The notes: generated by a model from the sequence alone, not told the origin. A DNA stretch of 63,937 nucleotides, filler included, from Candidatus Hydrogenedentota bacterium (GCA_040752395.1; 4 parts of 4 records of this genome joined end to end with filler, not necessarily neighbours in it), one strand, 5' to 3'. Counted from the whole stretch's first letter, positions 1 to 63,937 are shown. Translations and numbers: made by a program.

Positions 1-16
1 ACCATCTACGTTTTGA

Positions 17-322
17 GGCACAAAGGCACAAAGGCACAGAGGCACAAAGGCACAAAGGATATTAGGGGATGGGTCATAGGGGATGGGGTATATTAGGGGT
101 TGTGAGTCGCAAGTCGTGAGTCAAAACAGGACTCGAGACTCAAGACTCAAGACTCAAGACTTTTCAGCAGGTTCCGGGCTTTTGGCTCCAGCCGGCTGTA
201 GCCCGTAGCCCGAAGTCTGAAGCCTGTCCTGATACTTATCACTTCTTGCTTCTTTCGTTATCTTTCTTTTTCGTTATCTTGCTTCTTGCTTCTTAAGTAA
301 ATTCTACCGCACCAATAACTGA
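17..322. repeat. Copy of the modular intergenic repeat (GGCACAAA octamers; GAGTC/GACTC heptamer hairpin; GGCT/AGCC hairpin; TTGCTTC/TTATCTT tract)
   Basis: The same blocks (e.g. GTCGTGAGTCAAAACAGGACTCAAGACTCAAGACTTTTCAGCAGG, GGCTCCAGCCGGCTGTAG) recur at about 15 intergenic sites in the window. Confidence 0.9.
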
Positions 323-368
323 CGTATTACGAAAAAAATACATCGTTAGCGATAAATTTTAGAATTGC

Positions 369-396
369 TTGACATCTGTTATAATAATTGTAAATT
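369..396 (+). promoter_or_regulatory. Putative sigma70 promoter of the OB-fold gene
   Basis: TTGACA at 369-374 and TAAATT at 391-396, 16-bp spacer, upstream of ATG 416. Confidence 0.45.
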
Positions 397-415
397 ATTA
401 ACAAGGGCAGGGAAA

Positions 416-1882
416 ATGAGTGATTGGTATTATGCTGATTATGGTCAATCAATAGGTCCTTTTAACGAAGAACAGATAAAAGATTTAATAAAAAATAATA
501 AGATAAAAAAAGAGACTTTTCTATGGCGTGAAGGCTTCTCTGATTGGACACCATTAGAAAAACTATCTGAATTTTCATCCGCACTTGAATTTAAATATGA
601 AAAGAAACCAAGAATTGAGATGCCGCAAGATATAAAACCAGGTACTGAAACTTCGTTTTATATACCAAAAGAAGAAAACGTAGTAAAACAAATAATTGAT
701 TGGGCTTCAGGCCCGGCGGAAGAGGAGGGTCAGTGTCCGACCTGCGGTTATTTTGTGGGCTCGCTTTTAACGTGTCCGAGATGCGGGGCAAGACCCGGAA
801 AACGTATCAGCATACGGCTACTTAAAATCGGCTCGATCGCAGGCTCTATCATCGGTATCATTTTACTCTGGCTTGCTGCTTATGCAAAAAATCCGATACA
901 GATAAAAGTTGGCGATATTGATGAACGAATGAACGGCGCCCTTGTTAAAATTGTAGGAAGAGTTACATCTTATGAAGAAAATACTGAAAATAATACTTTA
1001 CGAATGCAAGTCGATGATGGCACAGGTGAGATTTTATTAAATGCATATAATAAACTCGCTCAATTCAAAAAAGTGCTCGCAGATAATATGCCAGGTATCG
1101 GGGATAAAGTTGAGGTCACAGGCCAGATTAATGAGACCCAGAAATTTGGAGTCTCTATGTTTGTATCTATCCCTGAAAGAGTTAAACTACTTGAAAGATT
1201 TAAATTAAAAGACGTTGATATCAGTGATATCACTGAAAAAGATGTAAGCGAGATAGTTAGAATTAAAGCCTCGATTGCTTCTTATAAAAAGCAGACCACA
1301 AGAAAAGGAACTGTACTACATAAATATGTGCTTTCTGATGGCACCGGTAGCATTAATATGACAATATTTGGTAAAGAGATGGATGGTCTTCCCCAAAAGA
1401 CCCAGAAAATACTCCTGGATAAAAAAAATAAACTTGAATTAGTCGTTAAAATCGGTCAATACAGAGAAGAATTACAGGTCGAGATTATGGATTATAACAA
1501 GATAAAAGTTCTCGGAGATGCTGAAGAAATAACCGAAGAAGCAGTAAAGGAAAAAGAAGAGGAAACCATCACACAAGAACAAGAACGAGAAATAAAGAAA
1601 CCAAAAAAAATAAAAAATATAACTAAATCTGATCTTAAAAAAATATGCTATATCGAAGCAGAAGTATCAAAAATGGATATAAAAGAAAAAGGTAAACTCA
1701 TAACACTCGATGACGGCAGTGGTGAGATACAGGTTATGTTCTGGAAGAGTTTAAGAGATGAGATAAAAGGTTTCAATAAGATTAAAGAGGGTGCTAAAAT
1801 ATCAGGGAACTTTAAAGTTGATGAATATAAAGGTAAGTTACAATTAAAACTTACAGACTATGAGAATATAAAAGTAGAGTAG
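416..1882 (+). CDS. GYF_2 domain + zinc ribbon + single TM helix + three tandem OB-fold (RPA/tRNA_anti-like) nucleic-acid-binding domains
   Basis: N-terminal WYY..GQSIGPF..LWREG..DW (GYF_2); CPTC..CPRC; hydrophobic IGSIAGSIIGIILLWLAAYA; three repeats with DDGTG/SDGTG/DDGSG OB motifs. ATG 416 after a purine-rich RBS preferred over TTG 365. Confidence 0.8.
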   Translation: MSDWYYADYGQSIGPFNEEQIKDLIKNNKIKKETFLWREGFSDWTPLEKLSEFSSALEFKYEKKPRIEMPQDIKPGTETSFYIPKEENVVKQIIDWASGPAEEEGQCPTCGYFVGSLLTCPRCGARPGKRISIRLLKIGSIAGSIIGIILLWLAAYAKNPIQIKVGDIDERMNGALVKIVGRVTSYEENTENNTLRMQVDDGTGEILLNAYNKLAQFKKVLADNMPGIGDKVEVTGQINETQKFGVSMFVSIPERVKLLERFKLKDVDISDITEKDVSEIVRIKASIASYKKQTTRKGTVLHKYVLSDGTGSINMTIFGKEMDGLPQKTQKILLDKKNKLELVVKIGQYREELQVEIMDYNKIKVLGDAEEITEEAVKEKEEETITQEQEREIKKPKKIKNITKSDLKKICYIEAEVSKMDIKEKGKLITLDDGSGEIQVMFWKSLRDEIKGFNKIKEGAKISGNFKVDEYKGKLQLKLTDYENIKVE

Positions 1883-1899
1883 TATCGTCGCTTCGCTTC

Positions 1900-1982
1900 A
1901 TTGCAAATTGCAGATTGCAAATTTATTTAGTCTTCTTCGTTGTTTTGTTTTTTCATTCATTTTGCAATTTCCAATTTCAAAT
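1900..1982. repeat. Tandem heptamer inverted repeat (TTGCAAA/TTGCAGA ... TTGCAAT/TTCCAAT)
   Basis: attgcaaattgcagattgcaaat followed by attttgcaatttccaatttcaa. Confidence 0.6.
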
Positions 1983-2066
1983 CTTATTTCCAATTCGACA
2001 TTCAAAAGAATGTCGCCTTGCTTCTTGCTTCTAACTATAACCAGGTGATTACATAGAGTAGCTATT

Positions 2067-3482
2067 ATGGAAGGGCTTATTATTATAATTTACACTTTAC
2101 TCGGTACTTTAATCGGTGCTTTACTTTGTCTTATCCCATCTCTTCATATATATAATGTTACTGGTATAGCTTTATTACTCTGGCTGCATGTTCGAACTAT
2201 AATCCCGTATTATGCTATGGGCTCATTTTTTATGGCTATGATGGTTTCATTTGCCTTTATAAACACGATACCAATGACATTTTTTGCAGCAGCTGATGAA
2301 TCCGCGGGTGCTACTATACTCCCATCGCTTGATATGCTAAAGAACGGCAAGGGAAAAGATGCCTCGCTACTTGCGGGTCTCGGTACACTTGTCGGCGGTA
2401 TCTTATTAATTGTTCTTACGCCTGCATTCTACCTTTTATTTACTTATGTCTATGCTATTATGCGACCGCATCTTCACTGGATACTTGGTATAATTATGGT
2501 TTTTTATGTTATGAGTGAATGGCCTAAAGGTTGCGGCAGGGGAAAGACCTGGTGGCGAAAATTTCTTGATGGCTGGCGGAATGTCTATATGGGTATGCTG
2601 ACATTTACATTATCTGCGATAGTTGGATTAATTGTTTTAACAAAACCGCTTGCACCACCTGAAATGAGTTTTCAAAATATTATGCCTATATTTCTTGGGT
2701 TCTTTGCATTCCCTTCAATAATACAGGCTATGCTCTCTGATATTAAGATCCCTAAACAATATACCAATTACAGATATATTAATGCGGGCTGGGATGATGT
2801 AGCATATTCTTCGCTGCCAGGTGTGATAGGTGGTATGATCTGTGCCTTGATGCCAGCTGTTACTGTCGGTATATCAGCTATCTTCGCAAGCCATATGACA
2901 AATCATAGGAACTTACGAGCAGCCTCATTTGAAAAACCAAGAGAACCTGATACCCATATCTATCTTCATACACCAGAAATATATTACACCCAGGAACGGA
3001 CTTTTCTTATTGCCGGTGGAATAAATAAAATTATCTATTATGTTGGTGCATTTCTCTTTATTTTTATCTTAACAGAGATCACACCTAATGGGATGGGACG
3101 TGGTGGTATGAATATCATTTTGAAACCTGTATTTGCTCCTGAACCAGGTGATTACCCGGTTATACTTGCTTCTATATTTTTCAGTTCCTGTTTATGTATG
3201 CTGTTATTAATCTGGTTCACTGATTTAACTATTAAAGTATTACCTAAAATCAATATAAAATTAACCTATAGTATTGTGACGGTTGTATTATTTATAATTT
3301 TATATATTATGGGTGGTGGCTGGACCGCGGTATTAATTGCAGCAGTAACTACCTGCATCGGTTCTATCCCTGTATTTTTCAATTGCAGGCGTTCACATTG
3401 TATGGCTGTACTTTTAGTTCCGATCGCTATAAATATGGCTGGTTATGGTGATACGATAGCAAGATTTTTGAGGTTAGTATGA
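2067..3482 (+). CDS. TctA-family (tripartite tricarboxylate transporter large permease, archaeal COG1784/DUF112-like) membrane protein
   Basis: About 12 TM segments; LIPSLH and ILPSLDMLKNGKG match the TctA-family GLIPG.H and LP.H.LL..G.G motifs. Confidence 0.7.
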   Translation: MEGLIIIIYTLLGTLIGALLCLIPSLHIYNVTGIALLLWLHVRTIIPYYAMGSFFMAMMVSFAFINTIPMTFFAAADESAGATILPSLDMLKNGKGKDASLLAGLGTLVGGILLIVLTPAFYLLFTYVYAIMRPHLHWILGIIMVFYVMSEWPKGCGRGKTWWRKFLDGWRNVYMGMLTFTLSAIVGLIVLTKPLAPPEMSFQNIMPIFLGFFAFPSIIQAMLSDIKIPKQYTNYRYINAGWDDVAYSSLPGVIGGMICALMPAVTVGISAIFASHMTNHRNLRAASFEKPREPDTHIYLHTPEIYYTQERTFLIAGGINKIIYYVGAFLFIFILTEITPNGMGRGGMNIILKPVFAPEPGDYPVILASIFFSSCLCMLLLIWFTDLTIKVLPKINIKLTYSIVTVVLFIILYIMGGGWTAVLIAAVTTCIGSIPVFFNCRRSHCMAVLLVPIAINMAGYGDTIARFLRLV

Positions 3483-4606
3483 AGGGTTTAACACATTTTA
3501 TGTCAGCAGTAGCTACTGCTACTTTTATCCCTGAGGTTGTAAGGATGTCGACCTCGGGTCGACTCTCATCAGTTGAAGGTGCTTGTAGCTCATTTATTTT
3601 GCTATTACCAGGGATATTCGGGCTTTTACCTGATACAATGGATTTTAAACTCGGTCAATTTTTTTCCATCGCTGAATATGAGATAGACCCTGGCCCACGT
3701 AACCCCAACCCACAGAAAATGGCTGAAACCTTTGCTCTGGCTGTGAAAGAAGCAGGTGATACTGGTAAATTTGTTCGGGTTCAATTCTTTCCCATCCAAC
3801 TCGGCGCAAGTTTATGGCGACAGTACAATATAATTTTTGAGCCCAAAGAAGTTATAATTCAGTTCAATGAAAAGGTAAAGACTTCACAGGTACCTATACC
3901 GGGTTCAGCCCCGAAACATAATAGAGTTGGCAGAGCTAAACTCGATTATGAATTAAAAAGTAAAAATATGGATATTGATTGGTTGAATAAAGTGGTGCGG
4001 TGGCTCAGACAAAAGATTAAAGGCCCTGACAAGCCTGCAGGAGCCATCAAGCCATCTACTCTTGACATATTAAGCGGCACACAATTTGGGTTTCAAAAAG
4101 AAGCTGATGGGAAAATATATTTCAACTGGCTGCCATGGCACAGAACCTGGAGTCATTCGTATGTTCTCTGTTTTCTTCTGACAATACCAATTTACATTAT
4201 TACTTACTTATTGGGTTTTCATAACTGGTGGTTATATGGTTTAGTAGCGTTTCTTGGCTCGTTTGTTCACATAACCGAGGATATGACGGGTCATATTGGG
4301 GGTGCATTATTCTGGCCTTTACATAAACCGCGTTCTGAAGGTTTAGAGCTCTTCAAAGCAAGCGACCCGAGAACCAATTTTAGTATAGATTATGCATCAA
4401 TTGTTCTTGCGATATGGAATGTTGACAGGTTCTCGACAAAACTCATACCTATGCCTGGCTGGTTATATCTTATACTTTTTTTAGTCATCCCGTTGTTTTT
4501 TTATTTCAAATACGTGGCAAAAATAAAACAGAAACTTATAGAGCAGGAAGAAAGAGCTTTGATGGAGGAGCCTGATGGCACAGGCGAGGCAGTCGTTGAT
4601 TCATAA
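3479..4606 (+). CDS. YdjM-family membrane-bound metal-dependent hydrolase with a large soluble insertion
   Basis: MKGLTHF, GLLPDTMD, HRTWSHS and HITED motifs; ATGA overlap with the upstream gene. Confidence 0.8.
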   Translation: MKGLTHFMSAVATATFIPEVVRMSTSGRLSSVEGACSSFILLLPGIFGLLPDTMDFKLGQFFSIAEYEIDPGPRNPNPQKMAETFALAVKEAGDTGKFVRVQFFPIQLGASLWRQYNIIFEPKEVIIQFNEKVKTSQVPIPGSAPKHNRVGRAKLDYELKSKNMDIDWLNKVVRWLRQKIKGPDKPAGAIKPSTLDILSGTQFGFQKEADGKIYFNWLPWHRTWSHSYVLCFLLTIPIYIITYLLGFHNWWLYGLVAFLGSFVHITEDMTGHIGGALFWPLHKPRSEGLELFKASDPRTNFSIDYASIVLAIWNVDRFSTKLIPMPGWLYLILFLVIPLFFYFKYVAKIKQKLIEQEERALMEEPDGTGEAVVDS

Positions 4607-4708
4607 CCCGTCATCCCATATTTTCTCGGAATGAGAATGCCAGGCTTGGAAAGAGAAAGGAACAAGAATTATCTCGATAGCACACGGAAGAAAAATGGTT
4701 TAAAATTT

Positions 4709-4743
4709 AGGTATTGACAAAAGGTATGAATATTAGGTATAAT
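4709..4743 (+). promoter_or_regulatory. sigma70 promoter and putative operator of the TA operon (probably leaderless)
   Basis: TTGACA 4714-4719, TATAAT 4738-4743, ATG at 4751; AGGTAT repeated at 4709, 4722 and 4735. Confidence 0.7.
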
Positions 4744-4750
4744 TAGTAAT

Positions 4751-4990
4751 ATGAAAACAGCTGTGTTTATCCCGGATGACATTTTTTTAGCGATCGAAAA
4801 ACACTCGAGATTATTAAAGGTTTCGAGAAGCAGACTTATTTCCGAGGCTGCGAAACGGTATATATCTGAATTAGAAAAGCAAGAAATTTTGGATACGCTT
4901 AATGAAGTTTATGCCAAACCCTTTGAAAGTAATATTAAAAGATATAAAAAGCACTTCGCTAAAAATATATTGAGAGGGGGAAAGTATTGA
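4751..4990 (+). CDS. Ribbon-helix-helix antitoxin (MazE6/ChpI-like)
   Basis: MKTAVFIPDDIF...VSRSRLISEA...LNEVY pattern; overlaps the downstream toxin. Confidence 0.8.
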   Translation: MKTAVFIPDDIFLAIEKHSRLLKVSRSRLISEAAKRYISELEKQEILDTLNEVYAKPFESNIKRYKKHFAKNILRGGKY

Positions 4991-5337
4991 TAAAACAGGG
5001 GGATATTTTCTGGGTTAATTTTGGGTATAAACGAGGTTCTTCGCCAGCATACCGGCATCCGTGCCTTGTGGTCCAGAACGATATATTTAATAAAAGCCTT
5101 ATAAAGACCGTTGTTGTCTGTCTTATAACAAGCAATGTTATGCTTTCTCGCGCTCCAGGGAATGTATTTTTAAAGAAAGGCACAGCAAATCTTCCTAAAG
5201 ACAGCGTTGTAAATATTTCGCAGATTACCACCGTGGATAAAAGCGAACTTGTTGAAAAGATAGGCCATTTATCTGCTGATAAATTTACTGAGGTAATAAG
5301 CGGAATTAACCTACTGATATCCAAACAGGAAATTTAA
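4987..5337 (+). CDS. mazF: PemK/MazF-family endoribonuclease toxin
   Basis: QGDIFWVNF..GS.PAYRHPCLVVQND.FN, ITSN, LPKDSVVNISQITTVDK. Confidence 0.9.
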   Translation: MIKQGDIFWVNFGYKRGSSPAYRHPCLVVQNDIFNKSLIKTVVVCLITSNVMLSRAPGNVFLKKGTANLPKDSVVNISQITTVDKSELVEKIGHLSADKFTEVISGINLLISKQEI

Positions 5338-5381
5338 GGGTCTTTCGTAATTAAGTTGCAATTTAAATTAATAAATTGTAT

Positions 5382-5535
5382 TCTTTTAAACCCTGTTTAT
5401 CGCATTTAAAGATACTCACTACATTTTTTATTTTTTGTAATTTCAATATAATCAATATAAGGTAAAGAGGGGCACAAGACCCGCTCTTTAGACTTTAGAC
5501 CTGTTTTTAAAAAAAGGGGGATTAAAAGAAATCTC
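5382..5535. mobile_element. MITE family H (about 145 bp, terminal IR GAGGTCTCTTTTAAAACC), degenerate copy
   Basis: Near-identical to 36482-36609 and 63568-63712. Confidence 0.7.
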
Positions 5536-5616
5536 TATGTCGTTCTATTTCAAAGGTGAGATGTGTTAAGTCATCTCTTAATTATGTCGATAAATTAATC
5601 AGAACACTTTTAAATC

Positions 5617-5844
5617 AGTCGTGAGTCATAAGTTATCAGTCTTGAGTCGTCAGACCTAAGTCCTTAGTCTTTGACTTACGACTTATTGACCGATTTTACG
5701 ATTCTGGACCCTCGACTTTTCAGCTGTAGGCCGTAGCCCGAAGTCTGAAGCCTGTCCTGATACTTCTCACTTCTTCCGTTATCTTGCTTCTTGCCTCTTG
5801 CTTCTACTTGATATTATTACACTTACAACGTTTTTCGAAGGAGG
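5617..5844 (+). repeat. Modular intergenic repeat copy ending in TTTTTCGAAGGAGG, the RBS of the Hsp70-family gene
   Basis: Degenerate GAGTC/GACTC block, then the GCTGTAG..AGCCTGTCCTGATACTTCTCACTTC..TTGCTTCTACTTGATATTATT blocks. Confidence 0.85.
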
Positions 5845-5848
5845 CCGT

Positions 5849-7360
5849 ATGATACATCTCGGAATTGATTTCGGAACAACTAATACTGTAGTAGCCTATG
5901 AACTTGATGGTAAATACAATATTCTTAATTTCAATGAACATTCATTTATACCTTCATTAATAACAAAGTATAAAGATAATTATTATTTTGGTTTTGATGC
6001 TTTAAGCCTTCTCTCTGAAAAACAAGCCCTGGTAATCCATTCTATAAAACAATATCTGCATAATTACTACCATAATAAGACATTAACTATTGATAACCAT
6101 ACCATTAGCATTGAGGATGTTCTTATCGGATTTTTTAGTTATTTAAAAGAAAGAATTGAGGTTGCTCTACCTTTTGATTCAAAAACAGGATGGGATGTAA
6201 TAGCGACGGTTCCTGCAAATGCTTCAAGCCAGCAGCGGTGGATTATGCTTGAGGCTATGCGTAAAGCAGGGCTTTGTGTGAGAGCACTTCTTAATGAGCC
6301 AACAGCCTCTGGTTTTGAATTCTCGCATTATTTTTTAAAGGGTAATGCAAAAGAAAAAGATGTTTATTATGTACTTATTTATGATTTTGGTGGTGGGACC
6401 TTTGATGTTTCGCTGATTAAAGTTAAGGAAAGCCAATACCAGGTCATTGGGTCTACGGGTCAGAACCAGCTCGGTGGTGATATCTTTGATGAAAAACTAT
6501 TTAATCTTGCATGCGAAAAAGTAGCTTTAGATAAAAGACGATTAAGCTATAGACAGAAAATAGAAGGAATACTTGAGAGTAGAACGCTGAAAGAGAGTAT
6601 CTCGTTATCACGCGGGTTTCTTCAAAGAAATCTAAATTTTGATTTTGAAAATATTAATATTCAGAGTAAAATAGCTAAAATAAAAAGTAATGAATATTAT
6701 GAAGCGATCAAACCAGAAATAAATAGAACGATTGAGTTAATAGAAGAACTGTTACAATCTCAAACTATAAAATCTGCTTCTTTAGGATTGGATTCTATTG
6801 ATTATATTTATCTTGTTGGTGGTTCTTCAAAACTGCCATATGTTATTCATGCTATCCAGAAAGTTTTTACTAAAGCGAAAGTAAAGGTGTCTGATAATAC
6901 CTTTGCGACATCTGCGCTGGGTGCAGCAATATATTCTTCTAAAAAAGACGTTAAATTGATTGAACGATTCACAAGAAATTTTGGGGTTATACGATTGTAC
7001 AACGGCAGGGAAATATTTGACCCTATATTCCCCAAAGGTACAGAACTCCCGCAAACTGAAAACCAGGTTACGAAAATAATAAGAGATTATGACCCAGAGT
7101 TTAATATCGGTCATTTTAAATTTCTTGAATGTAGTGAGATCAATCCTGATTTATCACCATCTGGTGATATAAATCTTATAACTGAGATCAGATTTCCCTA
7201 TGACCCTGAATTAAATATTATTGAGAATCAAACTATTGAGCGTAAAGATTTAAGCCACATTCGTGTCTGTGAAGAGTATCATTGTGATGCCTTTGGTATA
7301 ATTAATGCCAGAATAACCCGCAAAAACGACGGCTTCACTGTTGGATATAATATTAACTGA
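5849..7360 (+). CDS. Hsp70-family ATPase, atypical (not canonical DnaK)
   Basis: GIDFGTTNT, TVPA, LLNEPTA, YDFGGGTFDVS and LVGGSSK motifs; only 503 aa from ATG 5849, with no helical lid. Confidence 0.85.
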   Translation: MIHLGIDFGTTNTVVAYELDGKYNILNFNEHSFIPSLITKYKDNYYFGFDALSLLSEKQALVIHSIKQYLHNYYHNKTLTIDNHTISIEDVLIGFFSYLKERIEVALPFDSKTGWDVIATVPANASSQQRWIMLEAMRKAGLCVRALLNEPTASGFEFSHYFLKGNAKEKDVYYVLIYDFGGGTFDVSLIKVKESQYQVIGSTGQNQLGGDIFDEKLFNLACEKVALDKRRLSYRQKIEGILESRTLKESISLSRGFLQRNLNFDFENINIQSKIAKIKSNEYYEAIKPEINRTIELIEELLQSQTIKSASLGLDSIDYIYLVGGSSKLPYVIHAIQKVFTKAKVKVSDNTFATSALGAAIYSSKKDVKLIERFTRNFGVIRLYNGREIFDPIFPKGTELPQTENQVTKIIRDYDPEFNIGHFKFLECSEINPDLSPSGDINLITEIRFPYDPELNIIENQTIERKDLSHIRVCEEYHCDAFGIINARITRKNDGFTVGYNIN

Positions 7361-7569
7361 TGAGGCAGTTCCCCGACCCATTTTTCACCCACACCTATTA
7401 CTTTCAGTTTTATCAGAAGGTGGGTCATGATGACTGTTTTTTATATCTGACTTTTATTTTTTAAAGCCTGAATTTCGCTATTTTTATAGTTGGATGGTGA
7501 ATTTATGTTAAGAGCCATTACTGGTTTGTTCTAATAAATCCACTTGATAAAATTTATTTGAATTATTAG

Positions 7570-8082
7570 TCAATATTTATGTAAATCGAGATTCTCATCA
7601 ATATCGGTAGTGAAAGCAGATAAATTACTTTTTACAATTTTTTTAGCTATCGTATATGTTTTTGAACCTTTTTCTCCGTAAGGAATAAAAATAATGTCGG
7701 CAAGATTAGAGGAAATCCAATTTCTATACAATATGCTATGTCTTAATTGTCTTGATTGTTCAGGTTCTGTCACAGATAGCATAAGCAGCTGATTATTTGC
7801 AACTCTGTTAAAATCTTCGTCTCTTTCAGGGAATTTATCCAGTTGGGGAAAAAATCTATCTAACAGAAACTTATCGAATGTTTCTTTTGCTAAACCTTTA
7901 GATGTAAAAAGAGTAACTTTATTATGGCATTTCTTCCATAATCCGAGTCTGAATATTTCAGTTTCCATCACAGACTGCCAGGGTCCGATATAATTCATCG
8001 CATATTCTCTTATTGTAAAGAGAAGCTGATTTGCAGCCATCAATCCTACTCCTCCAATAGAATCCGATGACAAAACAGCCAT
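7570..8082 (-). CDS. DprA/Smf-like (SLOG superfamily) protein, possibly truncated
   Basis: RNWISSNLADIIFIPYGEKGSKT resembles the DprA RN..i..ls..v.v.ea...SG motif. Confidence 0.5.
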   Translation of the reverse strand: MAVLSSDSIGGVGLMAANQLLFTIREYAMNYIGPWQSVMETEIFRLGLWKKCHNKVTLFTSKGLAKETFDKFLLDRFFPQLDKFPERDEDFNRVANNQLLMLSVTEPEQSRQLRHSILYRNWISSNLADIIFIPYGEKGSKTYTIAKKIVKSNLSAFTTDIDENLDLHKY

Positions 8083-8228
8083 AGTAAAATCATCAAGGAA
8101 TTCTAATGGTCCGAATTTAGAATTGAGTATTGCACATAAAAAGTGGGCTTCCTTTTTTCGGTTATATTATCGATAAAATAAAAATTTTGACAAAATTCGT
8201 AGTTAGAAATAATGTTATATTAGAATAT

Positions 8229-8259
8229 GAGCCTGTTTGCTAACTTATGCAACAGGCTC
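8229..8259. mobile_element. Collapsed mini-element made only of the GAGCCTGTT terminal inverted repeats
   Basis: GAGCCTGTT...AACAGGCTC; same ends as the 108-bp element at 32445-32552. Confidence 0.5.
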
Positions 8260-8269
8260 AAATATTATT

Positions 8270-8849
8270 ATGGAACAGAATTTAAGGTATGACATTAGGG
8301 TTTTATATCATCAAGTTGGCGTCTTTGAAGGCACTATCAAACACCGTGATTTTGTCGAGATTTTTATCTGCTCTCTTTTAATCTTTTTCTTTATATATTT
8401 ACTATCTTTTGATGTTTCAATAATATTTGATATCGGATGTTTGCTTGAAATAACAGGTCTTGTTTTTATCATTGGATATCTGAGATACAAGAGGTTAATA
8501 TCGAAAGTTGACAGTGGTGATGAAAAGGTAACAGAATATTTAAACTATTGGAAAGATCAGTATGAAAAACAGATTAAATTATTGTCAAATGCTTTATGGT
8601 GGGATGTATTACCCGGACTCACAGGGATTGCGGTAATGATGAGTGGAATGATAAAATATAGGGAGTATTTCCCGAATGGAAGTTTATATTTTATATCGTT
8701 CTATGCGGGACTAATAGCATTCGGTGCTTTATTAAGAATGGTTGAACCGGGTATATGCAGTCCGTAAATTAAGGAAAGAAGTCTCAAAGATAAATGATTT
8801 TTTATCAGAATATAAACATAACTTGAATGTTCTGTCCGAAGACGTATGA
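8270..8849 (+). pseudogene. Four-TM membrane protein, probably frameshifted near 8735
   Basis: The ORF ends at 8767 in RMVEPGICSP, while a second frame (8739-8849) reads WLNRVYAVRKLRKEVSKINDFLSEY..., a more natural C-terminus. Confidence 0.45.
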
Positions 8850-8913
8850 AATAGATTGTTTTGGTCAGGATTTACAAAAATGAATGGTGACAGGGAGCAA
8901 TATAGTATAGTAA

Positions 8914-9099
8914 ATAGTATATTCGAGCGGAAAGACGTATCATTATGGTCATAGAGAGGCTTATACATTACTAGGGGAGATTAGACATAAACAGGGTAAG
9001 TTAGCGGAAGCAAAGAGTATGTACGAAAAAGCGATGCAGGAAGACACTTCAAAAAAAGAAGAGTGCGAATCAGAATCAGAAATAAAATTAGTGAAATGA
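8914..9099 (+). pseudogene. TPR-repeat gene fragment
   Basis: Frame reads EAYTLLGEIRHKQGKLAEAKSMYEKAM (a TPR consensus) with no upstream start codon. Confidence 0.45.
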
Positions 9100-9166
9100 G
9101 GGTCACAAGACTCGTTCTTTAGAGTTTAAACCCGTCTTTAAAAAATGAGGTTTTAAAAGAGACCTC
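9097..9166. mobile_element. MITE family H, right half only
   Basis: GGGTCACAAGAC..TTTAAAAAATGAGGTTTTAAAAGAGACCTC matches the right end of 63568-63712. Confidence 0.65.
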
Positions 9167-9215
9167 AAAAAGGTGTCTTGACACTTTAAATCAAAATGAA
9201 ATAATAAAAAGAGTT

Positions 9216-11651
9216 ATGAGAAAAATGCGTAATACCTCTTTTGTACTTTTTACTTCTTACTTTTTATTTCTTATTTTTATAACTGCGCTACATAGCGGAG
9301 AACCTTCTTTTTCTAATATACCGTTGGATGAATATATAGAACTTATTGAAAAAATTGAAGACTCGAAAAAGCCTGTAATTAAACCTATTGTTTCACCAAT
9401 CACAACGGTCCTTGTATCAGGTAATTATACTCTAATTCCAGAAAATGAACAGTTGTCAGTAGATGGACAAATAGAGATACACCAGTTTGTTGATACTTTC
9501 TCTATTATTCCGCTTTTTAAACAGAATTTCAGGTTTAAAAATGCGTTACTTAATAATAAATCAGCTCCATTACTTGTTACCGAAAATAACGAACAAGCTA
9601 TTTTATTAAGAACTTGCGGTAAATATAGATTATCATTTTCAGGTTCTGCTCCACTAACACAGAAAAATCAAACTCTATGTAAATCGCAAATTATTCTACC
9701 GCGAAGCGGCGTTTCACAAATTTTTTTTAATAAACAATTCTCAAAAGAAGCAACCTATCAACGGAGTGTAGACTATGAAGGTAAAGAGATAATCGAAGTA
9801 ACCTGGATACCTTTATCAAAGGTCATATCAGCTGATATAAAAATTAAAACCATAATCAAGGAAGAGAAATTATCTGCTTTATTGAATCAATCAGTAGTCA
9901 TCTCGGAAAATTTTATTAGCGGAACAATCAATACTGTGTTAAATACGTTTAACTTAAAGGATAAACCGATATTTGTATCTTATCCTGACTGGATACAAAT
10001 CTTAAATGTTTCTTGTGACAGATCAGATATCACGGTTTCTTTTGAACCGGTTTCTGACACTTTGACTTTAATCCGACCATCTTCTTTCTGGCAAGAATCT
10101 GTAAATCTTTTTTTATATTATACCCAAAAAAGTCCAGTCTTTTCTGAGAATGTTAATATCCCACAGATTACAATAGTAGATGCTAAACCCGAGGTTATAA
10201 AAATAGGTATATCATCTGATAACGTGCGGTTATCACCGGTGAAAATAGAAAAAGCTGGGTTACTTGACCCTAGTGAACTCAGTTTCCCATCACTTTTTGC
10301 TTATAAGTCAATACATAAAGATTTTTATATTGAATTCAAGCGAGAGCCGATAAACCCTCTAAATGTTATAACCGGCTATTGCAAGAACTCTTCTTTTCGA
10401 GTAATCCGAACAAATGATGGTGATGGCGTAATTCAATCAATATTTAAAATTAAATCAACTAATCTCCCGTTTTTTACATTAAAGATACCAGAGGGTAGTA
10501 CTGTTCTTTCTATATTTTCAGATGGGCAGCCTGTAAAAGCCGGTAGTGTAGATAAACAAACAGTTAAAATCCCATTACCTGTAAATATTCAGGAAAAAGA
10601 GACTAGCCTTGAGGTCTGGCTAAATATCCCGAAAAAGAAATTTTATCTTTTTAATTTTATAAAACAAGAACTACCGTATATCGAGCTTATACAGGAAAAT
10701 GTAAAACTTAATATGCTATATCCAGAAGAAGTATATCCTGTATATTTTTCAGGCAGCTGGGACCAGCTCCCTCTCCCACGTGAAACAGGGGGAATATATC
10801 GAATGATATTTCTTGTTATAAAAAAAATACTGAGATTCATTTTTATTCTTATTATCTTTTTATTGGTTGTTTTTATTATTTTACTCTTTATTGCGGGTTT
10901 GTGGTTTATTGTCTATAAAATTATTAAACTAATATTACCATATCCTAAGTTATTAACTATGCTGACTAAAATTTTCTCTATATTTATTATTTTTATTATT
11001 TGTGTGGTTATTTTTATTTTTTTAATTATAGTTTTTCTTTCAATGAAACATCAACTTTCAACAGAGTATAGACCGGTTGTTAATGAAAAAGTGGTTGGTG
11101 AAGGGCAGGCATCATTAAGTGCAGAGATATACGGTCCTGGAACCGAACAAGAAGAAATGGCTGATGAAAAAAGACTCAAAAAAGCAAAGATAATTGATAA
11201 AATCAGAGAAGAGAAGAAACCACAAAAAACAAGAACCGAGGAGTTTTTTAAACAAGAAATAAAACAAACACTATATCTTACAGAAGGGGTTCTGCCTGTA
11301 AGATTTCAATTCCCAGAAGAAGGCATAGCATATACAGGTCAAAACTTTTTCCCAGAAGCCCGTTTACAAACTATTAATATTGTTCTTGTATCAAAGAATG
11401 GTATTAGTTTTATATATCTTATTTTTTTCTGTATCGGGTTTTATATTGGTTATAAATCATATAAAAAATGGTATAAATCGCAACTTGAATTTTTCAAGGT
11501 CTCGGTTTTATTTATTATAATCTCAATCGCTGTTTCTTATGTATTCTACGGCATTATTTTCAATTTGATCATTGGTTTTATTATGGGAAGATACTCACCT
11601 GTTTTAATGAACTATATGGGAGGAAAATTTTTGAAAACCGGAGGTATATAG
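9216..11651 (+). CDS. Large exported/membrane protein of unknown function (paralog 1)
   Basis: N-terminal signal-like segment, long beta-rich region, C-terminal TM helices; GVLPVRFQFP..G motif shared with the next gene. Confidence 0.75.
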   Translation: MRKMRNTSFVLFTSYFLFLIFITALHSGEPSFSNIPLDEYIELIEKIEDSKKPVIKPIVSPITTVLVSGNYTLIPENEQLSVDGQIEIHQFVDTFSIIPLFKQNFRFKNALLNNKSAPLLVTENNEQAILLRTCGKYRLSFSGSAPLTQKNQTLCKSQIILPRSGVSQIFFNKQFSKEATYQRSVDYEGKEIIEVTWIPLSKVISADIKIKTIIKEEKLSALLNQSVVISENFISGTINTVLNTFNLKDKPIFVSYPDWIQILNVSCDRSDITVSFEPVSDTLTLIRPSSFWQESVNLFLYYTQKSPVFSENVNIPQITIVDAKPEVIKIGISSDNVRLSPVKIEKAGLLDPSELSFPSLFAYKSIHKDFYIEFKREPINPLNVITGYCKNSSFRVIRTNDGDGVIQSIFKIKSTNLPFFTLKIPEGSTVLSIFSDGQPVKAGSVDKQTVKIPLPVNIQEKETSLEVWLNIPKKKFYLFNFIKQELPYIELIQENVKLNMLYPEEVYPVYFSGSWDQLPLPRETGGIYRMIFLVIKKILRFIFILIIFLLVVFIILLFIAGLWFIVYKIIKLILPYPKLLTMLTKIFSIFIIFIICVVIFIFLIIVFLSMKHQLSTEYRPVVNEKVVGEGQASLSAEIYGPGTEQEEMADEKRLKKAKIIDKIREEKKPQKTRTEEFFKQEIKQTLYLTEGVLPVRFQFPEEGIAYTGQNFFPEARLQTINIVLVSKNGISFIYLIFFCIGFYIGYKSYKKWYKSQLEFFKVSVLFIIISIAVSYVFYGIIFNLIIGFIMGRYSPVLMNYMGGKFLKTGGI

Positions 11652-11654
11652 TCA

Positions 11655-13859
11655 ATGAAAAAATTATTTGTATTATTTAGCATATTTGTTTTAATTTTAT
11701 CTATCAATACGTTTATTTTTGCGCAAGCCTCAACAAGTGTGAGCATACCCTGGCAGGAATTCAAGAAATTACTCGATGAAATACAAAAACTAAAATCACC
11801 TGATATTAAACCTCTCTCACCTGTCCCTTATATCATCTCAGAATCAAATTACAAACTCAGGGCAGAAAATGACATATTAAAGGGTAATTTAAATCTACGC
11901 ATCTATGTATTAAACGATATCTGGGTTGAGATACCTTTACTTGACCAGAATCTATCAATCGAGGATGCAAAAATTAATGGTCAGAATCTACTTTTATATA
12001 AGAAAGAAGGGAGATATTATTCATTAATCAGGGGAACTGGTAATTTTGATATTTCACTCAAATTTTCCTGTAAAATCACAGTTACTTCTGCTACGAATAC
12101 CATCTCGTTTGCTGCACCACAAACTCCGGTAACATTGCTTGAACTTACTATCCCTGGAAAAAATGCACGTGTAACATCAACCCCTGAACCGGTCGCTACT
12201 ACCAAAAGTCTTGATAATGCAACAGTATATACAGCTTATTTCCCTTCAACCGAGCATATCGGACTTGAATGGGTTTCTGCTGTAAGAGAGATTGAAGCCA
12301 CAAAAAAAGAACCGCGAATCTTTATTACTACTTCTTCTCTCTTAACTGTCGGTGAAGGCCATATACGAAATCGATTATTTATAAATCTTGAGGTTCTGCA
12401 ATCAGGCATTGATACTTTGAAAATCTCATTACCACAAGGTATGAATCTATTATCTCTAACACCTGACGAAAATATCGAATGGGAGATACAGGATATCGAA
12501 GGTAGTCAGATTGTTTTAATTAAAACAGCATATCCTATGCTTGGTAATAAAACATTTATTCTTGATGCTGATTTTCAGATGCCTGATGTCTCGAGTTTTG
12601 TTAAACTAACAGCAACTGCTATCGAACCATCACACAGAACAACTGGTTACATAGCAATTTCAGCGCTTACAAACGTTGAAGTGGTACCAAAAGAAGTGAA
12701 TAACCTTGTGCACATAGACCAGACAGAACTGCCACAGGATTTAATTCAAGCAACAGATAAACCGATACTCCTCTCTTTTAAATACGTTACTCTTCCTTAT
12801 GATATAGGCATTGAAATAACAAGACATAAAGACATAGCGGTCCTGACAACAGCAGCAGATAGGGCTGAAATACTCACGCTTAATACAGGCGAGCAGGAAA
12901 TAACCCGATGCATATTTCAGATTCGAAACAATCTACGTCAATATCTTGAGTTCGAGCTACCGGCGGATGCGGTTCTCTGGTCAACGTTTACAGACAACCA
13001 GCCAGTAAAACCTGGACTTGGTTCAAAACCAAACTCGATACTTGTTCCTTTATTAAAATCAAGACCCGGGGAAGGAGAGGAGGCTTTATTCCCGGTTGAG
13101 ATACTTTTTTATCGTGATAAAAAAGGTGCCTCTTGTCTTGGCTCTTTACATCAGATACTACCAGGAGTAGATGTTCCAATAAGTACGATACAGTGGGAGA
13201 TTTATTTTCCTTTTGAATGGAAAGTCATTGGTATCACAGGAGATTTTAGAAAAGCAAAAGCAGTTATTACTCCTTTGGCCCAGGAACGTGAGAAAAAATC
13301 TTATAAATTGGAGAGCCAGGCGATACAGAGTAATATCGCTTTGTATCAACAGCAGATGCAGCTAAAACCAGGACTTTCTGCAGGTATGTTGCCTGTTCGT
13401 GTTGATATTCCTCGTGTGGGGCAGTATAAAGTTTTTAGTAAGAATTATTATAATCCTGATAAAGGTAAAAGCCCCGGGTACAGGATTTTTTATGTAACAC
13501 CGTTTACTATAAAGATATTTAGATTATTATCAGTAATAGCCGGTTTTATTTCTGTAATGATATTAGAGAGGTATGTGAGTAAGAAATTAAAGATAATTGA
13601 GCCTGGGGAACCGCTTTCATTCTGGCGTCGTTTAAAACCGACTTCAAAAGAATTTTTATATTGTATCACTGCGATAATTGTGATTAGTATCTTTCATCAT
13701 TTTATATCGCCAATCTGGGGTGCTGTATTACGCGGTATATTGTTTGGGATAATCATTGGTCTTCCGTATCAGTATTTAAAAAACACAAGGAATCAGGTTT
13801 CAGGAACAGGTTCTATATTAGATGAGGGGTCGGGGAGTTTTAGTTCAAAAAATCATTAA
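11655..13859 (+). CDS. Large exported/membrane protein of unknown function (paralog 2)
   Basis: Signal peptide (..IFA-QAS), VSIPWQEFKKLL, STFTDNQPVKPG, GMLPVRVDIP..G, C-terminal TM helices; 3-bp gap from paralog 1. Confidence 0.75.
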   Translation: MKKLFVLFSIFVLILSINTFIFAQASTSVSIPWQEFKKLLDEIQKLKSPDIKPLSPVPYIISESNYKLRAENDILKGNLNLRIYVLNDIWVEIPLLDQNLSIEDAKINGQNLLLYKKEGRYYSLIRGTGNFDISLKFSCKITVTSATNTISFAAPQTPVTLLELTIPGKNARVTSTPEPVATTKSLDNATVYTAYFPSTEHIGLEWVSAVREIEATKKEPRIFITTSSLLTVGEGHIRNRLFINLEVLQSGIDTLKISLPQGMNLLSLTPDENIEWEIQDIEGSQIVLIKTAYPMLGNKTFILDADFQMPDVSSFVKLTATAIEPSHRTTGYIAISALTNVEVVPKEVNNLVHIDQTELPQDLIQATDKPILLSFKYVTLPYDIGIEITRHKDIAVLTTAADRAEILTLNTGEQEITRCIFQIRNNLRQYLEFELPADAVLWSTFTDNQPVKPGLGSKPNSILVPLLKSRPGEGEEALFPVEILFYRDKKGASCLGSLHQILPGVDVPISTIQWEIYFPFEWKVIGITGDFRKAKAVITPLAQEREKKSYKLESQAIQSNIALYQQQMQLKPGLSAGMLPVRVDIPRVGQYKVFSKNYYNPDKGKSPGYRIFYVTPFTIKIFRLLSVIAGFISVMILERYVSKKLKIIEPGEPLSFWRRLKPTSKEFLYCITAIIVISIFHHFISPIWGAVLRGILFGIIIGLPYQYLKNTRNQVSGTGSILDEGSGSFSSKNH

Positions 13860-13941
13860 AAATAAAGGAGGAAAAAATTAAGATAGTATAAAAATATAAT
13901 ACATTAAACAACACAGCATAACTATGCAGGAGAAAAGACAT

Positions 13942-14433
13942 ATGAAAAAGCAGAACCAGACGAAGCAAAGACAGAAACGCGAAAGAAAAATATCAAAAGA
14001 ATGGATAGAACAGGCACGGGAATATTTTTGTAGGTTTCTTAAAGAGACCAACTTTCCCCATCCAGGACGAATGGGGAGAAGATGACCTGAAGTTTTGTAT
14101 CCTGAATGGCTAATAATGTTTATTGAAGTATTGGCGGTATGTTGTGAGATCAAAACATATGTTGGTATTCATCGGCTTGTAGTTGAACACTGGGATACAA
14201 TACGAGGTGCGGAAAATTTGCCAGTAATAAGTGAACGACAGTTGCAGGATCGCTTAAAAAAAATCAGCTTTAAGCTCGGAAAAACTCCAGGATATGTTTC
14301 TCAAATATTTCCTGGACTATAAAAAAGACAGAGTTATAAGCGGTGATAAAAAAAACGAAAAACGCGAGAAACTGGGACGGCTCTGGTTTTTGTACGGCAA
14401 ACGGAAAAAGATAGAATTGACTATTCCCATTGA
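13942..14433 (+). pseudogene. Decayed DDE transposase (IS4/IS5-like) N-terminal remnant
   Basis: ATG 13942 frame interrupted by TGA at 14083; continues YPEWLIMFI..TY.GIHR..PVISERQLQDRLKK; an A8 run at about 14256-14263 leads into a second frame with VISGD, then truncates. Confidence 0.55.
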
Positions 14434-14470
14434 TTGATTAAAGTGAGAAAGTTGGGAGGAGGAATGAGAT

Positions 14471-14833
14471 ATGTTAAGTATCAATGAAATGTCAAGACTG
14501 TTCAACCGGGGTTGCGATTCCGCGCTACTGATCGGTAATTTTTTAGACGAGTTCAAGAACGCCGCAGATGAAGATAGACGCAAATCCGTTCAAAAACCGC
14601 CGGTCAATACAAAGGGGAATAAATCTTCTTATCTGGCAGCAATGGTTGAGCAGTTGTGTCTGGAATACAAACTGGATATTCCGGCCTGGGTCAATGATAA
14701 AAAATATTTCCTGAAAGAACCCGTGTTTTATACGGCGTTTGAAAATTTGAAAACCGTATTGATTCAGGAGAGCCCGGTTCCATTCCGCAGAAGGAATATA
14801 TTTGTATCCGGTAACGCGTTAGACAGGGTTTGA
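14471..14833 (+). CDS. Putative antitoxin/partner of a DUF6036 nucleotidyltransferase
   Basis: GNFLDEF..YLAAMVEQLC..PAWV..FL.EP.F..ESPVPFRRRNIFV, a pattern usually seen upstream of DUF6036 genes. Confidence 0.6.
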   Translation: MLSINEMSRLFNRGCDSALLIGNFLDEFKNAADEDRRKSVQKPPVNTKGNKSSYLAAMVEQLCLEYKLDIPAWVNDKKYFLKEPVFYTAFENLKTVLIQESPVPFRRRNIFVSGNALDRV

Positions 14834-14834
14834 T

Positions 14835-15365
14835 ATGGGGAATTTTACGCTTACCAAAAGCAGGATATTGAGATTATTGAAGGAGATATCAAGAAGACTG
14901 GGCCGCCGGGGATTAACCGGAGAGATAGTATTATTCGGCGGCGCGGCTATGACCGTAGTTTTCAGTTCGCGGGAATCGACCCGTGATGTGGATGCTGTAT
15001 TTCGGCCGGCTAAAATTATCAGGGATATAGCGGCGCAGATCGGAAAGGAACGCGGTATGAGTGAAACATGGCTGAACGATGCGGTAAAAGGATTTGTCAG
15101 CGATAAAGGCGACCACAATTTATACTATGAGGACAGGAACCTGAAAATATTTTCAGCGAGTCCGGAATATATTCTTGCCATGAAATGCATGTCAATGCGG
15201 CTGGCTGACAGCAAGGACGAGGAGGACATTAAATATCTGCTGAAGAGACTGGTGTTAACGAGAAAGGAGGATGTCTTCGCGTTGATCGAGAAATATTATC
15301 CGAGAAACAGGATACCAGCGAAGACCCAGTTTGCGCTGGAAGAGTTGTTCGATAAACTTAAATGA
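14835..15365 (+). CDS. DUF6036-family nucleotidyltransferase (type IV TA-like)
   Basis: VLFGGAAM..R.STRDVDAVF, WLNDAVKGF, EYILAMK, DEEDI. Confidence 0.75.
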   Translation: MGNFTLTKSRILRLLKEISRRLGRRGLTGEIVLFGGAAMTVVFSSRESTRDVDAVFRPAKIIRDIAAQIGKERGMSETWLNDAVKGFVSDKGDHNLYYEDRNLKIFSASPEYILAMKCMSMRLADSKDEEDIKYLLKRLVLTRKEDVFALIEKYYPRNRIPAKTQFALEELFDKLK

Positions 15366-15445
15366 TTTTGTCGCTGCAATCGGACGGTTGTGATGGAAAC
15401 GAGATAGATTGTTTGTGGTTGACTTTTTAATAGAAATGGTTTTTT

Positions 15446-15601
15446 ATGACAATTATGAGAGAAGCTGATTATAGAATCGCCAAAGAACTGAAAGAAAAAT
15501 TAACTGAACACATACGGATTCTTGACTTTATGGTATTCGGGTCGCGGGCAATCGGATTGAATTTTATTGAAATACAGAAAAATATTCCGTGTTTCATTTG
15601 A
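15446..15601 (+). pseudogene. Truncated minimal nucleotidyltransferase (MNT) fragment
   Basis: MREADYRIAKELKEKL..VFGSRA, then similarity is lost before the DxD motif. Confidence 0.55.
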
Positions 15602-15735
15602 GCTACCGGCGGATGTGGTTCTCTGGTCAACGTTTACAGACAACCAGCCAGTAAAACCTGGACTTGGTTCAAAACCAAACTCGATACTTGTTCCTTTATT
15701 TAAATAAGGAATCAGGTTTCAGGAACAGGTTCTAT
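15600..15735 (+). repeat. Duplicated, internally deleted fragment of gene 11655-13859
   Basis: 15600-15700 matches 12954-13054 (one mismatch); 15706-15735 matches 13787-13816. Confidence 0.9.
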
Positions 15736-15739
15736 CCCC

Positions 15740-16336
15740 TCATTCTAATTTTGTGTCTATCAGGTCTTTCAAAGCGATCAAAGCTTCTTTTGATTGATGG
15801 CCAGTTGCTATGAATTCAATAATATCCCCTTTTATAGCAGCTAATCCTAAAAATCCCAATAACGACTTTACATTAAGATATTTTTTGTCATTTAAAGTAA
15901 AATTATAATGCATCATTCCCTTCATATTGTGTGCGTATACATCGCAATCGTATTTGCTTACAAGATTTGAGATTTTAGAAGACGGCCCCATATGTAACCC
16001 TTTTTCATTTTTAATTGTTACTATTAAAGTAAGAAAACCACTCTTTTCCAATGATTCTCTTTCCTCACGCCAGATATGAGCATACTCTTTTACCCACTCT
16101 TCAGGAGAGATATTTCTATCAAGAATCTCTTGTTTCTGAGCGAGATTATCGATCCGTTGTTTTTCACGTTTCCATGACTCTGCATAATTTTTTATAAAAT
16201 CAATAATAGCCTCCTCAATACTCACCTCTCTTTTCTGTTCCAGGGACATATAGTATTTACGGTCCTCAATCGCTTTTAGTTCAGCTGGCGTAAGATTGAT
16301 ATTTTGAGGGTCAATTTTTAACTCATCAGTATTCAT
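15740..16336 (-). CDS. DUF4032-like helical domain fused to an HPr-like phosphocarrier domain
   Basis: AIEDRKYYMSLEQKREVSIEEAIIDFIKNY (DUF4032-like); IKNEKGLHMGP (His15 motif), NVKSLLGFLGL (Ser46 motif), GD.I.F.A.G..S.EAL. Confidence 0.7.
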   Translation of the reverse strand: MNTDELKIDPQNINLTPAELKAIEDRKYYMSLEQKREVSIEEAIIDFIKNYAESWKREKQRIDNLAQKQEILDRNISPEEWVKEYAHIWREERESLEKSGFLTLIVTIKNEKGLHMGPSSKISNLVSKYDCDVYAHNMKGMMHYNFTLNDKKYLNVKSLLGFLGLAAIKGDIIEFIATGHQSKEALIALKDLIDTKLE

Positions 16337-16348
16337 TTTTAAGCCTCT

Positions 16349-16770
16349 CTCCTCTGAAAAACTTTGTAACTATAATAATATCAAGTAGAAGCAAGATAAA
16401 CAAACATCTGGTTTTTCATACTTTGTGTAGAGCACAAAAACGCAATAACCCAATAACCCAATAGTGTAGAGCGCAAACGCGCTCATGAGTACTCCTTCCA
16501 CAAGCCCCCTGGTATTTATTTTATGTAGTGCTCCCTGTTTGTCGAGACATTTTTTAGTAAATTTTTGGCACATCAGGCAGGCAAAGACACACACAAGAAA
16601 AAACTTTGTGCCTTTGTGCCTTTGAAAGTAAGAAGTGAGAAGTGAGAAGTATCAGGACAGGCTACAGGCTACAGGCTACGGACTACAGCCGGCTGGAGCC
16701 AAAAGCCAAAAGCCTGCTGAAAAGTCTTGAGTCTTGAGTCTCGAGTCCTGTTTTGACTCACGACTTGCGA
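16349..16770 (-). repeat. Modular intergenic repeat cluster running into the contig end
   Basis: CTCCTCTGAAAAACTTTGTAAC block, REP-like GTAGAGCGCAAACGCGCTC, TTTGTGCC, GGCT/AGCC and GAGTC blocks. Confidence 0.9.
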
Positions 16771-16870
16771 NNNNNNNNNNNNNNNNNNNNNNNNNNNNNN
16801 NNNNNNNNNNNNNNTTAATTAATTAANNNNNNNNNNNNNNNNNNNNNNNNNNNNNNNNNNNNNNNNNNNN
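16771..16870. other. Artificial contig joiner (N spacer with TTAATTAATTAA linker)
   Basis: 44 N + TTAATTAATTAA + 44 N, identical at all three gaps. Confidence 0.95.
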
Positions 16871-17162
16871 ATGAAAAACTAAAGATGATATAAAAAGAGT
16901 CGTGAGTCACAAGTCGCAAGTCGTGAGTCAAAACAGGACTCAAGACTCAAGACTTTTCAGCAGGCTTTTGGCTTTTGGCTCCAGCCGGCTGTAGTCCCTA
17001 GCCTGTAGCCTGTAGCCCAAATTATTAGGGTTGCGAAGTTTTTCAGAGGAGATTCAGACGTTTTCTTGCCTCTTGCTTCTTGCTTCTTTCGTTATCTTTC
17101 TTTCCGTTATCTTGCTTCTTGTTTCTTGCTTCTTAAGTAAGTTCTACTGCACCAATAACTGA
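16871..17162 (+). repeat. Modular intergenic repeat cluster at contig start
   Basis: Same blocks as 17-322, including the AAGTAA.TTCTAC.GCACCAATAACTGA tail. Confidence 0.9.
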
Positions 17163-17241
17163 TGGAATACTAAAATGGCATATTAAATCTTGACCGATAA
17201 AGGAAATAAATGTAAATGTATTTTCCAAGCAGGTATTTTAT

Positions 17242-19812
17242 ATGATTGGAACAATATTGAAAAAGATTTTCGGGAGTAAACACGAAAGAGATATTAAACG
17301 ATTACAGCCAGTTGTACAAGAGGTTAATCGGTTTGAAGATGAGATGGTGAGACTTTCGGATAAAGAACTTGCTGATAAAACCAGAGAGTTTAAAGGTAGA
17401 CTCCATGAAAAAGGGGAAACACTCGAAGATATATTACCAGAAGCTTTTGCTGTTGTAAGAGAAGCCGGGCGAAGAGCTATTAATATGCGGCATTTTGATG
17501 TCCAGATTATGGGAGGTGTTGTTCTTCATCAGGGTAAAATTGCTGAGATGAAAACTGGCGAGGGTAAAACACTTGTTGCTACATTACCATTATATTTGAA
17601 TGCTTTACTCGGCAAAGGAGTACATCTTGTTACTGTAAACGACTATCTTGCGAAGCGTGATACGATGTGGATGGGACCTGTTTATGATTTTTTAGGTATG
17701 AGTGTAGCTGTGATCCAGAATCGCGGTATAAGTGAGACTGAATCTTCGTTCAGACTCGTTAAGAAGGAGGATAAATATATTCTTGAGCCCTGCACAAGAA
17801 AAGAAGCCTATCAAGCAGATATTACTTATGGTACTAATAATGAATTCGGGTTTGATTATTTACGCGATAATATGGTGCCTGATTTATCGCTTTGTGTTCA
17901 ACGCGGTCATTTTTATGCTATCGTTGATGAGGTCGACTCAATTCTTATTGATGAGGCGCGTACACCTTTAATTATAAGTGGTCCCAGTGAAGAATCGACT
18001 GATAAATATTATAAAATAAACAGGGTGGTTCCCAGTTTAAGAAAAGTGAGTGATTTTGATGTTGATGAAAAGATGAATGCGGTGATGTTGCATGAAGAAG
18101 GCATATATAAAGTTGAGAGATTGCTTGGTGTTGGGAATTTATATGATCCGCAGAACGTGGCTTTAGTTCATCATGTTAATCAGGCGCTACGAGCACACCA
18201 TCTCTATAAACGCGATAAAGATTATATTGTAAAAGAGGGTCAGGTTATAATTGTTGATGAATTCACAGGAAGACTTATGCCTGGACGAAGGTTCTCTGAT
18301 GGGTTACATCAAGCGCTTGAAGCAAAAGAAGGTGTTAGAATTCAGGAAGAGAACCAGACACTTGCTACTATAACGTTTCAAAACCTATTTCGGATGTATG
18401 AGAAATTAGCAGGTATGACAGGTACCGCTGATACTGAGGCTATGGAATTTATGGAGATATATGGCCTTGATGTTGTTGTAATCCCCACAAACAAACCTAT
18501 GATTAGAACGGATTATTCTGACAGAATTTATAGAACACATAAAGAAAAGATAGAAGCGATTATTGAAGAGATATGTGAATGTTATGAAAAAGGCAGGCCT
18601 GTTCTTGTTGGTACTATCTCAATTGAAAAGAGCGAAGAGTTATCTGACCACCTGAGAAGGCGGGGAGTAAAACACGAAGTATTGAATGCTAAGTATCATG
18701 AGAAAGAGGCGATGATAGTAGCAAAAGCAGGTCAGCTTAAGGCTGTTACTATCGCTACAAATATGGCAGGTCGTGGAACTGATATTGTTTTAGGTGAAGG
18801 AGTAAAAGAATTAGGCGGATTGCATATTATTGGTACTGAGAGACACGAAGCTCGAAGGATAGATAACCAGCTCAGGGGTCGCTCAGGTCGTCAGGGCGAT
18901 GAGGGTTCATCAAGGTTTTATGTGGGGCTTGATGATGATTTGATGAGATTATTTGGGTCTGACAGAATAGCAAATATGATGCAGACCTTTAACTGGGAAT
19001 ACGGTATGCCGATAGAGCACCCCTGGATAACAAAAGCGATAGAGAATGCTCAAAAGAAAGTAGAATCGCATAATTTTGATATAAGAAAACATCTTCTTGA
19101 ATACGACGATGTTATGAATACGCAAAGAACAGAGGTTTACAGAAAAAGGCAGGAGATACTTTCTGATGAAGATAATAGAGGAACCATCTTAAAGCTTGCG
19201 GAAGATGTTTTTGAGGAAGAGTTCGAAAAATACTATCACAAAGTAGCGAGTCCTGAAGAAGTGGATTGGAAGAGTTTTCTTAAGATATTAAAGAGTATTT
19301 TTGGGCTTGAGGTAATTGAGGAATCATTTGAAATTTTAAAAGGACATCGGCATAAATTGTATGAGTTTTATTTTGGTTTGATAAAAGATACTTATCAGAG
19401 ATATATTCAGGAATTATCTATAGAAGAATCAAAATTTATAGAACGTATGATACTTATACAGACGCTTGATGCTTTATGGAAAGAGCATCTTTATACCCTT
19501 GATTCTTTGCGAGAGGGTATAGGTTTACAGGCATACGGTCAGAAGGACCCGCTTGTTATGTATAAAACCGAATCATCTGCTTTATATGATGAGATGTGGA
19601 TAAATTTTGCTTATCAGGTTATTAATAATATATTCAGGGTAATACGAATGCGGGTGGATGATAGAGAAAAAAAACATAGAGAAGAAGAAAAGAGAACAGA
19701 GTTTCCTCAAAGATTTGAGGTAAAGAAACAGAGATTTAAAGGCAAGATAGGGAGAAACGAACCCTGTCCCTGCGGCAGCGGTAAAAAGTATAAAAAATGT
19801 TGCGGCAGATAA
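17242..19812 (+). CDS. secA: Preprotein translocase ATPase SecA
   Basis: MKTGEGKT, DEVDSILIDEARTPLIISG, ATNMAGRGTDI, C-terminal GRNEPCPCGSGKKYKKCC. Confidence 0.99.
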   Translation: MIGTILKKIFGSKHERDIKRLQPVVQEVNRFEDEMVRLSDKELADKTREFKGRLHEKGETLEDILPEAFAVVREAGRRAINMRHFDVQIMGGVVLHQGKIAEMKTGEGKTLVATLPLYLNALLGKGVHLVTVNDYLAKRDTMWMGPVYDFLGMSVAVIQNRGISETESSFRLVKKEDKYILEPCTRKEAYQADITYGTNNEFGFDYLRDNMVPDLSLCVQRGHFYAIVDEVDSILIDEARTPLIISGPSEESTDKYYKINRVVPSLRKVSDFDVDEKMNAVMLHEEGIYKVERLLGVGNLYDPQNVALVHHVNQALRAHHLYKRDKDYIVKEGQVIIVDEFTGRLMPGRRFSDGLHQALEAKEGVRIQEENQTLATITFQNLFRMYEKLAGMTGTADTEAMEFMEIYGLDVVVIPTNKPMIRTDYSDRIYRTHKEKIEAIIEEICECYEKGRPVLVGTISIEKSEELSDHLRRRGVKHEVLNAKYHEKEAMIVAKAGQLKAVTIATNMAGRGTDIVLGEGVKELGGLHIIGTERHEARRIDNQLRGRSGRQGDEGSSRFYVGLDDDLMRLFGSDRIANMMQTFNWEYGMPIEHPWITKAIENAQKKVESHNFDIRKHLLEYDDVMNTQRTEVYRKRQEILSDEDNRGTILKLAEDVFEEEFEKYYHKVASPEEVDWKSFLKILKSIFGLEVIEESFEILKGHRHKLYEFYFGLIKDTYQRYIQELSIEESKFIERMILIQTLDALWKEHLYTLDSLREGIGLQAYGQKDPLVMYKTESSALYDEMWINFAYQVINNIFRVIRMRVDDREKKHREEEKRTEFPQRFEVKKQRFKGKIGRNEPCPCGSGKKYKKCCGR

Positions 19813-19868
19813 TTTTTTTATTGACAATTATAGATAGAAGATAAAAAATAAAAATAGGAGATAGATTG

Positions 19869-20996
19869 ATGGGTAAAAAGAAACGCAAAGTATCGAAACA
19901 GATAGAGGAAAGTTTAGGAGCGGCACAACCACAACCTGCTGAACAACCAACTACCCCACAACAAGAATTTTTACCTGAAGAAGAGATCCAGCCTGAAGGT
20001 ATTGAGTTATCCTGGAAATGGCATATTATAACGTATCTTATTGTTGCGACTGTTATATGTATTTTATTTTTTACTTATGTAAAAATAATGCATAATATAT
20101 CAGTGAAAAATTTTAAGATCGCTTGTGATGTGATGAAGTGGGGTGAAGAATTAGCTAAAGCTTCGGATAAAACTCAATACGATAATATAATTAAAGAGAT
20201 AGAACCTGAATTTTTAGAATTACAAAAAAGTATCATTTTTCTTACAAGTTATATATCTGAGATAGATCAAAATCGTAGGAAATTCGATGAAAAAGAGCAG
20301 ACCCCACGCTGTGAAGCGATCGATACTCGGCTTGAAACAGCCCATAGGTTAATTGAAAAAAATATCCAACCTTTATTAACGAACAATGGCATCCAGCTAA
20401 TGTGGAATGATTATATTAAAAAAAAGGATTACCTTAAAGAACAATTAAAAAACTATTTCAATACAAAAGACTACACAAAGAATTATCTTATAACTGAAGC
20501 GATAGAGGATTTTGTACCGGCAGTAGAGAAAGTTGCATTATTATGGGACTTAGAGAATATATATAAAGTTGCTATAGCAAAATATATTGATGCGATAAGA
20601 TTTGAGAGAACAAATAAAGAGGCCTGGCTTGCTATTTCTCGCGCATATTTAAAGAACCAGTGGGAAGACCAGGCACTTGAGAGTTATATGCGAGTTATAT
20701 GGCTTGATAGAAAGGGTGGCAAATATTACAAAGAGGCTTTTGCTGATATCGATTCAATGATAAATCGCCAGCCACCATATCGCGATGCTATGTTTTATAA
20801 AGCTATAGGATTATGTATCCTTGAAAGATTTATCGAGGCATCTCAATCATTAAAAAGTTATTTAGAGACACAGGGTCATTCTATCTGGGTTGAAGAGGCA
20901 CAGAAACTTAAAAAAATGACCGATGCAGAGGAACGTAAAAATATCAGGAAATATTTAGCAGATGATTTATGGATACACGGTAGGACTTCTTTTTAG
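19869..20996 (+). CDS. Single-TM membrane-anchored helical/TPR-like hypothetical protein
   Basis: One TM segment (IITYLIVATVICILFFTYV), TPR-like C-terminal helices. Confidence 0.6.
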   Translation: MGKKKRKVSKQIEESLGAAQPQPAEQPTTPQQEFLPEEEIQPEGIELSWKWHIITYLIVATVICILFFTYVKIMHNISVKNFKIACDVMKWGEELAKASDKTQYDNIIKEIEPEFLELQKSIIFLTSYISEIDQNRRKFDEKEQTPRCEAIDTRLETAHRLIEKNIQPLLTNNGIQLMWNDYIKKKDYLKEQLKNYFNTKDYTKNYLITEAIEDFVPAVEKVALLWDLENIYKVAIAKYIDAIRFERTNKEAWLAISRAYLKNQWEDQALESYMRVIWLDRKGGKYYKEAFADIDSMINRQPPYRDAMFYKAIGLCILERFIEASQSLKSYLETQGHSIWVEEAQKLKKMTDAEERKNIRKYLADDLWIHGRTSF

Positions 20997-21004
20997 AAGA
21001 TAGA

Positions 21005-21071
21005 AGCTCGGAGTTCGTAGTTCGTAGAGCTGAGCTCCTAACTCCTAACCTCGAAGTTTTTCGAAGGAGTC
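21005..21071 (+). repeat. GGAGTT/AACTCC heptamer hairpin module ending in TTTTTCGAAGGAG
   Basis: Related to 31195-31283; supplies the RBS of gene 21080. Confidence 0.7.
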
Positions 21072-21079
21072 AACATTTA

Positions 21080-21385
21080 ATGTTGAAAAAAATAGAGAAG
21101 TTTTTACAGGAATGGTTGATCGTGATATTATTGATACTTATGGTCATTGCAGCATTCCTTGCTTATGGTTCACCATTCCCGGTAATTGAGTTATTAATAG
21201 AGGGTGATGAGATAGCGTGGCGGGGTGTTAAAGTAATTTTTGGTTGGATTATTGCCGGATTCGTCATTGTTTTTATTTATAACTGGATTTATGATTTTTT
21301 TACTAAAAGTGAAGACAAAGTGGATTTAGATAAACAAGCGACTATTACTCGAAAAGAGGATAATAGTAAACAACAGAAGAAGTGA
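21080..21385 (+). CDS. Small two-TM hypothetical protein
   Basis: Two hydrophobic segments, RBS, stop overlaps the larE start. Confidence 0.65.
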   Translation: MLKKIEKFLQEWLIVILLILMVIAAFLAYGSPFPVIELLIEGDEIAWRGVKVIFGWIIAGFVIVFIYNWIYDFFTKSEDKVDLDKQATITRKEDNSKQQKK

Positions 21386-22191
21386 AAGAAAGTTTAATAA
21401 AATTCGAGAAACTAAAAGAGTGGTTAGTTGATACTTGTGGGGTAGTGATTGCTTTTTCAGGTGGTGTGGATAGTAGTTTTCTTTCATACACAGCAAGTTG
21501 TGTTAAAGATATAATTAAAGTAATACTTGTTACAGCAAAGAGCGAGACTTATGACCCTATCTCTTGCGAAGAAGCTAAAACAATCGCAAATGGTCTAAAA
21601 CTCAAGCATATATTAATTGATACATCTGAACTGGATATCCCCGGTTTTAAAAATAACGATAAGAACAGGTGTTATTATTGTAAATACGAGCTTTTTTCTA
21701 AACTGAAAAAGATTGCAGAAGAAAAAGGTATATCTGTAGTCTGTGATGCTACAACAAAAAGCGATGAAAACGATTATAGACCCGGTTTCAAAGCAAGAGA
21801 CGAACTGGGAATAAAAAGCCCACTACAGGAAATCGGGTTTTACAAAGAAGAAATAAGAAAACTATCAGAATATTTTAATTTACCTGACCCTTACAGACCT
21901 GCTACTGTTTGTTATGCTTCAAGGTTTCCGTATGGAGAAGAGATAACAAAAGAAAAGATTAATAAAGTATCACAATGCGAAACTTTTTTAAAAAATATAT
22001 TTCATAATAAAAATATAAGGGTAAGATATCATAAAGAGGTTGCACGGATTGAAATTGATAGTGATGTTATTGATAAAATCCTTGATAATAGGGATCTCAT
22101 CATCCCTGTTTTTAAAAGAAGCGGATTTAGATTTATCACACTTGATCTTGAGGGATACAGACAGGGTAGTTTTAATTTCCCCACACACTAA
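21382..22191 (+). CDS. larE: LarE-family ATP-dependent sulfur transferase (PP-loop)
   Basis: AFSGGVDSS, RCYYCK, DYRPG, SPL, VCYASRFPYG, RVRYH..ARIE, LDLEGYRQGS. Confidence 0.9.
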   Translation: MKESLIKFEKLKEWLVDTCGVVIAFSGGVDSSFLSYTASCVKDIIKVILVTAKSETYDPISCEEAKTIANGLKLKHILIDTSELDIPGFKNNDKNRCYYCKYELFSKLKKIAEEKGISVVCDATTKSDENDYRPGFKARDELGIKSPLQEIGFYKEEIRKLSEYFNLPDPYRPATVCYASRFPYGEEITKEKINKVSQCETFLKNIFHNKNIRVRYHKEVARIEIDSDVIDKILDNRDLIIPVFKRSGFRFITLDLEGYRQGSFNFPTH

Positions 22192-22279
22192 ATCAGTTGA
22201 AGAATCTGATTTTTAGCGAGGCTTTTGTGCTCAATTGTTCTTGATATTTTTAATATAATAGATATATTATACATAAAAA

Positions 22280-22975
22280 ATGAGAAAGAATACCATTAGT
22301 TTCAGAACAAAACTTTTAAATACGTTAAAAATATTAAAAGATATATTACCCCACACCATAATTATCGGGTCTGAGGTGCCAAATTTAATCCGCATTAATA
22401 AAAAAGTTGACCTGTTTGTGTCAGAGGATATTGATGTTGGCATCCCTGTTTTGAAATTTAAAATTATAAAGAGTGGAATAAAACGATTGTTAAAAAAATA
22501 TTACGTTTCCAGAGATGAACCGTCCATTTTATGTCCGAAGACCAACGAACTTCTGGAAATAAATTTTTTGGGCATTGATAAGAATCTGGATGATCTTGAC
22601 GACGTTTACATCTTCAGGGATGGTCTGGTATCTTTCATAGTATTTGGAACACTCTCCCTGATAAAAGGGAAAAAAGTAAGTATAAATGGTATGAAAGTTA
22701 TTCTTGCAGAGCCGGCATCTTTACTCGTTGAGAAACTCTTGACTGAACGAAGCCATATTAAAGGAGAGCGTGACATTATAGTGGCCGGTCTGCTCCTTGA
22801 AGTTATTGACATAAAAAAAGAGATGAAGCACATACTTGCGATGATTAATGCTTTGAATAAAGATAAAAGATATTTAATACAGGATAATCTTTCGACCTTG
22901 ATACTCATCACAGAGTCACGTAAATATGATTTTAACACGAAAAAGATGAAAAGATTGCTGGCAGGATTAAAATAG
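22280..22975 (+). CDS. Putative nucleotidyltransferase-fold protein
   Basis: IIIGS...VSEDIDVG and LLVEKLL..R..KGERD resemble the G-[GS]..DxD / K..K..RD pattern of AbiEii/DUF6036-like NTases. Confidence 0.5.
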   Translation: MRKNTISFRTKLLNTLKILKDILPHTIIIGSEVPNLIRINKKVDLFVSEDIDVGIPVLKFKIIKSGIKRLLKKYYVSRDEPSILCPKTNELLEINFLGIDKNLDDLDDVYIFRDGLVSFIVFGTLSLIKGKKVSINGMKVILAEPASLLVEKLLTERSHIKGERDIIVAGLLLEVIDIKKEMKHILAMINALNKDKRYLIQDNLSTLILITESRKYDFNTKKMKRLLAGLK

Positions 22976-22977
22976 GT

Positions 22978-23349
22978 ATGGGTAATCTGGTATCTCTTGA
23001 AAAAAAAGTGAAGAATTATAAAAAGAATCTGTTAAAGAAAAGATATGAATATAATCAGCGCAATACTGCAAACAGGATATGGCTGATATTGAAGAAGAAT
23101 TTGGCGTTAGCAGAGGAGGTTATTGAGATATCTGAGCGGGTTAAAAATGACCTGCTCAAGAGAAGAAAAATAGATTTTCTCTTAGAATTGGAGACTATAT
23201 CAGATAATAAAATATCAGTATACTGTGGGAGACTTGACATTATGAAAAGTATAAAGTATAAAAAGTTAGAAAAAAGCAGTGTTCATTTTATTAATTCGTC
23301 CGTAAACCGAAACATAGTTTTTATGTTCCGCTCCTTCATTTATAATTAA
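22978..23349 (+). CDS. Hypothetical basic protein, probably paired with the upstream NTase
   Basis: 2-bp gap from the upstream gene; no recognised motif. Confidence 0.5.
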   Translation: MGNLVSLEKKVKNYKKNLLKKRYEYNQRNTANRIWLILKKNLALAEEVIEISERVKNDLLKRRKIDFLLELETISDNKISVYCGRLDIMKSIKYKKLEKSSVHFINSSVNRNIVFMFRSFIYN

Positions 23350-23863
23350 GCAGATATTTTTCATCAAGTGGGATGAATTCATCAGCAACACTCTTAAGTT
23401 CTTGCGAGGTTGAGTTCGGGAATGCAGAGACCTCAACTTTTACCCCTTTTGCAATCTTTAGATAATTAACAAGCGAAGCAAAATCACCATCCCCAGAAAC
23501 AAGTATAACAACATCAGCAACCTCACTGATGATAATAGCATCCATTGCGATACCGATATCCCAGTTACCTTTTGCACTGCCGTCGGGCCGCTTTATGAGT
23601 TGTTTTGTTTTAATCTCGTAGCCGATATCTTTTAAGGCGCTGATAAAATTCTGTTGCAATTTTAAATCAGTTACTACGATATAACATATAGCACGAACCA
23701 GACTCCGATTACCAACACAATAATGCATCAATTTAGCAAAATCTATTTTCGGCTCATATCTTAGTTTTTTATGATGAGACCTCATTTTTTTATATTCGTA
23801 CTGAGCGCCATAAAAAATGTTCTGCACATCAACGAACATAGCACATCTCTGATTTTTTAACAT
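23336..23863 (-). CDS. NYN-domain (LabA/DUF88, PIN-like) protein
   Basis: FVDVQNI, KGNWDIGIAMDA, LVSGDGDF, ELKSVADEF. Confidence 0.9.
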   Translation of the reverse strand: MLKNQRCAMFVDVQNIFYGAQYEYKKMRSHHKKLRYEPKIDFAKLMHYCVGNRSLVRAICYIVVTDLKLQQNFISALKDIGYEIKTKQLIKRPDGSAKGNWDIGIAMDAIIISEVADVVILVSGDGDFASLVNYLKIAKGVKVEVSAFPNSTSQELKSVADEFIPLDEKYLLNYK

Positions 23864-23876
23864 AGCTAATACCTCA

Positions 23877-24500
23877 TCAAAACCGTCCCCATTTTTTTAT
23901 TTCGGAAATAAAATATGCTTTTACCTGATCCCACGGGAGCTTCTTTAACAGTACAGGTGGTTCATCAGGTTCAGCATCATTAAAAAATACTAAACTCTTC
24001 TGTATATGAATAAGATTAGAAGCTAATTTCCCATATTTTTTATTATAAAAATTTAGTACCTGGGGCAAACTATAAGCGGATTTACAGATAAAATACAGAT
24101 CAATAAAATCCCTTTTTAACCCTCGAGTTGCTATGGCATCTATCTTCATTGCTGCTATATCTCTAATATCAGCGATGTTCAATGAAACATATTTCAGCAG
24201 AGGGCTGATCAAAGGATACTTATAAATAAAAAGGCTGAATCTTATACCTTCAAAAATACCTATAACAGAACCTTTATCTGCCTGTTCCTCCTTAAACTCT
24301 CCTATTTCTGATAATACAAAAGAAAAATCTTTTGGGACAAATTCTTGAGTTGTAAAAAAATCAAAATCTACAGAGATGCGATGGCCTAATTGAAGTGATA
24401 GTGCTGTGCCACCAGCTAAATATGCATCTTTTAAAATACCTGAGTTGCCTAATAAGACCAGATTCTTTTTTGCCCTTTTCGAGAGTGATTTTTCAAACAT
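23877..24500 (-). CDS. AbiEii/AbiGii-family nucleotidyltransferase toxin
   Basis: YLAGGTAL.LQLGHRISVDFDFF, DIAAMKIDAI.TRG.KRDFIDLY. Confidence 0.85.
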   Translation of the reverse strand: MFEKSLSKRAKKNLVLLGNSGILKDAYLAGGTALSLQLGHRISVDFDFFTTQEFVPKDFSFVLSEIGEFKEEQADKGSVIGIFEGIRFSLFIYKYPLISPLLKYVSLNIADIRDIAAMKIDAIATRGLKRDFIDLYFICKSAYSLPQVLNFYNKKYGKLASNLIHIQKSLVFFNDAEPDEPPVLLKKLPWDQVKAYFISEIKKWGRF

Positions 24501-24751
24501 AATACCTTATGGTGGGGGATGGAAAGTAACAGTGCCCAAAAATTGGCACTCTTCCTGGAATAACCACGATAATTAGATAGAACATCCTTTATTTCATTTT
24601 TCCTGAAATGTTTCCACATCCATGCAACACTCTTCTTGTCACCATATTCCAGAATTCTCCGCAAGATGTAGACTCTGTTTCTATCTAATGTTATTTTGTC
24701 AAATTCAATATCCCAAAAATACTTCTTTAAAAATACGGGTAATTTCTTCAT
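24449..24751 (-). CDS. DUF6922-family putative antitoxin
   Basis: LKKYFWD...YIL.RILEYGD..W...SANFW; start placed at ATG 24751. Confidence 0.75.
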   Translation of the reverse strand: MKKLPVFLKKYFWDIEFDKITLDRNRVYILRRILEYGDKKSVAWMWKHFRKNEIKDVLSNYRGYSRKSANFWALLLSIPHHKVLCLKNHSRKGQKRIWSY

Positions 24752-25035
24752 TAGATATCTTTTTCTTCCCCAAATAATAAAATTAAGTATAGACTGCACA
24801 ATTAGAGTATATAACTTGTAAAAACTATGTCAACGCAAAATTACTGCCTCATCTGTCTCTTTGACAACAAGGTTTCTGTTTTTTGGGGTACAATTTGCTT
24901 TTGCAGTATGGCATAGCAGCTTTCAGATGGCAAAAAGGGTTGAGGCACTGCCTCATTGGAACTTTTCTTGCATAAATTAGTTTTGTAAGTAAAATAATGG
25001 ACAATTTCGTTAATTTTGCCTTTTAACTTTTAACT

Positions 25036-25315
25036 TGTCAGAGGAGTACTCATGAGCGCGGGTTGCGCTCTACACTATTGGGCTCTTGGGTTCTTGGGTT
25101 ATTGCGTTTTTGCGCTCTACACAAGGTATGAAAAACTAAAGATGATATAAAAAGAGTCGTGAGTCACAAGTCGCAAGTCGTGAGTCAAAACAGGACTCGA
25201 GACTCAAGACTCAAGACTTTTCAGCAGGCTCCGGGCTTCGGGCTCCAGCCGGCTGTAGTCCGTAGCCTGTAGCCTGTACCCCGAATTATTAGAGTTGCGA
25301 AGTTTTTCAGAGGAG
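25036..25315 (+). repeat. Full modular repeat unit directly upstream of the BMC gene, supplying its RBS
   Basis: REP-like hairpin 25054-25075, GAGTC/GACTC and GGCT/AGCC blocks, ending TTTTTCAGAGGAG then ATG 25323. Confidence 0.9.
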
Positions 25316-25322
25316 ATTATAT

Positions 25323-26198
25323 ATGGTATTAGAAAAAGCATTAGGTTTTGTTGAAACAAAAGGGTATACCGGTGTCATTGAAGCAACTGATGTTATGCCT
25401 AAAACCAGTGAAGTAGAGTATTTCCATCATGTATTAATAGGTGGTAGTTATGTAACAACAGTATTCAGGGGTGAAGTTGGTGCTGTGCGGAGCGCTGTGG
25501 AACGTGCGAGCGAACAATCTGCTAAAGTAGGAACATTGCATACCTCTAATGTAATCCCAAGACCATTTGATGCGATATTTGATTTTATAAATAAACTTAA
25601 AGAAGTAGAAATAGATGATCCTGCTATGCAGGCGCTTGGCATGATAGAGACCGTTGGTTTTGTTCCGATGATTGAAGCAGCGGATGCAGGGTTAAAAGCA
25701 GCTAAAGTTATTGCATCAAACTGGGTAACTATTGGCGCAGGATATACTACAGTATTTTTTAGAGGCGAAGTAGCTGCTGTAAGGTCAGCGGTTGATGCTG
25801 GTGTTAATGCTTCTCAACGCGTTGGCGAAATAATCTCTCAGCATGTTATACCACGACCACATCAACTGACTAATCTAAGGCTGCCTGTAGGTAAACCCAA
25901 AAATCTTGAACCACTTGATAAAAAAGCCGGCTTGGGTGAAGCACTTGGTATAATTGAAACAAGGGGTATGGCAGCACTTGTTGAAGCAGCTGACGCTGGT
26001 GTTAAAGCTGCAAGAACTATTATTACAGGGTTTTATAAGGTCGGTTCTGGTTATGTTACAACTACTTTTAGAGGTGATGTGGCTGCTGTCAGGGCTTCTG
26101 TCGAGGCAGCTTCTGCTGCTTCTTCCAAAGTTGGTAAACTTGTATCTGTTCACGTTATCCCAAAACCATATCAATCCGTTGAATCATTGCTATATTAA
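25323..26198 (+). CDS. Bacterial microcompartment shell protein with three tandem non-permuted BMC domains
   Basis: Three copies of ALG.[IV]ET.G....EA.D...K....[IV]G.[GS]Y.T..FRG[ED]V.AVR..V.....V.IP[RK]P. Confidence 0.95.
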   Translation: MVLEKALGFVETKGYTGVIEATDVMPKTSEVEYFHHVLIGGSYVTTVFRGEVGAVRSAVERASEQSAKVGTLHTSNVIPRPFDAIFDFINKLKEVEIDDPAMQALGMIETVGFVPMIEAADAGLKAAKVIASNWVTIGAGYTTVFFRGEVAAVRSAVDAGVNASQRVGEIISQHVIPRPHQLTNLRLPVGKPKNLEPLDKKAGLGEALGIIETRGMAALVEAADAGVKAARTIITGFYKVGSGYVTTTFRGDVAAVRASVEAASAASSKVGKLVSVHVIPKPYQSVESLLY

Positions 26199-26207
26199 AG
26201 AGAATAT

Positions 26208-28181
26208 ATGGTTCTAATTAATTTTAAATATCCGCTTACAAAAGATGTCCGTTCTGTAAGTGTGATTGGTGAATGGAACAACTGGAAGCCTCAAAATTTA
26301 AAAAAAGACTCAAAACTCTGGCGTTTAGAACTCGATATAAAATCCGGAACCTATCTCTATAAATTCAGATTAAATAATAATAAAGACGTTATTGATCCTT
26401 ACAACAATGCAAAGATGCCCGATGGTCAATTTAATCCGGCATCTTTTATTTGTGTGGGTACCTACACAAATGATGATAAATTTTCTGAACCGGTTGTTTT
26501 TCACGAAGAGGATAAACGGTTTGTTGAAATAGTTGATAAGAATATATTAAGTATTAAAATCTATCTCTTTGATAAAAATGTTAAACAAATATTTATTAAA
26601 GGCGCTTTTAACTTACAGATGGAAAAAATATATAGCGGTGATATCTATAGTATATTTCAATGTAGAAGACGTGTTAAAGATGTATCAAATATTAAATATT
26701 ATTTTGAATTGAATTATGGAAAAAAGTATAAATATTATATAAGATCAGGTATCTATAAAAATAGCCCCTCAAAAAAGAAATGGTTTAAATGGGACAAGAA
26801 AAAATATTACGATGATGCCCCGAGCTGGTTAAGAAACACTGTTTTTTATCAGATTTTTCCAGATAGATTTTATAGACATAAACTAAATTATACAAATCCT
26901 GATATAAAAATAGAAAAATGGGGTAAAAAACCAGGATACTTTAATTTCTCTGGTGGAAATCTAAAAGGTATTATGAAAAAACTCGATTATCTGAAAGACG
27001 TGGGTATTAATGCTATATATCTAAATCCTGTTTTTAAATCGTCATCAAATCATAGATATAATACCGATGATTATTTTACAATTGAGCCTATGCTCGGGAA
27101 CGAAAAAGACCTTGTTAATCTTGTTAAACAGGCACATAAACGAGATATTCGTGTCATTCTTGACGGTGTTTTCAATCATACAAGTACCGCTTTTAAACCA
27201 TTCCTGGACGTCTTAAAAAATCAGGAAAAATCTAAGTTTAAAGACTGGTTTAAAATTAAAGGTTTTCCCATTAGCTTAAACCATGAAAATAATAATTACG
27301 AGTGCTGGGCAGGATTCCATCATATGCCTGCGCTGAATATTGAAAATATCGATGTCCAGAATTATATATTTAAAGTTGCAAGATATTGGATACGCGAGGC
27401 TGATATTGACGGCTGGAGATTAGATGTTCCATTTGAAATACCTCACTGGTTCTGGAAGAAATTTAGAAAAGAAATAAGAAAAGAGAAACGAGATGCCTGT
27501 ATTATAGGCGAAATATGGGAAGACGGAACACAGTATTTTCAGGGAGATGAGTTTGATGGCGTGATGAATTATAGATTAAAAAGAGCACTTGAAACCTTTA
27601 TCCTTGATGAGAAAGAGGGAACAAGAAAAGCGGTCTCTGAAATAAACAGAATTTATTCAACATATCCCCGGGCTGCTCTGTATTCCTCTATGAGTTTATT
27701 ATCAAGTCATGACGTCCCGAGGATTTATACTGTGTTAAATAAATCTTTATGGAAATTTAAACTATTATATGTTTTGCTTTTTACTTTACCCGGAGCAGTA
27801 TCTATCTATTATGGTGATGAAATAGCTATGCCTGGAAAGGGTGACCCTGATTGTAGAAGATGTATGAAATGGAATAATTTGTCCAAAATCCCAAAAAATA
27901 TAAAATATTTTTTCAAAAATCTTATTAAGATTAGAAAGAATAACCCTGTTCTCAGGGAAGGGGAGATAAAATTTTATTACCATCAAGGCGATGTTCTCAC
28001 GTTCTCAAGATACAATGACAAAGAGAAGGTGTGTGTATTTGTGAATAAAGGACCTGCTACCGCAACTGTCGATTTAAATAAAAATAAGTCCTTTATTGAT
28101 TTATTCAATAATTTGAAATATAATAAAAGTAAACTTAAAATACAACCCCATAGTTTTTTAATTCTTAAAAATATATCTTGA
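26208..28181 (+). CDS. GH13 cyclomaltodextrinase/neopullulanase-type alpha-glucan hydrolase with N-terminal CBM48-like domain
   Basis: VSVIGEWNNW..YLYKF (CBM48/AMPK-like); FYQIFPDRF, LDGVFNH, DGWRLDV, GEIWE, SSHD catalytic motifs. Confidence 0.92.
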   Translation: MVLINFKYPLTKDVRSVSVIGEWNNWKPQNLKKDSKLWRLELDIKSGTYLYKFRLNNNKDVIDPYNNAKMPDGQFNPASFICVGTYTNDDKFSEPVVFHEEDKRFVEIVDKNILSIKIYLFDKNVKQIFIKGAFNLQMEKIYSGDIYSIFQCRRRVKDVSNIKYYFELNYGKKYKYYIRSGIYKNSPSKKKWFKWDKKKYYDDAPSWLRNTVFYQIFPDRFYRHKLNYTNPDIKIEKWGKKPGYFNFSGGNLKGIMKKLDYLKDVGINAIYLNPVFKSSSNHRYNTDDYFTIEPMLGNEKDLVNLVKQAHKRDIRVILDGVFNHTSTAFKPFLDVLKNQEKSKFKDWFKIKGFPISLNHENNNYECWAGFHHMPALNIENIDVQNYIFKVARYWIREADIDGWRLDVPFEIPHWFWKKFRKEIRKEKRDACIIGEIWEDGTQYFQGDEFDGVMNYRLKRALETFILDEKEGTRKAVSEINRIYSTYPRAALYSSMSLLSSHDVPRIYTVLNKSLWKFKLLYVLLFTLPGAVSIYYGDEIAMPGKGDPDCRRCMKWNNLSKIPKNIKYFFKNLIKIRKNNPVLREGEIKFYYHQGDVLTFSRYNDKEKVCVFVNKGPATATVDLNKNKSFIDLFNNLKYNKSKLKIQPHSFLILKNIS

Positions 28182-28248
28182 TAAGTTTTATTAAAATATT
28201 ACTATTCTCAAATACTGCTTAACTTTGTTTTTCAGAGGAGGTCCCGGT

Positions 28249-29649
28249 ATGTCGTTATTGAAATATGTTTATTCTAATCTGTTAAGCGAATCGGGTGTAT
28301 CCACAGGTATATCAAAAAAAGAGTTTAGAGATAATCATAAATTATGTAATGAAGCATTAAAAAAAGTTTTATCTGACAGAGAAAAAGGAGTGACTAAATA
28401 TCGTGAATTACCCTACAAGAAAAAATGTATAAAAGAAATAGAAGCTTTTACGAAAAAATATAAAGACAGGATAGAGGATTTTGTCGTACTTGGCATTGGC
28501 GGAAGCGCACTTGGAAATATTACCCTGCAAACAGCATTGAATCCTCTCACTTACAATAGCCTTAATAAAAAACAAAGAAATGGGTTCCCACGTATATTTA
28601 TTCTTGATAATGTTGACCCTGAATTTATTAAATCTTATCTTTTAATCTTAAATCCTAAAAAAACTATGGTCAATATAATATCAAAAAGTGGGACAACCAC
28701 CGAGGCTATGGCTAATTTTTTGATTTTTTATAAATGGCTGAAAGAAAATAAAGTAAATCCAAAAGAACACATAATTGTAACAACTGATTTGGTTAAAGGC
28801 GTGTTAAGAAAAATTGTTGATAAGGATGGTTATTTAAGTCTGGAAGTCCCTGATGGGGTAGGGGGCCGGTTTAGTGTTTTATCACCCGTAGGCTTATTGT
28901 CCGCCGCTTTTGGTGGCATTAATATTAAAAGATTATTAAAAGGGGCTGAAAAAGCTGATATTATGTGTTCTAAAAAAAATATTAATGAAAACCCTGCGTT
29001 TATGAATGCGTATCTCCATTATCTTTTATATAAAAAAGGGTTCGATATAACTGTTCTTTTACCTTATGCTAATGCTCTTAGTACGCTTGGAGACTGGTTT
29101 GTTCAATTATGGGCAGAAAGCCTGGGTAAAAAGTTCAATCTTAAAGGTGAGATGGTCAATACAGGTTTAACACCAATAAGTGCGCTCGGAGCAACTGATC
29201 AGCATTCTCAAATACAACTTTTTAATGAGGGGCCCTTTAATAAAGTAATAAATTTTATAAGAGTTAAAAGATTCAGAACCGATATAAAAATACCAGCGAT
29301 ATACAAAGAACACGATGAGCTGAATTATCTTGGTAATAGAAGCATTTCTGAACTTCTTAATAAAGAATATCTCGGAACTATGATCGCTCTTACTGAAAAT
29401 AATAGGCCCAATTGCACATTTGAAATACCAGCTATAAACGAAGAAACCATGGGTTTATTATTATATCTTTTTGAAGTTCAGACCTCATTTATGGGCGCTT
29501 TCTTAAATATTGACCCTTATGACCAGCCAGGTGTTGAAAACGGTAAATTGAATACCTATGCTTTGATGAAACGAAAAGGCCACGAAGCACGTGCTACACA
29601 GATTAAAGATAGTTTAGCTAAACGTAAGGAGCATTTTATCGAATACTAA
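28249..29649 (+). CDS. pgi: Glucose-6-phosphate isomerase
   Basis: LGIGGSALG, ISKSGTT.E, VGGRFSV.S, QLWAESLGK, DQHSQ.Q, DPYDQPGVE.GK. Confidence 0.97.
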   Translation: MSLLKYVYSNLLSESGVSTGISKKEFRDNHKLCNEALKKVLSDREKGVTKYRELPYKKKCIKEIEAFTKKYKDRIEDFVVLGIGGSALGNITLQTALNPLTYNSLNKKQRNGFPRIFILDNVDPEFIKSYLLILNPKKTMVNIISKSGTTTEAMANFLIFYKWLKENKVNPKEHIIVTTDLVKGVLRKIVDKDGYLSLEVPDGVGGRFSVLSPVGLLSAAFGGINIKRLLKGAEKADIMCSKKNINENPAFMNAYLHYLLYKKGFDITVLLPYANALSTLGDWFVQLWAESLGKKFNLKGEMVNTGLTPISALGATDQHSQIQLFNEGPFNKVINFIRVKRFRTDIKIPAIYKEHDELNYLGNRSISELLNKEYLGTMIALTENNRPNCTFEIPAINEETMGLLLYLFEVQTSFMGAFLNIDPYDQPGVENGKLNTYALMKRKGHEARATQIKDSLAKRKEHFIEY

Positions 29650-29746
29650 TCAACACCTTACTTTCGCTTTATTTTTATTGACTATAATCTCCATAAATAT
29701 GTAATTATTATGATATGATAAAAGAAAGTGCAAGAAACGGATTTTT

Positions 29747-30850
29747 ATGGATAATAAACCAACATTAAAAGAATTGAGAATAGGCGATTTGACAGCTAAA
29801 TTGCCTATTATTCAGGGTGGGATGGGTGTCTGTGTATCTTTAGCACGTTTATCTTCTGCAGTAGCTAATGAAGGCGGAATCGGTGTCATTGCATCAGTTG
29901 GACTTGGTAGATTTGAGCCAGATATATTTACCAATTATGTCGAAGCAAATAACAGGGCATTAAGAAAGGAGATAAGAAAAGCACGCCAACTAACCAATGG
30001 TTTACTTGGTATTAATATAATGGTTGCGCTATCGAATTTTGCTGAACTCGCCCAAACAGCTATTGACGAAGGGATTGATGTTATTTTTTCTGGTGCAGGG
30101 CTGCCGCTTAATCTACCTCAATTTTTAAGAAAAGATAGAAACACAAAATTAGTCCCGATCGTTTCATCAGCTCGAGCTGCTAAACTTATTTGTAAACGAT
30201 GGAAAGATAAGTTCAACTATCTGCCTGATGCTATTGTTGTTGAGGGACCTTTAGCCGGGGGTCATCTCGGATTTAAATATGAGCAGATTTTTGATCCTGC
30301 TTTTTCTTTGGAAAATTTAGTTACTGAAGTTATTAAAGAAATAAAGGTTATCGAACAATTATACAATAAATCTATACCAGTAATAGCAGCTGGCGGTATA
30401 TTTTCAGGAGAAGATATCTATAATATCTTTAAACTGGGCGTTGCTGGTGTACAGATGGCAACACGATTTGTAACAACACACGAATGTGACGCATCAATGG
30501 CTTTTAAACAGGCTTATATAAATGCTAAAAAAGAAGATATTATCATTATACAGAGTCCGGTTGGTCTCCCGGGAAGAGCTATAAGAAATAAGTTCCTTGA
30601 TGATGTTAGTGCAGGTAAGAAAAAACCGTTCAAATGTCCGTATCGCTGTATTATAACCTGTGATGTTAAGAACAGCCCTTATTGCATCGCACTTGCATTA
30701 CTCAATGCTCAGGAAGGAAAACTTGATGAAGGATTTGTATTCACAGGCTCAAATGCTTATAAAATAGATAAGATTCTATCTGTTAAAGAACTTATAAACT
30801 CAATAATAGACGAATACAATAAAGCTGTCGAAAAATACGGACCATTGTAA
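29747..30850 (+). CDS. Nitronate monooxygenase / FabK-FabX-like FMN oxidoreductase with a C-terminal Cys cluster
   Basis: PIIQGGMG, SGAGLP, EGPLAGGHLG, AAGGI, QMATRF, CPYRCIITC..YCI. Confidence 0.85.
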   Translation: MDNKPTLKELRIGDLTAKLPIIQGGMGVCVSLARLSSAVANEGGIGVIASVGLGRFEPDIFTNYVEANNRALRKEIRKARQLTNGLLGINIMVALSNFAELAQTAIDEGIDVIFSGAGLPLNLPQFLRKDRNTKLVPIVSSARAAKLICKRWKDKFNYLPDAIVVEGPLAGGHLGFKYEQIFDPAFSLENLVTEVIKEIKVIEQLYNKSIPVIAAGGIFSGEDIYNIFKLGVAGVQMATRFVTTHECDASMAFKQAYINAKKEDIIIIQSPVGLPGRAIRNKFLDDVSAGKKKPFKCPYRCIITCDVKNSPYCIALALLNAQEGKLDEGFVFTGSNAYKIDKILSVKELINSIIDEYNKAVEKYGPL

Positions 30851-30858
30851 CCCCATTT

Positions 30859-31283
30859 AGCGCGGTTTGCACTCTACACTATTGCGTTCTTGCGTTCTTG
30901 GGTTATTGCGTTATTGCGCTCTACACAACGTATGAAAAACTAAAGATGATATAAAAAGAGTCGTGAGTCGCAAGTCGTGAGTCAAAACAGGACTCAAGAC
31001 TCAAGACTTTTCAGCAGGCTTTTGGCTTTTGGCTCCAGCCGGCTGTAGTCCGTGGCCTGTAGCCTGTCCTGATACCTCTCACTTCTTCCGTTATCTTGCT
31101 TCTTGCTTCTACTTGATATCATTAGAGTTACAATGTTTTTCAGAGGAGTAGTCATGAGCGCGGGGTGCGCTCTACACAAAGGATGAAAAAGATAGGAGAT
31201 AGGAGTTAGAAGTTAGGAGTTCGTAATAATAGATCCGAGCTCCGAACTCCGAACTCCAAACTTCGAACTTTTTCGGAGAAGAG
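30859..31283 (+). repeat. Modular repeat: one full unit, the start of a second unit, and a GGAGTT/AACTCC module
   Basis: Block order REP-GAGTC-GGCT-CCTGATAC-TTGCTTC-TTTTCAGAGGAG, then REP again. Confidence 0.9.
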
Positions 31284-31285
31284 TT

Positions 31286-31621
31286 ATGCAGCAAATTAAT
31301 GAAAAAAACCAAAAATTTAGACACGGAGATTATGGTCCGAAGTATATGTTTCGCGGGCCAAACATTGATTGGGGTATTATTGTTTTAAAAAAGGGGATTG
31401 AGCTCGGTTATCATTATCACAATATTGTAGAAGAAACTTTTTATCTTGTAGATGGTAATGCAAAATTCATTATTAATGACAAGGTTTATGAAGCGATCGA
31501 AGGTGATGCTTTTCGTATGGAACCAGGGGATAAACATAATATTATCCCTGTCTCAGATACAATAAAACTCATATTTATTAAATATCCATATAATCCCGAT
31601 GACAAAGTCGATGTAAAATAG
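31286..31621 (+). CDS. Cupin-domain protein
   Basis: HYH...EETFY...G and EPGDKH cupin metal motifs. Confidence 0.85.
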   Translation: MQQINEKNQKFRHGDYGPKYMFRGPNIDWGIIVLKKGIELGYHYHNIVEETFYLVDGNAKFIINDKVYEAIEGDAFRMEPGDKHNIIPVSDTIKLIFIKYPYNPDDKVDVK

Positions 31622-31693
31622 TAGCTACCATCGCAGTAACAATTGTTTTATCTTAGCCATTCTTAACATTTTAAGAAACTTTTCCAGAAATGG

Positions 31694-32410
31694 CTATTTA
31701 TCAAATATCTTGCGGATAATACCGTATTTCAAAATACATCTTAATGCGTGCACCCCGTCTTTCCAGTTAATCTTTTTCCCCTGTTCATAACTTCTACCAT
31801 AATATGAAATGCCGACCTCATAAACCCTGCAGTTCATCCTGCATATTTTCAAGGTTATCTCTGGTTCAAAGCCGAATCTGTCTTCTTCTATTTCAATATT
31901 TTTTATTATGTTGCTACGAAAGAGTTTGTAGCATGTCTCCATATCAGTAAAATTGAAATTTGAGACCATATTTACCAACATAGTAAGTAACTTATTGCCT
32001 ACCATATGCCAGAAAAAAATCACTCTTCGTGGGTTACCTGACAGAAACCTTGAGCCATAAACAACATCAGCCTCATTATTTATAATGGGTGGCAATAAAA
32101 GTTTTATATCCTCAGGGTTATATTCAAGATCCGCGTCCTGAATAATAATTAAATCACCGGTTGCAGATTTCACACCGTTTCGTATCGCTGCACCTTTACC
32201 AACATTTTTATCATGAAAAATTTTTTTATATTTATCGCTTAGATTTTTAATAATTTCCCTGCTCCCATCAGTAGAATAATCATCAACAATAATTATTTCC
32301 TTTTCAATCCCAAGATTTACTTTTTCAACGCGGTCAATAATTATCTCTAACGTATGTTTTTCATTATACACGGGTATAATAAATGAAATGGAATTAATCA
32401 TATAACTCAT
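31694..32410 (-). CDS. GT2 glycosyltransferase (DPM1-like)
   Basis: IIPVYNE, VDDYSTDG, NVGKGAA, IQDADLEY, DVVYGSRF, TDMETCYK; exact start uncertain. Confidence 0.92.
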   Translation of the reverse strand: MSYMINSISFIIPVYNEKHTLEIIIDRVEKVNLGIEKEIIIVDDYSTDGSREIIKNLSDKYKKIFHDKNVGKGAAIRNGVKSATGDLIIIQDADLEYNPEDIKLLLPPIINNEADVVYGSRFLSGNPRRVIFFWHMVGNKLLTMLVNMVSNFNFTDMETCYKLFRSNIIKNIEIEEDRFGFEPEITLKICRMNCRVYEVGISYYGRSYEQGKKINWKDGVHALRCILKYGIIRKIFDK

Positions 32411-32444
32411 AATTTTTACCACCAACCCCAATATCACAGTATAT

Positions 32445-32552
32445 GAGCCTGTTGAATAAGTCCATTTTTTAGTTTTTTACAAAATCTCAGATTTGAAAAT
32501 GAACAAGTTACAGAATAAAAAAGTTGATCTTTGATACTCATGCAACAGACTC
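32445..32552. mobile_element. 108-bp MITE with imperfect 17-bp terminal IRs and a 5-bp direct repeat
   Basis: Left GAGCCTGTTGAATAAGT, right ACTCATGCAACAGACTC; TATAT on both flanks. Confidence 0.65.
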
Positions 32553-32824
32553 TATATTTTATTTAAGAAAATATAATATTAAAAGTCAAGAATTTTGCTT
32601 GAAAGAAATCCACCCCTAATAGAGACTAAATGGTGAAGGATTTATGTTATTTTGCCGAAGATTATGTATTTATGTTCTAATCCCCATTATATTGTTTCTT
32701 GTTTTTACATTAAATAAAGCCGATTCTTATTTAGTCCTGGATGAGGTTATAAGTTTTTATACGGCTCTTGTCCCATAAGGTCGGCGTAAAATGCCTGTTC
32801 AAGTCCCTTAATCTTTACATTCAT

Positions 32825-32906
32825 TGCAGGAGGGGGGACTTGAACCCCCATGGGTCGCCCCACAGGATCCTTAGTCCTGCGTGTATTCCAGTTTCACCAC
32901 TCCTGC
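32825..32906 (-). tRNA. tRNA-Leu(AAG)
   Basis: Minus strand folds into a class II cloverleaf: acceptor GCAGGAG/CTCCTGC, anticodon stem CAGGA/TCCTG with loop CT-AAG-GA, long variable arm, GGGGG-TTCAAGT-CCCCC, discriminator A, no encoded CCA. Confidence 0.92.
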
Positions 32907-32956
32907 AAAATAATCACCTATGCCTTACTTAACAAATCAGCTCAAAACTGTCTTAA

Positions 32957-33352
32957 TTATAAATCAGTTGAAGGTGTTGTGGTTTTCTTTTTGGGTTTAG
33001 TTACTTTCTCTTCTTTTTCTTCTTCTACTTCTTCTTTTTCTTCTGCCCCTTCAGGAACAATAGTAAGTTTATTATGGACAGCACTCACACCCTTAATATT
33101 TAATACGATATCCTCAATCCTTTTTGCCTCATCTTCATTCTCTACTATCCCACGTAAAGTTACTTCGCTATCAAAAACATCAACATTAATGTCAATAGCA
33201 TAAACTGCGCTGGTAGCAGATAATTTAGATTTAACCTTTGACAGAATCCATGTATCATCAATTGTTTGACCAACTGTCCTGCCACCAGTACATCCACTTA
33301 TTATTATGCAACCTAAGAACAAAACCATAACAATAAAACATAGTTGTTTCAT
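32957..33352 (-). CDS. BON-domain lipoprotein (OsmY/DolP-like)
   Basis: Lipobox ISGC, GQTIDD.WI.SKVKSKL, INVDV..VTLRG.V, GVSAVHNKL; start at ATG 33352. Confidence 0.88.
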   Translation of the reverse strand: MKQLCFIVMVLFLGCIIISGCTGGRTVGQTIDDTWILSKVKSKLSATSAVYAIDINVDVFDSEVTLRGIVENEDEAKRIEDIVLNIKGVSAVHNKLTIVPEGAEEKEEVEEEKEEKVTKPKKKTTTPSTDL

Positions 33353-33361
33353 CCCAGATTT

Positions 33362-33504
33362 ACCTCCTCTGAAAAACATTGTAACTCTAATGATATCAAG
33401 TAGAAGCAAGAAGCAAGAAGCAAGATAACGGAAGAAGTGAGAGGTATCAGGACAGGCTACAGGCTACGGACTACAGCCGGCTGGAGCCAAAAGCCCGGAG
33501 CCTG
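33362..33504 (-). repeat. Modular repeat running into the contig end
   Basis: CCTCCTCTGAAAAACATTGTAAC..GAAGCAA..CAGGACAGGCTAC blocks. Confidence 0.88.
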
Positions 33505-33604
33505 NNNNNNNNNNNNNNNNNNNNNNNNNNNNNNNNNNNNNNNNNNNNTTAATTAATTAANNNNNNNNNNNNNNNNNNNNNNNNNNNNNNNNNNNNNNNN
33601 NNNN
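33505..33604. other. Artificial contig joiner
   Basis: N spacer with TTAATTAATTAA. Confidence 0.95.
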
Positions 33605-33811
33605 TTTTTGGGTTTTTGCGCTCTACACAAAGGATGAAAAACTAAAGATGATATAAAAAGAGTCGTGAGTCACAAGTCGCAAGTCGTGAGTCAAAACAGG
33701 ACTCAAGACTCAAGACTTTTCAGCAGGCTTTGGGCTTTTGGGCTCCAGGGGCCGGCTGTAGTCCGTAGCCTGTAGCCCGAATTATTAGAGTTACAGCGTT
33801 TTTTAGAGGGG
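33605..33811 (+). repeat. Modular repeat at contig start
   Basis: GCGCTCTACAC, GAGTC/GACTC and GGCT/AGCC blocks, ending TTTTTTAGAGGGG. Confidence 0.88.
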
Positions 33812-33823
33812 TTTTATTAAGGA

Positions 33824-35743
33824 TTGAGAAACCAGATAGCTTTCAGATATTTTAAGAGAGGGATAGAACATTACAGAAGCAGAAAATGGAGTTATGCGAT
33901 CAATGCTTTTAGAAAAGCAATTGATTTAAACCCGGCTTTTGAGGAAGCAAGAACACATTACATAAAATCTTTAATATCTTCAGGCAGACTTGAACATTCT
34001 AAACGTGAAATCAGAAAGAGCAGAGGAGTATCTTTATCTGATAATACTCTTTATATATTAATGGGTTACATAGCGGAAAAAGAGGGTAAATATGAAGAAG
34101 CATTATCTTACTGGAATTCAGCCAATTTAGAGAACGAGCCAGAGGCTATATTCCATAAAGGTGAGGTTTACATAAAGCTTGGACAATTTAACAATGCATT
34201 AATGAATTTAGATTACCTGATAAAAAAATATCCTTGTAACAGCGGCATAGTTTTTTTAAGGGCTGCTGAATCATTAATATTTTTAAACAAATATTTTGAA
34301 GCTTTAGGTTATCTCAGGCGAGCATTAACAACGACTCCGTTACTCCCGGATATATATTTTCGTCTAAGTCAGTGTTATTATAAAACAGTTCAATATAAAA
34401 AAGCTTTATCAAGCATTAAGCAGGCTATTCTCATAGATAGGAATAATCCTGAGTATTACTATCATCTTGCCAATGTTCAGTTAGCTATTGGTCTCTCCAA
34501 TGGAGCAAATGTTACACTTGAGTCGCTGATAAAGAATTTTCCCAGGTATCTACCTGCTTATATTTTACTCGGGGATATCTTTCTTGAGAAAGCCCAATTA
34601 AAGGATGCTGAACTGGTTTTCAAATCTGCCTTAAGAATAGAATTTGATAATACTGAGGTACTGTATAAACTCGGTTATGTTTATTCTGCAAAAGGTGACT
34701 GGGAGAAAAGTCTTTCTATGTGGGAGAAGTTAAGGTATCTCAAGCCTAATTTTGCTGAACCATATTTTCATCTTGGGAACCTTTATTCATTAAAAGGTGA
34801 TACAGAAGATGCTATAACTCATTATGAAATATTTCTTGAGCTTGGTGAAAATCATCCAGATAGAGAAGAGACTTTTATAAGTTTAGGATATTTATATCTT
34901 GAGGAAGGTATGATAGCTGATCTGGACAATCTTCTCACACGGGCAATCGAGGAATTTAAGGATTCCATAACACTCAGATTGATGAGAGCTCAAATGTTTA
35001 ATTACATTGATGAGCCAGAAGCAGCTGAAAAAGTTCTAAAAGATATCCTGAATGATTTTCCGAACGATTCAGAGGTTTTATACGAGATCGGGTTATGCTA
35101 TATAAAACAGGAGAAGTACGAGGATTGTATAGAGGTATGGAAAAAAGCTTTAGCATCTGATAAAGAGAACTTCTTTTTATCGAACGAGATTGCGGAGTTG
35201 CTTCTTAGAACCTCCAAACTTGAAGAAGCTGTGAAATATTTTAATAAATCGCTACTCGTCTCGCCAAATGACACTATGGCTCTCTCCGGACTCGCTATTA
35301 TTTATATGGCAAAAGGTGAGTATGAGAAATCACGACGATACTGGGAACATATACTTTCTATCGAACCGACGTCAGTCACGGCTTTTATTGCTCTTATTGA
35401 AATTTTCGTACTTTCGGGTAAGATAGATTCTGCTTTTTTGAAATTAAAAGTTTTTGAAGAAAAATATCCTGATCATACATATATGTTTTTCTTAAAAGGG
35501 TTGATGTCACTTGTTATTGGTAGACCGACCGAGTCTTTAAAGTTGTGGCGGTGTGCGTGGGGCAAAAGTAAAAATATTTTCAAGGAAAACTCCGCGTTTT
35601 TAAAAAGTTTATTATCTAAATGGGATATGACTGATTTTCTGCTACTTCTTCGTAACTGCCCATTTGAAAAACAGTTTAAAAAAGATGTTCAGAGAGTATT
35701 TATTGATAATCTTGAACTGCCATTATTTGAAGGAAAAGAATGA
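33824..35743 (+). CDS. Multi-TPR protein
   Basis: More than 12 TPR-like repeats (e.g. LYKLGYVYSAKGDWEKSLSMWEKL..LKPN). Confidence 0.88.
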   Translation: MRNQIAFRYFKRGIEHYRSRKWSYAINAFRKAIDLNPAFEEARTHYIKSLISSGRLEHSKREIRKSRGVSLSDNTLYILMGYIAEKEGKYEEALSYWNSANLENEPEAIFHKGEVYIKLGQFNNALMNLDYLIKKYPCNSGIVFLRAAESLIFLNKYFEALGYLRRALTTTPLLPDIYFRLSQCYYKTVQYKKALSSIKQAILIDRNNPEYYYHLANVQLAIGLSNGANVTLESLIKNFPRYLPAYILLGDIFLEKAQLKDAELVFKSALRIEFDNTEVLYKLGYVYSAKGDWEKSLSMWEKLRYLKPNFAEPYFHLGNLYSLKGDTEDAITHYEIFLELGENHPDREETFISLGYLYLEEGMIADLDNLLTRAIEEFKDSITLRLMRAQMFNYIDEPEAAEKVLKDILNDFPNDSEVLYEIGLCYIKQEKYEDCIEVWKKALASDKENFFLSNEIAELLLRTSKLEEAVKYFNKSLLVSPNDTMALSGLAIIYMAKGEYEKSRRYWEHILSIEPTSVTAFIALIEIFVLSGKIDSAFLKLKVFEEKYPDHTYMFFLKGLMSLVIGRPTESLKLWRCAWGKSKNIFKENSAFLKSLLSKWDMTDFLLLLRNCPFEKQFKKDVQRVFIDNLELPLFEGKE

Positions 35744-36474
35744 AAAAATATTTAATTTATTTATTAATATTATCATCCTGCATCTCTTTATCGTGTAAAA
35801 ATAATATTATAAAAAAAGAATATACCCCTGCTTTTACCAAATATTCGGTTGATAATACTATCTCAGATGATTCAGCAATGGAGAGTTTAATAGCGCCTTA
35901 TAGAGATGATTTAAAAAAAAGAGTTGGGATTGTTATAGGTTATAGTGACACTATTCTTACAGGAGCTCGACCAGAAGGAGCACTTGGTAATTTTGTCTGT
36001 GATGTTATAAAAGATTATGCTGATAGGAACGCAGGTGGCGCTGATATCTGTTTAATGAATAACGGCGGTCTTCGTAGAGACATACCGCTCGGCGAGATAA
36101 CGATAGGTACAATCTACGAACTTATGCCGTTTGATAATGAACTTGTTATCTGTTTTATGGATGATAAGATTGTTAGAGAATTCGCAGACGAGTTAATAAA
36201 AGTATTCGGTGAACCGGTAGCTGGTATACAAGTATTATCTGAAAATAATATTATAAAAGTGATAAAAGTAGCTGGTAAAGATTTAGAGGATGGTAAGCTC
36301 TATCGTATCGCAACATCAGATTATCTCGCGTATTACGGTGGCGATTTTCCCTCTCTGCGTAAATCAAAAGAGATTAAAAGAACCGGAAAATTTATTAGAG
36401 ATATTCTTATCGAATATTTTAAAGACAGTGGAAAAGTATATTCTATCATAGAAGGCAGAATAGTTATTAAATAA
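35740..36474 (+). CDS. 5'-nucleotidase C-terminal (substrate-binding) domain lipoprotein
   Basis: Lipobox-like ISLSC, EGALGNFVCD, NNGGLRRDI, YELMPFDN, YRIATSDYL. Confidence 0.88.
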   Translation: MKKYLIYLLILSSCISLSCKNNIIKKEYTPAFTKYSVDNTISDDSAMESLIAPYRDDLKKRVGIVIGYSDTILTGARPEGALGNFVCDVIKDYADRNAGGADICLMNNGGLRRDIPLGEITIGTIYELMPFDNELVICFMDDKIVREFADELIKVFGEPVAGIQVLSENNIIKVIKVAGKDLEDGKLYRIATSDYLAYYGGDFPSLRKSKEIKRTGKFIRDILIEYFKDSGKVYSIIEGRIVIK

Positions 36475-36481
36475 CTAGAAA

Positions 36482-36609
36482 GAGGTCTCTTTTAAAACCC
36501 TGATTATCGCATCTAAAGATGCTTACTACATTTTTATTTTTTGTAATTTCAATAATAATAATATATTAAAGTAGTGAGGGTCTAAAGACCCGTTCTTTAG
36601 ACTTTAGAC
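36482..36609. mobile_element. MITE family H, lacking the right end
   Basis: GAGGTCTCTTTTAAAACCCTGATTATCGCATCTAAAGATG...GACCCGTTCTTTAGACTTTAGAC. Confidence 0.7.
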
Positions 36610-36691
36610 TAAAGGATTTGAATATTATTTATTGAAAAGATATTTTACAAAGCTTGACAAAATAGATTTAGAAATAAAAACTACAAAACCT

Positions 36692-37537
36692 ATGAATTTT
36701 CAGGATGTTATCTTAAATCTACAGAATTACTGGGATAAGAGAGGTTGTCTTATAGCACAGCCATATGATATTGAGAAAGGAGCAGGAACTTTCAGCCCGC
36801 ATACTTTTCTTCGTGTATTAGGACCAAAGCCGTGGAAAGTAGCATATGTAGAACCCTCGCGAAGGCCGACTGATGGCAGATATGGTGAAAACCCGAATCG
36901 GCTCCAGCATTATTATCAATTCCAGGTTATATTAAAACCCGCGCCAGCTAATATACAGGATATCTATTTAAAAAGCATTGAGGAGCTTGGCATAGATTTA
37001 CAAAAACATGATATCCGGTTTATTGAGGATGACTGGGAATCACCTACATTAGGTGCCTGGGGATTGGGATGGGAGGTCTGGCTTGATGGTATGGAGATAA
37101 CGCAGTTCACGTATTTCCAGCAAGTAGGTGGTATAGACCTTAAACCTGTTTCAGTAGAATTAACCTATGGTATTGAACGTATAGCGATGTATTTACAGAA
37201 CAAAGAGAGTGTTTTTGATATATTGTGGAATAATGAGGTAAGGTATGGTGATGTTCATCATATAACCGAGCGCGAGTTTTCGAGATATAATTTTGAGCTT
37301 TCTAATATAGAGAAACTTTTTGAGTCTTTTTTGTTTTATGAAAAAGAGAATGAGAGATTAATAAAAGAGGGGCTTGTTTATCCAGCGTACGATTTTTGTT
37401 TAAAAGCCTCGCATACATTTAATCTTCTTGATGCGCGCGGCGCTATAAGTGTTTCAGAGCGACAGAGTTATATAGCTCGTGTAAGAAGGCTGGCTTCTGC
37501 TTGCGCAAAACTTTACTGCGAGCAGCAAGCCGGGTAA
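36692..37537 (+). CDS. glyQ: Glycine-tRNA ligase alpha subunit
   Basis: [53 protein letters not shown]. Confidence 0.99.
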
Positions 37538-37540
37538 GGT

Positions 37541-37630
37541 TGGCTTCAGGCTCCAGGCTCCAGGCTTCAGCCGGCTGTAGTCCGTAGCCCAGAGTCTGAA
37601 GCCTGACTATAAAGAAATAGGACTTTTCAT
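37541..37630 (+). repeat. Single GGCT/AGCC hairpin module between glyQ and glyS
   Basis: GGCTTCAGGCTCCAGGCTCCAGGCTTCAGCCGGCTGTAGTCCGTAGCCCAGAGTCTGAAGCC. Confidence 0.85.
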
Positions 37631-37641
37631 CGGGGATATCT

Positions 37642-39723
37642 ATGGCTACACACGATTTATTATTTGAACTCGGTGCTGAGGAGATACCTGCAAGGTTTCT
37701 GGTAAACAGAGAAGAAGAATTCAAAAATATTTTGATAAATCTTTGCAGAGAATTTTATTTCGATTATAGCAATATAGATATTTTCCTGACACCGCGAAGA
37801 ATATCATTTATTATAAAAGAACTTCATGAGAGACAGAGGAAAGAGGAGGTTGAGAAAAAGGGGCCACCGGCTTCATCGGGTCTTGATAAAAATAATAAAC
37901 CTACAAAATCAGCGATCGCGTTTGCTAAATCGAATAATAGAAATCCTGATGAAATCTACATTAAAGACACTGACAAAGGTAAATATATTTTTATAAAAGT
38001 AGATGTCGGTGGTGGGTTGATAAAAGATGTTTTAGCTGATTTTTTTAAAAAATGGATTTTAGCATTAGAGTTCCCTAAAAAAATGAGATGGGAGGATAGT
38101 GATTTTGAGTTTGCAAGACCGATACGCTGGATTGTAGCAATGTATGCCAGCGAAATAATCACTTTTGAGATAAGTAGAGTTAAAGCCTCAAATATAACCA
38201 TGGGGCCGCGTTATTATGGTAAGAAATCTTTTGAAATAACTGATGCAGCTTTATATGAGCTTATCCTTGAAGATAACGGAATAATAGTATCACATATAAA
38301 AAGACGAAAAAAAATTAGAGAATTAATTGAGGGTATATGTAATAAGAAGGGAAATAAATTTGTTGAAGACAACGAACTGATAGACGAGATAAACTTTCTT
38401 GTAGAGAACCCTGTTATTATACTTTGTGATATAAGCGAGGAATTCATGGATTTACCAGAAGAAGTATTGATTGTTGCAATGAAACATCACCAGCGATTTA
38501 TACCGCTATGCAATCACGATAATACGATATCTAAATATTTTATCGTATTTTCAAATACACTACAGGATACTGAAGGATATATCAAGAGAGGAAATGAGAG
38601 GGTATTAAAAGCGAGATTAAATGATGCAAAATTTTTCTATACAGAAGATATTAAAAAGAAACTGATTGATTACCGTGACGGTTTAAAAAATATGGTTTTT
38701 CTTACCACAAGGGGAAGCCTGTATGATAAAGAAGAAAGAATAAAGAAAATAGCAATGGAGATACAAAAGATGATAAATTATCACTCTCCACAAAAAATAC
38801 AAAGAGCCTCCTATCTTTGCAAGAATGATCTAATCACTCATATGGTTTTTGAATTTCCAGAATTACAGGGCGTTATGGGAACTATTTATGCAAGAAAATC
38901 AGGAGAAGATGATGAGGTTGCTATCTCTATAAAAGAGCATTATTTACCAAGACAGACCGATGACAGGATACCAGAATCATTGCTTGGTAAAATTATATCA
39001 ATAGCTGATAAAATTGATACTATAATCTGTGCATTCTCATCTAATAATATCCCAACCGGTGCAGGTGACCCCATCGGTGTCAGGCGTGCTATGATAGGGA
39101 TTATAAGGATACTTGATGAAGGTAATTTAAGTATCCCTATAAAAGAGCTCTTTAAAAAATCAGTAAGCATAGTAAGAGAAAATTTCAATTTCAATGAAGA
39201 GGAGGTACTCAGTCAGATATCGCAATTCTTTATTGAAAGAATAAGGACATACTGGTCAGACAGGATAGGGTTGCCGGTAGATGTAGTCTCAGCCGGGGTC
39301 GAACTTGAGTTTGATTATTTAAATGACCTGCATAATCGGATAGCTGCGATAAAAAGGTTCAGGGACGTAGGCGATTTCTTAAGTATAGCCATATCATTCA
39401 AGCGGGTTATTAATATACAGCGAGGGATAGAAGACATAACAGGCAAAGTGGACGAGAGTTTATTTATTGAAGAGACAGAGAAGATTTTATACAACGAGAC
39501 ATTGAAATTGAAAGAGGTCTCTCAGCGATTAATGAAAAATAAAAATTATTATGATTTACTTATAGAGATATCGAAGATAAAGCCGGTAGTCGATAAATTT
39601 TTTGATGATGTACTTGTTATGACTGATGATATAAAATTACAGAAAAACAGACTCAATCTCCTTTATAAATTAGCATCTATATTTTTAAGTATAATCGACT
39701 TCTCAAAGATACAGACTGATTAA
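37642..39723 (+). CDS. glyS: Glycine-tRNA ligase beta subunit
   Basis: LLFELGAEEIPA, TPRR, GPP, MRW..FARPIRW, EFPELQGVMG, EHYLP, FFDDVLVM..NRL. Confidence 0.98.
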   Translation: MATHDLLFELGAEEIPARFLVNREEEFKNILINLCREFYFDYSNIDIFLTPRRISFIIKELHERQRKEEVEKKGPPASSGLDKNNKPTKSAIAFAKSNNRNPDEIYIKDTDKGKYIFIKVDVGGGLIKDVLADFFKKWILALEFPKKMRWEDSDFEFARPIRWIVAMYASEIITFEISRVKASNITMGPRYYGKKSFEITDAALYELILEDNGIIVSHIKRRKKIRELIEGICNKKGNKFVEDNELIDEINFLVENPVIILCDISEEFMDLPEEVLIVAMKHHQRFIPLCNHDNTISKYFIVFSNTLQDTEGYIKRGNERVLKARLNDAKFFYTEDIKKKLIDYRDGLKNMVFLTTRGSLYDKEERIKKIAMEIQKMINYHSPQKIQRASYLCKNDLITHMVFEFPELQGVMGTIYARKSGEDDEVAISIKEHYLPRQTDDRIPESLLGKIISIADKIDTIICAFSSNNIPTGAGDPIGVRRAMIGIIRILDEGNLSIPIKELFKKSVSIVRENFNFNEEEVLSQISQFFIERIRTYWSDRIGLPVDVVSAGVELEFDYLNDLHNRIAAIKRFRDVGDFLSIAISFKRVINIQRGIEDITGKVDESLFIEETEKILYNETLKLKEVSQRLMKNKNYYDLLIEISKIKPVVDKFFDDVLVMTDDIKLQKNRLNLLYKLASIFLSIIDFSKIQTD

Positions 39724-39765
39724 TTTCCATCACATCTCTTTTAAACCCTATTTTGCTCATGGGTT

Positions 39766-39844
39766 ACAAAGTGACAAAGGTACAGAGGCACATAGCCACA
39801 GAGGGATATAAAAAGCCTCAAAAAACTTTGTGCCTTTGTGCCTG
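39766..39844. repeat. Inverted octamer module (GGCACAAA / TTTGTGCC family), possible terminator after glyS
   Basis: ACAAAGTGACAAAGGTACAGAGGCACA ... CTTTGTGCCTTTGTGCCT. Confidence 0.65.
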
Positions 39845-39855
39845 TCAATTATTTT

Positions 39856-39884
39856 TTGACAATTTTGCTAAAAATAAGTATAAA
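39856..39884 (+). promoter_or_regulatory. Putative sigma70 promoter
   Basis: TTGACA-17 bp-TATAAA. Confidence 0.5.
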
Positions 39885-39985
39885 CATTTATTTATCCTTT
39901 AGCACAATGCCTGACCAATCGTTAAAGCTGACCACCGTCCAAGCATGATTGTCGATGATATTAGATATTTTAGCATGGGGTCAAA

Positions 39986-40360
39986 ATGAGGATTGTAAAA
40001 GAGATAGAGATTGAAGGTAAAAAAGCTATAGCGCTATTTGACACTGGTTCTATGCATACCTATGTCGTGAGTCAGCTATTAGAAGGTGTTGCTATCCGTT
40101 GCCTATCAGAGACTTACAAAGTAGCATTAGGTGGAAGGATAGTTGAGGTAAAAGAGTATTGTGCAATTGAAGGCAGGATTGAAGGCCTTGTATTTCACAC
40201 CGAGGCAATCCCTATTGATGAACTGGGGAGAGTGGATGGAAAAAAGATTGATATTCTTATTGGTGCTTTAACTATGGAAGAGTGGGAGATAATTCCAAAC
40301 CCTAAGGACGCAACATTAGATTTGTCAGGATTAAAGAGAAGAGAGTTTACTGAATTTTAA
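39986..40360 (+). CDS. Retropepsin-like aspartyl protease
   Basis: ALFDTGS catalytic motif and ILIG..MEEW C-terminal motif. Confidence 0.8.
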   Translation: MRIVKEIEIEGKKAIALFDTGSMHTYVVSQLLEGVAIRCLSETYKVALGGRIVEVKEYCAIEGRIEGLVFHTEAIPIDELGRVDGKKIDILIGALTMEEWEIIPNPKDATLDLSGLKRREFTEF

Positions 40361-40466
40361 AAGTATTATTTCTTTTATTTGACATTTTTTTTATAGTATT
40401 TTAAATTAAATGACGATTTATTATAAGAAAGATAACGAAAGAAGCAAGAAGCAAACGAGGAGATTA

Positions 40467-43400
40467 ATGCATTATAATTATAGAAGATTAGTCTATGCTA
40501 TAGTAGCTTTATTTGTTATAATAGTAACTCCTTTATTTGCAGATGATACATCGGTATGGCTTTCATTAGATGGTACACAGGATTCAATAACCACAGCTAA
40601 AATAGGAGAGTTACTCGATGTATGGGTAATAGACCCTTATGCTAATGTAAATCCACTTGCTCTTGATACTGTAACCGTCACACTTTTTTCCCAGATACCT
40701 GGTAATGATACAGAGACCTTAACTCTTCTGGAATTAGATATAAATCTTGGGATATTTCATATAAATGGTGGGGGAGTTTTATTATCAACTACAACAACTG
40801 AGACAAACACAAATAACAAGATTTTAGTAACAAAGGTTAATGACACAGTAGCTGTGTGGTATGGTGTAAGACCATACGAGGATTCGATAATAGTACAACC
40901 CGCGACCACGGCTGCTGAGGCTGATTTTATTGATAGTTTTTTTATACCAGGTCCTGCTTTAATAGTAGAAACGTATTCAATCTATCCCGGATTTATACCT
41001 CCACAGCAGAATGACACAGTTTATGTCGTGATTACAGATGCTGATGCGAATGAAGACCCTTATGCTCAAGACCAGATTACAATAACAGTAACTAATAATC
41101 AGACACTGGATTCACGGTCATTTACTCTTATAGAGACCTCTGATACAACAGGTGTCTTTTATTCAGCAGCCACAGGTGTGATTCTTGAACTCATCGATAC
41201 TACTTATGTGAGTACTTTAGATAATATTATTGCCTGTACAACGGTCTCTGTTAATTACTTAACATTAAGGTATCTTGACCCGGATGACAACGATTTAACT
41301 TTTGACACTGTTTCTGTTGTACCTGAACCTAACTCAATTATTGTGATAACTGATGGGAGTGATACAGAGGATTCATTTGCCATAGGAGATACGAGGCTTT
41401 TTGTACTTGTTAAAGACTATGATGAAGACATAGATGGTTCTGTTGATGAGGTTTCGGTTACAGTATATAGCAATACAGGTGATAGTGTTATTGTTACTAT
41501 AAGGGAGTCGATGCCGCCGTTTTCAGCAGGCGTATTTCACGATAATTTAAACAACGGCGTTATTTTAACTGATAGCGGCACAGCTCAATATGGTGATAAT
41601 ATTCTTCTGGTTGGTAACGCTTCTACGTATAATTATATTACAGCTGTTTATCAAGATAATGATGCGGCGAATGACAGGGTTACGGATACTGCATCTTGCT
41701 ATCGAAAAAATGATACAGGGATAATCGAATTTATTAATGCCCAGGCCTCGATGGTGGATACCTATTCAATAGGAACGAATATTTATATTATTCTTACTGA
41801 ATACGATGAAAACCAGGACCCGATGGTAGCAGAAACAGTATATGTTACGATTATAACCCAGCGGAATGATTCAGAGGTTTTTATTTTAACTGAAAATGGT
41901 TTGGCTTCAGGTATATTCAGTAATACAGGAACATTAGGAATATTTTTAACTGACACAAAAGGAGCGACGGCTGACAGTATAGTTTTTGCAATCAATAATG
42001 ACACGATTGAGATAAGATGGCAAGACAACGCAGTGATAGAGGACAGGGATACAGTGGCTGTCTATAAAGTTCCAAGTGACGGCGATATATATATCTATGA
42101 TAACTTCCAAACATTATCTGATACAGCAAGACCAGGTGATACAATACTAATTCTTATACGTGACAATGATAAAAATTTAGACCCGTCATCTCAAGATTTA
42201 GCAGGAACAGTAACAATATATTCAAAACTTAATGGTGTTGTTATAGATTCTATTGTTTTATTATCTGTATTAGAGTCAGGTAATGCAACAGGTGAATTCA
42301 CTCAAGAGATAACCTTATCTGATACAACAAGCGGAGAAACAACACTTTTAGTTGGATATAATTTTGTAGTTGAGGCGATATATACTGATTCTGTTTATAG
42401 TACTGATACAGGGATTGACAGCATCGTGATAAAATTAAGATATACTTCCTCAAGCGGTATTTTTACAGTAGATACCCAGGCGAGTATGGCTGTTGATTCC
42501 TATGCTATTTATGACTCGATATATATTTTAGGAACTGATTATAACAGAAATATTAATCCTCTGAGTAAAGACACAATAGTTGTTACTCTTTCTACAAACT
42601 GTGGTGATACTGAAATATTAGTATTAACAGAGACAACAGATACAAGCGGTATGTTTATTAACCTGTTGCCTGTATATATTTATGATACTTTATTAGTGGT
42701 AGGCGATAATATTTTAACTGCTGGATATGGCGATACTATTACAGTAAATTATATTGATATTTATGATGCATCTGATTCAGCAACAGGTAGTGTTATTGTA
42801 AGACGCATCAATAGAAGTTCTAACATTACTCTTATTAACAGCCTCGGTCAGGATACAGATCATTATTATGTTAATTCGAGTTCAGTGTATGTTATTTTAA
42901 CAGATTATGATGCGAATGTGAATCCGGAATCACGAGACACCGTTGTTGTTACTTTATTTACTTTCAATGGTTCACAATATATTGATACAGAAATTATTGT
43001 ATTAACAGAGATATTATCATCAACAGGCGCTTTTACGAGTTCTCAAACTATTACTCTGTCGAGTTCGCAGTCAGGGACAGGTATTTTACTTTGCGGAAAT
43101 TCAGACTCTGTTGTTGTAAAATATGAAGACATAGGTTCAAGCATAACTGATACAGTCTATGATACAGCTATAGCTATTTATGTTCCTGTTGTTTCTAACT
43201 TAACAATACTTGACAAGACAGGCATTGTACCTACAAATATATTTATTGGTGACACGTTTACTATAATACTTACTGATTTAGATGAAAATAAAAATCCGTT
43301 AGCAATTGATACAGTACTTATAACAATAGCTGTATATCCTACTTTAACAAGCCGAAGTGATACAGTTTATTTACAGCTCAGTGAAACAACTGAATCAGGT

Positions 43401-44996
43401 GTTTTTCGCGGTTTTTTTGAGTCACCGTTATATACATCAGATACTTTTTATGGTCAGGGTACTAGTGACAGTGTTCTTTTCATAGATTCAGGCGAACAGC
43501 TTGCTGTAATATATAATGATAATGATGATTCTACAGACTCAAGAATAGATATCTCAATATTTATGAAAACAAGAACAACTACAGCGTTGTTGAAAATAGT
43601 TAATAGCAGTGGGGTAGATACAGACCTGTTTTTCATTGGTGATAGTCTATATATTTATCTTACTGATGCTGATAGAAACTGGGATAAGAAAGCGAAGGAC
43701 ACTGTGATCGTTACTCTTCATAGTGTTACTACAAATGATACTGAGTATATAGTTTTAACAGAGAGCAGTGACACGAGTGGTATTTTTACAAATGTTAATT
43801 ATCCTGGTCTTGCTTTAAGAAAGACCGCGAGTTTAGTTTTATATGATAACATTTTGGCAGTCTCTACTTTAGATACAGGCTCACGAGCTCTTCAGCTTTT
43901 ATATACAGACACACAAATTGAGTATCAATATGATACAGCAAATATTACTGATATCCAGGTTACTGCTACTCTTGTCTTATTGGATTCTTTATTTCAAGCA
44001 GCTGATACTTTTTATACTACAGGTGAATTATATGCAACTCTTACAGATTTAGATGCAGATGTAAATCCGGTTATACGTGATACTGTTGTAGTGACTTTAT
44101 TAATTATTGAAACGAATGATTCAGAATTATTAGTTTTAACTGAGATTAATTCTAATATAGGTATTTTCAGTGATACTACTTCTGGTTTAAGTTTTGCGTT
44201 AAAGGGTGCAGGTGGGGTCAGCAGAAATAATGTTTTACAACCCGATACAAGTGGTACCATTGTTGGTTACTGTAATGATGCGTATGATACAGCTTATTTT
44301 ATTGACAATGCTTCTACTGCAGTGATTGTTCTTGTTAATAAAAATGGGTATGCAGTGTCTGAGTATATATGTGGGATAGACAGCGTTTATATTATATTGA
44401 CTGACCTCGATGCTAATCAAAACAGATTATCGATTGAGACAGTTGTTGTCACGGTAACACACAAGTATAATGATACTGAGATAATCGCCTTAACCGAGCT
44501 TTGGGCTGATAGTGGTGTATTCAGCAATCTGGGGACAGCAGGGTTACCTATCTCTGCGGTTAATGGTATGGTTATGAATGATGGCATACTTTATGTCCAG
44601 GCATTAAGAGTCAATCGGGACGAGATAATAGTGATATATCTTGAATCTTCAGGTGCAGGGACACAGAATCCGATTCGACCCACTGTAACTCCGGGGTTAC
44701 CTGTCGTAACAGATTTCTCAAAAACCATTGTTGGACCTAATCCATTTAGAGGGGATGTAAATGCAACGATAACTTTTCAGGATATACCTGATCAGTTTAC
44801 CATAAGGATTTATACAATCTCAGGGAAACTTGTTTATGAATATACAGGAACCACTCAGGCTTTAAATACGCCGGGGCGCTTTGTCTGGGATGTAATAAAT
44901 GGTGCGGGCGAGAGTGTAAGGAGCGGTATCTATGTATACTATATTGAGTCTCCCGGGATAGGTAAAAAGACAGGGAAGATAGCGATTATAAGATGA
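40467..44996 (+). CDS. Large secreted Asp/Thr-rich repeat protein (11 Ig-like repeats) with a C-terminal T9SS type A / FlgD-Ig-like sorting domain
   Basis: Signal peptide (..LFA-DD); 11 repeats of D.D.N.[ND]P...DT[VI].VT.....D.E...L.E....G.F; C-terminal GPNPF..IYTISGKLV..WD...G..V.SGIYVY..GKIAIIR; GAGGAG RBS before ATG 40467. Confidence 0.85.
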   Translation: MHYNYRRLVYAIVALFVIIVTPLFADDTSVWLSLDGTQDSITTAKIGELLDVWVIDPYANVNPLALDTVTVTLFSQIPGNDTETLTLLELDINLGIFHINGGGVLLSTTTTETNTNNKILVTKVNDTVAVWYGVRPYEDSIIVQPATTAAEADFIDSFFIPGPALIVETYSIYPGFIPPQQNDTVYVVITDADANEDPYAQDQITITVTNNQTLDSRSFTLIETSDTTGVFYSAATGVILELIDTTYVSTLDNIIACTTVSVNYLTLRYLDPDDNDLTFDTVSVVPEPNSIIVITDGSDTEDSFAIGDTRLFVLVKDYDEDIDGSVDEVSVTVYSNTGDSVIVTIRESMPPFSAGVFHDNLNNGVILTDSGTAQYGDNILLVGNASTYNYITAVYQDNDAANDRVTDTASCYRKNDTGIIEFINAQASMVDTYSIGTNIYIILTEYDENQDPMVAETVYVTIITQRNDSEVFILTENGLASGIFSNTGTLGIFLTDTKGATADSIVFAINNDTIEIRWQDNAVIEDRDTVAVYKVPSDGDIYIYDNFQTLSDTARPGDTILILIRDNDKNLDPSSQDLAGTVTIYSKLNGVVIDSIVLLSVLESGNATGEFTQEITLSDTTSGETTLLVGYNFVVEAIYTDSVYSTDTGIDSIVIKLRYTSSSGIFTVDTQASMAVDSYAIYDSIYILGTDYNRNINPLSKDTIVVTLSTNCGDTEILVLTETTDTSGMFINLLPVYIYDTLLVVGDNILTAGYGDTITVNYIDIYDASDSATGSVIVRRINRSSNITLINSLGQDTDHYYVNSSSVYVILTDYDANVNPESRDTVVVTLFTFNGSQYIDTEIIVLTEILSSTGAFTSSQTITLSSSQSGTGILLCGNSDSVVVKYEDIGSSITDTVYDTAIAIYVPVVSNLTILDKTGIVPTNIFIGDTFTIILTDLDENKNPLAIDTVLITIAVYPTLTSRSDTVYLQLSETTESGVFRGFFESPLYTSDTFYGQGTSDSVLFIDSGEQLAVIYNDNDDSTDSRIDISIFMKTRTTTALLKIVNSSGVDTDLFFIGDSLYIYLTDADRNWDKKAKDTVIVTLHSVTTNDTEYIVLTESSDTSGIFTNVNYPGLALRKTASLVLYDNILAVSTLDTGSRALQLLYTDTQIEYQYDTANITDIQVTATLVLLDSLFQAADTFYTTGELYATLTDLDADVNPVIRDTVVVTLLIIETNDSELLVLTEINSNIGIFSDTTSGLSFALKGAGGVSRNNVLQPDTSGTIVGYCNDAYDTAYFIDNASTAVIVLVNKNGYAVSEYICGIDSVYIILTDLDANQNRLSIETVVVTVTHKYNDTEIIALTELWADSGVFSNLGTAGLPISAVNGMVMNDGILYVQALRVNRDEIIVIYLESSGAGTQNPIRPTVTPGLPVVTDFSKTIVGPNPFRGDVNATITFQDIPDQFTIRIYTISGKLVYEYTGTTQALNTPGRFVWDVINGAGESVRSGIYVYYIESPGIGKKTGKIAIIR

Positions 44997-46606
44997 TCAG
45001 AATCTTTTTAATCACGGTTATTTTAATTTTATGTTTGATATTTAGTCTGCCTGTGTATTGCAGGGAGCAGGATGCAGGTGCTACCACAGGTGATTTTCTT
45101 ACTATTGGTGTTAGTTCTCGGGCAGCTGCGATTGGAGAAGCTTATTCTGCATTTGCAGAGGGACCGGAAGGGCTTTTTTATAATCCCGCAGGACTGACAT
45201 CGAACCAGAGAGCAGAAGCTGGTTTTATGTATTATACCCTTTTTGAGGATATCTCTTTTAATTATCTGGGTTTTGTAAGACCTTTAAAAGAGAAAAAAAG
45301 TGCTTATGGTCTCGGGTTAATATATTTAGATTACGGTGATCTTGAACGTATCGGGCTTGATCCAGCCACAGGTGATCTTTTCAGGATGGGAACTTTTGAT
45401 GCTTATGATATGGCTTTAAGTGCTGGTTATGCTTACGATGTAGGTGAGGACATTACTTTAGGTGGGGCTTGTAAAGTTATTCAATCTAATATTGACAATG
45501 TTACTGCCAATGCGTTTGCTGTAGATTTAGGTGTCAAATTTCATTCGGTTTTTCGTTACCTTGATGCGAGTTTTGTGATTCAGAATATGGGGAGTAAAAT
45601 GAAATTTATTCAAGCAAAAGAAAATCTGCCGGTTACAATGAGAGCAGGATTAAACTGTCATCTTATAGAAGAGAGATTGAACATAGGGGTAGAAGTATTC
45701 AAAAGGAGCAGTGAAGATATTGAGGTGGGTGTAGGAGCAGAATTTTTCCCCTGGTACCAATTTTGTTTAAGGGTAGGATACAATTCCGAAGACGAGGCAC
45801 AGGATGGAGTAAGAGCCGGGTTTGGTGTTCTTTTTGATAATTTCAGGTTTGATTATGCTTATATTCCGAATGATAAATTTGAGGATGGCCACCGGTTCAC
45901 TGGTACGGTAATGTTCGGGCCTCCACCTCCTAAACCTTTACCACAAAAAGAAGAGATAGAAAAAGAAAAACCTTATATTGAGGAGGAAGAAGTTGAGGAG
46001 GAAGAAGTTTTAGAAGAAAAAGTTGAAGAAGAATATGAGAGAGAGATAGAAGAGGCAAAGAAGGAAAGAGAAAAAATAAAACTTAAAGAACAGAGAAAGA
46101 AGGAATTAGAAGAAGCTTTATCTACCGTCTTAGAAAAAGCCGAAAGAGAAGCATATATTAAAAAAGAAAAAGAGGTTATCAAGGAAGAGAGAGAAGAAGA
46201 GGTTACAAAGCGAGAGATACCAAAAGAAGTTGAAGAAGCAGTAGAAGTTGTTGAAGAAAAGGTAAGTTTAGAATATGCATTAGACCTTTTTAATAATAAA
46301 CAATACGAAGAATGTATAACTATATTGAAAGAGTTAGCAGAAAGACCAGATGCTGATTTTAATATTATTTACAATCTGGCAACAGCATATTATACAACTT
46401 ATCGTTTCGCATTAGCTACTAAATATTATCAGAAAGCTGTAGATTTAAAACCCACTGATGCTGACGCACATTTATATTTAGGGTATTCATACTATCAACT
46501 TGGTTCAATAGATAGAGCGGTATCAGAGTGGAAGATAGCTTACGAACTTAATCCGAATAATACTCAAGCACGAGACGCATTAAAAGCCTTTAACATTTCA
46601 GAATAA
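44993..46606 (+). CDS. PorV/PorQ-family outer-membrane beta-barrel fused to an E/K-rich linker and C-terminal TPRs
   Basis: FLTIGVSSRAAAIGEAY.A...FYNPAGL, AVDLG, LP.TMRAG, FDYAY.P; then PPPP, a charged helix and TPRs. Confidence 0.85.
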   Translation: MIRIFLITVILILCLIFSLPVYCREQDAGATTGDFLTIGVSSRAAAIGEAYSAFAEGPEGLFYNPAGLTSNQRAEAGFMYYTLFEDISFNYLGFVRPLKEKKSAYGLGLIYLDYGDLERIGLDPATGDLFRMGTFDAYDMALSAGYAYDVGEDITLGGACKVIQSNIDNVTANAFAVDLGVKFHSVFRYLDASFVIQNMGSKMKFIQAKENLPVTMRAGLNCHLIEERLNIGVEVFKRSSEDIEVGVGAEFFPWYQFCLRVGYNSEDEAQDGVRAGFGVLFDNFRFDYAYIPNDKFEDGHRFTGTVMFGPPPPKPLPQKEEIEKEKPYIEEEEVEEEEVLEEKVEEEYEREIEEAKKEREKIKLKEQRKKELEEALSTVLEKAEREAYIKKEKEVIKEEREEEVTKREIPKEVEEAVEVVEEKVSLEYALDLFNNKQYEECITILKELAERPDADFNIIYNLATAYYTTYRFALATKYYQKAVDLKPTDADAHLYLGYSYYQLGSIDRAVSEWKIAYELNPNNTQARDALKAFNISE

Positions 46607-46660
46607 AATTGCTTGACGAAATAAGTGTTTTATAATTCTAATATAGAGGGGTATACTACT

Positions 46661-47449
46661 ATGGTATCAAAGGAGAGATTTTTTAAAGTCAATTCGATAA
46701 TTTTTTTTGAAGGTGACTCTCCTGGTCCGATATATCTTATTCATGAGGGTTCTGTATTACTGATTAAAAGAGATTTAGATATCACTTACAAGGCAGGAAG
46801 AGGAGATCTTATAGGTGTTCCCTCTGCAATAGCTCAGATACCGAGACTTTATACAGCAAGGGTAGTAGAAGAAGTCACAGCTATTGAGATACCTATTTTG
46901 AATTTCAAAAATTTTATTAAGGGGAATATTCCGATAGCTTTAAAAATAGTTCAAAAGATGTGTGCTGAAATTAGAGATTTAAATCGGATACTTGCCGAAC
47001 CTATTGTTAGGATAGAGTCTGAAAAGGGGATGCTTGATATTGGAGATTATTTTTACGATAAAAACCAGGTAAAACAGGCTTTATATGTTTATGAGATTTA
47101 TCTCGAAACATATCCAGGGGTTGAAGATTACGAGGACATTGCGTTTAAACTTGCTGGTTTATATGAAAAATCAGGAAATAAAGAGAGGGCATGCGAACTA
47201 TACAAAAATCTTAGAGATAGATTTGCCCCTGATTCTATGAAATGGGAGGCTTATAACAAACTTGCAAGAACTATTGAACCATTTGCTGATGAAACAGCGG
47301 TTAAGAAAGATACATCATCACTTCTTGCAGAAGTTTTTGAAAGTATCGGTGGCAAGCACGTTGATAAAGAGAGTCCCCAAAAAGAGGGAGGGGACAAAGA
47401 TAATATATTAGGATTTCTTCTACAAGAGCAGGAGAAGAGTAAAGAATGA
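46661..47449 (+). CDS. Cyclic-nucleotide-binding domain + TPR protein
   Basis: IIFFEGD...YLIHEG.V..GDLIG..PRLYTA; C-terminal TPR-like helices. Confidence 0.75.
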   Translation: MVSKERFFKVNSIIFFEGDSPGPIYLIHEGSVLLIKRDLDITYKAGRGDLIGVPSAIAQIPRLYTARVVEEVTAIEIPILNFKNFIKGNIPIALKIVQKMCAEIRDLNRILAEPIVRIESEKGMLDIGDYFYDKNQVKQALYVYEIYLETYPGVEDYEDIAFKLAGLYEKSGNKERACELYKNLRDRFAPDSMKWEAYNKLARTIEPFADETAVKKDTSSLLAEVFESIGGKHVDKESPQKEGGDKDNILGFLLQEQEKSKE

Positions 47450-47820
47450 GTGTTGATCTTTTTAAAAAGTATGGGGTTACTTTTAACGAGAACGAGATTA
47501 TTTTCTGTGAGCATGAAAAAGGCGATAAGATGTATATTATTATGAATGGTGAGGTTAAGATATCACGCATTGGCAGGACACACGAGCAGGTGCTTGCTAT
47601 ACTTAAAGAAGGCGATATTTTTGGCGAGATGGCTATAGTTGAGGACAAACCGCGCTCAGCTACAGCTGTTTCTTTGACTTCAACGAGACTATTAGCATTT
47701 GGGAAGGAGGATTTTGATTTTATTTTTGACAGAGAACCAGAACTTGCAGTAAAATTGATAAGAATACTTGCAAAAAGATTAAAGGATACGTATGATATGT
47801 TAAAACGGAGCATCAGATGA
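47446..47820 (+). CDS. Stand-alone cyclic-nucleotide-binding domain protein (no HTH)
   Basis: MYIIMNGEVKI, GDIFGEMAIVEDKPRSATA. Confidence 0.9.
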   Translation: MSVDLFKKYGVTFNENEIIFCEHEKGDKMYIIMNGEVKISRIGRTHEQVLAILKEGDIFGEMAIVEDKPRSATAVSLTSTRLLAFGKEDFDFIFDREPELAVKLIRILAKRLKDTYDMLKRSIR

Positions 47821-49097
47821 CAGAGCTGGTTGAGATAAGTCCTGATGAAATTCAGGGGATTATAGAAGAAAACAGAGAATTAACAAAACAGGTATTTGAT
47901 TTAAAGTCGCTTTTTGAAGCGTGTAAATCTTTAGGAACAACACTTGATACCGCTAAAACACTTGAGAATTTGATAGTTGTTGCTACAAATCTTATGAGGG
48001 CACGCGATGCATCCATACTCCTTGTTGACAGAAGAACTGGTAATCTTATTTTTAAAATAACGCATGGTGCCAAAGGCACTGAACTTGTAGATATGGTCTT
48101 ACCACGCGGACATGGCATAGCTGGCTGGGTCGCTGAAAACGGAAAAGGGTTAATAGTGAATGATCCAGAGAATGACCCGAGATTTGATAAAACAGTCAGT
48201 GAAAAACTTAAATATAAAACAGAAACTTTATTAAGTGTACCTATTAAAAGCGGTGAGAAGGTTATAGGTGTTATCCAGCTCCTTAATAAAAAAGCAGGTG
48301 GCAAGTTTAATGAAAAAGACCTGAGATTACTTGAATCTTTTGGCTCTTATGCCGGGATAGTTCTTACTAATTCATTGATGTATGAAGATATAATGATTGA
48401 GAGCCGAGAAGAATTTGAAAAGACGATTGCGCTTGGAATACAGAAGAGTCTTCTCCCAGTAAGAAATCCACAAATCTCAGGTTTTGAATTATCTGTTTAT
48501 AATCATCCCTCAAAGATAGTCAGGGGTGATTACTATGATTTTTTAGAGAATAAAGATAATTTATATTTAGTATTAGAATCAAACACAGAAACCGGTATTA
48601 TCGCAAGTATATTAGCAACTATTTTCAGGAGTACACTGAAGAGTATTATATTATGTAATATTGATTTTAAAGATATAGACAGATATCTGAAAGAGGCGAT
48701 AAAGGATGATGTTGAGGGTAATCTTGATAAATTATCTTATTCTTTAATTCAGATAAACAAAGCAAGCAATGATATGTTATTTTTTACTACCGGGAAAATG
48801 TTAAGCGTAAAAATAACAAAGGAGACAATCTCTTCAATCAAATGTAATAACGAACCTCTAAAAATAGAATTGGGGTTTCGGGATAAACTATTATTTGTTT
48901 CAAATGGTGTGATAGATATACTCTCAAGAAATAGGGACGGTTTGAGTGCTGAAGCAAAACTTAAAGAGATAGTATCTTCAGGTTACGATATGGATACAGG
49001 GTCGTTAGTAGAAACTATTTTTATGTCATTATCATCAATCGCACCTGAAACCGAAATTTTAGAAGATATTACTTTAGTTGCAATTGAAAAGAAGTAG
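47817..49097 (+). CDS. GAF domain + degenerate SpoIIE/PP2C-like domain
   Basis: GHGIAGWVA..NDP.NDPRF..VP..IGVIQLLNK..FNEKD; IQKSLLP, GDYYDF; several metal-binding Asp residues substituted. Confidence 0.85.
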   Translation: MTELVEISPDEIQGIIEENRELTKQVFDLKSLFEACKSLGTTLDTAKTLENLIVVATNLMRARDASILLVDRRTGNLIFKITHGAKGTELVDMVLPRGHGIAGWVAENGKGLIVNDPENDPRFDKTVSEKLKYKTETLLSVPIKSGEKVIGVIQLLNKKAGGKFNEKDLRLLESFGSYAGIVLTNSLMYEDIMIESREEFEKTIALGIQKSLLPVRNPQISGFELSVYNHPSKIVRGDYYDFLENKDNLYLVLESNTETGIIASILATIFRSTLKSIILCNIDFKDIDRYLKEAIKDDVEGNLDKLSYSLIQINKASNDMLFFTTGKMLSVKITKETISSIKCNNEPLKIELGFRDKLLFVSNGVIDILSRNRDGLSAEAKLKEIVSSGYDMDTGSLVETIFMSLSSIAPETEILEDITLVAIEKK

Positions 49098-49106
49098 GGG
49101 ATCCAT

Positions 49107-49180
49107 GCGGTCGTAGCTCAGCTGGATAGAGCACAGGATTCCTAATCCTGGAGTCAGAGGTTCGATTCCTCCCGGCCGCG
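49107..49180 (+). tRNA. tRNA-Arg(CCT)
   Basis: GCGGTCG acceptor, AGCTCAGCTGGATAGAGC D-arm, CAGGA-TTCCTAA-TCCTG anticodon arm, GGTTCGATTCC; no encoded CCA. Confidence 0.95.
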
Positions 49181-49191
49181 AATTCCCATAT

Positions 49192-49507
49192 CTCCTTTGA
49201 AAAACATTGTAACTATAATAATATCAAGTAGAAGCAAGAGGCAAGAAGCAAGATAACGGAAAGAAAGATAACGAAAGAAGCAAGAGGCAAGAAGCAAGAT
49301 AACGAAAAAAGTAAGAAGTAAGAAGTGGGAAGTGAGAAGTATCAGGACAGGCTACGGGCTACGGACCACAGCCGGCTGGAGCCCGGAGTCTGAAGCCAAC
49401 ATATCATCCTTAGTTTTTCATCCTTTGTGTAGAACGCAATAACCCAATAACCCAAGAACCCAATAGTGTAGAACGCAAACGTGCTCCTGTTGACTCCTTA
49501 CTAAAAA
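49192..49507 (-). repeat. Modular repeat cluster after tRNA-Arg
   Basis: GAAGCAA/GATAACG tract, CAGGACAGGCTAC block, REP-like block. Confidence 0.88.
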
Positions 49508-49572
49508 TTTTAAAGGCTTATATTTTAAATACCGATTATTAGAGAAGACAAAAGACAGGAGATAAGGCAAAA

Positions 49573-50124
49573 ATGGATGTTATAGATTTTCATACGCATA
49601 CATTTTTAAGTGACGGCGATCTAGGACCTGAGGAACTTATTCAAAGAGCTACGGTAAAAGGATATAAAGCAATAGGGATAACTGACCATTGTGACGAGAC
49701 GACCTTAGATTGTTTAATAGAAAAGATGCTTATATTAAAAAAGAGAGTTAATACTTTTAATATAAAAGTTATACCAGGTATTGAATTGACCCATATCTTA
49801 CCTTCTAAAATAAAAAAGTTTGTAAAAAGAGCCCGAGAGAAGGGTATACCGCTTGTTATTGTTCATGGCGAGACACCTGTTGAACCTGTTAGAGAAGGCA
49901 CTAATAAAGAGGCAATAATCGCTGGCGCTGATATTCTCGCACATCCAGGTCATATTACTTTAGAAGAAATAAAGATGACTATTGATAATAATGTTTATCT
50001 TGAGATTACAGCACGAAAAGGCCATTCTCTTTTCAATGGATATTTATACAAATACTTTCAAAAATATAATTTCCCTGTTATTTGTTCTTCGGATGCTCAT
50101 TCAGCTGATGATCTATTAACCGAA
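49573..50124 (+). CDS. PHP-family phosphoesterase (histidinol-phosphatase-like), truncated at the contig end
   Basis: DFHTHT.LSDG, ITDH, GIELTH, VHGET.VEP, LAHPG, SDAH. Confidence 0.88.
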
Positions 50125-50224
50125 NNNNNNNNNNNNNNNNNNNNNNNNNNNNNNNNNNNNNNNNNNNNTTAATTAATTAANNNNNNNNNNNNNNNNNNNN
50201 NNNNNNNNNNNNNNNNNNNNNNNN
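50125..50224. other. Artificial contig joiner
   Basis: N spacer with TTAATTAATTAA; cuts the PHP gene. Confidence 0.95.
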
Positions 50225-50608
50225 ACAGGCTACAGGCTACGGACTATAGCCGGCTGGAGACAAAAGCCCAGAGCCTGCTGAAAAGTCTTGAGTCTTGAGT
50301 CCTGTTTTGACTCACGACTTGCGACTCGCGACTCACGACTCTTTTCATATCATCTTTAGTTTTTCATACTTTGTGTAGAGCGCAATAACCCAAGAACCAA
50401 ATAGTGTAGAGCGCAACCCGCGCTCATGAGTACTCCTCTGAAAAACTTTGTAACTATAATAATATCAGCTAGAAAGTCAAAAGTTAAAAGTAAAGAAAGC
50501 GAAAATATACACTTCCTTGCCGTATCTTTCAATTTTTTAATCTTTGAATCTTTGAATCTTTGTGCCTCTGTGCCTTTGAAAGTAAGAAGTAAGAAGTAAG
50601 AACTATCA
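50225..50608 (-). repeat. Modular repeat cluster at contig start
   Basis: GGCT/AGCC, GAGTC, REP-like GTAGAGCGCAACCCGCGCTC, CTCCTCTGAAAAAC and TTTGTGCC blocks. Confidence 0.88.
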
Positions 50609-50614
50609 GTAAAA

Positions 50615-52684
50615 CTAGTGAATTACAGATATTTCAATCTCTCTGTCTCTTTGTCTGGTTTTTATAGATTCTATAAATTTAACAGAATCTATTTTAACAG
50701 TAGAATACAAACTAACAATTTTTTTATTTAATAAAAAGACATTGTTTATGCTTTCAATTGTGAAATTATCTTTATATTCTAAACTCACCTCGTTTTTCAC
50801 TATCCCGGCATAGAGCGACTGAAATAAAATAAGAATATTTTTATACAATGGAGGTAAGCTGATTTCAAGTGGTAGAGGATCATCCCATGCTATTTTATTC
50901 TCACATAAAGGTAATGACGGGACCGTAAGAAAAATATATTGAAGTATAGTATCTTTAGAACCGATATATTTATAAAATCTGAAGATATTTTTATAGATGA
51001 TAAAATAGAGTCTGGAATCTCTGTTTTTAAGATATGTCGTTCCATCAGTATCCATTACAACTTCAATCCTTTCTTTGGTCTCCTTGTTATTTATCCTAAA
51101 ATTATATTCGAAAGTATCTCCTAATAAAAGCTCAAATACTTTCTTCTTTTTTATTGAACTATAAATTGAAGATAATAACTGACCTTTTTGTGGAGAAATC
51201 GTTGGATAGAATCTCCTGTTTAATAAAACCTGTTCAAAATTAAACTCTATAGTAGGTGAAGAATTAGCTACACCTGTCTGGAGCTGGATATGAATATGCG
51301 GTGCGGGCGAATAACCCGAATTACCACAATATCCTATAAGTTGACCTGTCTCTACATACGAACCAACCAATGGTATAATAGAGCCTTTTTTTAAATGACA
51401 TATCTTCACGTAAAACTCACGACTATCATAAATTATAATGTAATTACCCCAGTTATCTTCTCTGTTAACAGAACCTATATCATTATCCGGGATATCATTG
51501 ACTACAGCAGAAACACTACCTGATACTGGTGAAAATACAGGTTTAGCATAAGCATAATAACTCTCTAATCTAGCCGGGTTCCCTTCATATTGTTCGTTTT
51601 TATCATTAACAAGAACAAAATCTACGCCGTATTTCCACGGCCCCTTATGCGTGATCTCATCATCAAACCCCTGAGAAAGCTTCCATTCACCTGAAAATGG
51701 GAGAGATATTAATGGATAGGAAAACCCGAATCGGGTAGTATAATTTATATAAAAATCGAGGTTAGTCTCTGGATTCTTTAGATACGTATATATCCGTAGT
51801 TTCCAGTTTATAATATCAGAATAATAAATGAAACATAAAACAGTAATATTGAATGGCAGAGTAAAGACAGGGATACCATAAGTCCCTACAAAGACTTCTG
51901 TTGCACCAAGTATAACATAAGAAACAGCTACAGCAAAAATAGCTATAATATAGGATTTAAAAGACGGGATTAGATAAATGCTACCAATGGCAATAGCTAT
52001 CAATATGTAATTAAAATAATTCAGATTTAAATATGTTGAATCAAGGGTTGAGTTAAATTCACCTGTAATAATCGCACCTGCGTAATACCCGATAATTGAG
52101 AGCAGAAAAACTATACGTGAATGTAATAAGAGTGCGAAAGCTACAAGTAACCCAACGATAATGTTTTTTGAGAAAAATATCGAGCCAAGCGATAAAAAAT
52201 AACCATTAAGCCATATTGGTAAATTAGATATAGTAACAGATGGCTGAGGTATAAGATAATTCGAGAATAGATTTGAGCTTCTTATTGTAGCAAGATACAC
52301 AAAAGAACTGACAATAACAAAAGGGAGGCTTAATACAGGTAACCCTGTATATTTTTTTAATAAAAAATTTAATACTACGCTAAGAACAAAAGCAAGTATG
52401 GCTGATGCAAAAATAAGTAAGCCGGTTAATATAGATATTTTAAATAAAACACCTATGGATAAACCAACAAGTAAAGGATTATAATAATAAAAAGGTTCGA
52501 ATCTTAATTCAGGTGAGAACGTTAATTTATTAAAAAGATATGCTGAAAAAATAGCAGCCAGGCCACAAAGCCCTGTGTTAAAATCAAGCAAAGTAGCAAT
52601 AAATACAATGATACCGAGTAATAAATTATCAGTAAAAAATATTTCAGAATATATAATGAGTAATCTTTTTACTTTTTCCCACAT
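50615..52684 (-). CDS. Urea-transporter-like membrane domain fused to an M23 (LytM) peptidase domain
   Basis: About 10 TM segments with YSEIFF, YNPLLVGL, LPVLSLPF, IPVFTLPF (UT-like); THKG..YGVDF, WGNY, HL, GYCGNSGYS.APHIH (M23). Confidence 0.8.
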   Translation of the reverse strand: MWEKVKRLLIIYSEIFFTDNLLLGIIVFIATLLDFNTGLCGLAAIFSAYLFNKLTFSPELRFEPFYYYNPLLVGLSIGVLFKISILTGLLIFASAILAFVLSVVLNFLLKKYTGLPVLSLPFVIVSSFVYLATIRSSNLFSNYLIPQPSVTISNLPIWLNGYFLSLGSIFFSKNIIVGLLVAFALLLHSRIVFLLSIIGYYAGAIITGEFNSTLDSTYLNLNYFNYILIAIAIGSIYLIPSFKSYIIAIFAVAVSYVILGATEVFVGTYGIPVFTLPFNITVLCFIYYSDIINWKLRIYTYLKNPETNLDFYINYTTRFGFSYPLISLPFSGEWKLSQGFDDEITHKGPWKYGVDFVLVNDKNEQYEGNPARLESYYAYAKPVFSPVSGSVSAVVNDIPDNDIGSVNREDNWGNYIIIYDSREFYVKICHLKKGSIIPLVGSYVETGQLIGYCGNSGYSPAPHIHIQLQTGVANSSPTIEFNFEQVLLNRRFYPTISPQKGQLLSSIYSSIKKKKVFELLLGDTFEYNFRINNKETKERIEVVMDTDGTTYLKNRDSRLYFIIYKNIFRFYKYIGSKDTILQYIFLTVPSLPLCENKIAWDDPLPLEISLPPLYKNILILFQSLYAGIVKNEVSLEYKDNFTIESINNVFLLNKKIVSLYSTVKIDSVKFIESIKTRQRDREIEISVIH

Positions 52685-52739
52685 TTAATATCCTTAAATT
52701 ATGGTTCTTCGGCATCAGGTAGCATAGCGGTCACCAACT

Positions 52740-54086
52740 TTATATCTTCTTTAATCGTTCAGGTATCCTCTCTTTTCTTATAACATCTTCTAAAGTCTCC
52801 TTTTCGCGAATAACTTCTATTTGCTTGTTCTCTGAAATAAGCACAATATTTGGTCTATATTCAATAAACTGCATCCACTGAGTGATGCAATAAGCGCCCA
52901 CAGGATTCATTACAAGTGGTGTTCCCGCGGACAAAGGTGGGAGTTTGACAGCCTCTCTGATTACATCAATGTTCATACATAATGGTCCATAAAGCGTAAC
53001 GTCTTCAGCAGGTCCCTCAATATCAATACCAACTTTTATAGGTATATCGTACCAGGTTGATGTATATAAAAGATTTATTCCTGCATCAAGAATATATGTT
53101 TTTCTACCATCAAAAAGACGTTTCGAACCAGTAACTGTTGTTAATAAATAGCCGGCTTCGTCAACTATAGCTCTACCACTTTCTAAATAAACGATGGGAA
53201 ATTTATCTGGCGCCAGTCTTGATAAAAGCACTTCACCGATAGCTTTTGCAAAATCCTCGATTGGTGGGATAGAAAAATCAGGTGATAGATAAATACCCTT
53301 CAGTTTATTCTTTGATGGGAAGCCACCACCTAAATCTATGTATTCAATATTGATATTCAGTTCTTTTTCAAGGATGGAAGAGAAATACAACAACTTTTCG
53401 GTCTCAACCTGATAAGCCTGTGGCGATAAAATAAAAGTGCCGATGTGACAATGCAACCCGGCCAAATTAAGTTTACCGCTCTTTGTTAATCTTTTCGCTG
53501 CGGAGAATGCTTGACCACTCTCATAATTAAACCCGAACCGGGACCACAGCGGGTAGATGCCTGAATCAAGGTTCAGTCTGATGCCTACATCGATCTTTTT
53601 ATTAAGTTTTAAAGCTATCTCCTCAAGTCTATATATCTCATCAAAATTATCTATATTGATTATAGCATTATCTTTAACAGCCTTTTCTAAGATACCCTCT
53701 CTTTTGTAAGGTCCATTAAAAATTATTTTATTGCCAGGTACACCGAGATATCTTGCTTTCTCATATTCAAACTCAGATACAACCTCAGCAAGACAATCTT
53801 CAGAATGAAGGATAGAACATATCGCCCCAAGATAATTAGTCTTATACGACCAGGCAAAGACTATTTTGGGATAGTAGGTTTTAAAAATTCGTTGATAATT
53901 TCTTATTGTTTCTCTTAATTTTTTTTCAGAAAATACAAAGACAGGTGAACCATACTTGCTGATAATATCTTTAACAGGCACCCCATCAATCTCAGAAGTC
54001 GTTCTTTCATAATAGGCTGACTGGAATTTATTAACAAACCCTATGCTCTGCTCTGTGAACATAGGTTTCTCATAGATCCTTTTCAT
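52740..54086 (-). CDS. Group IV PLP-dependent decarboxylase (diaminopimelate-decarboxylase-like)
   Basis: YGSP.FV, WSYKTN (PLP Lys), IIFNGP.K, HCHIGT, DLGGG, ESGR, GPLCMNID, GAY. Confidence 0.85.
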   Translation of the reverse strand: MKRIYEKPMFTEQSIGFVNKFQSAYYERTTSEIDGVPVKDIISKYGSPVFVFSEKKLRETIRNYQRIFKTYYPKIVFAWSYKTNYLGAICSILHSEDCLAEVVSEFEYEKARYLGVPGNKIIFNGPYKREGILEKAVKDNAIINIDNFDEIYRLEEIALKLNKKIDVGIRLNLDSGIYPLWSRFGFNYESGQAFSAAKRLTKSGKLNLAGLHCHIGTFILSPQAYQVETEKLLYFSSILEKELNINIEYIDLGGGFPSKNKLKGIYLSPDFSIPPIEDFAKAIGEVLLSRLAPDKFPIVYLESGRAIVDEAGYLLTTVTGSKRLFDGRKTYILDAGINLLYTSTWYDIPIKVGIDIEGPAEDVTLYGPLCMNIDVIREAVKLPPLSAGTPLVMNPVGAYCITQWMQFIEYRPNIVLISENKQIEVIREKETLEDVIRKERIPERLKKI

Positions 54087-55123
54087 AAGCTTTCTCCTTT
54101 TATAGTAATATTTTCAAAATCTGTTATATTTTTTATAATTTCGCCTGTATAACGGATTAATAACCTACCAGGTTTATATCCCATTCTAAATTTTTTTTTA
54201 CCCTCAGTAAGATTTAATACATATCTATGAGGAAGATTTATACCGACAGCTGTAGCAAGATAGACCCATGCAGGGAATCTCGGGTTTATCTCAAGAAGAT
54301 ATAATTCTTCTTTTGGTGTCATTCTGAACTCGAGCTCGAACCCGCCTCTGAAATGTGTCACTTCTATAAATTTTTTGCCCACCCCTATCATTCTTGGATT
54401 ATCAATTGTTACTGCAGTCCAGATTTTTCCAAGCTGAGTCAATAACAATTTCTTAGCAGCAACTAATCCTAAACACTCGCCGTCTTTGCTGCCAAGCCCC
54501 ACAAGGTTATAGTCATTACCTGTAATAAATTGCTGAACAAGAACAGGGAACCCCCATTTTTTTGAGAGCTGGTCAAAATAATTGTGAGCTTCGTAATAAG
54601 AGCTCACCCTGTATGCTTCGTAAAAACATCCTTTCACAATCGCCGGAAAACCAACATTCTCTAAAGCTCTGTTTAGCTCCTCAAACGTTGAGACCGAAAA
54701 AGTTAATGGCACTCTAATTTTAATCCTTTCGGCAAGATGAGCCAGGTTCGCTTTATTACAACTCTCAAATTGCTCTCTTGTCGGCACAATCAATCTTATA
54801 TCTCTTTTTTTAAGTAAATTGTAATTCTTTATATAATGAGGTAATTCAGAATCAAACGCAGGTATGATTATATTAACCTTCTCTTTCCCACAAATATACA
54901 TAAGTCTATCAAGATATTTTTCTATCGAAGATGAGGGGTATGGAAGTAGATATCCTTTACTGATAAAATTATCAAGATATAAGCCAGGATCCATAGCATC
55001 ATACGACAAACCTATACACCGATACTTAGAATTAGCCTCCCTCAGACTTCGAATGATACCATAACCCGAACCAGGATTATCTACAATATTAATCCCTGAA
55101 ACAGCGATGGTCAGTCTCTTCAC
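54083..55123 (-). CDS. ATP-grasp ligase
   Basis: GFPAIVKG, VLVQQFITG, LLEINPRFPAW. Confidence 0.88.
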   Translation of the reverse strand: MKRLTIAVSGINIVDNPGSGYGIIRSLREANSKYRCIGLSYDAMDPGLYLDNFISKGYLLPYPSSSIEKYLDRLMYICGKEKVNIIIPAFDSELPHYIKNYNLLKKRDIRLIVPTREQFESCNKANLAHLAERIKIRVPLTFSVSTFEELNRALENVGFPAIVKGCFYEAYRVSSYYEAHNYFDQLSKKWGFPVLVQQFITGNDYNLVGLGSKDGECLGLVAAKKLLLTQLGKIWTAVTIDNPRMIGVGKKFIEVTHFRGGFELEFRMTPKEELYLLEINPRFPAWVYLATAVGINLPHRYVLNLTEGKKKFRMGYKPGRLLIRYTGEIIKNITDFENITIKGESL

Positions 55124-55362
55124 TCTATGATCCCCTTACTTTTTAGAAGTTCCATAAAATCTATGATGTCTCTCTCAACCTCATAAGAAGATACATCAAA
55201 TAACGAGACTATATAATTTTTAATCTCTTCAATGTTAGTAGTCTCTTTTAGTTTTTTAAGTATCTCGAGACCCGTTGAGTTGGTTGTATATGATACGCCT
55301 GTTTGCGGATCAAAGATAAACCCGTTCTCGTTCATTGCCATACGCTTTAATCTCTCATTCAT
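55120..55362 (-). CDS. PqqD-family (RiPP recognition element-like) protein
   Basis: NENGFIFDPQTG.SY..N.TG..I...L.......I...FDV....VERDI.DF...L...G; GGAGGA RBS before ATG 55362. Confidence 0.85.
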   Translation of the reverse strand: MNERLKRMAMNENGFIFDPQTGVSYTTNSTGLEILKKLKETTNIEEIKNYIVSLFDVSSYEVERDIIDFMELLKSKGIIE

Positions 55363-55531
55363 TCTCTCTCCTCCAATAAACCGCCGCACCAATTAGACTA
55401 TATTATTTTGCTGATACTAATTTGCGCAGTGATAAATTTAATTTATTATAGCATAAAATTTAAAATTTTTCAATTTAATCTTGACAATTTTTTTTATTAT
55501 GTAAACTTAATTTGTTATGGAGATGATATGT

Positions 55532-55725
55532 TGGCTTTAGGCTCCGGGCTTTAGGCTCCAGCCGGCTGTAGTCAGTAGCCTGTAGCCCGTCCTGATACTT
55601 CTCACTTCTTCCGTTATCTTGCTTCTTGCTTCTTGCTTCTTTCGTTATCTTTCTTTTTCGTTATCTTGCTTCTTGCTTCTTGCTTCTACTTGATATTATT
55701 AGAGTTAGAATGTTTTTCAGAGGAG
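55532..55725 (+). repeat. Modular repeat supplying the RBS of TPR gene 55733
   Basis: GGCT/AGCC block, TTGCTTC tract, ending TTTTTCAGAGGAG. Confidence 0.88.
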
Positions 55726-55732
55726 GGTAAAT

Positions 55733-56374
55733 ATGAGAAACTTAATTAACTTATTTAGTATTTTAATTATCACTTTATTCTTTGCTGTACCTGGTTTAAG
55801 TGCAAATGACCTCGCCAATGCACTTGATGAATCTTATAAAGCTGAGACCGAAAAAGACTATGAAAAAGCATATAGCATAATAGAAGATATTATGGAGGAA
55901 GTAACTGACGAATTTGGTTTGTACACGATACAGATGAGACTCGGTTATCTTAATAACCTTCTAAAAAAATATAAAGAAGCAGCTGAAAATTATAATGCAG
56001 CTGCTTTGTTACGGCCCAAGGCGATTGAACCCATGCTTTATTTACAATATCAATATCTGATTCTACAGGATTGGTCAAAACTGATTGATGTTTGTATTAA
56101 AGCATTAAAATTAGATCCTAATAACTATACCTCAAAAACCCGGCTTGCGTATTCGTTTTATATGACGGGTAACTATGAGCAGTCTGCAAGCGAGTATTTG
56201 GAAGTATTAAGTTTATATCCATTAGACATAGATGTTATGAATATGATTGGCTGGTCGTATGTGTTTCTCGGGATGAAAGACGAGGCAAAAAAGATATTTA
56301 AAACAGTAACAACCATATCTCCAGGCAATACATCTGCTAATGAGGGTCTTGATTATTTAAAAAATCTGAAATAA
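55733..56374 (+). CDS. Exported TPR protein (paralog A)
   Basis: Signal peptide, ESYKAE, MRLGYL..L.KY..A..NY..A..L.P.AIE, LDPNNY. Confidence 0.8.
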   Translation: MRNLINLFSILIITLFFAVPGLSANDLANALDESYKAETEKDYEKAYSIIEDIMEEVTDEFGLYTIQMRLGYLNNLLKKYKEAAENYNAAALLRPKAIEPMLYLQYQYLILQDWSKLIDVCIKALKLDPNNYTSKTRLAYSFYMTGNYEQSASEYLEVLSLYPLDIDVMNMIGWSYVFLGMKDEAKKIFKTVTTISPGNTSANEGLDYLKNLK

Positions 56375-56406
56375 TCATAATTATAGGCCAGACGAATCCA
56401 GCCCTG

Positions 56407-57033
56407 CTATTGTTTGTTATTGTAGAATTGTTTTGCTGTAATGTTCTCAGGATCAAGTATAAGTACATTATCAAAAATTGAATATGCTTCTTCTTCCTTG
56501 CCTTGATAAAATAATACTATTCCTAATTCAGTAAGAAATGTAACGTTTGTCGGATACACATATAACATCTTTCTTGCTATAGCTTCTGCTTCTTCATATT
56601 TTTTCTGGTTTTTATAAGAAGTGATTAAATAAAGATTAGCGTAATAATTATAATAATCAATCTTTAAAGTCTGATTACATTTTTCTTCAGCTTTAAGCCA
56701 TTCCTCTTTAGCAAGATATACTAAAGCAATGCCGTTCTTTGCTTCAAGCGAATATGGGGCAGCTAACTCTGCCTGTTTATAATATTCTTCAGCATCTTTA
56801 TATTTTTTCATTAGATAAGTCAGCCAGCCAAACCGTAAATTTATTGTATAGGTTTGTGAATATTTTTCATGGACAGGGACTAATACACGGAATGCATCAA
56901 TATAATTAGTTGTTGCTTCATATTTATAAGACTCTTTATATAAAGAAGCGATATCAAGTTCTTTTTGCTCTGCATATATTCTTTCGCCAATAAAAAAGCC
57001 TGATAATAAGAACAATAACAATATTTTCTTCAT
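56407..57033 (-). CDS. Exported TPR protein (paralog B)
   Basis: Signal peptide, ESYKYE, NLRFGWL.YL.KKY..A..YY..A....PYSLEA, IDYYNY. Confidence 0.8.
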   Translation of the reverse strand: MKKILLLFLLSGFFIGERIYAEQKELDIASLYKESYKYEATTNYIDAFRVLVPVHEKYSQTYTINLRFGWLTYLMKKYKDAEEYYKQAELAAPYSLEAKNGIALVYLAKEEWLKAEEKCNQTLKIDYYNYYANLYLITSYKNQKKYEEAEAIARKMLYVYPTNVTFLTELGIVLFYQGKEEEAYSIFDNVLILDPENITAKQFYNNKQ

Positions 57034-57081
57034 AAAAAATCTCCCTTGAAAAAAGAAGTAAAAAGTATCAGAAAAAAAAAT

Positions 57082-58806
57082 TTAATCTTTCAATCTTTCA
57101 ACATTCTTTCTACATTTTTCATCCTTTGTATAAACATTTGTAATCGGCATCCGACGGTCTTTACCAAATGCCCTGGGTGTGATTTTCACTCCGGGCGGTG
57201 ATTGGCGACGTTTGTATTCGCTTCTGTTAACCATTGTGATAACTTTTTTTATTGTTTCCTCATCTATACCTGTTTCTTTTAATTCCTTAAAAGATTTATC
57301 TTCTTCTACATATGCATGAATCAAAGTATCAAGAACAGGATACGGTGGCAACGTGTCCTGGTCTCTCTGATTTGGTTTTAATTCTGCGGTAGGCGGCCTA
57401 TCAATTACACTCTGCGGGATAAGCATTTTACCTGCTCTGTTATTTACGTATTCTGCAAGCTTATAAACAATAGTTTTAGGGACATCTTTGAGCACTGCAA
57501 AGCCGCCAGCTGTATCACCATAAAGTGTGCAATAACCCGTAGAAACCTCACTCTTATTCCCTGTTGTAAGAACAAGCCAGCCAAACCTATTTGATAAAGA
57601 CATTAATAAACTCCCTCGAATACGAGCCTGGATATTCTCAGCCTCAATACCAAAATTGTCTGATTTAAACATTTTTTTAAATGCTCTAAGATATGCTGAA
57701 AATATAGATTTTATAGGAATAGTCATTAATTTTATACCCAGATTTTTAGCAATGATCTTTGAATCAGATAGTGTTTCGCTTGATGTGTAAACAGATGGCA
57801 TAGTAACACCAATAACATTTTTTTTACCAACAGCATCAACAGCTATACAACAAGTAAGCGACGAATCAATGCCTCCTGAAAGACCTAAAACTACTCTTTC
57901 AAACCCATTTTTTAGTGTGTAGTCTCTTACTCCAAGAACAAGTGCACTGTATATCTCTTCATTTGAAGATAACTCTCTTGCTTTTTGAGGTTGGATCGGC
58001 TTATAAATAGAGCTGGTTTTGGTTAATAGACCAATATATTTTGTTTTTTTATTACAAGAAGGTGGTTCAACTGAAATCTCTGTGATCAGTATATCTTCCT
58101 TAAATCGTTCGGCACTCGCTATAATTTTACCATCAGGACTTACAACCATACTACCACCATCAAATACAAGTTCATCCTGACCACCAACAAGATTAGTATA
58201 GCAGACAAACGTTTTTGTCTGTTTAGCAAATTTAGTGATAACTCCTTCTCTTAATTTTATTTTACCTGCATAAAATGGCGAAGCAGAACTATTGAATACA
58301 ATCTTAATATCACCTCTCTTAGCAATCTGAAAAGTTGAGCTATCAAAAATCCAGATGTCTTCACAAATGGTAGTAATAAAAGGAATATCGCCAATTTTAA
58401 ATACAGGAGATTCCTTTCCCTGTGTAAAATAACGCTTTTCATCAAATACACCATAGTTCGGTAACTCTGCTTTATGATATGTTTTTACAATATTACATCT
58501 ATTTAAAATAGCCAGAGCATTATAGAGATTATTGTTTTTAAGTTCAGGGAACCCAACAACCGCTGTTATTTTATCACAATAGTCGCAAACCCTTCTTAAA
58601 TGTTTTTTGCAATCATAGAGAAAGTGCCGGTTCAATAATAAATCTTCTGGCGGATAACCACATATAGCAAGTTCAGGAAAAATTATTACGTGGCAATTAT
58701 TATCATAAGCTATATTAATAGCATCAATAATTTTTTTAACATTCCCTTCCAAATCACCTACCGCGGAATTTATCTGTCCAAGTGCAATATATAGAGTGGA
58801 TTTCAT
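57082..58806 (-). CDS. nadE: Glutamine-dependent NAD+ synthetase
   Basis: N-terminal nitrilase domain (FPEL..GYPPEDL, K.ELPNYGVFDE.RYF, ICEDIW); LSGGIDS, ENIQAR.RG, TGNKSE, EYKRRQSPPG. Confidence 0.97.
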   Translation of the reverse strand: MKSTLYIALGQINSAVGDLEGNVKKIIDAINIAYDNNCHVIIFPELAICGYPPEDLLLNRHFLYDCKKHLRRVCDYCDKITAVVGFPELKNNNLYNALAILNRCNIVKTYHKAELPNYGVFDEKRYFTQGKESPVFKIGDIPFITTICEDIWIFDSSTFQIAKRGDIKIVFNSSASPFYAGKIKLREGVITKFAKQTKTFVCYTNLVGGQDELVFDGGSMVVSPDGKIIASAERFKEDILITEISVEPPSCNKKTKYIGLLTKTSSIYKPIQPQKARELSSNEEIYSALVLGVRDYTLKNGFERVVLGLSGGIDSSLTCCIAVDAVGKKNVIGVTMPSVYTSSETLSDSKIIAKNLGIKLMTIPIKSIFSAYLRAFKKMFKSDNFGIEAENIQARIRGSLLMSLSNRFGWLVLTTGNKSEVSTGYCTLYGDTAGGFAVLKDVPKTIVYKLAEYVNNRAGKMLIPQSVIDRPPTAELKPNQRDQDTLPPYPVLDTLIHAYVEEDKSFKELKETGIDEETIKKVITMVNRSEYKRRQSPPGVKITPRAFGKDRRMPITNVYTKDEKCRKNVERLKD

Positions 58807-58857
58807 ATTGAGTGTAATTTAATTTTGAAATTAGAATAGAGTCAAGATATATTCCAG

Positions 58858-58930
58858 GGGTCTCTAAAAAACTTTGTTCGTAAGGCACCTGGCTGCGCCG
58901 CGCTCCGCCGCGGCAGGCAGGCAAAGAAAG
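58858..58930. repeat. Short GC-rich repeat remnant (CCTGGCTGC..GCAGGCAGG) between glnA and nadE
   Basis: Shares CAGGCAGGCAAAG with about 16574 and an AAAAACTTTG motif with the modular repeat end. Confidence 0.45.
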
Positions 58931-59062
58931 AAAGAAGACAGGAGATGAGAACGTGTGAAATAACCATCATTAATACCGGGCAACTCTTTTATTATCAGCC
59001 CCTGTTTTCTGAAAAAGTCTAATTTTTTCACAGGTTCTCAGGGAGTACGAGAGTGTGAAGGC

Positions 59063-60475
59063 TTATGTATCAAAATACAGGCCGAACTCAAATGGATGCG
59101 GTCTTAAACTAATTTGATCAACCTCGTTTAAAATTTTGTAGGAAATCCATGTTTCTATAACATCCTCGGTAAATACATCACCCTTTAATAGATACTCATG
59201 ATCGTTCTTTAATGATATTAATGCTTCTTGTAATGACCCTGGTGTTTTTGGAACTTTAGCTGCTTCTTCTGGTGGTAAATCATAGATGTTTTTATCAAGT
59301 GGTTCTCCTGGATCAATTTTGTTTTGTATACCATCAAGACCCGCCATTAACATAGCTGAAAAAGCTAAATATGGGTTACAGGATGGGTCAGGGAACCTGA
59401 CTTCAATTCTTTTTGATTTTGGGCTTGGTGAATACATCGGGATTCGAACACCTGCTGATCTGTTCCGGGATGAATATGCTAAATTAACAGGTGCCTCGTA
59501 ACCAGGTACAAGCCTTCTGTAAGAGTTTGTTGTGGGGTTTGTAAAAGCAAGCAGACTTGGTGCATGTTTTAGCATACCACCTATATAATATAACGCAAGT
59601 TCTGATAACCCTGCGTATCTGTCACCTGCAAAAAGTGGTTTCCCTGCTTTCCATAACGATTGATGACAATGCATACCGCTACCGTTATCTTTGAATATAG
59701 GTTTAGGCATAAATGTAGCTGTTTTATTATGTTTTCTGGCTACGTTCTTTACTATGTATTTGAAAAGCACAAGACTATCAGCACATTTTAATAATGGTTT
59801 TGCTTTGAAATCTATCTCAGACTGACCTGCAGTTGCAACCTCGTGATGCTGACACTCGGGCTCGATCCCACAGGCTTCCATTATAAGCATCATATCAGAA
59901 CGTATATCTTGTAACGTGTCAGTTGGGGGTACCGGGAAATAACCCTCTTTATATCTTGGTTTATAACCAAGATTCGGGTTCTCTTGTTTCCCTGTATTCC
60001 ATTGCCCTTCTTTTGAGTCCAAATAATAATAACCAAAATTATAACTTTGATCATATCGTATATCATCAAATATAAAAAATTCAGCTTCAGGCCCAAAGTA
60101 AACCTCATCACCGATGCCTGTTTCTTTTAGATAGTTTTCAGCTTTATAAGCTATATGACGCGGACACCTTGTATATCTGTCTCTTGTGATCGGGTCATAA
60201 ATATCTCCGATAATCGAGAGCGTGGGCACAGTGGTGAATGGATCCATAAAAGCAGTACTCGGGTCAGGGATAACCAACATATCAGATAGATTAATAGCTT
60301 GCCATCCTCTTATGGATGAGCCGTCAAATCCAAGCCCATTTTCAAAGATATCTTCAGTAAGTTCTGAAATAGGTACAGAGAAATGCTGCCATAGCCCAGG
60401 AAAATCCATAAATTTAATATCAAGTACTTTAGCACCATTCTTTTTAGCAAACTCAATTACTTCTTTGCCAGTCAT
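59063..60475 (-). CDS. glnA: Glutamine synthetase type I
   Basis: [56 protein letters not shown] adenylylation Tyr. Confidence 0.99.
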
Positions 60476-60640
60476 AGATAACTCTCCTCTTTTTCATGCT
60501 TTGTGTAGCGGTGCAACGCACCCTATGTTGACTACGCTAAAAGAATTAGAAATAAGAATAGTGTATGACCGAATAATCATTTGTCATAATATAAAAAATA
60601 TAAATAAAAATATTAAATTTTGCAAACTAAAAATTTAATA

Positions 60641-62377
60641 TTATTTTAACGATCGCTTTTTTATTAATGATATTTCTATTTTCCGAATAAAAATAACAAC
60701 AACTCCCAGGGCCAGGAAGAGTAAGATAATATCTGCAGATATGAGGATATAATTTGAATCCAGATAGTATTTTTTTAATAGAATAATAAGAGCTGTTATG
60801 GTTGTTGCAAACATAAATATCGCAGGTAGTAAAGCAAATATAAATTTTCTTCCGGTTGTTAATAGAAAAACAGTTATAGTAATCAGTGTAAGTGCAGCAA
60901 GTAATTGGTTTCCTGTGCCGAAAATAGGCCAGAGTGCATTAAACGCATTTTTATACGCAAGGAGAAACATTATAACTACAGCAAGTAATGAATTAAACCA
61001 CATCTTCTGTAAAAATTTAACACCCGGGAATAGATATCGCCATAACTCCTCAAATATATACCGGGTAATTCTTATCGCAGCATCAAGCGTTGTTATAACA
61101 AAACCTTCAACAAGCAATATCCCCAATACACAACCAAGCGCAATATTTATCCCTAATGCATTGTTAAACAAAAAACCAGATGATAAAGCGAAAGCAAGTA
61201 TAGGGTTCTGCCTGGCTTTCTCACTTGCCCAAACAATGTTTATGTACTCAGTCTGATTCAGTGATGAACAGATTGTTAATACAACACATAAAGCAAGTAT
61301 AGATTCAAGTAGCATCCCATTATATCCTATTTTTTTTGCATCAGATTCTGTACTTATTTGTTTAGAAGGTGTACCGGATGCTACAATGGCATGAAAACCT
61401 GAGATTGCGCCGCAGGCAACTGTAATAAAGAGCATTGGCCAGAGATAACCAAGCGAGATTATACCCTGATTTGAAAATGCAGGGAACCCAAGCGAAATAC
61501 CTTTTATCCCACCAATAAAAAGAGAGACAAGAAGTAAAATTATGCCGCCATAAAGTATCTGCACATTAATAAAATCACGTGGCTGCAGTATCAACCATAC
61601 AGGCAGAGTCGAAGCAAACCATACATATATACTTAAAATAACCATCCATAAGTTCAGGTCTATAGAGACGGGAATTTTAAACCCCAAAACTATACTTATG
61701 ATAGCTATTAAGAACGCAATAATATAAGCGATTAATTTTGATATACCTTTTTTGTATAAGAGATAGCCTAAAAGAGGCGACATAAGAGTTATAATTATAA
61801 CAGAGGTTGAGGCTATACCACCAATAACACCTAATTTAATATTATCTTTTTCTACAATATTAAGCAGTGTCTGCTCCGCTGTAAGCCCGAGTCTATCAAG
61901 TGGATACATCGAGGTAAGAGATACAGAAGCGGCTCTTAAAAAAGCAGATGTAACAAGAAATAACATTAAAAGTGTAAAGCTTATAAAAAGAAAGAAACCG
62001 GTATTACCGAGATATTTTTTTGCTATCTCGGCTATAGACCTACCATCTTCTCTTATTGATAAAAACAATGTTGAGAAATCATGAACAGCACCTATGAATA
62101 TTCCACCAAGTATTATCCATAGAACTGAGGGTAGATAACCATAAATAGCTGCGAGAGTGGGACCAAGTATAGGGCCAGCACCTGCGATCATTGAAAAATG
62201 GTGGGCAAAAAGAATATATGTTTTAGTAGGACAGTAATCCTTACCATCATTTAATCTTACAGAAGGCGTTGGTTTTTGGGGGTCTATTCCAAGGGAATTT
62301 TCAATCTTTACAGCATAGAACCTTGATGCAAGATAAAATATAACTATTGATGGAATCAAAACTAAGAGTACATTCAT
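60641..62377 (-). CDS. cstA: Carbon starvation protein A family transporter
   Basis: HHF..IAGAGPILGP, GAVHDF, ITVACGAISGFH, GYNGMLLES, WPIFGTGNQLLAAL. Confidence 0.93.
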   Translation of the reverse strand: MNVLLVLIPSIVIFYLASRFYAVKIENSLGIDPQKPTPSVRLNDGKDYCPTKTYILFAHHFSMIAGAGPILGPTLAAIYGYLPSVLWIILGGIFIGAVHDFSTLFLSIREDGRSIAEIAKKYLGNTGFFLFISFTLLMLFLVTSAFLRAASVSLTSMYPLDRLGLTAEQTLLNIVEKDNIKLGVIGGIASTSVIIITLMSPLLGYLLYKKGISKLIAYIIAFLIAIISIVLGFKIPVSIDLNLWMVILSIYVWFASTLPVWLILQPRDFINVQILYGGIILLLVSLFIGGIKGISLGFPAFSNQGIISLGYLWPMLFITVACGAISGFHAIVASGTPSKQISTESDAKKIGYNGMLLESILALCVVLTICSSLNQTEYINIVWASEKARQNPILAFALSSGFLFNNALGINIALGCVLGILLVEGFVITTLDAAIRITRYIFEELWRYLFPGVKFLQKMWFNSLLAVVIMFLLAYKNAFNALWPIFGTGNQLLAALTLITITVFLLTTGRKFIFALLPAIFMFATTITALIILLKKYYLDSNYILISADIILLFLALGVVVIFIRKIEISLIKKRSLK

Positions 62378-63459
62378 TGAATAATTTTTCCTTTTTTCAT
62401 AAAGAGTTTGTCATTAACATAAACCTCACCTTTTTTACGTAAATCCTTGATAAAATCCCAGTGCAATGCTGATTTGTTTTTACCACCTGTTTCTTTGTAT
62501 GAGCTACCAAGAGCAAGGTGTATAGTACCACCAATCTTTTCATCAAACAAGATATTTTTAATATGTTTTGTTATACCATAATTTAATCCGAATGCGAACT
62601 CCCCAGGATACCGTGCACCTTTATCCATATCAAGCATCGTGCGTAGAAACTGCTCATTTTTTGTTGCGCTTTCTTTTACAACTTTACCTTCTTTGAATTC
62701 TAAATAAACACCCTCAATTTCCCTGCCGAGATTACATGCAGGGAATGAAAACTTAATGTAACCATTAGCACTTGTCTCAATTGGTCCTGTAAAAATCTCG
62801 CCGCTTGGCATATTGTATAACCCACAGCTGTTTATAAAAATTCTGTTTTTAACTGATAGTGTTAGATCAGTATCATCATCTAAAATTCTTATCCTATCAG
62901 CACCTTTTAATCTTTTAATAATCTTTTCTTGATAATCTCGTAAATCATACCAGGCTTTTACAGGGTCTTTTTTATCTACGAATAATGCTTTATATACAAA
63001 TTCTGTGAATTCTTGTAAACTCATTTCAGCATCCTGCGCGTACGCTTGAGTCGGGTAAAGTGTTAATACCCACCGACCCTTTTTTAATATGATATCTTTT
63101 ATGGGCTTCATTGTTTTAATATACGTTGCTGGTTTTTCGGGATTAACAGATGTCAATGCTTTGGTATTAGTACTTGATTGAATAGTAATAACAGCATCTG
63201 CTTTTTTTGCTTCAAAAAGATTTATCTCTGGTAGATATAAAAGGTGATGTTTTTTTGCATACTGATAGAAAAGTTCACCTAAATTATTGGGGACCAGCCT
63301 TAGAAACGGATACGCACCCTTTTGCAGAACCTGGATATACAATTGTTCGATCAATGGTATAGCCTCTACACATCCTGAGATAATTACTTTTTCTTTTGAC
63401 TTAATCTTTAATGAATACTCGATTAGAATTCTTGCAAACTTTTTCAGATAATCAGCCAT
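62374..63459 (-). CDS. M29-family aminopeptidase (AmpS/AmpT)
   Basis: NMPSGEIFTGP, GEFAFG.N, NILFDEKIGGTIHLALG, NKSALHWD; start at ATG 63459. Confidence 0.93.
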   Translation of the reverse strand: MADYLKKFARILIEYSLKIKSKEKVIISGCVEAIPLIEQLYIQVLQKGAYPFLRLVPNNLGELFYQYAKKHHLLYLPEINLFEAKKADAVITIQSSTNTKALTSVNPEKPATYIKTMKPIKDIILKKGRWVLTLYPTQAYAQDAEMSLQEFTEFVYKALFVDKKDPVKAWYDLRDYQEKIIKRLKGADRIRILDDDTDLTLSVKNRIFINSCGLYNMPSGEIFTGPIETSANGYIKFSFPACNLGREIEGVYLEFKEGKVVKESATKNEQFLRTMLDMDKGARYPGEFAFGLNYGITKHIKNILFDEKIGGTIHLALGSSYKETGGKNKSALHWDFIKDLRKKGEVYVNDKLFMKKGKIIQ

Positions 63460-63464
63460 AATAA

Positions 63465-63520
63465 TCTCCTCTAAAAAACGTTGTAACTCTAATAATATCA
63501 AATAGAAGCAAGATAAACAA
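63465..63520 (-). repeat. Terminal block of the modular repeat supplying the aminopeptidase RBS
   Basis: Reverse complement reads TTGCTTCTATTTGATATTATTAGAGTTACAACGTTTTTTAGAGGAG before the ATG. Confidence 0.8.
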
Positions 63521-63567
63521 ACAAAGATTGAAATAAAGATTAAATAAAATGTCAATATTGATTTATC

Positions 63568-63712
63568 AGGTCTCTTTTAAAACCTGCTTATCGCATCTAA
63601 AGATGCTCACTACATTTTTTATTTTTTGTAATTTCAATATAATGTAAAAAGGGTCACAAGACCCGTTCTTTAGTCTTTAGACCTGTTTTTAAAAAATGAG
63701 GTTTTAAAAGAG
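63568..63712. mobile_element. MITE family H, near-complete copy
   Basis: AGGTCTCTTTTAAAACC ... GGTTTTAAAAGAG terminal inverted repeats. Confidence 0.75.
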
Positions 63713-63937
63713 GAATTAAAATTGACTTGCTTTAAGTCAAAAAATTAATGCATAATAAATTAAATTTCTGCTTTGATGCCGATGGATAAATGGTGAAGGT
63801 TATGAGGGGTTACAAAGTAAGAAGTAAGAGGTGATACGAAACGAGTTTATGAGTTTTGTGCATTTACACGTTCACAGTCAATTCAGTTTACTTGATGGTG
63901 CTATAAAGTTTGAAGAGCTGATGGATAGGTGTCACAG

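Follow-up and report, generated by a model that had tools for sequence, protein, structure and literature searches.

Three neighbouring genes from Candidatus Hydrogenedentota code for an OB-fold protein, a TctA-like permease and a YdjM-family hydrolase. We propose that this trio forms one cytoplasmic-membrane machine, which belongs, as a bacterial representative, to a widespread OB/TctA-like module (in many cases with a YdjM-like hydrolase) and which imports nucleic acid (with a probability of about 0.55). By architecture, the archaeal relatives of the module include the transformation gene pair of Methanococcus maripaludis. The trio may represent an unstudied route of nucleic-acid import, which is kept in many bacteria and archaea and resembles this DNA-uptake gene pair from a methanogen. 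Nucleic-acid import is the function that we infer for the trio. The evidence favours neither transformation nor feeding on nucleic acid as the purpose of such import.

The window is the whole stretch of DNA that was analysed (63,937 nucleotides, filler included). The open reading frames described in the first-pass annotation were recovered, and the domain architecture that it assigned to the three genes was confirmed by profile matches and structural models (Table 1). It had also claimed translational coupling of genes 2 and 3, and an ATGA overlap (positions 3479-3482) was indeed read directly from the sequence. Genes 1 and 2 are 184 nt apart, unlike most relatives, where the gap between the OB and TctA genes is at most 30 nt. 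The promoter-like hexamers near gene 1 are weak matches to the consensus, with 18 in the region versus 19.0 expected from shuffles.

Table 1. Features of the gene trio. Positions are counted from the first letter of the window; residue numbers refer to the respective protein.
Feature	Positions	Strand	Description
promoter-like hexamers	358..398	+	just 5' of gene 1; TTTAGA-16-TATAAT (10/12, with TG) and TTGACA-16/18 variants
gene 1	416..1882	+	single-pass membrane protein, 488 aa from ATG; GYF_2 and zinc ribbon, TM helix, three RPA-like OB folds
GYF_2 domain	425..574	+	residues 4-53; PF14237, E 7.3e-17; lineage-specific cytoplasmic accessory
zinc ribbon	734..784	+	CxxC-x9-CxxC, residues 107-123
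TM helix	812..886	+	residues 133-157 (AlphaFold2 model); basic stretch RPGKRISIRLLK ahead of helix
OB fold 1	923..1201	+	residues ~170-262 (AlphaFold2 model)
OB fold 2	1238..1519	+	residues ~275-368 (profile search and AlphaFold2 model)
OB fold 3	1628..1876	+	residues ~405-487; best PF01336 stretch 413-484; PF13742, E 5.9e-10
terminator-like hairpin	1996..2015	+	between genes 1 and 2, which are 184 nt apart; 8 pairs, 4 G-C, weak T tail
gene 2	2067..3482	+	divergent TctA-like permease, 471 aa, without TctB/TctC partner
gene 3	3479..4606	+	YdjM-family membrane metal-dependent hydrolase, 375 aa; ATGA overlap with gene 2
alpha/beta insert (~160 residues)	3665..4153	+	residues ~63-225, between membrane helices of the YdjM core; AlphaFold2 secondary structure, pLDDT 91.3

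In a phylogenetic tree, the TctA-like proteins fall into two clades (A and B), which are split by long, fully supported branches. Clade A contains the protein of the window, and most of its members are from bacteria (68 bacterial rows vs 12 archaeal ones), which corrects the earlier statement that stand-alone TctA-like proteins are typical of archaea. The archaeal members found in clade A are from Thermoplasmatota and Bathyarchaeota, those found in clade B from DPANN, one 'Thermococci archaeon', Methanocellales and Alkanophagales.

The gene neighbourhood was surveyed in both clades. In a first sample of 81 clade A loci, an OB gene is directly upstream of the TctA-like gene at 60 loci and nearby at 7 (cut by contig ends, 4; none, 10). 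A YdjM-like gene is directly downstream at 55 loci and nearby at 3 (cut, 6; none, 17). Both flank the TctA-like gene at 47 of the 81 loci, and no fourth conserved neighbour gene was found among the clade A loci surveyed. A second clade A sample consisted of 54 loci (12 archaeal and 42 bacterial). Each of the 12 archaeal loci (Thermoplasmatota, Bathyarchaeota) combines OB genes with a TctA-like and a YdjM-like gene; the OB gene is adjacent in 11 and near in one, and the YdjM-like gene is adjacent in all of them. At the bacterial loci, the OB gene is adjacent in 30/42 and the YdjM-like gene in 21/42. The sister clade B was represented by 80 archaeal loci, mostly from DPANN. At 44 of these there is a gene for a small anchored OB protein (about 115 aa), and at 30 it is directly upstream. 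Direct adjacency of the OB and TctA-like genes is thus seen at 60/81 and 41/54 loci of the clade A samples and at 30/80 loci of clade B, and this pairing is the conserved core of all clades sampled. The hydrolase is an accessory to that core, because clade B modules and 16 of the 81 clade A loci do without a YdjM-like gene (a further locus scored as 'none', L073, codes for a single 810-aa TctA::YdjM fusion protein and is not counted here). A combination of YdjM and OB was also found as an archaeal architecture (an Atlas lead).

These surveys bear out the expectation that the three genes are kept together. The same order, with genes that overlap or almost abut, is seen in archaea and in bacteria from more than 15 phyla. 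It is hardly credible that the three proteins act independently and are neighbours by coincidence. Only the hairpin-bearing gap of 184 nt between genes 1 and 2 points that way, and the idea is contradicted by the recurrent order and close spacing, by the fusion protein, and by a model of the OB-TctA complex that passed its controls (see below). The neighbourhood of the trio is not due to chance.

The first-pass annotation mentioned that a stand-alone TctA-like protein was implicated in natural transformation of methanogens, and this proved correct. According to PMC10133366, M. maripaludis MMJJ_13020 (an OB-fold protein with one TM helix) and MMJJ_13030 (TctA-like, 11 predicted TM helices) are encoded by adjacent genes, and both are essential for natural transformation. 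The same source describes a TctA-like homologue from Methanoculleus thermophilus as also essential for this process. The trio, which was compared by architecture, likewise has a single-TM OB protein adjoining a TctA-like permease without TctB/TctC. It differs in its bacterial host, in having three OB folds together with a cytoplasmic zinc ribbon and a GYF domain, and in the additional YdjM-like hydrolase coupled to TctA ('hydrolase' and 'metal-dependent' have zero occurrences each in the available text of PMC10133366).

The AlphaFold2 model of the gene 1 protein (pLDDT 86.5) has one TM helix and three beta-barrel domains. PF01336 (OB) matches three stretches (E 2.5e-17). This family is found in all 34 aligned homologues and PF13742 in 27 of them; both are nucleic-acid-binding families. 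A Foldseek comparison with the PDB resulted in 363 matches at E<=0.001, and the best ones are RPA70, HIN-200, LEF-3, Pot1, Cdc13 and Teb1 (E 7e-13 to 1e-7). The structural matches to RPA, HIN-200, LEF-3 and Pot1 suggest that the OB folds are of the nucleic-acid-binder type, and binding itself is predicted. The charge of the OB region is balanced (K+R 59 vs D+E 58) and thus not basic overall, which counts against nucleic acid as the ligand. The zinc-ribbon cysteines (C107, C110, C120, C123) are invariant in 34/34 aligned homologues, and archaeal OB proteins carry the same motif. The GYF_2 domain occurs in just 6 of the 34.

The only hydrophobic segment of this protein (131-158) has RPGKRISIRLLK on its N-terminal side. 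We infer an N-in/OB-out topology, as already put forward in the first-pass annotation; it is consistent with the positive-inside rule, with the invariant N-terminal zinc ribbon and with the geometry of a modelled complex. This complex was predicted from residues 100-265 of the OB protein (gene 1) and the TctA-like protein, along with three controls. The predicted contact passes, with an ipSAE of 0.61 versus 0.00 for the best of the three controls; this mark is attained by 58 of 80 solved complexes and by 2 of 110 mismatched pairs (own alignments were used, and the counts are rough). The runs have at least 70% of contacts in common, and partner pLDDT is at least 72. In the model, the TM helix of gene 1 packs on TctA helices ~178-192 and ~420-438, and OB fold 1 contacts the TctA loops 192-204, 341-357 and 456-471. 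The most conserved TctA loops face OB fold 1. A positive loop of TctA (147-177) and RR441-442 are on the same side as the basic N-terminal flank of gene 1. The small archaeal OB proteins have the form of a signal anchor, which places their OB folds outside.

RPA-like folds normally work within cells. It is conceivable that nucleic acid is handled in reverse or internally, either by release of DNA or RNA or in a membrane-tethered role in DNA damage with cytoplasmic OB folds. We rate this as quite improbable. It would agree with E. coli ydjM, which codes for an inner membrane protein and is listed under the LexA/SOS regulon in PMC6590174. However, three features argue for OB folds on the outside, namely the positive-inside rule, the position of the invariant zinc-ribbon cysteines N-terminal to the helix, and the small archaeal OB proteins with their signal-anchor form. 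The archaeal mutants also lose DNA uptake (as described in PMC10133366).

The gene 2 protein matches Pfam TctA (PF01970) along the whole profile (positions 1-422 of 423; E 5.9e-34; 117.8 bits vs a cut-off of 28.9), a feature shared with TctABC (TTT) systems. Its sequence is nevertheless very remote from ordinary TctA. A search of 1.84 billion proteins gave 778 representatives at E<=0.001, and 1 of 72,556 plasmid records matched at E<=1e-5. The absence of a tctB/tctC partner, noted early on, holds up. No tctB- or tctC-like gene adjoins the trio according to the open reading frames and a profile search of the window, and neither TctB (PF07331) nor TctC (PF03401) was detected in any of five related genomes (0/5 each), while the control genomes did match. 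There is one TctA match in each of four of these genomes and two in the fifth (G005), where both copies (loci L050 and L055; coordinates checked) sit inside such OB/TctA/YdjM-type clusters. The trio further differs from TctABC in that the partner of the permease is a membrane-anchored OB array rather than a soluble binding protein.

The module might instead import an anionic solute other than nucleic acid (such as a carboxylate, a sugar acid, polyphosphate or an oligosaccharide), with the OB array in the role of TctC and a hydrolase that releases or modifies the cargo. This is a possible, if doubtful, alternative. OB folds are, by definition, also oligosaccharide binders, and the OB region of gene 1 is devoid of a net positive charge. 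The gene 2 protein belongs to PF01970, and the characterised TTT/TctA systems transport small carboxylates (background in PMC10133366). What argues against a solute importer is that the OB domains match two nucleic-acid-binding families (PF01336 in 34/34 and PF13742 in 27/34 homologues), and that their structural matches are RPA, HIN and Pot1 rather than sugar-binding OB proteins. In addition, gene 2 is very distant from ordinary TctA, and a NERD nuclease-related gene adjoins related modules; on a cyanobacterial plasmid, genes for an OB protein, a TctA-like protein and a NERD protein occur in a row. Finally, the archaeal pair of like architecture is needed for DNA uptake (PMC10133366).

The gene 3 protein matches YdjM (PF04307) above the Pfam cut-off (E 1.4e-13; 51.1 bits vs 29), and the match is confined to residues 215-320 and a short N-terminal stretch. 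Nine residues are invariant among 31 sequences (H6, D52, D55, H221, R222, W224, H226, H264, D268). Of these, H6, D52, D55, H221, H226, H264 and D268 are the putative metal ligands. The YdjM family comprises metal hydrolases that are integral membrane proteins and that Pfam groups with phospholipase C and P1 nuclease. The gene 3 protein shares the His/Asp pattern with E. coli YdjM. It differs by a soluble insert of ~160 residues, by a conserved acidic C-terminal tail, and by the coupling or fusion to TctA. For the whole model, no clear fold match to the PDB was obtained with Foldseek and VIA-align (best Z 6.4, an unrelated helical domain), and a zinc-dependent PLC/P1 nuclease chain is absent among the Foldseek matches and the best 50 VIA-align matches. 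That no nuclease-like fold was matched in these searches counts against the preferred reading. By the positive-inside rule and the models, the metal site probably faces the cytoplasm, on the side opposite to the OB folds. Because the conserved residues probably face the cytoplasm, they are a poor fit to an outer nuclease that degrades one strand.

The trio could also be a module for the envelope or for lipid handling. Phospholipid or a lipid-linked phosphate would then be the substrate of the YdjM-like enzyme at the inner leaflet, the product would be flipped or exported by the TctA-like protein, and an envelope polymer would be the ligand of the OB array. Such a role would suit a family of integral membrane metal hydrolases that is grouped with phospholipase C and P1 nuclease, and the conserved gene 3 residues are at the membrane interface. 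We consider it unlikely, since no envelope-synthesis genes are tied to the module and there is no further conserved neighbour, the hydrolase is an accessory that is missing from clade B modules and from 16/81 clade A loci, and the OB folds resemble those of nucleic-acid binders.

For nucleic-acid import, the preferred reading, the following mechanism is proposed. Gene 1 would be anchored N-in by its single helix, with the zinc ribbon and GYF domain in the cytoplasm and the three OB folds on the periplasmic face. The outer OB folds may bind nucleic acid that arrives in the periplasm. The anchor helix and OB fold 1 would dock on the TctA-like permease, as they do in the complex model (which passed its controls). 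The archaeal genetics suggests, by analogy, that this permease may carry the bound nucleic acid, or fragments of it, across the membrane without TctB/TctC. The YdjM-like hydrolase, coupled to TctA, may cut or trim the imported material, probably on the inner side of the membrane.

The logic of this arrangement is similar to that of ComEC plus ComEA, with an outward OB/DNA-binding module, a polytopic conduit and a metal-dependent hydrolase. The TM helix and OB fold 1 weakly match DUF4131 (PF13567, the ComEC N-terminal domain; E 0.0083, 16.3 bits, below the cut-off of 31.6), and such matches at E<=0.01 were obtained for 6 of 34 gene 1 homologues (best 1.4e-5). Unlike ComEC, the trio proteins are devoid of a Competence domain (PF03772) and of a metallo-beta-lactamase domain, and they are encoded by separate genes from unrelated families. 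The first-pass annotation interpreted the trio as a ComEC-independent uptake system. Of this proposal, the domain architecture, the conservation of the three genes together and the methanogen precedent are supported; binding and transport of nucleic acid are predicted. Independence from ComEC is unproven. Of the five related genomes that carry the cluster, four have the ComEC Competence domain and all five have DprA, so that the trio and the classical machinery occur side by side and a second importer is unnecessary for explaining competence.

The GYF_2 domain of gene 1 matches the GYF domain of GltJ (PDB 7z3c_A, E 1.7e-11; NCBIfam GltJ, 2e-09). Myxococcus GltJ has a cytoplasmic zinc ribbon and a GYF domain followed by a TM helix, and the likeness to gene 1 is restricted to the GYF head. 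The gene 1 protein scores 37 bits versus an equivalog cut-off of 450, and its outer part is an OB array.

Genes 1 to 3 of the window encode an anchored OB protein, a TctA-like protein and a YdjM-like protein, which form a module that is real, ancient and widespread. The ORFs lie where the first-pass annotation had placed them, and its GYF_2, OB, TctA and YdjM assignments were recovered, as was the ATGA overlap that joins genes 2 and 3. Genes 1 and 2 are separated by 184 nt, with a terminator-like hairpin inside this gap. Promoter-like sites were not more frequent than in shuffled sequence. Elsewhere, the window carries ordinary bacterial chromosomal genes (SecA, GlyQ/GlyS, PGI, NAD synthase, CstA), and no competence genes were found there.

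Features discussed in the text; positions refer to the window unless another record or locus is named
Feature	Position	Remarks
Gene 1, OB protein	416-1882	488 aa from ATG
Gene 2, TctA-like protein (P0002)	2067-3482	TctA match over the entire profile, E 5.9e-34
Gene 3, YdjM-like protein (P0003)	3479-4606	YdjM, 51.1 bits (Pfam cut-off 29)
MazEF-like toxin-antitoxin pair	4751-5337	79-aa ORF without Pfam match overlaps PemK/MazF toxin gene (PF02452, E 2.9e-29)
Divergent Hsp70/actin-fold protein	5798-7360	520 aa; HSP70 E 9e-40, profile only partly covered; MreB_Mbl 7e-08
Large ORFs	9216-13859 and 40410-44996	three (811, 734, 1528 aa), Pfam-less at E<=1e-5
BMC-domain protein	25323-26198	three BMC (bacterial microcompartment shell) domains
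Spacers dense in short tandem arrays	16-294, 1900-2032, 16657-17134, 30882-31269, 49230-49465, 50524-50562, 55533-55687	units of 7-8 bp
TctA::YdjM fusion, Anaerolineales MAG	L073, 3117-5549	single 810-aa ORF; TctA at 5-410, YdjM at 644-753
Cylindrospermopsis curvispora GIHE-G1 plasmid	L218, NZ_CP060823.1 12563-21750	OB, TctA-like, then NERD nuclease-related gene
Pseudanabaena galeata CCNP1313 plasmid	L219, NZ_CP112877.1 80006-89190	OB directly upstream of TctA-like

In the protein encoded by gene 1, residues 4-53 match GYF_2 (E 7.3e-17), three stretches match PF01336, an OB family of the nucleic-acid type (E 2.5e-17), and PF13742 is matched as well (5.9e-10). The GYF head is similar to that of Myxococcus GltJ (PDB 7z3c_A, E 1.7e-11); the corresponding NCBIfam match (2e-09) is well under that model's cut-off. 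Among 34 aligned bacterial OB homologues, GYF_2 is present in only six, and the four zinc-ribbon cysteines are invariant in all. The single hydrophobic segment (131-158) is preceded by RPGKRISIRLLK. In the AlphaFold2 model (34 homologues, pLDDT 86.5), a helix (133-157) is followed by three beta-barrel domains (~170-262, 275-368 and 405-487). Foldseek returned 363 matches to this model at E<=0.001. The best PDB matches are tandem-OB nucleic-acid binders (E 7e-13 to 1e-7): RPA70, the HIN domains of p204/IFI16, baculovirus LEF-3, archaeal RPA, Cdc13, Teb1 and Pot1. Five K/R residues stand directly before the helix and the charge after it is balanced. From the basic residues, the invariant zinc ribbon on the N-terminal side and the signal-anchor form of small archaeal homologues (see below), we infer that the OB folds are on the outer face, which in a host with two membranes would be the periplasm. 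They are thus probably not cytoplasmic. The OB region has no overall basic character.

An initial scan with the TctA-like protein yielded nine loci, with identical gene order wherever the contig allowed. Of 391 genome stretches then matched by a profile of 14 TctA-like sequences, 375 code for a relative. Together with the window, the best 80 make up our first sample of 81 loci, in which ORFs were called and searched with profiles that had been built by iteration from the three proteins of the window, contig ends being taken into account when adjacency was scored. An OB gene is located upstream of the TctA-like gene in most loci (adjacent in 60, nearby in 7, cut by the contig end in 4, none in 10), and a YdjM-like gene downstream (adjacent in 55, nearby in 3, cut in 6, none in 17). 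Both adjoin the TctA-like gene in 47 of the 81 loci, so that the grouping of the three genes, which had been set beforehand as a test, is conserved. One locus scored among the 17 encodes a TctA::YdjM fusion. At E<=1e-5, no fused form was found among 7998 longer-protein candidates, a result that the tool itself rates as weak evidence. According to record titles, carriers include Elusimicrobiota, Hydrogenedentota, Lindowbacteria, Sumerlaeota, Muiribacteriota, Ozemobacteraceae, CSSED10-310, Spirochaetota, Planctomycetota and many Chloroflexota. Loci that lack the YdjM-like gene are mainly from Chloroflexota, and we thus consider the OB/TctA-like pair as the core of the module and the hydrolase as a frequent third part. 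When all other ORFs of the 81 loci were clustered, no further conserved neighbour emerged; the largest family, histidine kinases, occurs in 16 loci at variable positions. The sequencing-run listing for the cluster gave no run and no RNA holder.

The TctA family is large, and far more relatives than were retrieved would be expected for it. Among 1.84 billion representatives searched exhaustively with the TctA-like protein of the window, 778 matched at E<=0.001; the number falls to 229 at 1e-10 and to 55 at 1e-30. Only one of 72,556 plasmid records matched at E<=1e-5. The TctA-like hits fall into two fully supported groups (FastTree; IQ-TREE in quick mode, SH-aLRT only), here called clade A, which includes the window, and clade B, which is archaeal. 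In a tree of 111 rows, clade A has 68 bacterial and 12 archaeal rows, and the window is inside a starred bacterial clade of 16 rows. The archaeal rows (Thermoplasmatota, Bathyarchaeota) group with Myxococcota, Wallbacteria, Verrucomicrobiota and Lentisphaerota, which implies gene transfer between the domains.

A second clade-A sample comprised 54 loci. In its 12 archaeal loci, the OB gene is adjacent in 11 and near in one, the YdjM-like gene is adjacent in all 12, and both are adjacent in 11. The corresponding numbers for the 42 bacterial loci are 30 adjacent and 3 near for OB, 21 for YdjM-like, and 20 for both. Two OB genes are present in 11 of the 12 archaeal loci, and the archaeal OB proteins share the layout of the gene 1 protein (CxxC..CxxC, basic stretch, TM helix, OB). 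Clade B consists of archaeal proteins of ~400 aa, mostly from DPANN and otherwise from Methanocellales, Alkanophagales and one cluster named "Thermococci archaeon", and also includes a few longer proteins. In 44 of 80 clade-B loci, the bacterial OB profile found a protein of ~115 aa (directly upstream in 30), made up of an anchor helix at the N-terminus and a single OB fold. A YdjM-like gene was found in none of these 80 loci (68 none, 12 cut). DPANN genomes gave no strong YdjM-like match in a set of 5 (one weak match of 156 aa) and two weak matches in a set of 151. The ESM Atlas provides a lead only: an archaeal cluster of 466-aa proteins (structural TM-score by query 0.66, feature score 0.79) with YdjM in all members and PF01336 in 39%.

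A PF01336 OB gene is directly upstream of a TctA-like gene on plasmids of two cultured cyanobacteria. We do not label tree rows such as P0220 as canonical (TctABC-type) TctA. For P0220, only two matches were obtained among 72,556 plasmid records, both to OB-linked cyanobacterial genes.

The first-pass annotation had mentioned that a TctA-like protein is implicated in natural transformation of methanogens. This is correct. In Methanococcus maripaludis, transposon hits and in-frame deletions in two neighbouring genes, MMJJ_13020 (OB fold, one TM helix) and MMJJ_13030 (TctA-like, 11 predicted helices), show that natural transformation requires each of them, and complementation rescues both defects (PMC10133366). 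A TctA-like homologue is also essential in Methanoculleus thermophilus, and the authors put the TctA-like protein forward as a candidate for the DNA transporter still missing in archaea (PMC10133366). By the account in that text, this gene pair is the sole genetic lead for the passage of DNA through archaeal membranes. The words "hydrolase" and "metal-dependent" do not occur in the text of PMC10133366, and passages in it on bacteria deal with ComEC and the Salmonella TctABC system. A search of published main texts brought up no paper connecting TctA-like genes to YdjM/DUF457, and no account of the bacterial module or of its hydrolase partner. The likeness between the methanogen pair and the trio lies in shared architecture and in anchored OB partners, which occur in both sampled clades. 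With the Thermococci-type protein P0190 as query, the homologues retrieved bear names from DPANN, Methanocellales, Alkanophagales and Aenigmatarchaeota, and none from Methanococcus. Judged by architecture, the trio is best described as a new variant of this barely characterised archaeal transformation pair. New with respect to the M. maripaludis pair are the bacterial host, the membrane hydrolase that is coupled to it, and the model of how receptor and permease meet. A pair of this archaeal kind is thus conserved in many bacterial phyla, usually with a tightly coupled membrane hydrolase.

The interface was modelled with ESMFold2 using our own alignments. Residues 100-265 of the gene 1 protein were docked on the TctA-like protein with a score of 0.61 (runs 0.57, 0.61 and 0.61); the best control scored 0.00. 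Scores at least this high were obtained for 58 of 80 solved complexes and for 2 of 110 mismatched pairs, counts that are only rough because own alignments were used. At least 70% of the contacts are common to the runs, and the partner pLDDT is at least 72. In the model, the anchor helix packs against TctA residues 178-192 and 420-438, with contacts between OB residues 139-155 and TctA 182-189 and 423-431, and OB1 contacts the loops 192-204, 341-357 and 456-471 through its residues 170-177 and 237-255. Invariant or near-invariant residues in these loops are F202, Q203, G346, G347, N456, M457, G459 and G461. The most positive loop of the TctA-like protein (147-177, mean K+R 4.7) and RR441-442 are on the side of the cytoplasmic flank of the OB protein, and the modelled geometry is therefore self-consistent.

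The first-pass annotation had proposed that the OB protein replaces TctC in a ComEC-independent system for uptake of ssDNA or RNA. Five related genomes carrying the cluster were checked for a cognate tctBC, and TctB and TctC were found in none of them. Four of these genomes have one TctA match each; G005 has two (L050 and L055), both in clusters of the OB/TctA-like/YdjM-like type. ComEC is, however, present in four and DprA in all five. We conclude that the trio adds to the classical route and does not replace it. The uptake interpretation is partly supported, by the conservation, the lack of TctB/TctC in these genomes and the methanogen parallel, and is not supported in its claim of ComEC independence. 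Overall, we assign a probability of roughly 0.55 to the module being a device that captures and imports nucleic acid. This value is lowered by the coexistence with ComEC and DprA, the architecture-only link to the Methanococcus pair, the non-basic OB region and the fact that characterised TctA proteins have small carboxylates as cargo (PMC10133366). The last two points leave room for the main rival, uptake of another anionic substrate; given the tandem-OB matches and the methanogen parallel, we consider this unlikely. The strongest form of the nucleic-acid reading seems doubtful to us. It holds that the trio is a complete ComEC-independent polynucleotide importer, representing archaea's missing DNA translocase and occurring also in >15 mostly uncultured bacterial phyla. 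The anchored OB array would act as receptor and ratchet, the TctA fold, originally a carboxylate carrier, would serve as conduit for the strand, and the incoming strand would be cut by the membrane hydrolase. If nucleic acid is indeed imported, uncultured bacteria and archaea would have, beside ComEC, a second route for DNA scavenging and gene flow, and a family thought to carry small carboxylates would handle polymers.

The AlphaFold2 model of the gene 3 protein (pLDDT 91.3) has an alpha/beta insert of ~160 residues that interrupts the membrane helices. H6, D52, D55, H221, R222, W224, H226, H264 and D268 are invariant in 31 YdjM-like sequences. Neither the TctA profile nor the gene 3 protein has a sequence match among solved structures. 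With the gene 3 model, Foldseek gave no match at E<=0.001, and the best VIA-align wide hit (Z 6.4) is to an unrelated helical domain. Application of the positive-inside rule would put the loop 271-298 and the C-terminal flank KYVAKIKQK in the cytoplasm, and thereby the insert and every conserved His/Asp residue at the inner face. In that case, the enzyme would act on arriving cargo, not on an outer strand. Nuclease-type partners in other modules favour, by analogy, a phosphodiester substrate for the putative hydrolase. The outcome is a list of defined parts, a model of the OB-TctA interface that names the residues involved and a set of candidate catalytic residues, and the cultured cyanobacteria with plasmid-borne OB and TctA-like genes, followed in C. 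curvispora by a NERD gene, are possible experimental hosts.

The C-terminal tail (residues ~364-375) of YdjM-like proteins from close relatives of the window is acidic and conserved, with the pattern EE-PDG-x-G-[DE]-x-[VI]-[VI]-D. It is tempting to speculate that this tail is a docking site for a cytoplasmic partner, e.g. the GYF domain or zinc-ribbon head of the gene 1 protein.

Directly 3' of the trio is a MazEF-like toxin-antitoxin pair, whose position next to the trio is not conserved in other surveyed loci. It is followed by the Hsp70/actin-fold gene. Elsewhere in the window, the gene for the BMC-domain protein is followed by those for an alpha-amylase-family enzyme and phosphoglucose isomerase, and three large ORFs are devoid of Pfam matches. 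Many spacers are dense in short tandem arrays, for example AGGCACAA (x5.4) and GACTCAA (x4.6), and a TCTTGCT/CTTGCTT-type unit, in one or the other orientation, is shared by at least five spacers.
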